Assembly (NCBI RefSeq): GCF_006345805.1
Contig: NC_043010.1
Location: 17,546,001-17,610,000, forward strand
Source of the DNA: Octopus sinensis
Taxonomy: Eukaryota
Length of the DNA stretch: 64,000 nt
Reading direction: 5' to 3'
Of the stretch, positions 1-64,000 are shown in pieces. The notes beneath the pieces were generated by a model, which did no database searches, was not told where the DNA came from, and saw only the letters and a program-made list of their open reading frames with translations. The first letter of the stretch is position 1, and every line of letters starts with the position of its first letter. The position numbers and the translations under genes are program-made.

Positions 1-318
1 CTATTTACTAGAATTATTTGTGATTTGCATGGGTGACGATGTAGTAAAGACATTGATATCCAAAACTCATCCACAGCCCATCCCGTTATCATCATCATCA
101 TCATCGTCATCTTTATCGGTGTCATCATTATCATTATGTTGTTATAGTTAATAGGGTGACCAGCTGGCAGAGTCGTTAGCACGCTGGACGAAATGCGTTT
201 CTGAGTTCAAATTCCGGGGTCGATAAATTAAGTACCAGTTGAATACTGGAGTCAATGTAATCGACAACGCGAAATTGCTGGCCTTGTATCATTATCTAAA
301 ATCAATATTATAATTAAT

Positions 319-351
<33 letters not shown>

Positions 352-522
352 TTCACAAAATGTTAAAAATCGGGCGAGTGCACAAAGTGAAAGAGGATAC
401 AAGTTTTATTATTATTATCATCATCATCATTATTATTATTTTAATTTTTATTATTATTATTTTAATTATTATTACTATTATTATTATTATTATTATTATT
501 ATCATTATTATTATCATTATTA

Positions 523-585
<63 letters not shown>

Positions 586-959
586 TTCGTTTATTTATTT
601 TGTGTAATTGTAAACCCCTGAGGTTTAAAACATGGAAATAGGATGGACTGAATCTAATTTCAAGATAACACTATTATTGCAAAACAACAACAACTATTGT
701 TGTTGTTGTTGCTGCTGCTGTTGTTAAGCAACAAGACGGGTAAGGGTGATTAGGTGATGGTCTAGGGCTTAGGGGCGGGAGACCCCAGACCTTGGGGGAA
801 AGAAAAACTTTGGTCGTCTTGTTGTAGTCGAGGGCTCTTCGTTGACGCCCGACACCACTGGGAGGTGGCCCTCGAAGTCGCTGGAAATGGAGATCTCCTG
901 GTCCAAATTCTTGAACGGCTGCTGCTGCTGTCCTTAGTTTGTTCTTATCCAGGCTCAGT

Positions 960-1617
960 ATTGTTGTTGTTGTTATTGTTGCAACAATTGTAACACAATT
1001 TTTGAAATTTGATCCACTCGATTTCCATGATTAAAACCGGTTTTAAACCTCAGGGATTTAGTACTGCGCAAAATAAATAAAGATAAAAACATCCTCTTTC
1101 ACTTTTGTGTACTGAACTAGCTTTTGAATTTTTGCGATTTAAAAATAAAATTATATTTTAAACACAAGAAATTACAACACAGAAACAACAAAAAGAAGTC
1201 AAAATTCACTTCTTTATCCCAACCACCACCACCGCCACCACCACCACCACCACACAGAAACCTTAATTCCAGTAACCTTTTTTTAATAGTCTTTGGACTT
1301 TTGTGTTTTGAACTCCAGATATCAGGAATTTGCAAAATGGTTAAAGAGAGAAAAGCAAGTCCAGGAGAAGGGTTAACATGATATAACTGGTCAGGTAGTT
1401 ACCATTGGTTTCACGCATACTATTGCACTTGGCTATATAGGTGACTCTCCAAGTACAACGGTCGACGTGAAACCATTGGTAACTAGTTGACCAACCATGA
1501 CTGACGATATACAATTTGACCACATAAAATATAGCTGCTCAAAATTTTCTTTTGGAGCGTGTCCTTCTCTTCAGACATGGACTATTCACCTATTATGTGC
1601 ATGTGCGTGTGAATACA

Positions 1618-1620
<3 letters not shown>
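960..1620 (-). repeat. dispersed repeat, second copy at about 15200-15840; possibly the 5' region of a LINE
   Basis: Colinear similarity over about 600 bp. The adjacent 730-930 is the reverse complement of 29160-29385, which reads like ORF1 sequence (MEISVSSDFEGHPPVVSG). Confidence 0.7.
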
Positions 1621-1686
<66 letters not shown>

Positions 1687-1768
1687 GGTCCCGGTTGATC
1701 CGGGGTTAACCACAGTAAGTAAGGTACTCAATACATAGCAGAGTAAAATTAATTTATTATATAGAAGG

Positions 1769-1819
1769 AGCTTCTACAGGACTAGTACTGTTTCATTCAA
1801 GAGAAATCTTCAGGAAGCT
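1769..1819 (-). ncRNA. identical hammerhead ribozyme in the inverted left pLTR
   Basis: Exact 51-nt reverse complement of 6148-6198. Confidence 0.8.
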
Positions 1820-2080
1820 ATTTAACAAGAATTGTATTAGCATTTATACATTTAGGCAGGTTTAAAGGAGTGGTGGTGGGGGACTTTTTTGGGGGTAGGC
1901 ATAGCGCAAAATATCATACTTGGGGGAGTGGTCAAGGAGTCAGTGGTAAGTTAGATGAAAGAATAGATAAATAAAAAAATATAAAAATATATAAAATAAA
2001 AAATAAAAAATAAAAAATAAAAAATAAAAAAAAAAAAAAAAAAAAAAAATAAAAAAATAAAATAAAAAAAAAAAAAAAAA

Positions 2081-2847
2081 CCCTGGCCCGCAGTGGTTTT
2101 AAAGATAAGATTACCTATACTAGTATAGCCCCACGCCAACCCAGGAAAAATAGACGAAGACACATTAGCTGGTACAACCCCCCCTTCAACCGTGAGGTCG
2201 CTACACCTGTAGCTAAGATCTTTTTCACTCTCCTACAGAAACACTTCCCCACCCAACATAAGTACTACACTATCCTAAATAAGAACACTATTAGACTCTC
2301 CTACTCTACCACGCCCAATCTAGCCAGGAACCTAGCCAACAACAATGTGAAAAAACTTAACATATCTACTTTCTCCGGGGCCCATCCAACGTCCGATAGC
2401 AGTTGCAACTGCCATGATAAAACCACCTGCCCCCTCAACAACAACTGCCTACAGAGGGACCTAGTATATAAATGCGAGGTAAGATCAGGCCTTGACGATA
2501 AATGTAAATCCTACATTGGAATGACGTCAAACAGCTTTAAGACCCGCTGGTACGCACATACACACTCGTTCCGGCGACAGGATAAATCCAACCAAACTAC
2601 CCTCGCCGCCCATATCTGGTACCTTAAAAGGAACTCTATCCCCTTCAAGACCAAGTGGAAACTACTACAGAAGGCGCGCTCGTACACAGGAGGACATACC
2701 TGCTGTGACCTATGCATATCAGAGAGCCTAGAGATCTTGTTCGCCAAAGGCCCTCTCCTTAACAAATTTTCAGAACACTCCCCAAATTGCATGCATAAGA
2801 AGTATGCGAACTATAAGAACTATAGACCTACCCGGCAACCTGATTGA
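2081..2847 (+). pseudogene. Penelope GIY-YIG endonuclease ORF remnant (uninterrupted frame, no RT core)
   Basis: CNC...CPLNNNCL..LVYKCEV...YIGMTSNSFKTRW..H..SF...TTLAAHIWYLK...W...CDLCISE...LLNK.SE...C.H is the Cys-rich PLE endonuclease pattern. The frame stays stop-free upstream of the listed 2347 start. Confidence 0.88.
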
Positions 2848-2929
2848 TGACAACCCCCCCCCCTACAACCCCCCAACCCCACTGTTCCCCTAGCACCCCC
2901 GATTACCTTTTCTCCTAAGACCTTTCACA

Positions 2930-4096
2930 TATTGTATGTGCACGCTTGTATATGTGTATCGTATGTATGTATATATGTATAGAAATGCATGGGTACAGTA
3001 GGAATATACGCATGTATTATGTGTGTGTGTGTGTATGTATGCATGTAAAAAAATATATATATGTATATATGTTTGCATATATGAATATATATATATATAT
3101 ATATATGTATGTGCTTGTATGTGTGTGTGTGTGTGTATATATGTATATGTGTTTGTATGTATATGTGTATATACGTGTAAATGTATGTGTTTTTGTATGT
3201 GTATGTATGTATAAAATATTATATAATTAGGGCTTAGTAAAATAAAATAAATTACTTTGCCACATACTAAACTTTCTAGAAATAGCAGCCAATAAAGGTT
3301 TTTAGCCTCTTCCACTACTTAGAGAATTTTTTCCCTCTAACATTGTTTACTCAAAATAATAAGGGTCCCTTTACATACTGAATTCTTGGTGAATTTGATT
3401 AATAACTAAATAACTTCACCCTCCCTTGTTGATATATATATGTATGTGTATGTGTACATGTATGTATATATATGTGTGTGTGTGTATGTGTGTATGTATG
3501 TATTTGTACATGTGTGTGTGTATATGTATGTGCGCGCGTGTGTGGTATGTATGTGTATGTATATTTGTATATGTATGTGCATGTGTATGTATGTGTGTAT
3601 ATATATGTATGGTATGTGTATCCGTGTATATATGTATGTATATATATATATATGTTTATATGTGTATGTATATGTATGTATATATGTGTGTGTATATGTG
3701 TATTATGTATGTATTTATATAGATATGTAGTTTATATATATATATATATGTATGTATATGCATCTGTCTGTGTGTGTGTATGTGTATATATGTGTATCAT
3801 TATTGCGTATGTATACATGTATATGTGTATATGTATGTGTGTGTGTGTGTGTGTATATATGTGTGTATATATATGTATATATGTGGGGGTATATGTATAT
3901 GTATATATATATATGTATATATGTATGTATATGTATGTGTATGTGTATATATATATATATATATGTATGTGTGTATGTGTATATATGTATGTATATGTGT
4001 ATGTGTGTGTACATGTATATATATATATGTGTGTGTGTATATATATATATGTTTATATGTGAGTATGTAGAGATATAAGTATATGCATGTGTATAC

Positions 4097-4141
<45 letters not shown>

Positions 4142-4223
4142 GGTATGTGTATCCGTGTATATATGTATGTGTGTGTGTATGTATATGTATGTATGTGTGT
4201 ATATATGTATGTGTATATGTGTA

Positions 4224-4263
<40 letters not shown>

Positions 4264-4364
4264 GTATGTATGTGTATGTGTATGTGTGTGTAGGTGTGCA
4301 TGTATGTGTATGTGTATATGTGTATATATATGTTTGTGTATATATATGTATATATATATATGTG

Positions 4365-4397
<33 letters not shown>

Positions 4398-5169
4398 ATG
4401 TATATATGAGTGCGCGTGTGTGTATGTATGCATATATGTATGTATGCATGTATATGTGTATGTATATATGTGTGTAAGTGTGTGCATATATGTATATGTA
4501 AGTATGTGCGCGTGTATGAGTATGTATGTATACTTGCACACGTGTATATATATGTGTGTGTGTGTGTATATATGGATGCGCGTGCGTGCGTGCACGTGTA
4601 TGGGTACGCATGTGTATACGTGTATGTGCGTGTATGTGTATGTATGCATATATGTATGTATGCATGTATATGTGTATGTATATATGTGTGTAAGTGTGTG
4701 CATATATGTATATGTAAGTATGTGTGCGTGTATGAGTATGTATGTATGCTTGCACACGTGTATATATGTGTGTGTGTGTGTATATATATGGATGCATGTG
4801 CGTGTGTGCACGTGTATGGGTACGCATGTATATGTGTATGTGCGTGTATGCGTATACGTGTATGTATGTATGTGTGGGCGTATATTTGTATATGTATGTG
4901 TGAGTGTGTATATATATATATATATATATAATATATATATATATATATAGATGGGGGTGTATGTATGCGTATAAATGCATGTAAGTATGGATGTATGGAT
5001 GTATGTATGTATGTTTACGTATGTATGTGTTTGTGTGTATATGTATGTAGGTGTGGGTATGTATGTGTGTATATATGTATATATATATATGTGTGTATAT
5101 ATGTTTGTGTATGTATATATATGTGTATGTATGTGTGTGTGTATATATATGTGTGTGTGTGTATGTATG

Positions 5170-5200
<31 letters not shown>

Positions 5201-5319
5201 GTATATATGTATGTATATATATATATATATATATATGTATATGTATGTGTGTGTATATGTATATATATATGGGTATGTATCTGTATGTAGGAGTATATAT
5301 ATGTGTGTGTGCGTGTGTA

Positions 5320-5369
<50 letters not shown>

Positions 5370-5695
5370 TATATTTATTGGTGTATATATATAGACTAGC
5401 CTCCTAAAGTGTAGACATGAATCTGTAGGTACGAGTACGTATGTGTATATACGTGAACGTATGTAGATGTTTGTATGTATGAATATAACGCGTGCGTACG
5501 TGTATGTGTATGAGTGTACGAATGGGTGTATGTACGTGCTAATGAGTGTGCGTGCGGGAACGAGTACTTGCCTTCTAGTAGACAGACAATTGGACATGCT
5601 GCCATCGCCAGGATCCTTAGCCCTAGCGATCAAAGATAACAAAAGTAATAAATGAAGATAATAAAATTAAAATTAGGGAATGGGCCTGTATTGAT

Positions 5696-5758
<63 letters not shown>

Positions 5759-5842
5759 GTGTATGTGTAGGTACGTATAGGCACACATGTGTACGTATGT
5801 GTGTGTGTATGTATATGTGTTTATGTATGTATGTGCACACAT
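2930..5842. repeat. complex (TA)n/(TG)n/(TATG)n microsatellite field inside the Penelope element
   Basis: Read directly. Includes an internal tandem duplication of about 215 bp near 4410-4840 and unique islands at about 3225-3425 and 5395-5695. Confidence 0.95.
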
Positions 5843-5932
5843 TTATTTTTTATTTTTTTATTTTATTTTTTTATTTTATTTTATTTTATTTTATTTTTTT
5901 TATTTTATTTTTTTATTTTTTTTTTTTTTTTT

Positions 5933-5971
<39 letters not shown>

Positions 5972-6147
5972 TTTATATATTTTTATATTTTTTTATTTAT
6001 CTATTCTTTCATCTAACTTACCACTGACTCCTTGACCACTCCCCCAAGTATGATATTTTGCGCTATGCCTACCCCCAAAAAAGTCCCCCACCACCACTCC
6101 TTTAAACCTGCCTAAATGTATAAATGCTAATACAATTCTTGTTAAAT

Positions 6148-6198
6148 AGCTTCCTGAAGATTTCTCTTGAATGAAACAGTACTAGTCCTGTAGAAGCT
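6148..6198 (+). ncRNA. type I minimal hammerhead ribozyme (Penelope pLTR)
   Basis: AGCTTC-CTGAAGA-t TTC tctt GAA t-GAAA-CAG tactagtc CTG-TA^-GAAGCT. Stem I is 6 bp with an intact core; cleavage triplet GUA, cut after 6192. Confidence 0.8.
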
Positions 6199-6213
6199 CC
6201 TTCTATATAATAA

Positions 6214-6245
<32 letters not shown>

Positions 6246-7189
6246 ATAAAACGAAAGAAGTGTGTGTACAGGCCTTTTTTCTTGATACCCCTTAAAATCT
6301 ATATTTTTCATCCGATTTCGTTCATGCTGGGAACATACATCACCTACCTTCTAGAGATGGTCACAGACTCTTCAAACTTTCTACATAATTAGTAATGCCA
6401 TTATGGAGACGAAAATACCTTCTCAAAGGTAAATAACAAATACCAACGACCATACAGTTTTTACAATGCCCATTCCCTGCAAAGCGCCGGTATTTTCACA
6501 TTAGCACTTCCCTGGGGGTAGCCATGTAGTTTAAATCAACTTTTAATTATTTTTTAAGTGCCTTCAGAAATTAATCCATGTTATATATTCTCTGCTTTTG
6601 CTCATACCAAGTTGTGACAATTATAGTTTTTACAATGCCCATTCACTGCAAACTGCAGATATTTGCACGTTAGCATTTCCTTGGGGTAGCCATGCAATTT
6701 AAATCAACTTTTAATTATTTTTTAAATGCTTTATGACAATGTTTAGCCACAATGCCCTAAGGTTCAGACGTCTCAACCCTTCCCAAGGCCATTATTACAA
6801 TTTTCCGAACCCACTTAGCAAACAATACTACAACAAACATCATTCAGGCATTCGACTTAACCTTGCTCTAACTCGCCAAAAGTTGTCGGATTGGACCTTC
6901 GAACGTCATGCTTTTCACATTGACAGTTCTACGTCGATTGTTCCAGAGTTGACCATCCAGACAGCTTATTCATCTAAGCTCCTGAAGGGAAAACCAAAAA
7001 ATGTCATCTACAAAGCAGCGCTACAGTAGTTACTCCTCTACTGCAATCTTCACATCTGCGCCAAACTGTAGCCATTAGCAATCAGACTTCCTACAAGCAT
7101 TTCATTGATATTTTGCTGTGTGGATACTATCCACATTTACCTGGTGTGTTTCTCCTTTTAAATGCTCTATTTCTGAAATTTATTGTTTC

Positions 7190-7305
7190 CAGTGTATATA
7201 GGTCCTAACTCTGTCGTGTCTATGACTATATTCCTTCTTAGCCAGGACTGGAAAGCCAGAGACAATGTGATTTATTGTTCCTTGTCCATCTCATCATATT
7301 CTGCA
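7190..7305 (-). mobile_element. short R4-like fragment (zinc-knuckle region)
   Basis: Reads ..INHIVSGFPVLAKKEYSHRHDRVRTYIHWK. Another R4-like 3' end (CLLGTARIIRKILDS*) lies at about 41265-41430 on +. Confidence 0.55.
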
Positions 7306-7311
7306 GTTGCC

Positions 7312-7342
<31 letters not shown>

Positions 7343-8280
7343 GTTGTTGTTGTTGTTATTATTAAGGGAGCGAACTGAGAGAATCGCTAGCGCGCTGGAC
7401 GAAGTGCTTAGCGGTATTTCACTCGTCATTTCGTTCTTAGTCGAGGTCGATTTTGCCTTTCATCCTTTTGGGGTGGATAAATTAATTATCAGTCAAGTCC
7501 TGGGGACGAAGTAATCGACGCATCCCCCTCCCCTCAAATTCTAGGCCCTGTGCTTATAGTAGAGAGGGTTATCACTATATAAATATTTTTAAAAAAACGT
7601 GTAATTAAAGGGACGTAACTTGTTAAGATTAAGGGAGGCAATTCCCAACGTGGTTATTGGCTTCGGTGTCTTTAATGAAGACATTTGTTTGTAAATATCC
7701 TGACTAATGGAACATGTAAATCGTACATTCGGGCCCAGTTTGTATTATGAGGTTTTCGCTAAATTGAAGGGGACAGTTTACTCCAAAATGCAGAGATTTA
7801 TGACATGTTGCAGTATTTCCTTGTGAAATCTGTTCTGTCTTTCGTGGTTACCCGTAATGAAACCGAGCAAGGTGCGACGAGTCTCTCTCCTTCCTTCTTA
7901 AAACTTGGTTGTTATCTTATATCTCTCTCTAATGTTGTGCTTCATAGAATAAAGAAGAATAATACTCGGAAACGAGAGAAGTTATGTTGTAATATATAAC
8001 TGTGCATCGTCAAAAACCTTGAAACTTTCCGCAGCAAATATAAACTTCAACTGGGTCCAACTGCCAGCTTAATTCATATGAAACACAACGAATAACTCCA
8101 TGAATTTAGTTGGGGATTTAGAAACAGAGCTCTGATAATTTGGTTACTAATTTCAAAATACTCTCCTTTCTCTATTCAGTAAATATAGGTTGTTGTCAGT
8201 GTTATTGTTGTGAACAAATAAAAATAAAACTCGTTCCTAACAACGGAAGCGATGTTGTTAATTTCACTTTCACTACGACA

Positions 8281-8414
8281 ATGGCTGTAACTTGTCGGGC
8301 TGTCGGTTACTGGACCAACGTGAAAGGCTTGCTTTTAGATATAACAGGAGTTCTTTATGAAAGTACAAACACCGGGGGCTGTGCTATTGAAGGTTCTGTT
8401 GAGGCTATACAAAG
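8281..8414 (+). CDS. LHPP: LHPP coding exon 1 (MAVTCRAVGYWTNVKGLLLDITGVLYESTNTGGCAIEGSVEAIQR)
   Basis: ATG at 8281. HAD motif I LLDITGVLY resembles human LHPP LLDISGVLY...GSVEAVAR. Donor AG|GTATTT at 8415; 134 nt, phase 2. Confidence 0.95.
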
Positions 8415-9096
8415 GTATTTCTCGTTATTCACAAGGATTATTTATTATTTGCATGGGTGACGATGTAGTAAAGACATCGATATGATGGGGGAAATCTCTG
8501 TTGTCCAATTTTTTTCTGTCTGTGCTAAAAAGAACAAAAAAGTCTAAATTCCTCTTTTGTCCTAATTTGCGATGTATAAGTTCATGATTTCAGTCTTCTA
8601 CACCACATTTGCTTGCATTGGATGTACTTGTGTGTCAATTAAAACATTGTTTTCATCATCACCATCATCATCATCTTCCTCATTATTATTATCATAATAT
8701 TTTAATTAAGGCAATAATAATAATAATTAATTCTTTTATTGGCCACAAGGGCTTGTAATAATAATAATAATGCACATTCCTTCGCTATAACTCGACAAAA
8801 TCAAAACATTTCACTTCGGGTATTTCCGTGGGTTGTGGAGTAGAGATATAACGAAATTATGCCAGCAATGTCTCGTTTTAAATTTGAAGAAAAAAAGCCT
8901 TGCACATTTGTTCTTACCCGTTTCATGTGTGTATGTAAAATCCGCAAATTTCCAAGCAGAAAACAGAATCGAACTGTCATTTGCTGCTACGGAAATACCC
9001 GAAGTGAAATGTTTTGATTTTGTCGAGTTATATCGAAAGAATGCCTAATAATAATAATAATAATAAGGATAATAATAATGGATCTTTTCGGTTTGA

Positions 9097-12000
9097 TAAT
9101 AATAATAATAACAATAATTCGTTCGTTTATTGGCCACAAGGGCTAACAAAAATCAAAACATAAAGGGACAAAACACAGGGCAAAAGTTACAAAGGGTTTT
9201 GTCCGTTTGAAAAAGTCTGTGTACAAAAGCAGGATAACAACGAAATATAAGTAACAATTAAGACTCCCAATAGGGGGAGGCGCTTCGAAAGGTTACTCGT
9301 GGAAAAACCCATAAAAGTCACGGGAGCCTGGTCAAAATGTGGGTAGAAAGCCCCTTTCTCCTTTTATATTTCCTTTTAATTTTCACAGGTGTATCCTCAG
9401 AATTGGTCCGTTCATACTGACCATTCTTGCGACATTCACCCACCTTTCAATAAACTTGCTATCGGACATCACTTCCCTCTCTACTCTCATCTTCCTTTTC
9501 AAGTGAAACTTGAAAAAGTTGATGAGACCTTGGCCAAAGAGGAAAGTGTCTGACCTTAGCCCTTTCAAACGGGTCCACCATATCACCTCTTTCGCTACAG
9601 CCACTAAGCAAAGGAAAACTGCCTTGCCCCCTGGTTAAAGGAGGTCGGCAGGGCAATCCTCACTATGGATTCAGCTGATAGCCGGATCCATTCTATAAGC
9701 GACAGTAGCTGTTCGACATAAACCCATAGTTCAGCAATACTTGGGCACTGGACAAGTGCGTGCAGAACGGTTTCGTCGTCCTGGGCGCACCTCGGGCAGG
9801 CCCGTCTGACGGCACCTCCGTGCCGGTAGAGTTTATCCCGTACAGGCAGAGCCCCTCGGTAGCACTGCCAGGCGAGGGACCTTTGGAAATTATCCATTGG
9901 CCCCGGCCCGAAAGTTCTCCCGAACAGACTGTTTAGCTCGTTATCATCAACACCTAGAGTTACCCCGAGAACATCGTCGCACTTTTCTTCCACTAACCCT
10001 CTATAGAACGCTAGAGTGGAACCACTACTGATCGCATTGCCCACCTGGTGGAGGGCGGAGAGAGCTTGACGGCACTCAAGATGCCAAGCGCCCTTTCTCA
10101 GTCTGCGTTTGATCCAAGACTGCAACTCTGTCAAAGAGACGAGATGCGGAAAGTCGTGTCTGACAAAAGATGACCACACCTGTTCACTGTCTAGGAAACA
10201 CTTAGTTAGGGTTAGGGTTAGGATTAGAGATGCCATAGCCTGAGTGCATATCTGCGCATCAGTAACCACGGCATGCCAAGGCCTCCATTCAGCGGTCATT
10301 GACAGCAGATGGATTGTTTGACCAGTGGTACCTGACTCTTCCACAAGAAGTCGAAGAGCAAGCGCACCAGCTTGGCCAACCAGCGGTAATAGATGACAGA
10401 TGCAATGTACGTATTTGCCACCTCCGCTCGACCTTTCAGGGACAGCTTCCTCTTGGCCCATTTCTGGGTGAGATTGGCCACCCTGTTTGTCACCTCTTCC
10501 CAGTTTTTATCCACCTGGAAGTCTGGACTGAACCAGACCCCGAGCAGTTTAATGGGTCCGTCTGTCCAGCATCCTACGACACTGTTGGACGGCATGGACT
10601 TGCCTCTCCAGGTGCCCAGTTGCAAGCCCACCGACTTTTCCGCAATAATCTTTGCATCTGTGACCGCTTTGTACTCATTTAGTGTCTCGCCAATCAGGTC
10701 AATGTGCCTGTGGCTTGACACCATCACAGTGACGTCGTCGGCGTAGGCAGACACACTGTTTCCACCTCCTAGATCGCGTGGGGTACCCCTCAAAGCCTCC
10801 AACTTGTGCAGTAATGGCTCAAGAGTCAATACGTACAAGAGGGAGGAGAGAGGGCATCCTTGGCGAACCGAACACGAGATGTTAAACGGCTCCGAAAGGT
10901 GACCGTTCACTCGTATCACCGAGCAGATGTTGCTGTACAAAGCAGCTATCCACCCGCGGAAGACTGGACTGAAACCGGCTGCCTTGAGAACAGCTGCCAG
11001 GTATCGATGGTCGACCCTATCGAAGGCTTTACTCTGATCTAAATTGATCAAAGCCCCACCTGCGCCAGTATCATTAACCACCCTCTCTATGATGTAGTGC
11101 ATGAGATGGAGATTATCGTGTATCAACCTGATCGGCATGGTGCATGTCTGCACCTTGTCAATCAGCTTGTCCACGACAAGCTCCAATCTCTTGGCTAGCA
11201 CCTTGGCCAAAATCTTCAACTCTGCATTGAGCAGAGAGATGGGCCTAAAGTTCCCTATGACGTCCCCCTTGTTTGGGTCCTTTCTCAGCAAAGCCACCAC
11301 CCCTCGACAAACAAAAGCAAGAATTCTCATTTTGTTGCCAGTTGCAGTAGACGTTTGCCAAGAGGCCTGCAAACAAGTCTGGCATTGAAGTGTAAAGCTC
11401 GTAGGGCAGACCATCCAAACCTGGCGATCTGCCTCTTGTGCAGCTCTTCATTGCTTCCTCCACTTCCCAGGCAGATATCGGTCTTTCACAGCACTCCGCC
11501 TCACTGTCCGAGAGTTGCGGTATGCCGTCCAGGTACACACCGAAGTCTGTCCTGTTGTCTGTTTCAAACAGTTGAGTAAAGTGCCACTGAAACACCGCAC
11601 ACATCTGCTTCAGTTCGGAAACTTCGTGCCCGTTCTGGTCCACCAAAGACCGAATGGTCGCTTTGTTGCCACACTTCGCCTCCACTACACGGGCCCATCA
11701 AGCAGCCTTAGTACCCTCCCCACTTAGCGAACGTGCCTTAGCTCTGACAACACAGCCTTCGTGTTTAGTGTCAAAGTGTTGGTCGAGGGCCAACCTAGCC
11801 ACCAACACGTCAGTTGCAATGCCTGTCTCAAGAGCCTCGTCTAGTTTTCTAACTAAATCCCGCTCTGTTTTCCTACATTCTACAGCTAGAGCCTTACTAA
11901 ACCTATCAACTCTGCTCTAATTGCTCTCTTGAGAGCAAACCACCAGTTGTTCTTGATGATTGCGCCCGTTTAACTAATAAACTAATCCGGTCTCTGTAGG

Positions 12001-13440
12001 CTTTGCATGCCGTTAACGACTCATTCAGCTTCCAGTAGCCGGGTCCCTGTCTATGTAGCCTATCTAAGTCGACTGTACAGATCACGAATTTGTGGTCCGT
12101 GTAGTCGACTAGGTGGAATTGTACGATCTAGACGACCCGATGCTATTAGTCCAAGTCCACATTGGCACATTCAGGTTGTCTAGTCGAAACCTGTCGGACA
12201 GCTGAAAGCACCTGAGCAGGTTGGCGAGGCTCTTGCACGCCCCTCTCCTATTAGATGCTCCCGTGCCCACTCGATCGAAATTTTCGTCTAAGACAGAGTT
12301 CCAATCCCCAACTAGCACTAGAGTGTGTGATGTTCCCAAGAAAACTTCCAGACGCTTGAAATAATCAGACTGCCCTGCTCCTGTCGGAGTGTAGGCAGCC
12401 AGCAGTCTGAAAGCACCACCGTCACTACCGTCTATGTCGAGGACCACCAACTTACCTTCCGGATCCAGGAAGACTGTCCTTATTTTCAAATCCAGGCCCT
12501 TCTGAAACAAAACTGCAGTACCACCACCGGCCGACACAGCGATAGAAAAATCTCGTATCCGCCGAAAAGGGCCGCAAGTTCCTGCAGGTCTGAGAGCCTG
12601 GCTTCACTAATGGCTGCTACATCCACTCTATGAGACCTCAGGTCGTTTAACAGGTGACCCGAGGCCTCTTACATTTATGCTACTGATTCTGAGTTTTGCC
12701 ATGTCTTAAAGGTTAAGGAGAAAAAGGTGGGGTGGCTCCCTTGTGCTTTTGCACAGGTGTTTCCACCAGGTTTTTGTAGAGATTTTTGGAGAAATTTCTC
12801 CCTAGCGACCCAACATTGTTTGGGAATTTCTCCTTGATTTTATTATAATTGTCTTGTGTGATTTTAAATGTAAGTATGTGTGCTGGTGGTGTGTTGTGTG
12901 TCGGTATAATAAAATCTGACATTTTTGTGTCTGTGATGTTTTTCAGGTATGTTACTAACTGTTACTAACTGTCTGTGTGTGTTGGTGTGTGTAGCAGTAC
13001 TGGTGGAGGTGTTGTTAATTGTTGTTGTTGTTGTGAGTGCATGTTTTTGCTGTTGATGTTGGGAAGCTCTAATTGTTTGCACCTCCCCAGTGTGACATGT
13101 GTTTCTTTTTGTTTCTTTCTTCTTTTCTTTTTCGGTGGCACTGTGTGCCACTCCCCTTTCTCGCTATCAGTGCTTGCACAATCTGAGCTGATTTGGTCTG
13201 GAAAGGGGACATTTGTTGGGTCTGTTTCCACAGTTTGTCAAAATGGTGTTACATCTGTTGGAAACGGTGCTGTTATAGTTGTTGGTGTTGGTGACGGTGC
13301 CGGTGTTTCTTTTTGGGTGGTCTTTCTTGGTGTTGATGATGGTTTTGTGGTGGTTGGAGGTGGTGTTGCTCTTCATGGTGGTGGTGATGGTGTTGGTGGT
13401 GCAGAAACTCTTGGTGTCGAAACTTGTTGTTGTTGTTGTT
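9097..13440 (-). mobile_element. Tx1-clade (L1 group) non-LTR retrotransposon, near full length, frameshifted
   Basis: ORF2 ATG at 12702 (MAKLRISSINVRGL). APE domain (GGGTAVLF, LVGDWN, WTW); RT 10296-11414 (NFRPISLLN, QGCPLS, AYADD); C-terminal CPRC...ETVLHALVQCP. ORF1-like remnants at 12713-13440; 3' AATAAA and (ATT)n tail at 9097-9131. Confidence 0.9.
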
Positions 13441-13550
13441 GTTGCTGCTGCTGTTGTTGCTTCTTTTTCTCTGATAATAATAATAGTAGTAGTAGTAGTA
13501 GTAATAATAGTAATAATAATAATAATAATCACAAAAATCAAAAGTTAGTT

Positions 13551-14640
13551 GTATTATTATTATCATCATTTTTATATTTTACTTCTCAGAGCCCTGTTTT
13601 ACTTGCTCTGGTCGATTCCTTGAGAGCTGGCAGCAACCTGTTGTCAAAAGTCTCTCAGAGTTTCTTTCCACAAATTAAAAGACTTGGCACTTGGAGGTTA
13701 ACTTATTGTGGAAGACACTCAACACCCAAGGATCAATCTCAAAATCCTAGCAGTCCCCAACAGAGCAGTTTTTTGGGGCCTGCTCTGTCCTCATGTCAGT
13801 TCCAATTTCTCCAACATATTTCTCAGTGCTGTGAGTGCCCCTACAATTACTGGTATAACAGTTACTCTCCTCATTGCCCACATTCTTGCAATTTCGTCTT
13901 TTAGTCGTCTGTATTTCTTCATTTTCTCCAGCTCTTTGTCACCAACATGTGCATCCATTACAACAACATCTGGGCCCTGAGCATCAACTAGAGAGTCACA
14001 TTGGATTGTAAAATCCTATAAGATCTTATATTCATATTCTCAGTGATACCTTCTACTTTATGTTCATACCATTTCCATGTCTAGGCTGTACTTCTCACAC
14101 AACCTCCACAGAACATGCTCAGCCACTTTATTGCACCTCCTTTTGTAGAGCTTTTGACCCAGTTTGCTTCACTCCTTGACAACATGTGAGGTTGTTTCGT
14201 TTTTGCTGTCACACATTCTACAAAGGAGCAACTTACTGCTGTTTGGAACTTGATATAATTGGTTCTCAGAATTTGTTCCTGGATGTGGCATATCAATATC
14301 GCAGTGCATCCTCTCTGATCACTTTTTCTTAGCCACCTCCAGGTGTTGCTCTTGTCTTTCCCTTCAATTTCTCTGAGGTATTAACCATACATTGTTTTCA
14401 TTTCCCAGTTATTCTTTGTTTTCCATCTTGTTTCATCTTTTGGGTGTCATATTTTCAGCAGGTATCATGTTGCTATTTCTAACAACAACAAACAAGGATT
14501 CATTTTGCTGTTTGACGTACCATCCCAGACTGTTCTTCTTGTTGGAAATGGATCTTATATCGTATAGGGCCTCTTCCCCCCTTGTTCCTAGGCACATACA
14601 ATCTATTAACATCACTTTTTGGTTGCAGTTTCAGATCTAC
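13551..14640 (-). mobile_element. 5'-truncated R4/Dong-like (RLE) non-LTR retrotransposon fragment
   Basis: PKSDVNRLYVPRNKGGRG, QEQILRTNYIK, KWYEHK, GPDVVV, VIPVIVGALG, KTALLGTARIL-type motifs with stops and frameshifts; (GAT/TAA)n tail near 13551. Confidence 0.75.
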
Positions 14641-14642
14641 TT

Positions 14643-15044
14643 GGTTTGAACGGCAGTTTTTTCTAGCGGTGTCATATGAAATTGTCACCCATAATTATGA
14701 CCCTAGTATCGATCTATTGCATTTCAATCTGTTTTAGGGTTAGGGGTGGGGGAAGGGTATTTTGTTTTTCTTCACAAATGTAAATAAACCCAATCTGTTT
14801 CTTAAACGAGGGACATATTCATACGGCACAGAATGCTTTTTACCTCAATACACGTCAGTGATTGGTTGAAATTGCAGAAATTGAAGAAAAAAAAACAACA
14901 AATATCTTACAAACTATAGAATTTTCTCAATAAAGCCAAGAGAAAAAGATGTCTTATAAACACATTCTACCAGTATACGAAGTTTAAAATTTTTTAGTTA
15001 CCTAGAAATTATGTTAAAAACTGCCGTTCAAACCGAAAAGATCC
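14643..15044. mobile_element. MITE with 29-bp TIR; first 17 bp of its left TIR displaced to 9080-9096
   Basis: Right TIR 15016-15044 reverse-complements to GGATCTTTTCGGTTTGAACGGCAGTTTTT. Bases 1-17 occur at 9080-9096 and bases 11-29 at 14643-14661. Confidence 0.8.
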
Positions 15045-15199
15045 GCAGTTTCTTGTTCATTGTCACCATTTCCTCAAGCTTATTCTTTATTCACCTATTA
15101 ACATCTGCGCCATATTGCATTAAGGAGACAGCCCATATCGAGTTGCCTTGATCATGTTCTTTCCATTGAGTCTACTTCCCATAATTAATTATTATTGTT

Positions 15200-15840
15200 G
15201 TTACAACAATTGTGTTGTTTTGAAATTTGATCCACTCCACTCGATTTCCATGATTAAAACCGGTTTTAAACCTCAGGAATTTAGTACTGCGCAAAATAAA
15301 TAAACAAAGATAAAAACATCCTCTTTCACTTTTGTGTACTGAACTAGCTTTTGAATTTTTGCGATTTAAAAATAAAATTATATTTTGAACACAAGAAATT
15401 ACAATACAGAAACAACAAAAAGGAGTCAAAATTCACTTCTTTATCCCCACCACCACCACCACCACCACCACTACTACCACCACACACAGACCTTAATTCC
15501 AGTAACCTTTTTAATAGTCTTTGGACTTTTGTGTTTTGAACTCCAGATATCAAGAATTTGCAAAATGGTTAAAAAAGAAAAATAGGTCCAGGAGAAGAGT
15601 TAACATCATATAACTGGTCAGGTAGTTACCATTGGTTTCACGCCTACTATTGCACTTAGCAATATAAGTGATTCTTTTGGTGCAATAATAAATGTGAAAC
15701 CATTGGTAACTACCTGACCAGCCATAACCGACGATATACAACTTGACCACATAAAATGTATCTGCTCAAAATTTTCTTTTCGAGCGTGTCCTTCTTTTTA
15801 GACTTATGGACTACTCACCAATTATGTGTGTGCGTGTGTA
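15200..15840 (-). repeat. second copy of the 960-1620 repeat
   Basis: Same colinear sequence including the 27-bp-arm hairpin. Confidence 0.7.
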
Positions 15841-16075
15841 TATAATTCAATATGTGTAATCATTAATCTATACACATTTATTTTTTCTATTTTTTCTTTC
15901 CTTCTTTCTCCATCGGTTTTCTCTTCTCATTCCTTTCTGAAGAAGAGTGTAAGCTCAAAATATCAAAGACTTTTCCATTTTTCCTGAGCATCAAACTAAT
16001 ACACCTTTGTTGTTCCCTTGTCTGTTTCTGTCTTCTGTGTTTTTTTTTTTTTTAGTTTTATGTGCAATTTTAAAC

Positions 16076-16119
<44 letters not shown>

Positions 16120-17044
16120 GAAGGTTGAAAAGGAACACACGAGTTGATATATATGGAAAAAAAAAAGTCAAGATAGAAAATGTTAAAATAATTTTATTAC
16201 AAATCATTTCAGAACTAGGTTTCAGTCATTGAGACTTTTTCAACTGTAAGTATGGAAAACAATTAAATTTCAGAAAAATCAAAAGAAAAGTTTTTTAAAA
16301 GAATATTTGCATAGTGTTCAGATACAAGGGGCATTTTCCTTGTTTCCATCCGTTTCTTTCTCTCTCTCTCTTGTTTACTCTTGTGGGTTCGAGGTCCTTG
16401 TGAATTCTTGGTAGGGAAGAAGAAGAAGAAGAAGAAAAAGAAGAAGGAGGAGGGGGGGAGGAAGAATGCGGGAGTGCTATGACAGTAGTATGTTAAATGG
16501 TCAAGTGCCCTGAAAGTGACCCTTTGTGGATGGTAGTAGTGATTGAATTCCTGAAACATCTCTTTTGAATGTTTTGTTTACAAAATTTGCATAGGTGTTG
16601 TTCTAGACAGCAACAGTGGTAAAGTTAGGAAGGAGGTGGCAAAGAGGAAGAAGAAAGAGAAGGGAAAATAAGAAGGAATGTAAGTAGTATGATAGTAGTA
16701 GGGCGTTAAATGGTCAAGTGACCTAAAATTGGCTCCGTATGGATTATAGCAGTAATTGGGACTGTTTTTTAATGAATTCTTGGGAATCTCTTGAGTGTAT
16801 CATTTTTAATATTTGCGTGTGTGTTTGTATTATTCTAAGGCTGTGGTGGATATGTCGTTTGTTGTAGACATGTTCAAAAGGGTCTGTATTTTGTAATAAA
16901 GAGAGTCCAATTTTTGCAGTGGACAGATGTGAAGTCGAGTAAAATGACTTGACTTAATTTTTATTTTTCCATATATTATTTTTGTAAACCAACATATAAT
17001 TGAGAATGACTTAAATCAAAATGACTTAAGCCAAAGTATGCCTG

Positions 17045-17121
<77 letters not shown>

Positions 17122-17963
17122 CTGGGTGCAATGAGTAAATTGTCATCGTTTCATACCTTTAATTTCGTGCATATGCATTGTTTGTTTTTGATTTTGTTGT
17201 CTACACAGTATAGTAGGATCAGTTGGGCACTGTCTGTGAGAAAAACAGTACCATGACGCAATTAACTGTGCCAAAAATTTGGAAACAACATGCTGTACTG
17301 CTTAGCATTTCAGAGTGTTTGAGTGTCAATCTGAGGAAATGTACTGAGAGTGATAAAAAATCAAACATCCAGTCAACATCATGGTGTTTGGAGTGATCAC
17401 TAGTGATGGTGACATTATGCCTCCATTCATCTTCCCACATGGCCTCAGACTCAACATGGAGGCCTACATCAAGTGTGTGGAGAAGGTAGTGCTGCGCTGG
17501 ATCAAGAGGACTCTGCACCATGCTGCCCTAGTAACAGCACTCTGCACCATACAACACAAGCAGGAGAACCCAATCATGACTGTCCAACAATTTCTGTGAC
17601 CACATCACCCCTAACATCTGGCCACCTAACTCCCCAGACTGCAACCCTCTTGATTATTATGTGTGGGGCACAGATGAGTGTTAGACCAAAAAAAGTCCTT
17701 GTAACACCAAAGATGAACTGAAGGCAAGGATTATGGCATCATTCACCAACTTAAACAAGGAGACTGTCCAGAAGAGTTTCAGGAGATTCCAAAGATGTCT
17801 GGAGGCCGTGGTTGAAGTCAATGGCAGTTTTATGGAATATGTTTACTCTTTAGTATTTCAAGATATTTTTATGTAATTTTGGTAAACATATCTGTTAAAA
17901 TGAGATGTCAGGGTTATTTTCATTTTTGCATAATTTAGTTGACAATATATTCACTGCATCCTG
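17122..17963 (+). mobile_element. Tc1/mariner maT (DD37D) deletion derivative
   Basis: TA-flanked imperfect 23-bp TIRs (CTGGGTGCAATGAGTAAATTGTC / GACAATATATTCACTGCATCCTG). Transposase remnants IMVFGVITSDG and WPPNSPDCNPLDYYVWG; 37 residues between the second (mutated) and third Asp. Confidence 0.8.
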
Positions 17964-18709
17964 TACATACATGCATATATGTATGTATGTGTGTGTGTGT
18001 GTGTAAGTGTGTATATATGTGCGTGAGTGTGATTGTGTGTGTGTGTGTGTGTGTGTGTATGTACACAGCCTGATTTGTAAAGAATCCTTTTCACTGACCC
18101 AAATAAAATTCCATGCATTTTACTTCAATGACCAGTCAACTATGACGTACATTCACATGTCAATAACCATTATGAAAACTAGACTTTCAACTGACTCCAC
18201 ACACACACACACACAGAGGAAACCCCCAAAGACAGCACAGGCAAGGACAGAGCTCCTGTAATTGATGGATGTTGTTGTTTAACCCCGGGTCAATCCTGGT
18301 TGAGCAGGCCTATGATCAAATTTAGTCTACCCTTGACTATTTTACTCTTCTTTAAGCCATTCTATATTTTGTTACAACTCGTCATCCTACTTTTGTTTGA
18401 TGTTCAGCCGATAGTGGAGACAAGGTGATTTGAGGCAGATTTGGTTGGTATTTCTAGTAATTCATGTGGCCACATATTGATTGTCTCATTAGTTTCAAAC
18501 AGCGAGAGAGGCATGATCTTTAAACATAGTTTTGTGGGGTCAATTTCATGGGTTTAAACATGATTTTGTAGGGTCTGTTTAGCAATGGAGGTGGATATTC
18601 TGAAGGAACAGGATGGAATAAAAACTGGGAACTCTGTTGGGAACAAAGGGATTCCCTTTCTGAGCAAAGGGCAGGTTGTATGATGCTTGTATACAGAGCA
18701 CGGTGCTTG

Positions 18710-19009
18710 TTTGTTCCTTCTCGAGCCATGCCTGGCTCATAAGGGCTGATTTCCCGGTTTCCTTGGTGTATAGGTTCCCCACCTGGACAGGACACCGGTC
18801 TGTCGCAGGTAAGCTGCAAGATGCAGGAGGAAAGAGTGAGAGAAAGTTGTGGCAAAAGAGTCAGCAGAAGTTTTGCCATTACCTTCTGCTGGAGCCGCGT
18901 GGAGCTTAGGTGTTTCACTCATAAATACACACACCGCCCGGTCTGTGATTCGAACCCGCAATCCCTCGACTGCGAGTCCGCTGCTCTAATCACTAGGCCA
19001 TGTGCCTCC
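18710..19009 (-). mobile_element. tRNA-derived SINE
   Basis: Head TGGCCTAGTGATTAG (A box) and GGTTCGAATC (B box) followed by a non-tRNA body. Related heads at about 39180-39390, 31050-31160 and 55780-55900. Confidence 0.7.
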
Positions 19010-19379
19010 ACCAGAGCATGGTGCTGCACGGTAATGAAACATAAGTCTTGGATACTAAGGAATTGGCTGGAAAGAATAGAGTTAAGCAGTCTCTGTCAAA
19101 TATGTAATGTTAGTGTGAATAACTGAGAAGCGGGGTGGACTGGGTATAAGCAGTATTGGGTATTGTATGTAAGTGGTGTCAGTGTGATGACGAAGGGAGA
19201 TGACAGTTGGGTAATGAAGTGCCAAATAATCTGAGTAGAAAGGGGAACCAGCTGAAGAGGAAGACATGATAAGTTTTGAGGGAAAGATGATGATGTCAGG
19301 CTGTTAAATATTTTTGAAGACAAATGGACAGGAAACTGATGATGGAGCAAACTAACTCAGCATGGAAGCATGGAGAAAT

Positions 19380-19620
19380 GGACGCACACTGATGATGATG
19401 ATGATGAAGAGGAGGAGGATAATGATGAAGAGGATGATGATGAGGAAGAGTATAACGATGAAGAGGAGAAGGATAATGATGAAGAGGAGGCGGAGGATGA
19501 CGATGATGACAATGATGAGGATGATGATGATGAGGAGGAGGATGGTGATGATGATGATGAGGATGATAACAATGGTGGTGGTGATTGTAGAAGTGATGGT
19601 GGTGGTAGTGGTGCTGCTGC
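19380..19620. repeat. (GAT/GAG/GAA)n trinucleotide microsatellite
   Basis: Read directly; intronic. Confidence 0.9.
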
Positions 19621-20451
19621 AGCTACAGTCATTTTTGAGGGACATTTAACTGCTATTTCAAGACACTCCTACATCATCTTGTTACTGCTGTATGAATAAC
19701 CATTGAAATATTTCAGTTCTACTTCAATATTCTGTTCTATTGTAAATAACAAAATGAAACCTGAGCCCTTTTTTTTTATTCCCCAATGACAGACAACAGT
19801 AATTGGAAAACACAATTAGCATTCAGTGACATTTTCAAAAGTCTTCAGAATATTGCAGGTGGGGGGGAAGAGCCTGTCTTTACATGACCTACACCGTGGT
19901 TAAAGGAAGGTTTGTGTGCGTTCATGGATGTGCATGCGTGCGTCCATGCATGTGTGTTTGTGTGTGTGTGTGTGTGTGTGTAAACACACATATTACATTG
20001 ATGATGTGTGTGTAAACAGACAGACTGACAAGCAGGCATATGTGTTTCGGACTATGCATGTGTGGTAGACTTCATCCATTGCCCAGATTAACACACCACC
20101 TGATCCTTGGCTGCCTTTAGTAAAGTACCCACTTTTACAGGTATTTAAACCTGGTCTCTTCTTTTCCTCCTGCCAGTCATGGAGGCCCTGAACAGGATCC
20201 CTGGGAATTTTCCTTCCCCCTCCGACTAAACCCCTATAACCAAAATATAAAGGAAGGATTCAATGTAAAGTTGTCTTGGATAGAATTTGAACCCAGAATG
20301 CAAAAACTTATAACTTCTACAAAACATTTTGTTCAATGTCTTACAGTTTATTATCCATTTGTGACGATAATATTAGTTCTGAAAGTGATTATATTTTTCT
20401 TATATGTAATATATATGTATATGAAACGTATTTTTAAAAATATATTTTAAG

Positions 20452-20639
20452 GTTAAAAAACAGCGGAATACCTGTAAGATTTTGCACCAATGAGAATGCT
20501 GTGACGAAAAAAGTCCTCACTGAAAAACTGAGGAAATTTGGTTTTGACATTGAATGTTCCCAGATATTTTCTCCGATTCCAGCTGTTTGCAGTGTTCTAG
20601 GAAGTCGTGGATTACGGCCACTGCTTCTTGTGAATCCAA
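20452..20639 (+). CDS. LHPP: LHPP exon 2 (LKNSGIPVRFCTNE...GLRPLLLVNP)
   Basis: Acceptor TTTTAAG| and donor CCAA|GTAAGT; 188 nt. Carries the FCTNE motif II and GFDI...GLRPxLL as in LHPP; phase is compatible with exons 1 and 3. Confidence 0.95.
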
Positions 20640-21812
20640 GTAAGTTTTTCCCCTTCTTTTACAAAAATGTATGATTAACAAGTTTGCTTGCCACCCAAGT
20701 TGTTTCAGGTTTAGTTTGTTCAACTACAGCCCCAGGCTTTATGAATGAATTTGGTACATGGAAACTGAAAGAATCCTTATGTGTGTGTGTGTTTTATTTG
20801 TTTATATGCTTGAAGGCATTCATGACGATGGGAAGACGATTTAGTTTAGCAATTTTGGTCAATATAGAAAAGAATGGTGCAATCAAGACAGAATTAGAAG
20901 CGCATTGTGACCAGCAGTGTGTAACAACATCTGATGGTCTAGTCAGCACCTGATGGCCTGGTGGATATTCTGTGTGAATTTATATATCTATATTTTTAAT
21001 GTCTGCCGCCACCCGTTTGCCCCACCACACATGCACACACTCCTCATATTCTCTCATCCTCTCACACAACCCAATGTCCGTATCTTCTCTTATGTTCACC
21101 TTCTTGTTCCTTGATTGTTTGCTCCAGTACCCCCATCACTTCCTTCCTCTCATCTTCTCCTTTACAGCAAGACACCAGTGCTTCTTTCTTTAGCATAGTT
21201 TAGTCTTTCAACACCCAACATACGGCCACCCACCTCCCAAATACTTCCTCTTAGTACTGCAAGCTTTTCCCCCTTTCATTTTTCTCTGTTCTTTTCTGTC
21301 TTGGAAGTTCCATGGCAACTTCACTAGTGCCAGTAGCACAAACAAAAAGCACCCAGTACACTTTGTAAAACAGTTGGTGTTAAGAAGGGCATCCAGCCAT
21401 AGAAACCATGCCAGCGATGACATTGGTGCTTGATGCAGTCCTGCAGGTTGCTAGTTCCTTGTCAAACTGTCAAACCCTTGCTTGTAAGGAAAGCGGACAT
21501 TAAATGATGACGATGATGATGATGATATGGGCAATGACTCTGATGCTGTTGATAACAGCGGACACAGTGGTAGAGGAGGAGAAGAGTGGCAGTGGTGTAT
21601 TTAATTAACATTGATCTCTGAAATATTGACTGCAGTCTACAGGCTTCAGAAGACTTACCTCAACAAGGGAGAATGACTGGTATTGTTGCTAATATTTCTG
21701 TCATGTATCAAACAGGAATAGAGAAAAGTGCAAACAAAATATTTGAAAACTTGTTTCAAAATATTAAAATTACTTTCCCAGAAAAGATGGCAACATTAAA
21801 ATGACTGAGGGC

Positions 21813-22883
21813 ATCAAGCTGGTAGAGTCATTACCAAACTGGTAATCAACCTGGTAGAATCATTATCAAGCTGGTAATCAATCTGGTAGAATCCTTACCA
21901 AACTGGTAGAATCATTACCAAGCTGATAATAAACCTGGTAGAATCATTATGAAACTGGTAATCAACCTGGTAGAATCATTACCAAGCTGGTAATCAAGCT
22001 GGTAGAATCATTATCAAACTGGTATAATCATTACTAAGCTAGTAATCAACCTGGTAGAATCATTACCAAGTTGGTAATCAACCTGATAGAATCATTACCA
22101 AGCTGATAATCAATCTAGTAGAATCCTTACTAAACTGGTAGAATCATTACCAAGCTGGTAATCAAGCTGGTAGAGTCATTACGAAACTGTTAATCAACCT
22201 GGTAGAATCATTACCAAGCTGGTAGAATCATTACCAAGCTGGTAGAATCATTACCAAACTGGTAGAATCATTACCAACCTTGTAGTCAACCTGGTAGAAT
22301 CATTACCAAGCTGGTAATTAACCTGGTAGAATCATTACCAAGCTGGTAATCAACCTGGTAGAATCATTACCAAACTGGTAATCAACCTGGTAGAATCATT
22401 ACCAAGCTGGTAATCAACCTGATAGAATCATTACGAAGCTGATAATCAATCTAGTAGAATCTTTACTAAACTGGTAGAATCATTACCAAGCTGGTAGTAT
22501 CATTACAAAACTGTTAATCAACCTGGTAGAATCATTATCAAGCTGGTAGAATCATTACCAAACTGGTAGAATCATTACCAAGCTTGTAGTCAACCTGGTA
22601 GAATCATTACCAAGCTGGTAATTAACATGGTAGAATCATTACCAAGCTGGTAATCAACCTGGTAGAATCATTACCAAACTGGTACTCAACCTGGTAGAAT
22701 CATTACCAAACTGGTAATCAACCTGGTAGAATCATTACCAAGCTGGTAATCAACCTGATAGAATCATTACCAAGCTGGTAATCAACCTGGTAGAATCATT
22801 ACCAATCTGGTAGAATCATTATCAACCTGGTAGAATCATTACCAAACTGGTAGAATCATTACCAAACTGGTAATCAACCTGGT
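21813..22883. repeat. minisatellite of 20-bp (CTGGTAGAATCATTACCAAG) and 12-bp (CTGGTAATCAAC) modules
   Basis: Read directly; about 1.07 kb in LHPP intron 2. Confidence 0.95.
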
Positions 22884-23533
22884 CGCAGCATTTCTTCCAA
22901 CTTTATGTTCTGAGTTCAAGTACTGCCAGGGTCGACTTTGTCTTTCATCTTTTCGGAGTTGAGCACTAGGGTTGATGTAATCGACTTATTCCTCCCCCAA
23001 AATTGATGACTTTGGGCCAGATTTTGAAACCAATATTAAACTGACTGATTAATCATTATTACTGATCAATCTTTATAACTCATGAAGCAGATATTAGAGA
23101 GCATTTGATTTATCGAATATTTTGATATCTTCTTTTTATATTTTGAAAGATTTAGTTGAAGGATGAGGGGACAGGGCTCATGGTCCCAAGTTGATGAGAT
23201 TTGTCTGGTTATAATGCTCCTCCTTAATGTCAGCAAACCAGCGTAAGCAGTGAGTGATATTTGAGGTAACTCTGGTCTGCAGGGTTACAAGTGAAGTGGC
23301 TCAGTTAAAGACCTCCAAGATATGATGCATTATTAACTCAAATACCATGTTAAGCCTGCCACTCAAAGACCATACTGTGGCATTAAACCCGTTACCATTT
23401 TAGGTCTCCCACTCAAACTAAAGCTTCTCGAAGGACCACAGTGTGGTGTTAAACCAAGTGATGTGTTAGATGTACCACTTTAATTTGTGATACTAATCAG
23501 TTGTTCCATTTTGGCTTATTTCCTGTCTTTCAG

Positions 23534-23687
23534 AGGCTGCAGAAGACTTTCGTGACATTGATACAAGTAAACCTAACTGCGTTATCATTGGTGATATGGC
23601 TGAGCATTTTACATATGAGGTTATGAATGAAGCGTTTCAACTTCTCAAATCTTTATCACATCCAGTTTTATTAGCTTTGGGAAGCAG
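23534..23687 (+). CDS. LHPP: LHPP exon 3 (KAAEDFRDIDTSKPNCVIIGDMAEHFTYEVMNEAFQLL...LALGS)
   Basis: Acceptor TTTCAG| and donor AG|GTAAAT; 154 nt. Matches human IDTSNPNCVVIADAGESFSYQNMNNAFQVL. Confidence 0.95.
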
Positions 23688-24628
23688 GTAAATATTGGTC
23701 TTTTTAAATCTTTTGATGTAGGACTGTGTATTTTTTGGGGTTTTTTTGCGGATGGGCAAGTTATGTATTCACCCAGATGAGGGGATCTTATCTTGTGGGT
23801 ACTTGGTGACCCTGTTGGTGCTGGTGTTACATAAAAAGCACCTCTTACACACTGTAACATTTACAGAAACCATGTCGAAACAGACGTTGGAACTTGGCAC
23901 ATCCTTCTGGTTTGTCAGTTCATGTTCAACCACACAACCTATGCCAGCATGAAGAAAGTTGTGTAAAATGGTAGGGCTAGTGGTGGTAGTGGTGGCGGCG
24001 GGGATGATGATGATGATGATGATGATATATATCATTAGTTGCAGGAAAAACTCTTTAATTTGAAATGTGTAGGAGAAGCAATTGTTTAATTTCTGTTTTA
24101 AGAGGAAATTCAATTTATTCAAATTCCCCATTTTATATTTTTCAACTCTTGATTTGAAAAATATTTTCTTTTTAAAATTGAGTTTTTGTTGTTATCTCTG
24201 TGGTTTGTGTTGTGGTAAACAGGGATCCAACAGAAATTGGTAACGGTGGAAGGAATTGGAATATTGGGTGCTGGCATAGCTGCTATATGATTGAGGTGTT
24301 TACTTCCACACCTAGTGATTTGGGGTTCAGACCCACTGCATAGCACCTTCGGCAAGTATCTTCTACTATAGCCCTGGGACAACCAAAGCCTTATCAGTGG
24401 ATTTGGTAGACGGAAACTGTAAGAAGCCCATTGTGTGTGTGTGTTTGTGTGTCCCAGTCTTGATACTGCATGATGCTTGTAAACTTGCATCGCCATGATA
24501 TAAGCCATGTTGTTTGTTTTGAGTTTTCTGTGGAAACATGTCTGGCCATGGGGGAAAAATATGTTGCTTGGAAACAGGGTTGGTGATAGGAAGGACATCC
24601 AGCCAAGAAAAGCAATTGTGACAAATTC

Positions 24629-25045
24629 TTGTTTCTTTATTGCCCACAAGGGGCTAAACATAGAGGGGGACAAACAAGGACAGACAAAGAGATTAAGTCG
24701 ATTACATCGACCCCAGTGCATAACTGGTACTTATTTAATCGACCCCGAAAGGATGAAAGGCAAAGTCGACCTCAGCGGAATTTGAACTCAGAACGTAGCG
24801 ACAGACGAAATACCTATTTCTTTACTACCCACAAGGGGCTAAACATAGAGGGGGACAAACAAGGACAGACAAAGAGATTAAGTCGATTACATCGACCCCA
24901 GTGCGTAACTGGTACTTATTTAATCGACCCCGAAAGGATGAAAGGCAAAGTCGACCTCGGTGGAATTTGAACTCAGAACATAGCGACAAACGAAATACCG
25001 CTAAGCATTTCGCCTGGTGTGCTAACGTTTCTGCCAGCTCGCTGC
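24629..25045 (-). mobile_element. tandem pair of family A SINEs (tail type 1)
   Basis: Two head-to-tail copies, about 24629-24812 and 24819-25045. Confidence 0.85.
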
Positions 25046-25429
25046 CTTGTGACAAATTCTGTCTGACTCCTACAAGCATGGAAAAATGGATGTTAAAATG
25101 ACCTGCTGGCAGCAACAGCAGCAATTGTTGTTTTTCATAAGGAAAAAAGATGTCAAACTGAAATGGAAGAATTAAGTGAAGAACTGTTTGTAAAAGAGGT
25201 GAAACTTGAAATTATTTCAACTTATCGAAAGGAAATAATAACAAGTGAGGAGATAAAGAAGATTAGATTAAGAGAGACAGATTTATACTTCCTGACTCAT
25301 TCCAGTTGGAACCGGAATGTTAAACAACACATTTCACTTTTTGATGTGGCAGATGTACAGGTACAATAAACACTAGAAATATAGAGAAAATAGACTCCAT
25401 TAAATGCCAGGGTGGGTACCTAGAATAAA

Positions 25430-26230
25430 TTGATAATTTCCGTTACCTTGGTGACCAAGTCAGCAGTGTATGTGGATGCTCTGAGAGCATAGCTACTAGA
25501 ATAAGAAGAATAGGCTGGGCAAAGTTCAGGGAGCTTCTGCCTCTGTCGGTAACAAAGAGCCTCTCTCCCTCAGAGTGAAAGGCAGATTGTATGATGCTTG
25601 TTTGTGTACAACAATGTTACACGGCAGCGAAGCAAGGGCTGTGGATATGCAAAGGCTTGAAAGGAATGAAGCTGGCATGCTTTACTGGATGTGCAATGTC
25701 AGTGTGCATGTACGCCGGAGTGTAAAAAAATGGGTAGAAGAGGCATCAGATGTGGTGTGCAAGAGAGAAGACTGCACTGGTATGGCCATGTGATGCGTAT
25801 GGATGAGAATATCTGTGTAAAGAAGAGCTGATCTTTAACTGTGGAGGGAACCTATGGAAGAGGTAGACCCAGGAAGACATGGGACAGCATGATCTTCAAA
25901 CGTTGGGTTTCACACAGGTAATTACAAGTGATTGCAACTTTTGGTAATTTGTTGTGCTTAAAAAGACTTGTCAAGCCGAGTAAAATCAAAGTTGTGGATG
26001 GTACCGTTGACATGTAACAGCTTCCGTGCTGGTGACAGATAAAAGCACTTGTGCCGGGGATATGTAAAAAGGCACCGACTACACTCTCAAAGTGGTTGGC
26101 ATTTAGGAAGGGCATCCAGCCATAGAAACCAAGCCAAATTCAGAATGTAACCTGGCTTACCGGTTCCAGTTAAGCCATATAACCCATGCCAGCATGGAAA
26201 GCAAACGCTCAATGATGATGATGATGATGA
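25430..26230 (+). mobile_element. 5'-truncated RTE-clade LINE
   Basis: YLGDQV..RIR.GWAKFRELLPL...LRVKGRLYDAC...MLHGSE...GRPRKTWD; 3' UTR ending in (GAT)n. Confidence 0.8.
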
Positions 26231-26257
26231 TTTATTTTTCTTTCTTACATTTTACAG

Positions 26258-26321
26258 CAAATTTTATCAGGAAAATGGCAAACTTGTCCTCGATTCAGGG
26301 GCTTATATGAAAGTACTTGAG
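26258..26321 (+). CDS. LHPP: LHPP exon 4 (KFYQENGKLVLDSGAYMKVLE)
   Basis: Acceptor TTTTACAG| and donor GAG|GTAACT; 64 nt. Matches human RYYKETSGLMLDVGPYMKALE. Confidence 0.93.
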
Positions 26322-26338
26322 GTAACTAATTATTATTA

Positions 26339-26452
<114 letters not shown>

Positions 26453-26559
26453 GAAAATTATTGTAGAAAAGGTGTAGGTAGAAACTCCATAAGATGAACC
26501 CAGTGTAAGCAATAGACACATAAGAAATGCAGCAACATCAAAGAAAAATTAACCGAGAA

Positions 26560-27605
26560 GATAGCTTTCGTGTGTAGCAGATGCTCTGGGGCAATCAACA
26601 CCACAGATACTCAGAAAACAGATTCCATCATACTCTAGGGGAAGAAACTAGAAGTAGCTGATAGTTTCTGCTACCTAGGTGACCAAGTTAGTAGTGGGGG
26701 TGGATGCTCAGAGAGTGTTACCACTAGAATAAGAATAGCCTGGGCAAAGTTTAGAAAGCTTCTTCCCCTACTGGCGACAAAGGGTCTCTCGCTCAGAGTG
26801 AAATGTAGATTGTACAACGTATGTGTGTGAACTGCCATGATTCATGGCAGTGAAACATGGGCTGTGACTGCGGAGGACATGCATAGGCTTGAAAGACATG
26901 AAGCTAGAATGATCCACTGGATGTGTAATGTCAGATGTGTAATGTCAGTGTGCACACACGACAGAGTGTAAGCGCCCTGAAAAAAATATTGGACATAAGA
27001 AGCAGTGGATGTGGCATGCAAGAGAGATGTTTGCGTTGGTATGGTCATGTACTACGGATGGATGAGGAGAGATGTGTGAAGAAGTGCCACTCCCAAACAG
27101 TTGAAGGATTCCGGGGTAGAGGTAGACCCAGGAAGATATGGGATGAGGTGGTCAAGCATAACCTTTGAATGTTGGGCCTCACAGAGGCAGTGATGAAAGA
27201 CCGAGACCTCTGGAGATATGCTGTGACTGCTAAGACCCGGCAAATAAAGTGACTTCACGGCTGTATCCCACACCAGTTTTGCATAACCAGCCCACTCAAA
27301 AGTACCTTGGATTGTAGGGTGACCTGCTGTGCTTGAGGCGACCTATTGAGTCAAGTGCATCAACATCAAAATCAAAATCAAATGGAAATTGTAGATGTGA
27401 TATCCGTGTCGGTGGTATGTGAAAAGCACCATCCAAATGTGGCTGATACCAGCGCCACCTGACTGGCTTCCATGCTGGTGGCACATAAAAAGCACCAACT
27501 GATCGTGGCCATTGACAGCCTCCTCTGGCCCCTGTGCTGGTGGCACACAAAAAGCACCCACTATACTCACGGAGTGGTTGGCGTTAGGAAGGGCACCCAG
27601 CTGTT
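26560..27605 (+). mobile_element. 5'-truncated RTE-clade LINE
   Basis: EVADSFCYLGDQVSSGGGCSESVTTRIRIAWAKFR...HGSETWAVT...LRWYGHVLRM...GRGRPRKIWDEVVK. Confidence 0.85.
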
Positions 27606-27620
27606 GAATTATTATTATTA

Positions 27621-27704
<84 letters not shown>

Positions 27705-28508
27705 AAGAAGAAGAAGAAGAAGGCAGCAAGCTGGCAGAATGGTTAGCATGCTGGGTGAAATGCTTAGTGACATTTCATTTGTCTTCGTGTTCTGAGTTCG
27801 TATTCTGCCGTGGTTGATTTTGCCTTTCACCTTTTGTGGGCGATAAATTAAGTACCAGTGACACACTGGGGTTGATGTAATTGATTAGTCCCTTCCCCAC
27901 AAATTTCAGGCCTTGTACCTTTAGTAGAAAGGGTTATTACCTCCACCTTAGCAAAGGCAGAGGTATTGGTTTCAGTTGTGTTTGTTTGTTTGTCCATAGA
28001 CAAGACATCTCAAGAACCACTGGATGGATTCGGATGAAACTTTCAGGGATGTTTGGCCTCATCACTGGCATGAACTGATTAGATTTTGGGATTGATCTGG
28101 TACCATACAAGGATTCAGGATTATTTTTCCTGGTTTTTTACTTAATTTTTGAGAGCGGTCGGGATCATTTTTAGTATTCTCATTTGTGAGAGCAGTCAAG
28201 TTTATTTCATATATTCTCATTTTTAAAAATCATCTCCAGCTAATTGTTGAGAGGATATTGGGGTTACCTTGGCAAAGGTTTATGCTTTCTCAGTGCTCTT
28301 GTTATTATAATTATTTGTTATATTCTTCATTATCTTGAAAAAAATCAGAATGCCTTAGTGGCATTCTGAGTTCAAATTCTGCTACGGTCAACTTTGCCTT
28401 TCATCCTTTCAGGGTCAATAAATTAAGTACCACTGAAACACTGGGGTCGATGTAATTGATTAGTCCCCTCCCCAAGAAATTTCAGGCCTTGTGTCGATAG
28501 TGGAAAGG

Positions 28509-28574
<66 letters not shown>

Positions 28575-28663
28575 TGTTATATTCTTCATTGTCTTGAAAA
28601 AGATCCTTTTGTTTCTTTCAATTCTTTGTTGTTTAAATTTTGGTTTATTTTACTTGTCCCTAG

Positions 28664-28756
28664 AGTGCCTGTGATATTGAAGCTGAAGTGTTTGGTAAAC
28701 CGTCACCTGAGTTTTTTAAAACTGCCCTCAAAGATATGAATTTAAAACCTGATGAG
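28664..28756 (+). CDS. LHPP: LHPP exon 5 (SACDIEAEVFGKPSPEFFKTALKDMNLKPDE)
   Basis: Acceptor CCCTAG|; 93 nt; GKPSPEFF (HAD motif III Lys). The in-frame donor is non-canonical GAG|GCAAGT. Confidence 0.92.
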
Positions 28757-28869
28757 GCAAGTAAAAAAATTATTTGGTTTTTATTTTCTGCAATTAAATT
28801 TTATATTGTTATGTTTGTTTATAATTAAATGTTGAAATGGGTCAAAATGTTATTTCTTTGTTATTTATA

Positions 28870-29390
28870 TTTTCTTCTTCTTGTGCTGAGTGTGGAAGAA
28901 GGTGGGACAGAGCCAATGACCTTTGAAGGCGCTGTAAGATTGGTTGAGTCTTAGGCCCTCTAAGACTGTTGTTAATGTTCTGTTTAAAAATTGTGGCAGG
29001 TCTACAGTTGTAGGGAAGAGGAGATTCCAGTATGAGAAAAGAGGGAAAGTGGTGGCAGCAGCTTTGTAGGTCAGAGACTGGAGCATGTCCATTAGTGATG
29101 GAATGTTCACCAATCAAGCAGCCTTTTCTCTAAATGTGGTCAAAAATGCCTGTGTACAGCAGCAACAGTAGCAGCCGTCCAAGAATTTGGACATGGAGAT
29201 CTCCGTTTCCAGCGACTTCGAGGGCCACCCCCCAGTGGTGTCAGGCATCAACGAAGAGCCCTCAACTACAACAAGACGACCAAAGTTTTCTTTTTTTGTT
29301 TTTCTAAGGTCAGGGGCCTTCCACCCCTAAGCCCTAGACCATCACCTAATCACCCTTACCTGTCTTGTTGCTTAACAACAACAACAACAA
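28870..29390 (+). mobile_element. degenerate LINE ORF1-like fragment
   Basis: CAECGRRWDRAND resembles a decayed CX2CX4HX4C knuckle; 29160-29385 recurs inverted at 730-930. Confidence 0.4.
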
Positions 29391-29699
29391 CAACAACAGC
29401 AGTAGCAACATCTTTCCAAACGTGAGAGCAAAACACCATTGAGGGTCCCACTTGCCCCTTGTAGAATGTCAGCAGCCGTTGTGAACCAAAATATTTTCAA
29501 ACTGTGAAGGGAATGACTAGTTTTTAGGATGGATCCTAGCTATACTAAGGAACTGCTTTTACCAGAAGAAATTTTTGTTGATAACAGGGTTCAGCATTTG
29601 GAAAGACCATGTTGTCACTGAGTGCTACTCGAGTTCAGTGTGGAGTCTGGTGTGGTGTGTAGTGTAATTTTGATATATAAATGGGGCTGGTGTTTATTT

Positions 29700-30020
29700 T
29701 TCATCATCATCATCATCATCATCATCATTTAATGTCCGTTTTCCATGCTAGCATAGGTTGGACAGTTCGACTGGGGTCTGGGAAGCCAGGAGGCTGCACC
29801 AGGCTCCAGTCTGATCTAGCAGTGTTTCGACAGCTGGATGCCCTTCCTAACACCAACCACTCCGAGAGTGTAGTGGGTGCTTTTTACATACCACCGGTAC
29901 AGGGGCTAGAGGAGGCTGACAACGGCCATAATTGGCTGGTGCTTTTTACATGCCACCTGCACGGAAGCCAGTAAAGGCAGTACTGGCATCGCCGTTTGGA
30001 TGGTGCTTTTTACATGCCAC
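29700..30020 (-). mobile_element. RTE 3'-UTR-type repeat (family B)
   Basis: GGAAGGGCATCCAGC...AACCCATGCTAGCATGGAAAACGGAC..(GAT)n, the same as the 3' UTR of the RTE copies. Other copies at about 21370-21525, 30540-30810, 31330-31505 (+) and 32285-32440, 35620-36080, 36340-36520 (-). Confidence 0.8.
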
Positions 30021-31198
30021 CGGCACATGTATCCCAGCTACAATTTCCATTTGATTTTCATTTTGATGTTGCTTTTAAAAAAACACAAGAGTGACATGGC
30101 ACCACCAAAAGATGTTTTCAAAGTGTCTGTGTATGGTGTCTAGGACATGCATGGCAGACACAGGGTTAGGGGAGGATGAAGGGTCATGCCATCTGAGTAA
30201 GAGTGGATGTTGCTGGATGTTGTGACAAGTTGGTTCCATTGATGTAAAGAAGGAAGAGAAAGAGAGTGACAGACAGAACAAAGTTATCATGTTGTGGCAA
30301 GTTGGTCTCATTTACGTAGAAAGAAAAGACTGAAAAACGCATTTACCTTTAATTAATGCAAAACATTTGGGCAAAGAAAATCATTAATTGTTGTACTCTG
30401 TAATTATGTTATGTATTTATTTATATCTCTTTCAATACAGAAAATAGGGGCTGGTTTAGAAATTGTCTTCCACTTGCTTCCAGGTTCAATGCATTGCATG
30501 GTACTTTAGGCAGATGTCTTTGACTCTTCAGTTACTTAATACCTTACATAAAAAGCACCATCCAAACAGCAATGCCAGCGCTGCCTTTACTGGCTTCCAT
30601 GCTGGTGGCACGTAAGAAGCACCAGCCAATCACGGCCATTGCCAGCCTCCTCTAGCCCCTATACCAGTGGCATGTAAAAAGCACCCACTACACTCTCGGA
30701 GTGGTTGGCGTTCGGAAGGGCATCCAGCTGTCGAAACACTGCCAGATCAGACTGGAGCCTGGTGCAACCTCCTGGCTACCCAGACCCCAGTCGAACCATC
30801 CAACCCATCAATAACTGATTGATAGAAAATGGGCAGGAGCCTGTCGTGTGTGTATGTGTGTGTATGTATTATGAACTCTTCCGTCGTTAAGCAACAGACG
30901 AAGGTCCCACGTGTTCCTGTTGAACAACCTCCTGCACACATGATTTGTTTAGAGAGGTCAAATGTTTGTGCTGTACACTGGAGCTCACTGCCTCCACCAA
31001 ACAGACATTGCCCGAACAGGTACCCTAAGTGTGCCACATGTCACATGCTGAAATGGTTGCTGAGCAACATGAAACAAACTGTTTTGCTCAAAAACACAAT
31101 GAACTGCCCAGTTTGAGAATTGAAACCATGATCTCATGATCATGAGCACAACACCCATACCACTGGGCCATGCACCTATATATATGTGTGTGTGTGTA

Positions 31199-31230
<32 letters not shown>

Positions 31231-31265
31231 TGTGTGTGGTGTGTGTGTATATGTGTGTGTGTGTG

Positions 31266-31327
<62 letters not shown>

Positions 31328-31505
31328 AAAAAGCACCCACTACACTCACGGAGTGGTTGGCATTAGGAAGGGCATCAAGCCGTAGAAACACTGCCAGATC
31401 AGACTGGGCCTGATGCAGCCTTCTGGCTTCACAGACCCCAGTTGAACCGTCCAACCCATGCTAGCATGGAAAGCGGACGCTAAATGATGATGATGATGAT
31501 GATGA

Positions 31506-31578
<73 letters not shown>

Positions 31579-31773
31579 ATATATAAATTTAAAATAATAA
31601 GGGTAAAAAATTGAATATCAATTTGATTAATATCAATTTAAAACCAGTGGTCTAGCATATTAAAATCTGAAGATACAGAAAAATTATATTACTTACATAT
31701 AAGAGGGATGACCATAGCAGATCTACTTCTAGTATAATGGATGTCCACATAGTGGCCATCCCTCTTATATGTG

Positions 31774-31855
<82 letters not shown>

Positions 31856-31874
31856 ATAATATATATATATATAT

Positions 31875-31927
<53 letters not shown>

Positions 31928-32123
31928 TAAATAAGTAACAAAGATGTACAGGTGTCAATTCAACTGAATCTAATATATATATATATAATAATAATATAGG
32001 GTAAAATTATTTATATAATTAATTAATTAATAATTAATAATTTTACCAAGTAGTCAGTACATTAAAAAAACCTTTTTAGGTGAATTATACAAAATATTCT
32101 ATAATTATATACATAATTGTAAT

Positions 32124-32276
32124 CAGGGGTCAGCTAAGTGCCTTGTCACATACTGAATTAGAAATAGATGCTAATGTCTTTTCAACTACCATAAATTGGA
32201 GGTTTTTATGGCAGTTGAAAAGACATCAGCATCTATTTCTAATTCAGTACATGGCGAGGGACTTGGCTGACCCCTG
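32124..32276. mobile_element. fully palindromic hAT-type MITE
   Basis: Termini CAGGGGTCAGC / GCTGACCCCTG; the two halves are reverse complements with about 8 mismatches; 8-bp TSD ATTGTAAT / ATTATAAT. Confidence 0.85.
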
Positions 32277-32783
32277 ATTATAATTCATCATCATCATCGT
32301 TTAATGTCCGTTTTCCGTGCTAGCACGGGTTGGACGGTTTGACCAGGGTCTGGGAAGCCAGGAGGCTGCACCAGGCTCCAGTCTGATCTGGCAGGGTTTC
32401 TACAGCTGGATGCCCTTCCTAACTCCAACCACTCCATGTATATAATTATAGAATATTTTATATGTGTGTGTGTGTACGTGTGTATATGTGCGTGTAATGT
32501 AATGTAAACTCTATATCTGTGTGTGTGAACCAAGCTTTGTGGCTGGAATTGAGTGAATGCAAACTATTTGCAAGATTGCTGGGATGGATTCTAGCCTTCT
32601 TGATTTTGTGAGAAGATTCCTTTAAGAGAACAAACATCTGTGAAACTGTTGGTTGCTTATGTCATAAATCAATAATTAAGTAATTAACATTAATTAAACA
32701 ACTCAGTATTCATCACTAGAATCAAAAACAAACTTCATAATTTTCATGTGGCATATTAAAAAAAAATTTTGTGTCTTTTTTAG

Positions 32784-32875
32784 GTTGTTATGATTGGAGA
32801 TGATATTGTCAACGATATTGGTGGGGCACAAGCTGTTGGATTGAGGGGCGTTCAGGTGTGCACCGGAAAGTTTAG
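32784..32875 (+). CDS. LHPP: LHPP exon 6 (VVMIGDDIVNDIGGAQAVGLRGVQVCTGKF)
   Basis: Acceptor TTTTTAG| and donor AG|GTAAAA; 92 nt; HAD motif IV GDDIVND. Confidence 0.96.
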
Positions 32876-34601
32876 GTAAAAATATTTATAAAAGTTTACC
32901 TTCATATTTTAGTTTTGTTTTATTTTACCATTACCGCCATCTTCATCATCATCATCATCATCCAGCTTCCATGGGTTGGATGGTTTGACGGAACCTAAGG
33001 AATGAGAGGACATCATCAAGTGGCTGTATCTACTCGGACATAGTTCCTGCAGGTGGGGAAAAAGAGTGGGGGATGAAGTTGAAAAGGTGATGCAATGAGT
33101 TATGTAAGGGGGTCAGGTATTCTTGGGTTATTTACTATTGCAGGGAGCAAATATAAACAGAAAGTATGAAAGAAAGGCGGACAGGAGAGAAGTAATAGAT
33201 TAGAGAGAAACCATGCCAAAGCAAACATAACCGACTTTAGTACCCTCATAGTGGTACCCTATATAATATCACTAAGTACCTCCAGTTGAAAGTTGTTTTC
33301 CGAGGAAATAACTTCAAATCTTGTTACAGTTGTTATGTGGATGTCACTGAGACATAATTTTCCTTGCTCTATTTTTGCCAGACTAACAAAACAAATGTAA
33401 GTTTTATTCCTGCTTTACAGATGATTGGTTTGTGCTGTGGAGGTGGGGGGGATATTCAGCTGTAAAAATGTTGTATCTTCAACAAAATTATCCAACCACA
33501 ACAAATTTGGGGGAAAAAAGGTAAAACAATGAAAAGGATTTCTCAAGAAATGGTTATACGTTACTTACTTTTTACTTTTTACTTGTTTCAGTCATGTGAC
33601 TGTGGCCATGCTGGAGCACCGCCTTTAGTCGAGCAAATCGACCCCAGGACTTATTCTTTGTAAGCCTTGTACTTATTTTATCGGTCTCTTTTGCTGAACC
33701 GCTAAGTTACGGGGATGTAAACACACCAGCATCGGTTGTCAAGCGATGTTGGGGGGACAAACGCAGACACACAAATATATACACATACATACATATATAT
33801 GTACCAAATCCGTCTACCAAATCCACTCACAAGGCTTTGGTCGGCCCGAGGCTATAGTAGAAAACACTTGCCCAAGGTGCCACGCAGTGAGACTGAACCC
33901 GGAACCATGTGGTTGGTAAACAAGCTACTTACCACACAGCCACTCCTACGCCTACTACACCACACTCCACTCCTACTATATCAACATAGTTTTGTTTTTC
34001 CAGTAGGTTTTTGTGCTCTCCATGTACATCTGCACATCTTGCTTCGAATTCCAGTCCTTGACTAACTTGATTCAAAATAAAATGACATGCAGTTTCTTTC
34101 TGTGACAAATCTTCTCCCCCATTTCCCTCACCCCAGCTGATACCAGGCTACTCGCCGCCGCTCTACGTCACTGATACAATGTGTACACCGTTATCCAATT
34201 TTTTTTCTACTACTTCCTCCACCCGTCACTCATTTTACACTAACCAAAAAATGCAGTAGAAAAATTATTTTTATCTTGCAACAAGAAGTGTTGTGATCCT
34301 GCATATCTCTGTTATCTGAGAAAATTTGAAATGTTTTTTTGTCAAATTATGTAAACAAGTTTACAGCACAATCTTGGGTTGATAAACTGAAAATGCACTT
34401 TGCAAAACAACTGTGAACAGGAAGTACTCAGTGATATTAAGGTTAGGGTCACACGACAACGATACAAAAGCTGGTTATAATCTAAAAACAGGTGCAGAGA
34501 TTATCTTTGTAAGAAGACAAATTATTTTAATGTGGCAGGATTCGAGATACTGCCAGAATAGAATCACTTAACTAAAAGCAAATTAATATTGAAATTTCAT
34601 A

Positions 34602-34640
<39 letters not shown>

Positions 34641-35069
34641 AAAAAATGAAGTTCGAAAATGCTGCTATATTATACAATTTTTAATTTTTATATATACATT
34701 ATAACATGTTTCAGTTCCTGAAATGAACCTTATCAAAAAAAGTTATATATAAAAAAAGACAGCTCATGCCGTCAAACACAAGAAATTCATTTACAATACA
34801 CAACGGAGTCAGACATCTTAAAGTTCAAATATAGTTTGAAGTTCATTCATGTTATATGTTCAAAGTGTTTGATGCAGTGGCCGACGGTGGCGATATGTAT
34901 TCAATACAAAAAACAGATCAAAGTGGTGGAAAGCAGTCAATACAGAAGATTGATGTTCTCGAAAGAGCGAGGAATTCATTTTTACCTTGAGCAATTGTGA
35001 TGACTCATGGTGGATGTTTGCTGGGTGATTCTAGTGAGTCTTGTGAATTGTTCGGGTTTTATAATGCCT

Positions 35070-35590
35070 GTTAGGTGGTCAGTCCAGTGTAGCGTGACGT
35101 CATCAACGTTTTGACCAATCGTTTCGTTAGGTGGCTTTAGTCAAGCAGAACGGTACGTCATCAACATTCTGACCAATCGTGACCTATCGCTGTATTATAA
35201 CTGCCTCTTGTCTGTATCCTGTTTTGACCAGTCGTTTCGTTAGGAGGCTTAGTCAAGCAGGACGGTACGTCATCATGATTCTGACCAATCACGACTTATA
35301 GCTGTATTAGATCTGCCCCTTTTCGTTAGGTGGTTTAGTCAAGCAGAACGGGACGTCATCAGCATTCTGACCAATCGTGACCTATCGCTGTATTATAACT
35401 GCCTCTTGTCTGTATCCTGTTTTGACCAGTCGTTTCGTTAGGTGGCTTAGTCAAGCAGAATGGGACGTCATCAAGATTCTGCCCAATCACGACTTATAGC
35501 TGCATTAGATCTGCCCCCTGTCTGTATTTTGTTAGGTGACTAGTCAAGCAGAAAGGTACATCATCAATATTCTGACTAATCTCTGCCCCC
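35070..35590. repeat. dimeric minisatellite (112-bp and about 86-93-bp units)
   Basis: GTCAAGCAG anchor at 35140, 35252, 35338, 35450 and 35543. Confidence 0.9.
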
Positions 35591-35591
35591 T

Positions 35592-35625
<34 letters not shown>

Positions 35626-36102
35626 TTGTCATTTAATGTCCGCTTTCCATGCTGGCATGGGTTGGACGGTTTGACTGAGGACTGGTGAGCCAGAGGCTGC
35701 ACCAGGCTCCAATCTGATCTGGCAAAGTTTCTACAGCTGGATGCCCTTCCTAATGCCAACCACTCTGAGAGTGCAGTGGGTGCTTTTACGTGCCACCAGC
35801 ACAAGGGCCAGTGAGGCGGTCCTGACAACAACCACGCTCAAAAGGTCTTTTTTTTAACATGCTACCTGCACAGGAGCCAGTCTGACGGCACTGGCAATGA
35901 CCATGCTCAAATGTTGTTTTTCACATGCCACCAGTACATGTGCTGGTAAGGCGATGCTGGCTACAATCATGCTCAAATGGTGCTTTTTTCGTGCCACCAG
36001 CATGGAAGCCAATCTGTGGCCCTGGCAATGATCACACTGGGATGTGCTTTTAACGTTCCACTGGCACGAGTGCCCATCAGGCGGTACTGTCATCAGCCAC
36101 AT

Positions 36103-36141
<39 letters not shown>

Positions 36142-38539
36142 TGAGAAGGAGAGAGACATAGATAGATAGATATTATAAATGCAAATTGACTTCCAAGGCA
36201 TTGGTCTGCCTGGAGCCATAGCAGAAAACAGTTGCCCAAGGTGCTGTGCAGTGGGACTGAGCCTGAAATCACATGGTTATGAAGCAAGCTCCTTAACCAC
36301 ACAACCATTTAATTAATTAGAATTAAATTCTTAACCATCATCATCATCATCATCTAACGTTCGCTTTTCCATGCTGGCATGGATTGGATGGCTTGATAGG
36401 AGCCAGTAAGGCCAGGAGCCACACAAGATGCCATTGTCTGTTCTGGCATAGTTTCTATGGCTGGATGCCCTTCCTAATGCCAACCACTCCTCAGCATGTA
36501 CTGTGTGCTTTTTATGTGGCACCAGTTTCAATTCTGTTGTGGAACATGGGTTTTCTTGAGTACAGCAGGTGCCAGATATCTTGGTCCCATGTCTTCCTGG
36601 GTCTTCCTCTTCCACAAGTTCTATTCACATTAAATCTTCAATATTAATTAGACAAATTCTCACTAAACTGGTGTCAAAAGCTATGACAATTTCCTCAGCA
36701 AAATTCTGTTTTACTATCTTCTTGCTGGAGATGTTAATTTTATTATTATTATTTTTATTGTTAATGTTGAGACTGACTGGGTCTTTGGATACATCCATGT
36801 TACATTTCTACCAATAACAGACTTTCTACTCACTCAGTTCCACCTTCCTGGCAATACCATTCCTAAATATGCCATCCTTCATCCAGGTCCTCAGATTATT
36901 CACTACAGGAGAGATTCTAAGATAATGCCATCATACAGAGCTTGTAAGAGTGAACTTTAATTGGAACATCATTCCAAAGCCACAGAAGGGATCACAACTC
37001 ATGATGGATCCCTGCCTAAAGACGAAAAAAACCTCACTACTCCTTTTAATTTTTAGAAAACCACCTCCCCCATCTAGGAACTAAAAATCTCCTTGTCTCG
37101 CCTTGACAAGTTCTTCTTATAAGCCTTTCTTATAAGCCCTGCTGTTGTGAGAAAAATAGAAAAAACAATTGAAAGAAATGCATTTTTCTCCTTTTGGGGT
37201 AATTTTTAAGAATTCATCATCATCATCATCATCATTTAATGTCCGTTTTCCATGCTAGCATGGGTTGGACTAATTATCTTTATATAATTTAGTCAGAAGA
37301 AGAAATATGTGGGCCCTAACTTTGACAGGCTCTAAACCTTGCAGTCCACCCAAGTAGATGAGGAAGATATAACTGATGCTAAACTCAAATGTTTGTAAAT
37401 CAACTTCTGCAGGATAAACAAAGACAGAAAGAGGGCCTCTGAGAACGGGGTTTGACATGTACTTTAGTATGAGGCCCAAGGGATCAAAGGAACAGTCCCA
37501 TGAATTTCTTATGGGTGGGGATGGGAGAAGGCTCTACTCTTCTCTTGACATGAAGGAAAACAGAAACAGTTTGAGAAGTGTCTGTTAGCTGTTTGCAACA
37601 TTCTTCTTCCTTATCGGAATATTTCCAGAAACAAATCAATCATTTCATTGCGATAAAAAAAATTTGTGTTATTAAAGGTGAAAGACATTGAAAAATGTTG
37701 TTGAATGTTTGTGAAGTTGTATCAGTGACACAATCTATAGGTCAATTGTATAACGGGTGAGACGGGTTCGTATGGTCTGCTCTGTTTTCTGCCCTACTTT
37801 GGAAATACACAAGAGGAAACCAGTACAACTGAATTATCTAAATTTATCTTAATTATTTAATTTAACTAAATTATCTAAATGATCAAGTACACATTTTGTT
37901 TGCCTTTTTCTTGTTTTAAATTTGTAAACATTTTGGTGGTGCTCCAGCATGGCCACAGCTCTGAGCTGAAACTACTAAAAAAAAATTAGTTTTGAAAACA
38001 AGAGAAATAATCTTATTTTGGTTGATATAAAAAAAAAATTAATTAAAATATTTTCGGACCACAACTCTTTTAAAAGTTTAATCCAAAGGAAGAAGGGGCC
38101 GAACTGATGACTTTTGTCAGACCTTTGGCAGTTGATGTGACTGATGTGATTGATGTGATTGATGTTCAGCTGGAACATTTGTTTGTTAATATCAGCTTGA
38201 AAATATGTTGGTGGAGAGATGACTCTGTGGGATTGACATTTTTCTAGGGAAGAAGGATTGGACCCAGGGTGGTGAAACACAATAGAGAAGATGTAGAGGA
38301 AGAGTCAGGGGTCTCAGACATGGAAATGTGAGGTTATTTAGGACAAGGACCTCGTATAAATTTATTGATCAATTCATTAAAATGGTTAAATTCTGTAAAG
38401 GCTTAAAAATTGATAAACATTTGAAATTTTCAACAACCATGATATTTTAAAATCTTTTTTAAAGAATTTCAATTTAATTCAATACCATTCATTTGCACTG
38501 TCTGACTTTTGACCTTTGTTGCTATTGTTGTTGTTACAG

Positions 38540-38630
38540 ACCTGAAAACAAGAACCATCCAACTGTGAAACCTGATGGATTTGCCAAAAATCTGGCTGAA
38601 GCTGTTGATCGCATTTTGTCAAACAACTGA
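38540..38630 (+). CDS. LHPP: LHPP exon 7 (PENKNHPTVKPDGFAKNLAEAVDRILSNN*)
   Basis: Acceptor GTTACAG|, TGA at 38628-38630. Matches human HPEVKADGYVDNLAEAVDLLL. Exons sum to 816 nt = 271 aa plus stop. Confidence 0.95.
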
Positions 38631-38683
38631 TTAATTCTTCAGTGAATTCTGTGTTATTTTGTTTTAATAATTTCTTATGAGAA

Positions 38684-38689
38684 AATAAA
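38684..38689 (+). promoter_or_regulatory. candidate LHPP polyadenylation signal AATAAA
   Basis: First AATAAA about 55 nt after the stop codon. The region is AT-rich, so chance occurrence is possible. Confidence 0.35.
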
Positions 38690-39847
38690 TCTACAATATT
38701 TGGTGCTGCCAAGAACAGTGTAAGCTTGAGCTTACTCTGTCATTGCTATTCAAAGAACATATCTTTCCTAATTTTCAACTTTGGCACATGGTCACAAATT
38801 CAGTCAGTTAAATCCACCCCAGGAAATGGTACAATTATTTTATTAACTCCAGAATGATTAAAAAAAAAAGCAATATAAGCCTCAGTGAGATTTGAACCCA
38901 TAATGTACAGAGCCAGAACAAACACCTGCCAGTATTCCATGTGACATACCAAAGATTTTGTTAATCTACTGCCACCTTTCTTAATTAAATAATGAGAAAT
39001 CAATCTACATTTAAACTGATTACTTCAATATTTAAACACTTTAAATAAATAAAATTATTTTAATTGAAAATTCCTCTTTTGATGATCATTACCAAAAGGT
39101 TTTTATCGTTGTCATCATCATCATCATCATAATCATCATCATCATAATTTAACATTTGCTTCCCATACTGATGGAGACACATGGCTTAGTGGTAGAGGTG
39201 TTGTATTCATGATCTCAAGATTGTGGTTTCAATTCCTGTATCAGGTAAGCATTGTGCTCTTGAGCAAGACACTTCATTTCGCATTGTTCCAGTCCACTCA
39301 GATGGCAATCCTGCAATGGACTGATGTCCCATCCAGGGAAGAATATGTCCCCCGGAGAAACCAGGAAATTGGCCCAATGCTCCTTACAAAATAACGTGGA
39401 CTAACTTTTCCATGTTGGTGGGACTGTTTGACAGAATCTGGCAAAACTGGAAGACAATGCCAAGTTCTGCTGTCTGCATTTGGTATGGTCCCCATAGCTG
39501 CATGCCCTTTCTAATCTCAAATTTTTACAGTTTTATATTTTTCTTACTTCAGCTGAAAGGATCGGTTGAATCCTGTTGCTGTGAAGGGATTGAAATAATC
39601 TGCTTTTTGACTAGAATTGCTGTTTCTCTTCAAGATTCTCTTTATTGTTTCCAATATCAAAAACTCATTCTTTTCCTCAATCTCCACTCTCTCTCTCTCT
39701 CGCTCTTTATATATATATGTGTGTGTATGTGTCTGTCTGTCTGTCTCTCTCTCTCTCTATCTATCTATCTATATATATATACATATATATAAATATATAT
39801 ATGTGTGTGTGTGTGTCTCTATAAATATATATGTGTGTGTGTGTGTG

Positions 39848-39878
<31 letters not shown>

Positions 39879-41222
39879 TTCAATACTTGTTTCAATCCAT
39901 GGTTATTTAAACATCAACTTATATACACTTGCTCTCCACTACCAATGTTGTTGTCGTCGTCGTCGTATTCTGTCATATCTCATTGACATAAATTAAGCCT
40001 CGCATAACTTGGAACCACCTTGATTCCCTGCCCTGATAATCCCAGACCTGGATCCACGATGTTCTGACATTGCCATGTAACATGGTGTCCCAGCACAGCA
40101 GCAGTAAATCTCTTCCATGGAACTAACAAACTTCACAACACACGCATGCTTTCTGCTGATTCTTGACTCAACCCCTTCAAACCCTTAAACTCCAATGAGT
40201 CATCGAATGTCCACACTATCACCTATACATACAATACTGACCAGTCTGTAGCAATTCAAGGGTCCACCTATACACATAGAGTGTGAGCAATGACCATAGT
40301 TTATTGTTTTTAGTGACCCCAACACTAATCCCTACACCCATTATTTCCTCCCCAGAGTATTATCCCTCTGATGACAGTCAAGGCTGATTTAGAGGACAAC
40401 GAAAAACCTGGCTGATGACAGTCAAGGCTGATCTGGAACCCAAGCTAGGCCCCCATATCTATGGCGTTCGCCGCTGGAATAAGGAGTGATTGGAGATCAT
40501 GTGGTCGTTAGCCTCAAATCGCTAGGCCTGGTCGGCGTTTGTGAGAGATGCAGCATTGAGGATGAATAAAGCCAGCTCAACCCACCCCGGGTGAATGCTG
40601 TCAAGTCAAGTTAAGTCCCAGAGTATTATCCCCCTGGAAATGTTTCCCTGTACAGAATGGGAAGGTGGATGCAATGTGGGTGATGGGTGGGGGAGAGATG
40701 AATCAGGAGATCCCTGACTGGAGGTGTAGAGGAGGGCTTGAGTGGGAGTGTAGAGGAGGGCTTGAGTGGGAGTGTGGAAGAGGGCCTGGAGGGAGGTGTG
40801 GAGGGGACACCAGATCAGACATCTTGAAGTTGCAGTGATCACTGTAGCAGTATCAGTGTTAATAAACACAGAGTAAGAAGATGGTGGTATGTCTGTGGAG
40901 GAGAGGCTGAAGTAACCGTCGTTGGGGATTCCATACTTAGAACATAATGAGTAACCAAAAGATAAAATGTCTAAGTATAGCTTGGTCTTGGAAGACTGTT
41001 CACTTAATCAAACCAATGATAGAAAATGATGGAAGCAACTAAATCCAGGACAATTCCAGAATAAACATATATAGCTTATTTCTTTAACATCCATAGATGT
41101 GAGTGTCCAATAGGGATTGGAGAAAATTCTTGATTACTGTATTCTTTTTATTCTTCTAAGTAATTCAGTTATTAGAAAGTAGGTGAGAATTGGCAGAATG
41201 GTACAGGTGAAAAGCAGAAGCA

Positions 41223-41264
<42 letters not shown>

Positions 41265-41654
41265 CCAGTAGAAGTGATACAAAAGGTTTGCCTCCTTGGC
41301 ACGGCCAGAATAATCAGGAAAATATTAGATAGCTGAGAAGAACGGATAGCATGGTACTGTAGGCTGGAGGCATCAAGCCCACAATGTATGCAAGACTCCA
41401 GGAGTTCCAACAAAACCTGAGATAAAAAGAATGGATAATAATAATAATCTTTTCTACTTAAAGCCAGAAAGCCTGAAATTTGTGGGGAAGGGGCTCATTG
41501 ATTGCATTGACCCCAGTATTCAACTGGTACTTATTTTATCAACCCCGAAAAGGATGAAAGGCAAAGTCAACCCCAGCATAATTTGGATGCAGAACATAAA
41601 GATGGATGAAAGCCACTTAGCATTTTATCTGAGAGGGCTATGGGCTTTACCTTG

Positions 41655-41689
<35 letters not shown>

Positions 41690-44080
41690 CCTTTCTACTA
41701 AAGGCACAAGGCCTGAAATTTGTGGGGAGGGGGATGAGTTGATTACATTGAACCCCCCCCCCCCGTACTTAACTTCTTTTATCAACCCTGAAAGTCAAAG
41801 TCAACTTTAGCGGAATTTGAACTCAGAACGTAAAGACAGATGAAATACTGCTAAGCTTTAATAGTTTGGCAGATCAGACTGGAGCCTGGTGCAGCCTCCT
41901 GGTTTGCCAGTCCTCAGTGAAACCGTCCAACCCACCCACGCCAGCATGGATGATGATAATGATGATGAATGATAATAATAAGAACAATGATGATAATGAT
42001 AGATTAGAGAGAAAGGGAGACGATATGTGAATTGTTAGGTTGCGAGAGAGAGGGGAAAGGAAAACTACAAGTGATAGTAGGGGAGAGGTTGTTACAACAA
42101 GAATGCCTGGTCAACGAGGGCTCACTCGAGATTAAACAATAACAACAATAATTATCAATTTGAAATTTATAAAAACAGATAAAAGAATTTATTTAACGTC
42201 ACAGAGATCAATAGATAGTCTTGTTTCAGAGGTAATTATTAATAAGGGTAAGGTGATTAATGATTACTGAATGTTATATAATTATACTTAACGAGTTCTC
42301 TTGTCTGTGAAATAGGTAGAGCATTGCTGTCAGATAATTTCTTTTAACTCTTTTCTTACCGTATTTCTGTTAAAATACAATGATTTTGTGTCAATTTATT
42401 TTGAAAACAAGGAAGAATTTGTTAAAATAACTTTGCCATTAGTAAGAGAATGTTTGGGACATAAATTAAGATGGAATTTTGATGAAGGTTTTTTAAAGAT
42501 CACTTTAAAACAATATTTAAAAAATTACTGTGATTAAATCATGAATTTCTTAAGGAAATTATAAATAATTTTCAAAAGTGTCTTTTTTTTCTTTGTTTTT
42601 GTTCAATTAAAATCAAAACTTGTTTTAATGATTTCCTGGTGTCTTTTGTTTAATTTTTTGTTCGTGCAAGCTGCAAAAATATGCCTATTAGCTTTATTCC
42701 TTAATTGTGGTGCAAATTCACAAAAAACTTTATGAACAGACGTTGATTTAACAACACACACTCACACATACAGAAACATGCCCTCATAAATGCACACACT
42801 TATACAAAAACAGAGGAAAAAATAATCATAATAATAATAAAAACCTGGTTATTGCAGAAATGCCAAAGTATGCAATAATTGGAACTGGCATCAACAAATT
42901 TTATGAATATTTCAGATTCTGTCTTTGTAAATTAAATACTTTGAAAGCAATTTTTGTAATTTTCTCCAATTCCTTTTGCTAAAATACTTCCTCTGCCACC
43001 TTACTCCAATATACTACTTTCAAAAAGTTTCCTCCAAATCTCGTCCAATCTATTTGTGATCAACCAAAAGCAAAAAAGAAATGGGGTCTATCATTTAATT
43101 TGGCAAACGCTAACAAACTGTTTCCTTTCATTGTTTCCTCTCTTATTTTAATGATTTAAATGTTAAAAGTCAGTCATTTTTTGATCTGTTGACTGACTTA
43201 AAATGTTTTATGTATGATGTTGTTGTAGTTGTCCTTCTTTAGCCTCAGAGTTCTGATTCAACAGACATACGATTAAAGATAATCTGCTTTTGGCCATTCC
43301 ATCCCATCCTACTCTAAATTATTCTGAATTCAGAGACACCATCTCTATGCAAGACTTAAGTTAATATTGGCTCATTTAGAGAAAAGAGCATGATAAAATA
43401 AAAAAACTGACTATAAATAATTATACTGTGTAAGAAAAAAACTATGTTGTTTATTGACTAGTATTAATTTTATTATTTCAGCTGGTATGGGAGACAACTC
43501 TGTACAGGTTTCCATGTTATTATGACCTTGTCAGTGAAATATAAGCTTAAATGTATTTGCCCAAGAAGTAATGGGAGAATCACTAAGTCTATGTACAAGA
43601 ATATACAGCAGTTGGTTGAGAAAGACAGACTTGCTTTCAGAAAAACAAACTCAGCACCGCCATCTGCAGAAATGCCAATAGTTATACTAACAGTAGTTAT
43701 ACTAAAAGAATTGATGTTATCTATTATTTCATTGTACAGATATTATCAACACTTTATCGTCCCTTGAATACATTATAATAGACTTTGAAACCTTTGTTAA
43801 TAATAATAACTGATTGGAATTGGAAATTAATTGGGACACAGCTATATAAAGGGTTAGGTTGCGAAAATGTGTGCTTGTGTTGGTGAACTTTGTGTTATCA
43901 ATGATTATTATCAGAATGAAAAAAAACAAAAACAGGTCAAATCTTAATGAAATTGGAAAAATGTGGAGAAATCTGTCTGGGAAGTTATCAAGTAGGAACT
44001 AACCATAATAGTGGAATCACTAAACATTGTCTTTAGAAATTTGTTCTCCTGCAGCTTAATTATATTTTATATTTTATAAA

Positions 44081-44310
44081 GGCGGTGAGCTGGCAGAAAC
44101 GTTAGCACGCTGGGCAAAATGCGTAGCCGTAGTTCGTCTGCCATTACGTTCTGAGTTCAAATTCCGCCACGGTCGACTTTGCCTTTCATCCTTTCGGGGT
44201 CGATAAATTAAGTACCAGTTACGCACTGGGGTCGATGTAATCAACTTAATACGTTTGTCTGTCCTTGTTTGTCCCCTCTATGTTTAGCCCCTTGTGGGTA
44301 GTAAAGAAAT
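44081..44310 (+). mobile_element. tRNA-derived SINE family A, best-preserved copy (tail type 1)
   Basis: A box TGGCAGAAACG, B box GAGTTCAAATTCC, body GGTCGACTTTGCCTTTCATCC...GATAAATTAAGTACCAG, tail AGCCCCTTGTGGG. Other family copies at about 154-297, 7366-7565, 22884-23035, 27721-27935, 28360-28510 (+) and 41440-41625, 41690-41855 (-). Confidence 0.85.
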
Positions 44311-46700
44311 ATATATTTTATATAATGACCCAAGTAAATTAATACATGTGGCAGGTGTGGGGGACATTTTGTTTATGTTTAAGAAATATAATATTCTAAG
44401 CAAAATTTAAACGTTCTACATGAACTCAGCAACATTGCAGCTGATGTTGTAAATTTTACCTTTACTATGTGTAAAGCACCGTAACCCTGCAAAACAGTCG
44501 GTTAATTGGGCAGGGGAAAATGTAAGGTTGTAAAGTCCCTTTGGTCCTGTCACATCAAGGTATGTTCAACCTCTCAAGTGTTTGCGCTACAAGAAAAAAT
44601 ACCCAGAACACCCTGTTGATGTTAGGAAGGGCATCCAACTGTAGAAACACAGCCAAATGACACATATGGACATCATTCTGTGGAACAAGTAGCTCCCATA
44701 GAGTGGGGATGACCATTCCAACCCAGAGTAACAAGGAAAACCGACATAAAGTTATCGCTGTTGTATATTATCTACTGCTTATCTATGAAAAATATTAAGT
44801 AAATAAATTGCAGAAAAGTTTATTATCCTTGAAAATGGGTTAATGGATATCTTCCAGGTAAGTTAAACATTGATGGCAACAACTTGAAACAAAGTTTTTT
44901 TATATTACAAAATAGGAAGAATTTTATGGAAAATTATTGATGTTAATTCAATGATTTTTACCTCCTGCACTAAAGAGCTCTGGAAAGCCAGATTATCTAC
45001 ATTTCTGATTAAGATCCAAAAATAGTCTTCATCACTTGAAACTTAATTGAAATCAAGGCTGCTATTTTCAGTATTTATAGAGAAGTTCACAAAGTAGGCC
45101 AAATTAAATCTCTTGCAAAAACCCTTTTACTATGAATTGTTACTGGAAATTCTTCCAAATTTTATCTATTTATATCAACAGTGTCCTCTCAAAATTTGTT
45201 GGTTTGCTCTACCAACTCCACTGTGCTCATTTGTCTGTTTCTCACCAGAATGTTTTAAAGCCTTGAGTTTCCTTTGTCTGACTTTTTGGCCTAACTATAA
45301 AGTTGACCTTTTAAGTTGCAATAATTACGTCCCAGGTTTTCTAAGTATTTAATGAAAATGCAGAGAGATCAGAGGCTGGGATGGATGAAAATATCTGCGT
45401 ACAGTGGGAGAATGTTAATGGTTATGTAAATTAACAATACAAAGCAATTGATAACATTTAGTATTTTAGAAAATTATCTAAATGGTAGAATTTCTTATTA
45501 TAATGGAAAATTTGAAGAAAATAATCTTGAAAATATTAAAATGCGGTAATTTGAAAAGTAAAGCAACAAGTTTAATGAAAATGAAAAGCAGAGTAAATGT
45601 ATATCAAGGTGTAATTTATGCGTTTATTAAAGGTGAATGATAAGCAATTGAAGAGAAAGAAATGAAATCATTAGTCACCTAATTTGTTACCTACTCAGAT
45701 AAACTTTGAATTGATTGGAGATAAAAGCTGTAAATTTAGTATCACAAACACATGTAAACAAATTTGAAATCTCTTCACCCCTATCGCAGACAATAAACTT
45801 TTCACTGTTTGCTGGAGTATCTACCCAGAAACATTTCAAGTAAAGGATTTAGAATATAGCTGGCTCCAATCAAAACATCATCTGAGATTAGTGTTTTTTA
45901 TCAACAGACAGATGGGAAATTTGTATAAAGATGTACTTTGAGTCTAAAACAATTTTAAGATTTCAAATATAACAGGAAAGTATTTGTTTGTTTCTTGTTG
46001 GGAAGGATGGAAAAGACTCTATAATATGCAAATTTATAACTAAGAGATGAATAAGGTGAAAACAGATGGAGAATTCTTGAATTTGCTGAGACAAATAGCT
46101 TCAATATATTGATCAAAAGCGTATTGTTAAAGAAAAGGCATGATGTAGATTGTTTCACAGCTAATTAAATCAAGTTGTTAATTACAGTACAATAATATTG
46201 CAGTTATATCACCAAAGACCAGATGTTTGGATTCATTTATGCCACATTTCTGTCAAATAAATTCTGGTAAATTCTTCAGAGTATTTCTTAAATGTAATTT
46301 TTAAAAGTTTTAGGATTAAAACAGAATTTTTCTGTTAGAATATCAGAAAAATATTCTTATATGTTGGATTTTAAATTTTTTGGTGTTGTATAAACTTTGT
46401 AAATTTATGAAAATAATATTTAAATTACATGAAGTTGTTTTTTTTTCTCTTTAGCAGGATTCACCAAACTTTATTGGAGGTGGCAACTCAAGCACCAGGC
46501 AGCCCAGTGACAATCATTTCAGGATCGCTAGCATAAAGTTCTTGTCAAATTCTAGGGTCAATATAATTGACTTATCTTCTCTCCTTGAAATTGTTGGTCT
46601 TGTGTCAAAATTTGAAACAATAGGCTATATTTTTCGTGGCTGTGGTGCCAAAGCTCAAAGACCGCCCTCTAGCTGCGCCACACTACATCTTCAGTTAAAG

Positions 46701-46979
46701 CACTGGTTCTCAACTATTATTTGGCTATGGACCCCTTTGATTATTATTTTATTCTGGTGGACCCCACTAACCATTCGATGTTTAAAGCCTAGTTTTACAG
46801 ATACTTCTTTTGAAATTCCTATATCGTTCGTCGCACATACATTCGCGTTGTTTGAACTCCGTGTAAAGTTAGAGAAATAAGTAATTCTGGACCCTTAAAA
46901 TAATATTGTGGACCCAATTTACTATTTTGTTTATGTGGACCCCCAAGAATCTTATATGGACCTCAGTTGGGAACCACTG
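46701..46979. mobile_element. hAT (Charlie-like) MITE
   Basis: TIRs CACTGGTTCTCAAC / GTTGGGAACCACTG; exact 8-bp TSD AGTTAAAG at 46693-46700 and 46980-46987. Confidence 0.88.
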
Positions 46980-47442
46980 AGTTAAAGTAACAAGGGAAGT
47001 CTTCTTCGTGTATTGGAAAATAATTTATTGTTACATCCATAAGGTGTTCATGTAATACAATCGACAGAAGCATTCGGATGAAACTGCGTAATATGACACA
47101 TGCAGAAAGCCTTTGTTAGAACACTCAATACTTGAGCTAATTTTTATATATTAAATACATATTCAGGTGCCGTGTGTGTCTTCTTCTTTGATCATTCCAG
47201 GTTGAATATGCAGCTGTAAAAACAGCTTTTAGGAGAATGCACGCAAACTCAAACCGAGATACTCTTTATTTTTGGCTTTCAATTTGGCTGTATTTGTAGG
47301 CCTTGCTCACAGAAAGTTCTAGTCAGACCACCAAACTATCACTTGAACAATGGTCATTCATTGGATCAAATCTTGATTGTGCACGTGATTGAATTGTGAT
47401 TTCTATGTGGTAAAATGTGGGATTGAATGAAATGCTGTATCA

Positions 47443-47455
47443 GTCCTCCTCCAGA
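47443..47455 (-). promoter_or_regulatory. polypurine tract
   Basis: TCTGGAGGAGGAC immediately before the 3' LTR start TGATACA on the minus strand. Confidence 0.55.
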
Positions 47456-49083
47456 CAACTTGTGAGGGAAAACAAGGAATCGATAACAGAGAGGAAAATG
47501 TGCATGTACAATGAGAAAAACAACCTAAACAATAGAAAAATATGAAAGCAAAACGTACACTTAACAAACAAGAAACAATTGTTTGTGGAAAATGGTTCAC
47601 AGTAGACTCCATGTTGGATTCAACAGTTCATGTTATTGAAAACGTTTGGGTTTTTTCCCCTAACATTTATTTTTCTAAAAGTTAGCTAAAAATAATAAGT
47701 GAGTGTATATTTTGTCGGTCAATGAACTCTTCTATTGCTTCATGTAATTCTGTTAGAAGTAGGTGTATTGACGGGTGCATTAGTAGTGAACAGTATGTCA
47801 CGTGTAAGCGGTGTGGGTGTGGTAGAAAAAGCGTCGAGTGTTGTTCACAGGAGTGACGAATCGGTTAGGCCTGCTTCAATCGATCGATGCTGTCTGATAT
47901 TTCCCTTGAACGTACAACACCATGAAGTTGTGTTTTACTTTCAAGACACGATATGGGCCGATACACAATGTCTGCAATGGATGTTTAATGGCATCATAAG
48001 GTATGAATAATTACGTCAATGTATGAATATCTGGTGGAACGAAAGTCTTGATCGTTTGTAGTCTCAAAGGCAATGGAGGTAACTCCGTCATGTATCAACG
48101 CATTCGATAAACATAACCTGCTGGAACAAAATGTCAATTGGCTGAAGCTGTAGTTAAAACCATTTGATCAGGTAGAGTTAGAGAGGAACCGTCAAGTAAT
48201 TCCGCCGGTGAATATCTCAGGCCATCCTTTACAGTGAACCGAATACCTAATAAAACAACGGATAAAACCTCCAACCAACGGTCTGAATCAGAATAAGCGC
48301 GCAGAGCTGCTTTCAATTGGCCATGAAAACGCCCGATCTTTCCATTAGACATGAGGTGATAAGCTGTAGTGAGGATTCGCTGGGTGCCTGGGAGGTTAGA
48401 AAGGTCGGCAGACAGACTGGATTCAAACTGATGACCTCTGTCAGCCGTTATGGTCAAAGGAGCTTTAAAACGAGAAATATGTCGGGCCATGAGGTCCTTT
48501 GCGACGGTGAGAGACGAGACGTCTATAATTGGCACGGCCCAGGCCACCTTGAAAAACCGCCTATGCAGGTCAGAAGATACATATTATCTTGAACTGGTGG
48601 TAATGGGCCCCACAATGTCAATGCGGATGTGTTTGAAATGTGCAGCGGGAGTAGCAAAGGTGCCTAAAGGGGTTTTGATATGGCGTTGAATTTTGGCTTT
48701 CTGGCACAGTATACATCAGCGCGGCCAGTTGCGAATATATGTTTGTGTACAAGGTCTTTTGCATGCAAGGACTTGAAATCAATTTCGCTGTAGCTGAAAT
48801 ACCAGGATGAGATAAATTATGAAGAGTGGAGAAAATAGTTCGTCTATGATGCTTTGGAACGAAAGGTCGAGAAAAACCAGTAGAAACACCACACAAAAAG
48901 AGGAATCAGCAGACTATAATGGTAATAAATGGAAATCCAAAGAAGTTGATTCCAGTGTTCGGTGTTGCAAAAATTTCTCATCTTCTTGATCCAAAGCGAC
49001 CTGTTGCAAATCAGCAGAATCAGGGGTATGTCAAAGCGTTGATTGAACGTGATATGCGAGCATCCGCCGCTGAATTATCAATA

Positions 49084-52000
49084 GGGGAGACCGGGGCAAG
49101 TTGACACATTTACTCTAGAGAAAATGCGAAACTACTTTCGGACGATTTAATGACCTCATAGTAGTGCTGTTAGTATAAGCTTCGCCCCTCATTTGATTTC
49201 GTCGCCGTTGTGAGAGTTTGTCTGCTACACGCGGACAACATTGGAATTTTCCACTTGGTAAGTTATTTTCGACATTGTTCAGGAAATGTGGTCTAAAGTT
49301 CTTCCGGGGAAAAACAAAAACCGGTGGTATGCTCTTTCCAGTGGCTTTTACACAGCATGCCAATGTGACCAGAGTTCCCCTCTCCGCACTCGTCATTTTC
49401 CCCACTTCCTTTGTCCCTTTTCTGGCAATAATTCTATCGAGGCAAAATTAGTTATTTTGGATATTGTTTAAGACTGCATTGTGTGTATTAAACCTTAAGG
49501 AGTTAGTAAAATATCTCTCACGACCCTATACAAATGGATTCTTGCGAAACCCTAGTGGTTTTCTCTCAGTGTTTACATTTACGAGGGGAATTGAGGTCGG
49601 GGCAAGTTGACACATATAAACAGGGGCGCATTGACACAGTGTGACAACTTGCTCCGGCCTTTGATAAAGTTGTTGTAGGGTGCTTACATTGATTCACAGA
49701 CTGTATCTGTCCCATTTTAACTAAGAGTGTTTGCTATTTGATTCATGTCTGGTACATTGGATCAATTCATTGAGTAACTTATGTACTGCTTGCTATAGTT
49801 TTAGATCAGCTCTCTTTATCTATACCAACCTATTCTATCTTCATAGCGCTATCTACTTAGTCAACAACTTGTATACTGCCTCAGCTTTGTAACCTGTACC
49901 ACTGATATATAAGCATGAAGTTATGCCATAACCAGGCATGCTTGAAACTGAAAAGTAGGTAAACACTCAGAGCTTTGTTTTGCTTTCACTGTTGGATTAT
50001 GCAATGAGCTAAATTGCTTTCTCTCTCTCCTTCCCCCTCTCTCTCTTTACAGATCTAGATCTACAATTGTCATGGTGCGACACTACAAACGCAAAAGCGA
50101 GAGGGCAACCCTTCCACAGGATGTAATCCAACAGGCTATTCAACAGGTCCGAGCTCGTATCATCTCCTTGCGAGAAGCTTCGAGGACATTTGGCATCCCT
50201 TTAAAATCTCTGTCTCGCTACTGCACCAAGGCCGATGAAGCAAACAACAACGATCACAGTCTTAGTGGATATAAAAAGCCACGGCAAGTTCTCGCCGACG
50301 AGTTCAAGAATCAGTTAGAGGCTTATGTTTTGGCTGCCGCAGAAATTACTATGGGCTTGCTCCAAAGGATGTGCGGAAATTGGCTTCTCAGATGGCAAAG
50401 GCAGATGGATGTAATATCCCTCCAACCTGGCATGAGACAGAAATGGCAGGTGAAGACTGGTTCTCTGGATATCTTCAACGACACAAGAATTTATGCATAA
50501 GAAGTCCACAGGCAACAAGCTTGGCACAAGCAACAAGTTTCAACAAGACAAATGTTGCTATGTTTTTCAACCAACTTGCTGAGGTGATGCTTCGGTATAA
50601 ATTCGATCCATTCAATATCTACAACATGGATGAAACTGGCATAACAACTGTGCAGCGCCCCGATAGAATTATTTCCAGAAAAGGAATAGAGCAAGTGAGA
50701 AAAATGACAAGTGCAGAGAGGGGAACTCTGGTCACATTGGCATGCTGTGTAAATGCCGCTGGAAACAGCATACCACCGTTTTTGTTTTTCCCCGGAAGAA
50801 CTTTAGGCCACATTTCCTGAACAATGGACCATCAGGCAGCGATGGAGGTGCTAATCCATCTGGTTGGATGTTTGAGGAGCAGTTTGTGAAATTCCTTCAA
50901 CACTTTGTGAGGAATGTGAAATGTTCAAAGCAGTCACCGTGCCTTCACTTGCTGGACAATCACGATTCCCATCTTAGTATCGAGGGGCTGACTTATGCAT
51001 CAGACAATGGCATCACCATGCTTTCTTTCCCACCTCACTGCACACACAGGTTACAACCGTTGGACAAAGCGGTCTATGGACCACTGAAGAAGTACACAAA
51101 CACTGCCATTGATGACTGGCATATCAACCATCCTGGCCAGACCATGGCCATTTATGACATTCCGTGTATTGTCAAAACTGCATGGCCATTGACTGCAACT
51201 CCGACGAACATTCTTAGTGGCTTTTCTTCTACAGGAATATGCCCTTTTAATCGCAACATCTTCACAGACAGCGACTTTGCACCAAGCTATGTCACTGACC
51301 GACCGGATCCTGCACTTTCAGCACCTGGGCCTTCAACAACTGCAACACCTGGGCCTTCAAGCAACATAGCCGCCAGGTCTTTTCTTTCACCATTTCAAAT
51401 CCGTCCACTATCCAAAGCAGGCCCTAGGAAAGAATCAACCAGAGGAAGAAAGAAACGTTGTTCTGAAATCCTCACTGACTCGCCGGTCAAAAGAACAATC
51501 ATAGAAGAAAAGACAAAAAGTAAAAGTAAAAAAGAAGACAAACATTGATAAAGAACGGGACTCAGTAAGGGTAGATCAATGAAGGGAAAAGGTCCAACTG
51601 TTAAGAAAAAAGTTCAAATTCAAGAAAGTGATACCTCTGATGAGGAAGAGTGCTATTGCTTAGTGTGCTGCGAGCCTTTTTACAACAGTAAAGGAAGGGA
51701 AGTGTGGCTTCAATGCTCTGATTGTAAAGGTTGTGCTCACGAGGCATGCACACCAGGTCTGACAATATTCACATGCCCAAATTGTGACTCTGATGATGAT
51801 ATGTAATGAAACCGTAATAATGTCCCTTGATCAAACCAACAAGCTTATATCGTGTGTTTCTGTTCATTAACATGTATGTTCCAAGAAAATGCATTCATGT
51901 GTCAACATACTCCATTATATGTGTCAACTTGCCCCGGTATCGGGGCAAGTTGACACATTTAAGTGGTCTTAGAAAATGCACAAAATATAAATCCAGACAA

Positions 52001-52143
52001 TAAGCAGATGAGATCTCTAGCTTCGTAAGTCTTCTGCTGTGGTTGATTTATGCGTGTAATACAAGATGCAGTAGAATACATTAAATAGTATTGCTCTGTC
52101 AGTGATAATGTAAAAAATGTAGTCAACCAACCCCGGTCTCCCC
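49084..52143 (+). mobile_element. pogo-superfamily (Fot-like, DD35D) DNA transposon
   Basis: Exact 13-bp termini GGGGAGACCGGGG / CCCCGGTCTCCCC, extending imperfectly to about 28 bp; TA TSD at 49082-49083 and 52144-52145. Confidence 0.92.
50072..51806 (+). pseudogene. pogo transposase with HTH, CENP-B-type HTH, DDE_1 and C-terminal PHD finger
   Basis: MVRHYKRK..ISLREASRTFGIP..; AGEDWFSGYLQRH; NMDETG, LLDNHDSH, HRLQPLD (35 residues between the last two Asp); CLVC...WLQCSDC..AHEAC...CPNC. Frameshifts near 50346 and 50778, TGA TAA at 51546-51551. Confidence 0.9.
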
Positions 52144-54693
52144 TACTTTTGATGTAACGGATATTCACAGTGAACTGCGGAATAAAATTAATTTTAGATT
52201 AGTTTTAGATTGCAGTGCGAATTTTAATCGAACGGTCGCCCTTCTAACAAATGCTGAAAATGTTTCACTAACAAATAAGCTACCAAAGGTTTTTTTTTTA
52301 CTAGAAGTGCGTATCTCGTTTCTGCCGGTTTCAGGCGCTTGGAGAACAAAAACGAAAGGGGTTACCAGGCATTGAGAACAAATTGTTGCAAAACTGCCGG
52401 TAAGTCTATCTGAAGCATCAGCTATTAAAGCTAATGGTGCTTCTGGAACTGGACGTATCAACAGAGTAACTCTCGGTAATTTCTCCTTAATATCATGGAA
52501 AAACTGTCAGAGCAGCTAAATTTATTGATACAGTTTTGTTCTTTTGGGGTTTTATTTTTTCGAGTACTTAGCAATTAGGTGAGAGGAAAAATTGTTGCTG
52601 TATAGTGTGGAATAAATCTTCTATAGAAATTAATAAATCCGAGAAATTCTCGTAACCTCCTTGGCGACGTAGGAACTGGAATATCTCGAATAGCATCAAC
52701 TTTTTCCTTCACAGGACAAATTCTAACTTTACCGATGACTTGTTCCAAAAATTGGCATTGATTATTACACCATGCCGTGATAATCTAGTAAAAATATGTT
52801 CCAAATGAAGAAAATGTTAATAAGTCTTCAGTGCAGGCAAAACCAAAATTTAGACCACGAATGACCTCATCGATAAATCTTTGAAAGGTATTAACAGCAT
52901 TACGAAAATCAAAAGGCGTTCTAATAAACTCGATTAGTCCAAAAGGAGTGGTTGTCGCCGTCTTAGGAACGTCGGCTGGTTCAATATGGATTTGATTGTA
53001 AGCGCGTATTATTAGATCGATCTTCGAGAAAGACACTACAACCGTGTAATGATGCTGAAAAATCATGAATACGCACGATAGGATATCTGTCTGGCACTGT
53101 TAAAGCATTTAAATGTATGTAATCACCGCAAGGGTACCAATCTCCCTCAGACTTTTTCAAGACAAAACGAAGCGGAAGAGGCCAATTACTGTTAGAAGGT
53201 CGAATTATACCAAAGTTCAACATATGACCGAATTCTTCCTTAGAAATTTTAAGCTTGTCCATGATAAGATGTCTGGGACGAGATGAAAGAGGAGAACCTT
53301 TCGTAACGATATGATGAATAACCGACTGCACATGACTCTTGTTACGGAATACAGTACGAGTAAATCTCGGAAACCGGTGAAGAATCTCGTGGAAACGATT
53401 GGATACAGATGGGACAAAAAAAAAGACGGTAAAAGACCTTGAAGACATAACTTGTGTTGATAACTCATTTCTGGTATCAATTAACCGCTTATGCCTTAAA
53501 TCAAGGAGAAGACCAAAATGGTGAAAGAAGTCAGCTCCGAGGATAGAATACGGTAAGTCTGCAGTGATGAATATCCATTTAAACAGTCGCCTTAGGTTTC
53601 TGTCCAAAGTAAAAGACTTTCTTCTGTATGTCGGAATAGGCGAATGGTGCACTGCTTGCTGGGTGATAGAAATCGGTTTACGTGAATCAGAAAGCAGGTT
53701 GACAGATGCTACACGCTGCTCCAGGGTCAACTAATAATCGTTGCTTGGAGATGGTGTCGAAGGTGAAAAGAACGCTACAAACTGATGATTCACTCAGAGA
53801 TTTAGTCGCATTCAATCTCTGGTTATTTGGCTTTCCTGACACTGCACAGATGTATTAAAAGAGCTGTAGAAATATATTTGCATGCATTTATACCGAAACG
53901 ACCTGATACTAGCAGAAAGAAAATGGTCTCTCGGAGGACTGGAAGATCACCTTCTCGTATTTTTACGGTTTCCGGACTTCGCACGCGAACGATTTCTTGG
54001 AAACTCCAAACATCGGAATTTATCTGTAAAAGCCTATATCCTCTCATCGGTCTATTTACGAAACATTGCTGTCTCGGAAGATATCGATGAACTAAGAGGA
54101 TAAGTTACAGGATTGTTGGTACTAGAAGAAATATCCACGATACCATCAGCTAATTCGGCAAGCTGCTGGATGGAACTTTGTTTCCGTTTGGTTGTTAAAA
54201 TAGCCTGCACATTAGGTGGAAGGCGAGAAAAGAATTTAACAGCTATTTCAGGCAAACTAGAAATTCGGCGCGTAAATGAAGTGGTGGTGTTGGGTCGGTG
54301 ATAAATGAAAGTAAAAATCTTCTCACAAGCTATTCCACTAAAGACGATATTCTGCCAAAATATTATCTCTATGAAGATTTTCTGAACTGAAGACTTTTGA
54401 ACTGAAGAAAAGAAGTTTTAAGAATACTGAAAGAGGATGACGAAGAATACATTCAGTGGAAACAAATTGTAGGGAATTTATGTTGACTTGTAAACACGAT
54501 TCGTCGGTGGTCACCACTTGTAACTGCAAGAGAAAGATGTGGAGTAAACTCTGTGATAAAGAAATGATTTACCACTTATCGTATGTGAGTAGCAAGTTCC
54601 ATGTTAGACGTTAGGTGTCATAAAACATTGCATGTGGCTGTAAGAAAAACTCCGCTGGGCGTAACGAGATTTGTGGATTTGTTTCGCCCTTCA

Positions 54694-54710
54694 ACGTTTG
54701 GGGTCACCGA
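54694..54710 (-). promoter_or_regulatory. degenerate primer-binding site, tRNA-Trp type
   Basis: TCGGTGACCCCAAACGT directly after the 5' LTR end (...TTACA). Compare TGGTGACCCCGACGT, the complement of the tRNA-Trp 3' end used by CsRn1-clade elements. Confidence 0.65.
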
Positions 54711-55384
54711 TTGTAAGAAGGGAAGGCTCCCTTATGAATTGGAAAATAATTTATTGTTAATGGAAACATTCAGATGAAATAGCGTAATATGACACGTGCA
54801 GAAAGTCTGTGTTTGAAAATCAATATATGAGCTAATTTTAACATATCGAATGCATATTCAGGCGATGAGACCATTCCAGGTTGAATAAGCAGCTATGAAA
54901 ACAGCTAACTCGTCTAGAGGCACTCTGAATTTTGGCACTCAATTTAGCCATATTTGTAGAGCTCGCTTTCGGAAAGTTTTAGTTAGACCACCGAACTATC
55001 ACGTGAACAACGGCCGTGGATTGAGTAAAATCTCGGTTGTGCGTTTAATTAAATTTTGATTCCTATGTAGCAAAACGCGTGATCTAATATAATATTATTG
55101 TATAAAGTAGTAGAGAAAGTACAACTACTTCACGTCTCAGTGCACCACCTATTGTATGCTGAAACTAAAGGAGTGGTGGCATTTCATTGGCATTAATGTA
55201 TGTGACGTTGTAAATTGTTCCAAAAGCTCTGAGTTGTGGCTTGCACTTAAAGCACGTAGGCAGCACCAACTCAGAATGTTATACTTACAAATATACCACC
55301 TACAGGTGAAATGTAATAATTAGAAATGTTAACGTGACATGGGTGCCTCTCTCTGCGTGTATGAAGTGATTTAACTAGCAAAAC

Positions 55385-55545
55385 ATATGCTGCGTGGTAA
55401 GAAGCTTGCTTCCCAACCACATGATTCCGAGTTCAGTCCCACTTCATGGCGCCTTGGACAAGTGTCTTCTTCTTTACCCTCGGGCTGACCAAAGCCTTCT
55501 GAGTGGATTTGGTAGATAGAAACTGAATGAAGCCCCCGTCGCGCG
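55385..55545 (+). mobile_element. tRNA-derived SINE family C
   Basis: GTGGTAAGAAGCTTGCTTCCCAACCACATG..GAGTTCAGTCCC..CCAAAGCCTT.TGAGTGGATTTGGTAGA. Other copies at about 24272-24440 (+) and 33790-33950, 36180-36305 (-). Confidence 0.75.
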
Positions 55546-55932
55546 CGCGTGTACATACATAGATACATACATACATACAGACTAGGAATCTGTCATTTAT
55601 GACTACGTGTGTTCCAGTTGATCCAATCAAGAGAACCTGCTCGTGAAATAAGCATGCAAGTGGCTGAGCACTCCACAGACACGCGTACCCTTCATGCAGT
55701 TCTCAGGGAGATTCAGCGTGACGCAGAATGTGACAACGCTGGCACTTTTAAACACATGTCCACATTTTTACCAGCAGAGAGAACCGAAGCAACATGAAAT
55801 AAAGTGTCTTGCTGAAGGACACAACTCGCTGCCTGGTATCGAACTTACGACCTTATGATCGTGAGCTGAATTGTCCAAACCACTAAGCCACGCGCCTTCG
55901 CCTCCCCCCACCCACACACACGTACGTACACA

Positions 55933-56804
55933 TGTGGTCTGATCAATAAGTATCCGGACTGCTGCCACAGTAACGAAGCTAAAGCAGGCAGAGTGAAACC
56001 GCTTGACAAAGATTGACATTGAATTCTGCTGTGCATGCGCACTAAGTTTTAACGTTTTAGCTCACTCATGCTGATTACAGCAGTGCTGGGAAGGAAGGTG
56101 TGTAACGTGTGATCATCGCGTTGACCATGACAGAGAAGGTCGTCACGGCGATTCCTGATCAGAGGCCTACGCAAAGTTACAGAAAGTGTAAGGAGAAGAG
56201 TGTATGGGCCGCACACAAGTGTATGAGTGGTTCAGACGTTTCCAAGATGACCGAAAAAATGTCGATATTGACGAACGTTCTGGGAGTCCCTCAACCAGTA
56301 GATTTGAGAAGAACATTGCAAATGTGTGTGCAGCTGTGAGAGGGAAATCGTCGAATCACCAATTGTGAGTTAGCAGTGGATGTGCAGATTAGTTACATTT
56401 CAGTTGAATCCATTGTCAGAAGATTTGGATATGAGACGCGTGTCTGCCAAAACTACTTTCAGCTGACCAAAAAGACACTCGGGTTACAGTTGCACAAGAT
56501 CTCCTTGATTGTGTTGAGAACGATGAAAACTTTACAAAGGCCTTTGAGCAGGTATCACCAAACTTTTAGCAAAATTTAATGCAGATTCTCTGCTCAACTT
56601 CCTCTGTCATGATCAATGCGACGATCACACGCTACAGACCTTCCTTCCAAGCATTGCTGTAAACAGCGGGAGTGAGCTAGAACGTTAAAACGTAGTGCGC
56701 ATGACCAGCAGAGTTCAAGATCAATCTGTGCCAAGCGGCTTCACTCTGCGTTCTTTAGTCTCGTTACTATAGCAACAGTCCGGATACTTACTGATCAGAC
56801 AAAG
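55933..56804 (+). mobile_element. mariner deletion derivative with about 135-bp TIRs
   Basis: TIRs GTCTGATCAATAAGTATCCGGACT... and the reverse complement at the right end. Internal N-terminal transposase (MGRTQVYEWFRRFQ..DERSG.PST; DMRRVSAK); no catalytic domain. Confidence 0.82.
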
Positions 56805-56919
56805 TATGTATATAATCAGATGTCGAAATTGTAACGATATTTGGCCACTAAATGATGAGGCAGTGAGCGTGTCCGCGTCCATTGTGTGTTTTCGCCTGCT
56901 TTTTCTTCTTTTTTTTTGT

Positions 56920-57690
56920 CATCTGTTCCTTTGTAGTCCTCCCGTGACATATTTTTATTTTCATTCATAACTATTACACGACACAGCTTTCCCCCCAGGC
57001 AACCGATTCTTTCTATTTCGTGCGACTTCTCCCTCTTTTTATTTCTGTGTCTGTCTTTTCTTCTTTACATTTATCTTTCTATTGGTTTTTTTCTTCTGCT
57101 TACCATTTCCCCACTCACTATCATTTTTTTCTCTATTTGCGTATTCTTCCTTCTCTTTCGCATCTTTCTCCCTATGAATCATTCTATTTCTACGGCTGTA
57201 TCTACCTTTCTGTTCTTTCTTATTTCTTTTTGCTTTCTCTGTCTATCGTTTCCACTTAATAAGTATCTTTTTCCTTTTTCCTTCTCACGTAGTTTTCTTT
57301 CAATGTTTGGTTCCTTTTTTCTTTCTATCGTTGTTTCTTTCTACACTCCCCGTTTCTTCATTTTTCTTTATCTCTTTCTCTGTTGTTTTTTTATCTCTGT
57401 ACGGCCCTTCCTCTCTCTCACTTTGTCTTTTTCTCAACCCACTCATATATTCTTTCCGTATACCCCCCCCCAAAGGCACCGCATGGCCAGCCTTTTTGCA
57501 TTGACCGTTCTCACGGTCAGTTGCAATTTTTCCAGCTCTTGATTTGTCTAAGACTTTAAATTTAGTTTCAATTCTTAGTTTATCGAACTTATATTAAAAA
57601 AAAAATTATACACATATTTTTCTGAGCCCGAAAAGACCACCATCTATCCTCTTTGCGTTTCTTCGAACAACACGTCTTATTGCTGTCACG

Positions 57691-57726
<36 letters not shown>

Positions 57727-58513
57727 GATAAAGACCACAGAATTCTGTTCGAGATTTTTGATAATGAAATATTTTTTTATCGTAAACAAAAAAAAAAAAA
57801 AAATGTTGTCACTACGAACAACAGACACCAAAATAGTTCGAAGGTTATTGTTCTTGAACTCGGTATCACAGCAGTTGCTATCATGAGTTTCTTGATGTTA
57901 GCTGGTCAGTGTGTTGCCGTTGCCGCCTGTCCATTTTTTCTGTGTTGTGACAGCGCTCTGGCCAGGTACTGGTTGTGCCACTGTCAGCTGACCGCCATCT
58001 TCTGTGTCCAGTCTTATGTCCACCGTCTGTCAGTGGTGGTTAAAATGCGCTGAATACATAGTCGTGCTCTTGCTCAGAAAAAGCGCACCAAAGATGAAAT
58101 GATTGTCAGATCCGGTTCCCCACGAAGTCTCGAATGGGCATATTTTTTGATGACGACGGTTGTATTGTAGCGAATTGCAATCGCGTTCTTGGGTTGTTTA
58201 CTAGTTTTACATTCGACTGCTAAATATTCCTGCTACATGTGTATGTATGTATGTATGTATGTATGTATGTATGTATGTATGTATGTATGTATGTATGTGT
58301 ATGTACACACTTGGCCAACCTTAATTGAAAATAGCCACACACCCACTTCTCTTTTCCGCCACACTGTTGACTCAGATCTTACGACTGATAGCTTATTTCC
58401 TTTGAAACTTCTTCTCACAAAACTCTGTGTTCAGTTAGAATCATCTTCTTCCACCTCATCAGACAATACGACTGTCACGACACGACTAAGAGATGTTTAA
58501 ACGTATTGGGTCA
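56920..58513 (+). repeat. direct duplication copy 1 (1.59 kb)
   Basis: Near-identical to 59328-60914; differs by a few substitutions and homopolymer or microsatellite lengths. Confidence 0.95.
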
Positions 58514-59327
58514 AGTGAAGTTTCCTCCCCCAGATTCCCCATCGTTTCTCTGTAACCGTGCCGTTTGCATGAGGTTCTTCTTAGTCTTTTTGGATGAGGT
58601 CAACTTTCTCTCTTCCCTCATGAAGTAAACGGCTGGAGTTGGTCTTATGGAGATCCAATATTTTTTCTGTCTTTCATACAAGACGTCAGCCATGCTTTGA
58701 GGATCTTGCTATAGCATCGTTCATATCTCTCCAGGTTAAGTGCAGTCTAGAATCTTGCAAATATGCCTTCCTACGTGCTTATCTCTCCGTATAATCTGCA
58801 CCATGACGTCTTCCCTTTTCCCCTATCTGTGTAAGTTAGTGTTGGGAGATGGTCCCGCAAGGATTGGAGTAGAAAAAGAAGCAAAAGAGCTCCAATCACC
58901 AAAGATCACATCATGTAATCTTCCGTTTTGGCAGATCACATTTTGTCCAGACTCCTTGGGATCTAAATTCTTCGGCCCTGGACCATTGCTCTTCATCCTC
59001 AGCTTTGATCACATGTATTTATGTATGGATCTTTTGATCTTGTTTCAGTGATTGGACTGCAGCCATGTTGGGCACTGCCTTTAAGAATTTTAGTTGAACA
59101 AATCAACCCCAGTACTTTTTTTTCATGGAGTTAAACAACTTGAAAATTGTTTAACCCATCTTAATTCTATGAAACAAATCAATTTGTCTCTGCCATAAGC
59201 CTATCTTTCAGTTCTGACAATCCCTGTCCAAGACAATCCAACAGGCTGACAAGCAATGCCATCAGCAACTTTAACCATTTCCTCGCACTTTCTTCTCTCC
59301 ATTATTGTGGAGGTCCTCGATCCTTTG

Positions 59328-60104
59328 CATCTGTTCCTTTGTAGTCCTCCCGTGACATATTTTTATTTTCATTCATAACTATTACACGACACAGCTTTCC
59401 CCCCAGGCAACCGATTCTTTCTATTTCGTGCGACTTCTCCCTCTTTTTATTTCTGTGTCTGTCTTTTCTTCTTTACATTTATCTTTCTATTGGTTTTTTT
59501 CTTCTGCTTACCATTTCCCCACTCACTATCATTTTTTTCTCTATTTGCGTATTCTTCCTTCTCTTTCGCATCTTTCTCCCTATGAATCATTCTATTTCTA
59601 CGGCTGTATCTACCTTTCTGTTCATTCTTATTTCTTTTTGCTTTCTCTGTCTATCGTTTCCACTTAATAAGTATCTTTTTCCTTTTTCCTTCTCACGTAG
59701 TTTTCTTTCAATGTTTGGTTCCTTTTTTCTTTCTATCGTTGTTTCTTTCTACACTCCCCGTTTCTTCATTTTTCTTTATCTCTTTCTCTGTTGTTTTTTA
59801 TCTCTGTACGGCCCTTCCTCTCTCTCACTTTGTCTTTTTCTCAACCCACTCATATATTCTTTCCGTATACCCCCCCCCCCCAAAAGGCACCGCATGGCCA
59901 GCCTTTTTGCATTGACCGTTCTCACGGTCAGTTGCAATTTTTCCAGCTCTTGATTTGTCTAAGACTTTAAATTTAGTTTCAATTCTTAGTTTATCGAACT
60001 TATATTAAAAAAAAAATTATACACATATTTTTCTGAGCCCGAAAAGACCACCATCTATCCTCTTTGCGTTTCTTCGAACAACACGTCTTATTGCTGTCAC
60101 GCAT

Positions 60105-60145
<41 letters not shown>

Positions 60146-60914
60146 GATAAAGACCACAGAATTCTGTTCGAGATTTTTGATAATGAAATATTTTTTTATC
60201 GTAAACAAAAAAAAAAAAAATGTTGTCACTACGAACAACAGACACCAAAATAGTTCGAAGGTTATTGTTCTTGAACTCGGTATCACAGCAGTTGCTATCA
60301 TGAGTTTCTTGATGTTAGCTGGTCAGTGTGTTGCCGTTGCCGCCTGTCCATTTTTTCTGTGTTGTGACAGCGCTCTGGCCAGGTACTGGTTGTGCCACTG
60401 TCAGCTGACCGCCATCTTCTGTGTCCAGTCTTATGTCCACCGTCTGTCAGTGGTGGTTAAAATGCGCTGAATACATAGTCGTGCTCTTGCTCAGAAAAAG
60501 CGCACCAAAGATGAAATGATTGTCAGATCCGGTTCCCCACGAAGTCTCGAATGGGCATATTTTTTGATGGCGACGGTTGTATTGTAGCGAATTGCAATCG
60601 CGTTCTTGGGTTGTTTACTAGTTTTACATTCGACTGCTAAATATTCCTGCTACATATGTGTATGTATGTATGTATGTATGTATGTATGTATGTATGTATG
60701 TACGTACACACTTGGCCAATCTTAATTGAAAATAGCCACACACCCACTTCTCTTTTCCGCCACACTGTTGACTCAGATCTTACGACTGATAGCTTATTTC
60801 CTTTGAAACTTCTTCTCACAAAACTCTGTGTTCAGTTAGAATCATCTTCTTCCACCTCATCAGACAATACGACTGTCACGACACGACTAAGAGATGTTTA
60901 AACGTATTGGGTCA
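59328..60914 (+). repeat. direct duplication copy 2
   Basis: Matches 56920-58513; the copies are separated by an 814-bp spacer. Confidence 0.95.
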
Positions 60915-61972
60915 GCTGCCAAGGCCGAAATTAGGGCAGAAACTAAATCAACTTAAGTTTGAGGCTTTGCAATCTACAAGGGCCCTCAAAAGAATCAATT
61001 GTTCGGATTATCACTGGTTTTATTCTTGCGCTTCCTGTTTTCAATTTTTGTGGAGCCAGGTGTAATCTTTCGACAAGGGGCTTCCAAGATATTTTATAAT
61101 TTTCGGGCCACACCAACATTAAATTCGTCCTTGGGCTCCTCAACACTCATGACTCCATACTCACTTTTCATCACCATTCTTTACTTCATCCACCACGACG
61201 TCATTTAATCCTTATTTCCTGGATGTTTCTCTCTGGGAAATCTCTTCCATCCCATGATCTTTTCTCCTACAAAGGTTCAAAACGCTGTCACCTCCTTTGA
61301 TTGATTTATAAGAATTAACACTCTTTAATATACACGCGTGTGTGTATGAGTGTGCAAACATAAGATTGTGTGTGTATATACGTGTGTGACAGGGTGCTTG
61401 ATGATTTCTTAAGCTGTTTTATTTTTCTTGTTGTTTAGGCCCGCCTCAACCTTGATTCAGTAGAGCCTATACTGAGCAAAAACCACTTTCTTTTGTCTCT
61501 TTTCTTTCTTCCTGTTGGGGCGTAAGAATGAGATTTGCGCAAGATTTGACTGCTGTTTTCAGTTATTCAAACGCCTACTTAGAGACCACTTCGTTAGCCC
61601 GTTTTTTTTTTTGTCTTTTTCGTAAGTATAATAACCGCCAAAGATAAGAACAGGCCGGTGATAAGCTATCACGGTTGTCTTATATAAGTGTTGATGCTGT
61701 TAATAGCACGTGACTCAATCCAAACAGCCTTCACATTTGACTTTCATCTCTCTCTCTCTTTCTTGCTTTTTTTCTCTCTTTCACTCATTCTGCCAAATAA
61801 GATCCAATTACACGCTATGTACGGAGTGTCGGTGGCATTGTTCGGATTATCACTGGTTTTATTCCTGCGCTTCTACTGGTAACTTTTAACGATTCTTTTC
61901 ATATTGTTAATGCTTTCTATTCAATTTCAGGACTTTCTCAGCTTTTCGATGAGTGTATGCTTGTGTATGTGC

Positions 61973-62082
<110 letters not shown>

Positions 62083-63679
62083 ATATATATATATATTAAT
62101 GGTGAAGGCCGGTAAAGAATCCCTGTGAAAAAACCCTCTTTCCATTCGAAACTATATGCATATATTTGTGAGTGTGTTTGTGTGTGTGTATTTATCTATG
62201 TATGTATATACGCGCGTGTATACATACATATACACACACACATATTAATATATATAATGTGTGTGTGTAGACATAGGGTAAAATTCAGAATGCTACGTTG
62301 AAACTTGGTGTAAGGACCTTAGCAGAGCCCTAAAGTCCGAGATGCTAGGGTTGCGAAGGTGGGACCAGGCATTATAACTTTTTGCAACCCACTTCATAAG
62401 CTAAAAATTAGGGAAAGTTCACCGCCTGCACCACCCCTACCTTACTGCCGACGTTGTTTTGCATCTAAAAGTTTTTAGGGGTTCTTTTTGTTTTGAATTT
62501 TTTTTTTAATGAGGAAGAAGGGCAGTATCCATCGCTCTTTTCAGGGTCTCCAAGATCGAGTGGTGTAGGAAGTAGTGACGCAGCGTGGATGGAGCCACAA
62601 GGATGGCTTTCGTGGGTACAAAATTGCAGAAAAAAAGAGGGGAAAAAAAGGAAAAATGAAAATGAATTAATGTTAATAATAAATAGATTTTAAAAAATAG
62701 CGCGTCCTCTCAGTAATATTTGGTTTTTCCCGAGCACTGGGGGTCCACATCATGCGACTGAAGAATACCCAGATCGCCGGAAACCTGGCGCGGAGATTTA
62801 CAAACAGGATGGACTCCGCTAAAGGCATCATAAAGGCCAGGTAAGGGATGTGTTAAACGGGTCAACAAATTAAATCTAACAGGAAAATTAGGCCAAAACA
62901 AAGGACGGAAGGGGGGGTTGCTATGCCGCGAGGATGGAAGAGTAAAGTTGTAAACATTTGTTGTTTTGAATTAAGAACAGAAAACTAATGTTGTGAGAAA
63001 GAAACAAATACTTTTGTAAAGAGAAGGTAGGGATCGGGTGATCTTGTTGGCATGGTGGGGACAGATGACGGCTTTTGAAGGGAACCCTCTTCTGTTGGGA
63101 ATTTTTCAAAGAGAATTACTTGTATACATGCGCGCACGCACGTACACACACATGTATATATAGGTGAACCGTTCTAGTTGTTTGTTTTTTTATTCTGTTG
63201 CACGTATGTATATTATATTCACTTCATGTACATGGGTGTATATATCCAGAACTCATACATATGTCGCGTGTATTTAGCATTGATCTTTTGAGTATTTGAT
63301 GAGGAGTTTGAAACGGGGACCGTGTTTCCCATTTGGCCTGGACCTATTCATTAGTGGTTTTGCGTAGGCCTGTTAATCTGTCTGCTTGTCTATGTACGTT
63401 CGTTCGTTCTGACTGCCTTCCTCGGGCCCTCAACCCCTGCTGGGCAGGGAGTCGTCAGAGGACCACCACCGTCACATATGGCATGTCTTGGGTCAACTTC
63501 AACCTAACGGAGCTCAACCATTTCATTCCGGGTCCAGTCACAGCTGATTTCAGAAACAGCGAACGAAATACAAGAACCTACTCCACTGTGTGGCCCTTAC
63601 TCTATTCATTGAGCCCCTAAAACATAAAGAGCAACGTTTACCTTGGCGAAATTTGAAGTCAGTGCTGAGATTGTTGCCT

Positions 63680-63910
63680 TACATGTATGTATGTGTATAT
63701 ATGTATAAATGTTTGCATATATATAAATATGTCTGTCGGAATGTATATACAAGTATGTATGTATGTATGTATGTGTGAACGTATGTATGTATGTATGTAT
63801 GTATGTATGTATGTATGTATGTATGTATGTATGTATGTATGCATGTATGTATGTATGTATGTATGTATGTGTGAACGTATGTGTGTGTAAACGTATGTGT
63901 ACGTATGCGC

Positions 63911-63956
<46 letters not shown>

Positions 63957-63990
63957 GCGTGTGTGTGCGTATGTGTGTACTCATGCATGT
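63680..63990. repeat. (TATG)n/(TA)n/(CA)n microsatellite
   Basis: Read directly. Similar (ATT)n tracts at 395-590 and 26330-26450. Confidence 0.9.
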
Positions 63991-64000
63991 AATTATGCAT

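What the first reader, a model, noticed from the sequence alone, without database searches (positions are those of the whole stretch)
49273..49439. pogo transposon carries an antisense copy of its own transposase upstream of the ORF
Seen: 49273-49439 is an inverted copy of 50661-50826 with about 14 differences in about 166 nt by eye. It lies within the same TIRs and lacks the frameshift present in the main ORF (CCACCGGTTTTT versus CCACCGTTTTT). A strong polypyrimidine acceptor (TTTACAG, 50052) just before the ATG suggests a 5' UTR intron. Known: hairpin derivatives such as Mu killer silence their families in trans. Inference: a transcript starting near the left TIR could fold into dsRNA across the DDE region, giving a built-in self-silencing or editing substrate.
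Basis: partly seen in the sequence, partly recalled or inferred. Interest (0 to 1): 0.72.

Follow-up and report, generated by a model that had tools for sequence, protein, structure and literature searches.

The report
Captured antisense fragment in dead octopus pogo
One dead pogo transposon copy in an octopus genome carries a 167-base backwards piece of a sister copy's transposase gene, probably a DNA-repair scar; it could form a hairpin RNA but is not a built-in silencing device.

Summary
Window 49273-49443 is the reverse complement of 50657-50826 (171 nt, 14 mismatches, 1 indel). Both arms lie inside one 3,060-bp pogo element (49084-52143) flanked by a TA duplication.

The interpretation mostly fails.
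- Six independent copies of this family in three Octopus species read straight through the site (CGACATTTTTGATAATTAG). Only the orthologous O. vulgaris locus shares the segment.
- The segment is not a copy of this element's own gene. It shares none of the host arm's five derived bases, three of which are also in copies L001 and L009. Its immediate flanks are 0.6-2.4% from those copies, but the segment is about 8% from their ORFs.
- It replaces 6 bp of the target and has a CATT microhomology at one junction. That pattern fits filler DNA captured during break repair.
- The host copy is dead, with four frame-breaking indels.

The hairpin potential is real: 160 bp pair in the minimum-energy fold on either strand. 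The TTTACAG acceptor is used in annotated gene models. One model at this locus places the antisense arm in an intron.

Molluscs are reported to lack a dedicated siRNA pathway. If the locus is transcribed, ordinary ADAR hyper-editing is the likely fate. This is a low-interest, known kind of TE rearrangement.

The parts
49084..52143 (+). Complete pogo-type DNA transposon copy (3,060 bp), dead, flanked by a TA target-site duplication (49082-83 and 52144-45)
   Evidence: Terminal inverted GGGGAGACCGGGG at both ends, and the empty-site join restores the host pol frame. DDE_1 E=1.1e-15; HTH_psq 19.4 bits, just under the cut-off. Collinear with Octopus copies L001-L009.
49277..49445 (-). Copy-specific insert: 167 nt of antisense transposase coding sequence (49277-49443) plus 2 nt (AA). 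It replaces 6 bp (TTTTGA/TTTGAT) of the canonical left arm. CATT at 49273-49276 is shared by target and donor (microhomology).
   Evidence: Alignments to six copies that read ...CGACATTTTTGATAATTAG...; 6-bp target loss; the junction string occurs only in the orthologue L004.
50657..50826 (+). Sense arm: the part of the host transposase ORF (DDE_1 region, ...DRIISRKGIEQVRKMTSAERGTLVTLACCVNAAGNSIPP/FVFPRKNFRPHFLNN) complementary to the insert. It contains the host's 1-nt deletion after 50778.
50072..51806 (+). Host transposase pseudogene. Relative to the family consensus (intact, 581 aa) it has -1 after 50345, -1 after 50778, +1 at 51527 and -10 after 51552.
49026..50052 (+). Intron of the annotated O. 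vulgaris gene model at this locus (P0169). Exon 1 is 48919-49025, in the flanking retrotransposon. Donor CAGGG|GTATGT, acceptor TTTACAG|. Exon 2 starts at 50053. The antisense arm lies inside this intron.
   Evidence: The spliced translation of the window is 183/184 identical to P0169.
49959..50052 (+). Candidate canonical 5' UTR intron of the family (donor AAAAGTAG|GTAAAC, same acceptor)
   Evidence: Gene model P0165 on another copy begins MKLCRDQACLKLKSR and continues into ...RSTTVMVRHY; the window equivalent translates MKLCHNQACLKLKSRSRSTIVMVR.
49093..49109 (+). Outer left copy of the terminal motif GGGGCAAGTTGACACAT. Further copies are at 49599-49615 (+), 49639-49655 (-, degenerate), 51897-51913 (-, degenerate), 51919-51935 (-) and 51942-51958 (+), with a degenerate outer right copy at 52122-52143.
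   Evidence: Six matches against 0.29 expected. The same layout occurs in L003, L002 and L006-L008, so it is canonical architecture and not nesting.
48134..53730 (-). Degenerate LTR-retrotransposon pol (RNase H to integrase region) into which the pogo element inserted
   Evidence: Weak RT_RNaseH_2 hit (E=1.1e-4, below the Pfam cut-off). RT-connection and integrase-like motifs were read in the translation. The frame is restored on removing the pogo element.

Best explanation
The segment is a locus-specific repair scar in a dead pogo transposon copy of an Octopus genome.

Origin. A double-strand break in the left subterminal spacer of this copy was healed by end joining or template switching. 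The repair copied or captured 167 nt of the transposase gene of another, already diverged member of the same family, in inverted orientation. It used a 4-nt CATT microhomology (6 of 7 over CATTGTT/CATTTTT) at one junction. It deleted 6 bp of the target and left 2 nt (AA) at the other junction. The event predates the split between the window's genome and the O. vulgaris reference.

Consequence. Any RNA that crosses both arms, on either strand, would form a stem of about 170 bp at 91% pairing with a 1.2-kb loop. In the one annotated gene model at this locus the antisense arm is intronic and the sense arm exonic. In a mollusc, which has active ADARs and reportedly no dedicated siRNA pathway, the expected fate of such RNA is A-to-I hyper-editing. 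That is the same fate as countless other nearby inverted repeats. There is no sign of selection for the structure.

Shown versus inferred. Shown: the structure, the boundaries, the absence from other copies, the foreign origin, the shared orthologue, the fold. Inferred: the repair mechanism, transcription, the fate of the RNA.
For: - Boundaries and single-element status: TA duplication, matching termini and the in-frame empty site.
- Absence of the insert from six independent copies: L001, L006, L007 and L008 from O. vulgaris, L003 from O. bimaculoides, L009 from O. sinensis. All read CGACATTTT(T/C)GA(T/C)AAT(T/G)AG without interruption.
- The diagnostic junction ACATTGTTCAGGAAATG occurs only in L004. 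L004 is the orthologous locus: 17.6 kb collinear at about 98.5%, with the insert differing at 2 of 171 positions.
- Foreign origin, by markers: the host arm has five derived states relative to the family majority (T18, T32, G34, A43, A60), three of them shared with L001 and L009. The insert has none of the five. It carries G18, G43, G45, G60 and A103, as L006 does (L008 shares four of these).
- Foreign origin, by distance: the host flanks adjacent to the insert differ from L009 at 1 of 172 sites and from L001 at 4 of 169. The insert differs from those copies' ORFs at 12 of 139 and 13 of 171 sites.
- All copies lie 2.6-3.9% from the consensus. The insert is about 5.5% from it, within the range of single copies over this segment.
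- Junction anatomy: 6-bp target loss and CATT shared by target and donor.
- Dead host: four frame-breaking indels against an intact 581-aa consensus ORF.
- Fold.
- No protein in 5.8 billion spans the junction ORF. No Rfam family matches.
- Literature: no dedicated siRNA pathway in molluscs (PMC12479628). ADAR editing mainly targets dsRNA from young, nearby inverted repeats, with octopus in the data set (PMC9989829).
Against: - Only six informative independent copies were sampled. All were reached through annotated proteins, so a minor subfamily carrying the insert cannot be excluded.
- The foreign-origin inference rests on about five informative sites in 171 nt, plus the contrast in distances.
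- That the filler comes from the same TE family is unlikely by chance. This hints at a process tied to transposon gap repair or ectopic homology search that I cannot reconstruct.
- No RNA, small-RNA or editing data could be examined. 'No function' is therefore a default and not a demonstration.
- The 2/171 orthologue divergence in the insert is compatible with neutrality, but too few sites are involved to exclude constraint.
Confidence: 0.75

Rival explanations
1. One reading: the antisense segment is a built-in feature of this pogo family, a self-silencing or self-editing hairpin carried by the element.
For: The arms lie inside one element and would fold into a long duplex. The antisense arm keeps an open frame.
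Against: Six of six independent family copies lack it. The family consensus has no such segment. The insert comes from a different lineage than its host. The host is a pseudogene.
Confidence: 0.03
2. An accidental 'killer' locus. Although unique, the locus is transcribed from a flanking promoter, and its hairpin or antisense arm feeds a pathway (piRNA, or ADAR-linked nuclear retention) that represses the family's still-active members in trans, as Mu killer does in maize.
For: The structural analogy with Mu killer: a partial inverted duplication of a transposase gene, read through from a flanking gene (PMC3440606). A gene model starts upstream in flanking DNA and runs through both arms. Perfect runs of 38, 29 and 19 nt occur between the arms. 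The locus is retained in two genomes. piRNAs are abundant in molluscs.
Against: The gene model comes from a pipeline that mixes transcripts, protein alignments and ab initio predictions, so transcription is unproven (PMC10700109). No dedicated siRNA pathway is reported in molluscs. Unlike Mu killer, the arms exclude the TIR and promoter region. Orthologue divergence in the insert (2/171) matches the background of about 1.3%.
Confidence: 0.07
3. Remnant of a nested insertion. A second family copy transposed in inverted orientation into the TA of ...TTTGATAATTAG..., and two later deletions removed everything except 167 nt of its ORF.
For: The target contains a TA at the right place. This would explain both the foreign lineage of the insert and why the filler belongs to the same family.
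Against: It needs two independent kilobase-scale deletions that remove both termini and leave an internal piece, in a host copy that has no other large deletion. No TIR or TSD remnant is left. The CATT microhomology at the junction is explained more simply by one-step repair.
Confidence: 0.08
4. In-cis template switch (FoSTeS/MMBIR or snap-back synthesis) that copied the element's own ORF 1.2 kb downstream.
For: The proximity of source and target, the inverted orientation and the microhomology are typical of replication-based template switching (PMC2621351 listed; my own knowledge).
Against: The insert lacks all five derived states of the host arm. Three of these are shared with L001 and L009 and so predate this copy's insertion. 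Insert-private changes (about 7-9) outnumber host-arm-private changes (2 plus 1 indel).
Confidence: 0.05
5. Assembly artefact (chimeric or mis-joined reads).
For: Repeat-rich context.
Against: The same structure, with 2 substitutions, is present at the orthologous position of an independent chromosome-level assembly (O. vulgaris GCA_951406725.2, OX597827.1).
Confidence: 0.01

Closest known systems
Mu killer (maize) and inverted duplications induced by Ac/Ds alternative transposition
   Same: [quoted passage not shown] It can form a hairpin RNA if read through from flanking DNA (PMC3440606; bioRxiv 10.1101/2020.01.07.897926).
   Different: Mu killer's arms are kilobases long and include the TIR and 5' region. 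It acts through plant siRNAs and RdDM, and its silencing activity was shown genetically. Here the arm is 171 nt of internal coding sequence taken from another lineage. It sits in a dead copy in an animal reported to lack a dedicated siRNA pathway. No activity is shown.
Nearby inverted repeat pairs as ADAR hyper-editing substrates (e.g. inverted Alu pairs; young repeats across Metazoa)
   Same: Two copies of a young repeat in opposite orientation within about 1-2 kb. The pair exceeds the >=50 nt, >=80% criterion used to define potential dsRNA (PMC9989829 methods). An intron-exon pairing geometry is possible in the annotated model.
   Different: Both arms lie inside a single element, and not in two separately inserted copies. 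Editing was not tested here.
Filler DNA / templated insertions at double-strand-break repair junctions (NHEJ, MMEJ, SDSA template switching, MMBIR)
   Same: A small target deletion, junctional microhomology, and insertion of a short stretch copied from elsewhere in the genome without a TSD or TIR (concepts: PMC2567098 and PMC2621351, listed; my own knowledge of P-element, Ac/Ds and mariner abortive gap repair).
   Different: The donor is a paralogous copy of the same transposon. This suggests homology-guided engagement, and not a random capture.
Drosophila hpRNA loci and mouse-oocyte pseudogene hairpins (my own knowledge)
   Same: Endogenous inverted duplications of a coding sequence that yield long hairpin RNA.
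   Different: Those loci are processed by a Dicer/Ago2-type or oocyte-specific Dicer pathway into endo-siRNAs. No such pathway has been detected in molluscs.

Membership tests
pogo group of IS630-Tc1-mariner DNA transposons | DDE_1 (pogo/Tigger-type) transposase catalytic domain | tested here: met
   PF03184 DDE_1 E=1.1e-15, 58 bits against a cut-off of 22. The nearest proteins are annotated pogo/Tigger-derived.
pogo group of IS630-Tc1-mariner DNA transposons | N-terminal psq/CENP-B-type helix-turn-helix DNA-binding domain | tested here: inconclusive
   HTH_psq scores 19.4 bits, just under the 20.4 cut-off. Several close homologues carry precomputed PF05225 or PF03221 and are named 'HTH CENPB-type domain-containing'.
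pogo group of IS630-Tc1-mariner DNA transposons | TA target-site duplication and terminal inverted repeats | tested here: met
   TA at 49082-83 and 52144-45. The first 13 terminal nt are identical in inverted orientation. The empty-site join is in frame.
Mu killer-type hairpin silencer locus | Partial inverted duplication of the family's transposase gene | tested here: met
   171-nt arms, 91% identity, 1,213 nt apart.
Mu killer-type hairpin silencer locus | The duplication includes the TIR, promoter and 5' region of the autonomous element | tested here: not met
   The arm corresponds to internal coding sequence (codons around the DDE_1 region), 585-754 nt downstream of the ATG.
Mu killer-type hairpin silencer locus | [quoted passage not shown] | not testable with these tools
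   Gene model P0169 starts in flanking DNA and spans both arms in its pre-mRNA. The annotation pipeline does not guarantee transcript support.
Mu killer-type hairpin silencer locus | Hairpin-derived siRNAs and heritable trans-silencing of the family | not testable with these tools
   No small-RNA or genetic data are available here. The literature reports no dedicated siRNA pathway in molluscs, including O. bimaculoides (PMC12479628).
Family-level (canonical) structural feature of this pogo family | Present in independent copies at other loci | tested here: not met
   Absent from six of six informative copies in three species. Present only at the orthologous locus.
ADAR hyper-editing substrate (inverted-repeat dsRNA) | Reverse-complement match of >=50 nt and >=80% identity close by on the same strand | tested here: met
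   171 nt at 91%. The minimum-energy fold pairs 160-161 bp between the arms. The criterion is from PMC9989829.
ADAR hyper-editing substrate (inverted-repeat dsRNA) | Clustered A-to-G RNA-DNA differences on both arms | not testable with these tools
   No RNA-seq access. The DNA differences private to the insert show no A>G excess (2 of 7).

The most novel reading that the evidence does not exclude
The locus could be a naturally arisen trans-repressor of a recently active octopus pogo family. Transcripts would enter from the flanking retrotransposon, as in gene model P0169. They would carry an intronic antisense arm that pairs with the exonic transposase region. The resulting dsRNA, or the antisense arm itself, would be channelled into piRNA production or ADAR-dependent retention and so dampen the family. 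That would make it a Mu killer analogue working without an siRNA pathway.
Probability: 0.05. Interest if true: 0.55.

Novelty: new member of a known kind. Interest (0 to 1): 0.15.

Why it matters
As it stands, it matters little. Rearranged transposon copies with internal inverted filler are a known by-product of break repair, and nearby inverted repeats are routine ADAR substrates.

It has modest value in three respects:
- It is a clean, datable example of a paralogue-templated insertion inside a DNA transposon. The target, the junctions and the lineage of the donor are all defined.
- The insert's private variants make it a uniquely mappable test locus. It could show what a cephalopod does with a long intron-exon duplex, given heavy ADAR activity and the reported lack of an siRNA pathway.
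- It is a reminder that 'one element, odd internal repeats' has to be checked against other family copies before a function is proposed.

Tried and rejected
- Nested or adjacent elements. Three same-orientation copies of the terminal motif first suggested that the segment belonged to a different, nested element. I rejected this. The full multi-motif architecture, including the 48-nt palindrome at 51915-51962, is collinear in L002, L003 and L006-L008. The pol empty-site test shows one insertion.

- ADAR-edited cDNA as donor. In the first 5-sequence alignment the insert seemed to have an excess of A>G changes on the sense strand. With 11 sequences, several of these proved to be lineage markers. 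Only 2 of 7 private changes are A>G. Rejected.

- Purifying selection on the antisense arm. Its differences from the host arm include about 8 amino-acid changes in 57 codons, so there is no sign of constraint.

- Search for the junction-spanning 107-aa frame in 5.8 billion proteins. No hit covered the junction. This is weak evidence, because eukaryotic gene callers would rarely call it.

- Exact look-ups. The window's 268-aa ORF and P0002 returned nothing.

- Pfam on the retrotransposon. No integrase hit on the flanking ORFs and only a sub-threshold RNase H hit. The identification of the host as an LTR-retrotransposon pol therefore rests partly on motifs I read in the translation.

- Rfam on 48800-52400: no family.

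- Sandbox access. L003 and L006-L009 were not exposed to the script sandbox. I imported them through an alignment file.

- 'Young cluster' check. The host is not uniformly close to L001 and L009 (1.5-2% in the mid-ORF, 4-7% elsewhere). I therefore rest the foreign-origin claim on shared derived states and the immediately adjacent flanks, and not on whole-element distance.
Full report
**1.

The repeat finder and BLAST both recover the inverted repeat. Arms 49273-49443 and 50657-50826 align over 171 columns with 14 mismatches and one 1-nt indel (91.2%, E = 6.6e-64). Turned to the sense orientation, the upstream arm reads ...DRIIARKGTKEVGKMTSAERGTLVTLACCVKATGKSIPPVFVFPRKNFRPHFLNNV with no frameshift. 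The main ORF has lost one base after 50778.

**2. What surrounds it**

The ORF from 50072 encodes a pogo-type transposase. DDE_1 scores E = 1.1e-15 and HTH_psq falls just under its cut-off. The best relatives are Octopus proteins: O. vulgaris at 80% and O. bimaculoides at 87%.

The terminal motif GGGGCAAGTTGACACAT occurs six times, against 0.29 expected, and three copies share an orientation. That first suggested nesting. Two tests settle the matter.
- Empty-site test. The element is bounded by GGGGAGACCGGGG... termini at 49084 and 52143 with TA on each side. Deleting it together with one TA joins the minus-strand flanks into one frame...QFTVNIRYIKSIDNSAADARISRSINAL.... This lies in what looks like an LTR-retrotransposon pol. 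The support for that is a sub-threshold RT_RNaseH_2 hit plus RT-connection and integrase-like motifs read.
- Comparison with other copies. The whole multi-motif layout, including the 48-nt palindrome at 51915-51962, is collinear in other copies.

So this is one element with a complex but canonical terminal architecture, and both arms lie inside it.

**3. Do other copies carry the segment?**

I fetched nine Octopus loci through annotated proteins. Six independent copies retain the left arm: L001, L006, L007 and L008 (O. vulgaris), L003 (O. bimaculoides) and L009 (O. sinensis). All six read ...TTATTTTCGACATTTTTGATAATTAGTTATTTTGG... without interruption. L002 and L005 are 5'-truncated and uninformative.

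The diagnostic junction ACATTGTTCAGGAAATG occurs only in L004. L004 is not an independent copy. It is the orthologous locus in the O. vulgaris reference (OX597827.1, about 21.6 Mb), collinear with window 40844-58425 at about 98.5%. Its insert differs from the window's at 2 of 171 positions.

The segment is therefore real, not an assembly artefact, and older than the split between the two genomes. It is specific to this locus.

**4. Anatomy of the insertion**

Relative to the canonical arm, 167 nt of antisense transposase sequence (49277-49443) plus AA replace 6 bp (TTTTGA or TTTGAT, depending on alignment). The CATT at 49273-49276 is shared by target and donor, and 6 of 7 positions match over CATTGTT/CATTTTT. 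The insert has no TIR and no TSD of its own.

This is the signature of filler DNA or a templated insertion at a repaired break. It is not the signature of transposition.

**5. Whose transposase gene is it?**

An 11-row alignment of the insert, the host arm, their orthologues and seven other copies shows the following.
- The host arm carries five derived states relative to the family majority: T18, T32, G34, A43 and A60. Three of them are shared with L001 and L009, which are copies at other loci. Those states therefore predate this copy's insertion.
- The insert has none of the five. It carries G18, G43, G45, G60 and A103, as L006 does; L008 shares four of these.
- The host sequence immediately flanking the insert differs from L009 at 1 of 172 sites and from L001 at 4 of 169. 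The insert differs from those copies' ORFs at 12 of 139 and 13 of 171 sites.

A nine-copy full-length alignment shows a star-like family in which each copy is 2.6-3.9% from the consensus; the host is at 2.6%. The insert is about 5.5% from the consensus, within the range of single copies over this short segment.

The two arms are thus independent lineages from the family root. The segment was templated from another family member and not from the element's own ORF.

One caveat applies. The host is not uniformly close to L001 and L009 along its length. The inference rests on shared derived states and the adjacent flanks, which amounts to about five informative sites.

**6. State of the host copy**

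Against an intact 581-aa consensus ORF, the host has four frame-breaking indels: -1 after 50345, -1 after 50778, +1 at 51527 and -10 after 51552. It cannot make transposase, so nothing remains to self-regulate in cis.

**7. Transcription and the splice site**

P0169 (O. vulgaris) is a model at this very locus.
- Exon 1 is window 48919-49025, in the flanking retrotransposon.
- The intron is 49026-50052 (GT...AG).
- Exon 2 starts at 50053 and runs through the ATG at 50072 into the window's own frameshifted tail.

The window's spliced translation matches P0169 at 183 of 184 residues. The antisense arm is inside that intron and the sense arm is in exon 2.

Models on other copies (P0164, P0165, P0201) splice different upstream exons into the same acceptor. 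P0165 indicates a canonical 94-nt 5' UTR intron (49959-50052).

The O. vulgaris annotation merged Iso-Seq and RNA-seq with protein alignments and ab initio calls (PMC10700109). These models are therefore compatible with transcription but do not prove it.

**8. Would it fold, and what would happen?**

In the minimum-energy fold of 49027-50900, 160 inter-arm pairs form on the plus strand and 161 on the minus strand. The duplex energy is -275 and -288 kcal/mol, against -61 +/- 6 for shuffled arms. Perfect runs of 38, 29 and 19 nt exist. The hairpin potential is real on either strand. That includes read-through from the host retrotransposon, which runs the opposite way.

Two published findings bear on the fate of such RNA.
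- A 32-species survey that includes O. bimaculoides found no dedicated siRNA Argonaute or Dicer and no endo-siRNA signature in molluscs. piRNAs are abundant (PMC12479628).
- ADAR editing across Metazoa, octopus included, mainly targets dsRNA formed by young, nearby inverted repeats (PMC9989829).

The most likely fate of a transcript through this locus is ordinary A-to-I hyper-editing. A Mu killer-like siRNA route (PMC3440606) is unlikely here. Orthologue divergence in the insert (2/171) matches the local background of about 1.3%, so there is no sign of constraint.

**9. Comparison with known systems**

In structure this is a small analogue of Mu killer and of the inverted duplications induced by Ac/Ds alternative transposition. 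In mechanism of origin it is a templated insertion at a repair junction. In likely RNA fate it belongs with inverted-repeat ADAR substrates.

It fails one defining feature of Mu killer, because the arms exclude the TIR and promoter region. It also fails the test for a canonical family feature. Transcription, small RNAs and trans-silencing could not be tested.

**10. Verdict**

The best explanation is a locus-specific, paralogue-templated repair scar in a dead pogo copy, with incidental hairpin potential (confidence 0.75). Novelty: a new member of a known kind. Interest: 0.15.

The most novel reading not excluded is an accidental trans-repressor locus working through piRNAs or ADAR. I give it about 5%.

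Noticed in passing
window 49093-49109, 49599-49615, 49639-49655, 51897-51913, 51919-51935, 51942-51958, 52122-52143; also L002, L003, L006-L008: The family's ends carry several copies of a 17-27-nt motif (GGGGCAAGTTGACACAT). There is an outer and an inner copy on the left, about 340 bp apart in canonical copies. On the right, an inner pair forms a 48-nt palindrome (51915-51962) about 200 bp from the outer end. This recalls the multiple transposase-binding sites of IR/DR-type Tc1/mariner elements, but it is asymmetric. The layout is conserved across three species.
   Followed up: partly
window 49084-49112 vs L001 4241-4290, L006, L007, L009 (alignments A1, A6): The outermost left motif is single in the window, L003 and L008. 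It is tandemly doubled (a 17-nt unit) in L001, L006, L007 and L009, so the number of terminal motifs is polymorphic.
   Followed up: partly
window 50038-50053 (acceptor TTTACAG|A); proteins P0164, P0165, P0169, P0201: At least four annotated Octopus gene models splice unrelated upstream exons into the acceptor 20 nt upstream of the transposase ATG. They give chimeric N-termini (...RSTIVMVRHY...). This is the arrangement through which host-transposase fusion genes are thought to arise.
   Followed up: partly
family consensus from window + L001-L009; window 51579-51806: The majority consensus of nine copies encodes an intact 581-aa transposase. It ends in a Cys-rich finger (CYCLVCC...CSDCKGWAHEAC...CPNC) that Pfam does not recognise. 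Copies are only 2.6-3.9% from the consensus, so the family was active fairly recently in the O. vulgaris / O. sinensis / O. bimaculoides lineage.
   Followed up: partly
window 48134-49083 and 52146-53730, minus strand: The pogo element sits in a degenerate LTR-retrotransposon pol, between the RNase H region and the integrase. Only a sub-threshold RT_RNaseH_2 Pfam hit was obtained.
   Followed up: partly
window 40844-58425 vs L004 (O. vulgaris OX597827.1:21592274-21609855): The window is orthologous to this O. vulgaris region at 98.4-98.7%. It therefore comes from a very close relative or another haplotype, not from that assembly. Window ~56.9-58.4 kb and 59324-60826 both match L004 16088-17582, a direct repeat of about 1.5 kb that could be an LTR pair or a local duplication.
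   Followed up: no
window 49717-49795: An approximately 80-bp stretch of the 5' UTR region is present in the window and most copies but absent from L001, which has a copy-specific deletion. L009 carries an insertion of about 100 bp inside the inner left motif and has lost its 3' end.
   Followed up: no
window 4001-6000: Very strong strand asymmetry (GC skew 0.63, AT skew -0.26, GC 27%), with long overlapping ORFs on both strands. This is probably a strand-biased tandem or simple repeat.
   Followed up: no
window 9604-11414, minus strand: Two overlapping ORFs hit RVT_1 (E=2.9e-31) and zf-RVT (E=1e-8), which indicates a retrotransposon reverse-transcriptase fragment. The local GC content rises to 51%.
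   Followed up: no
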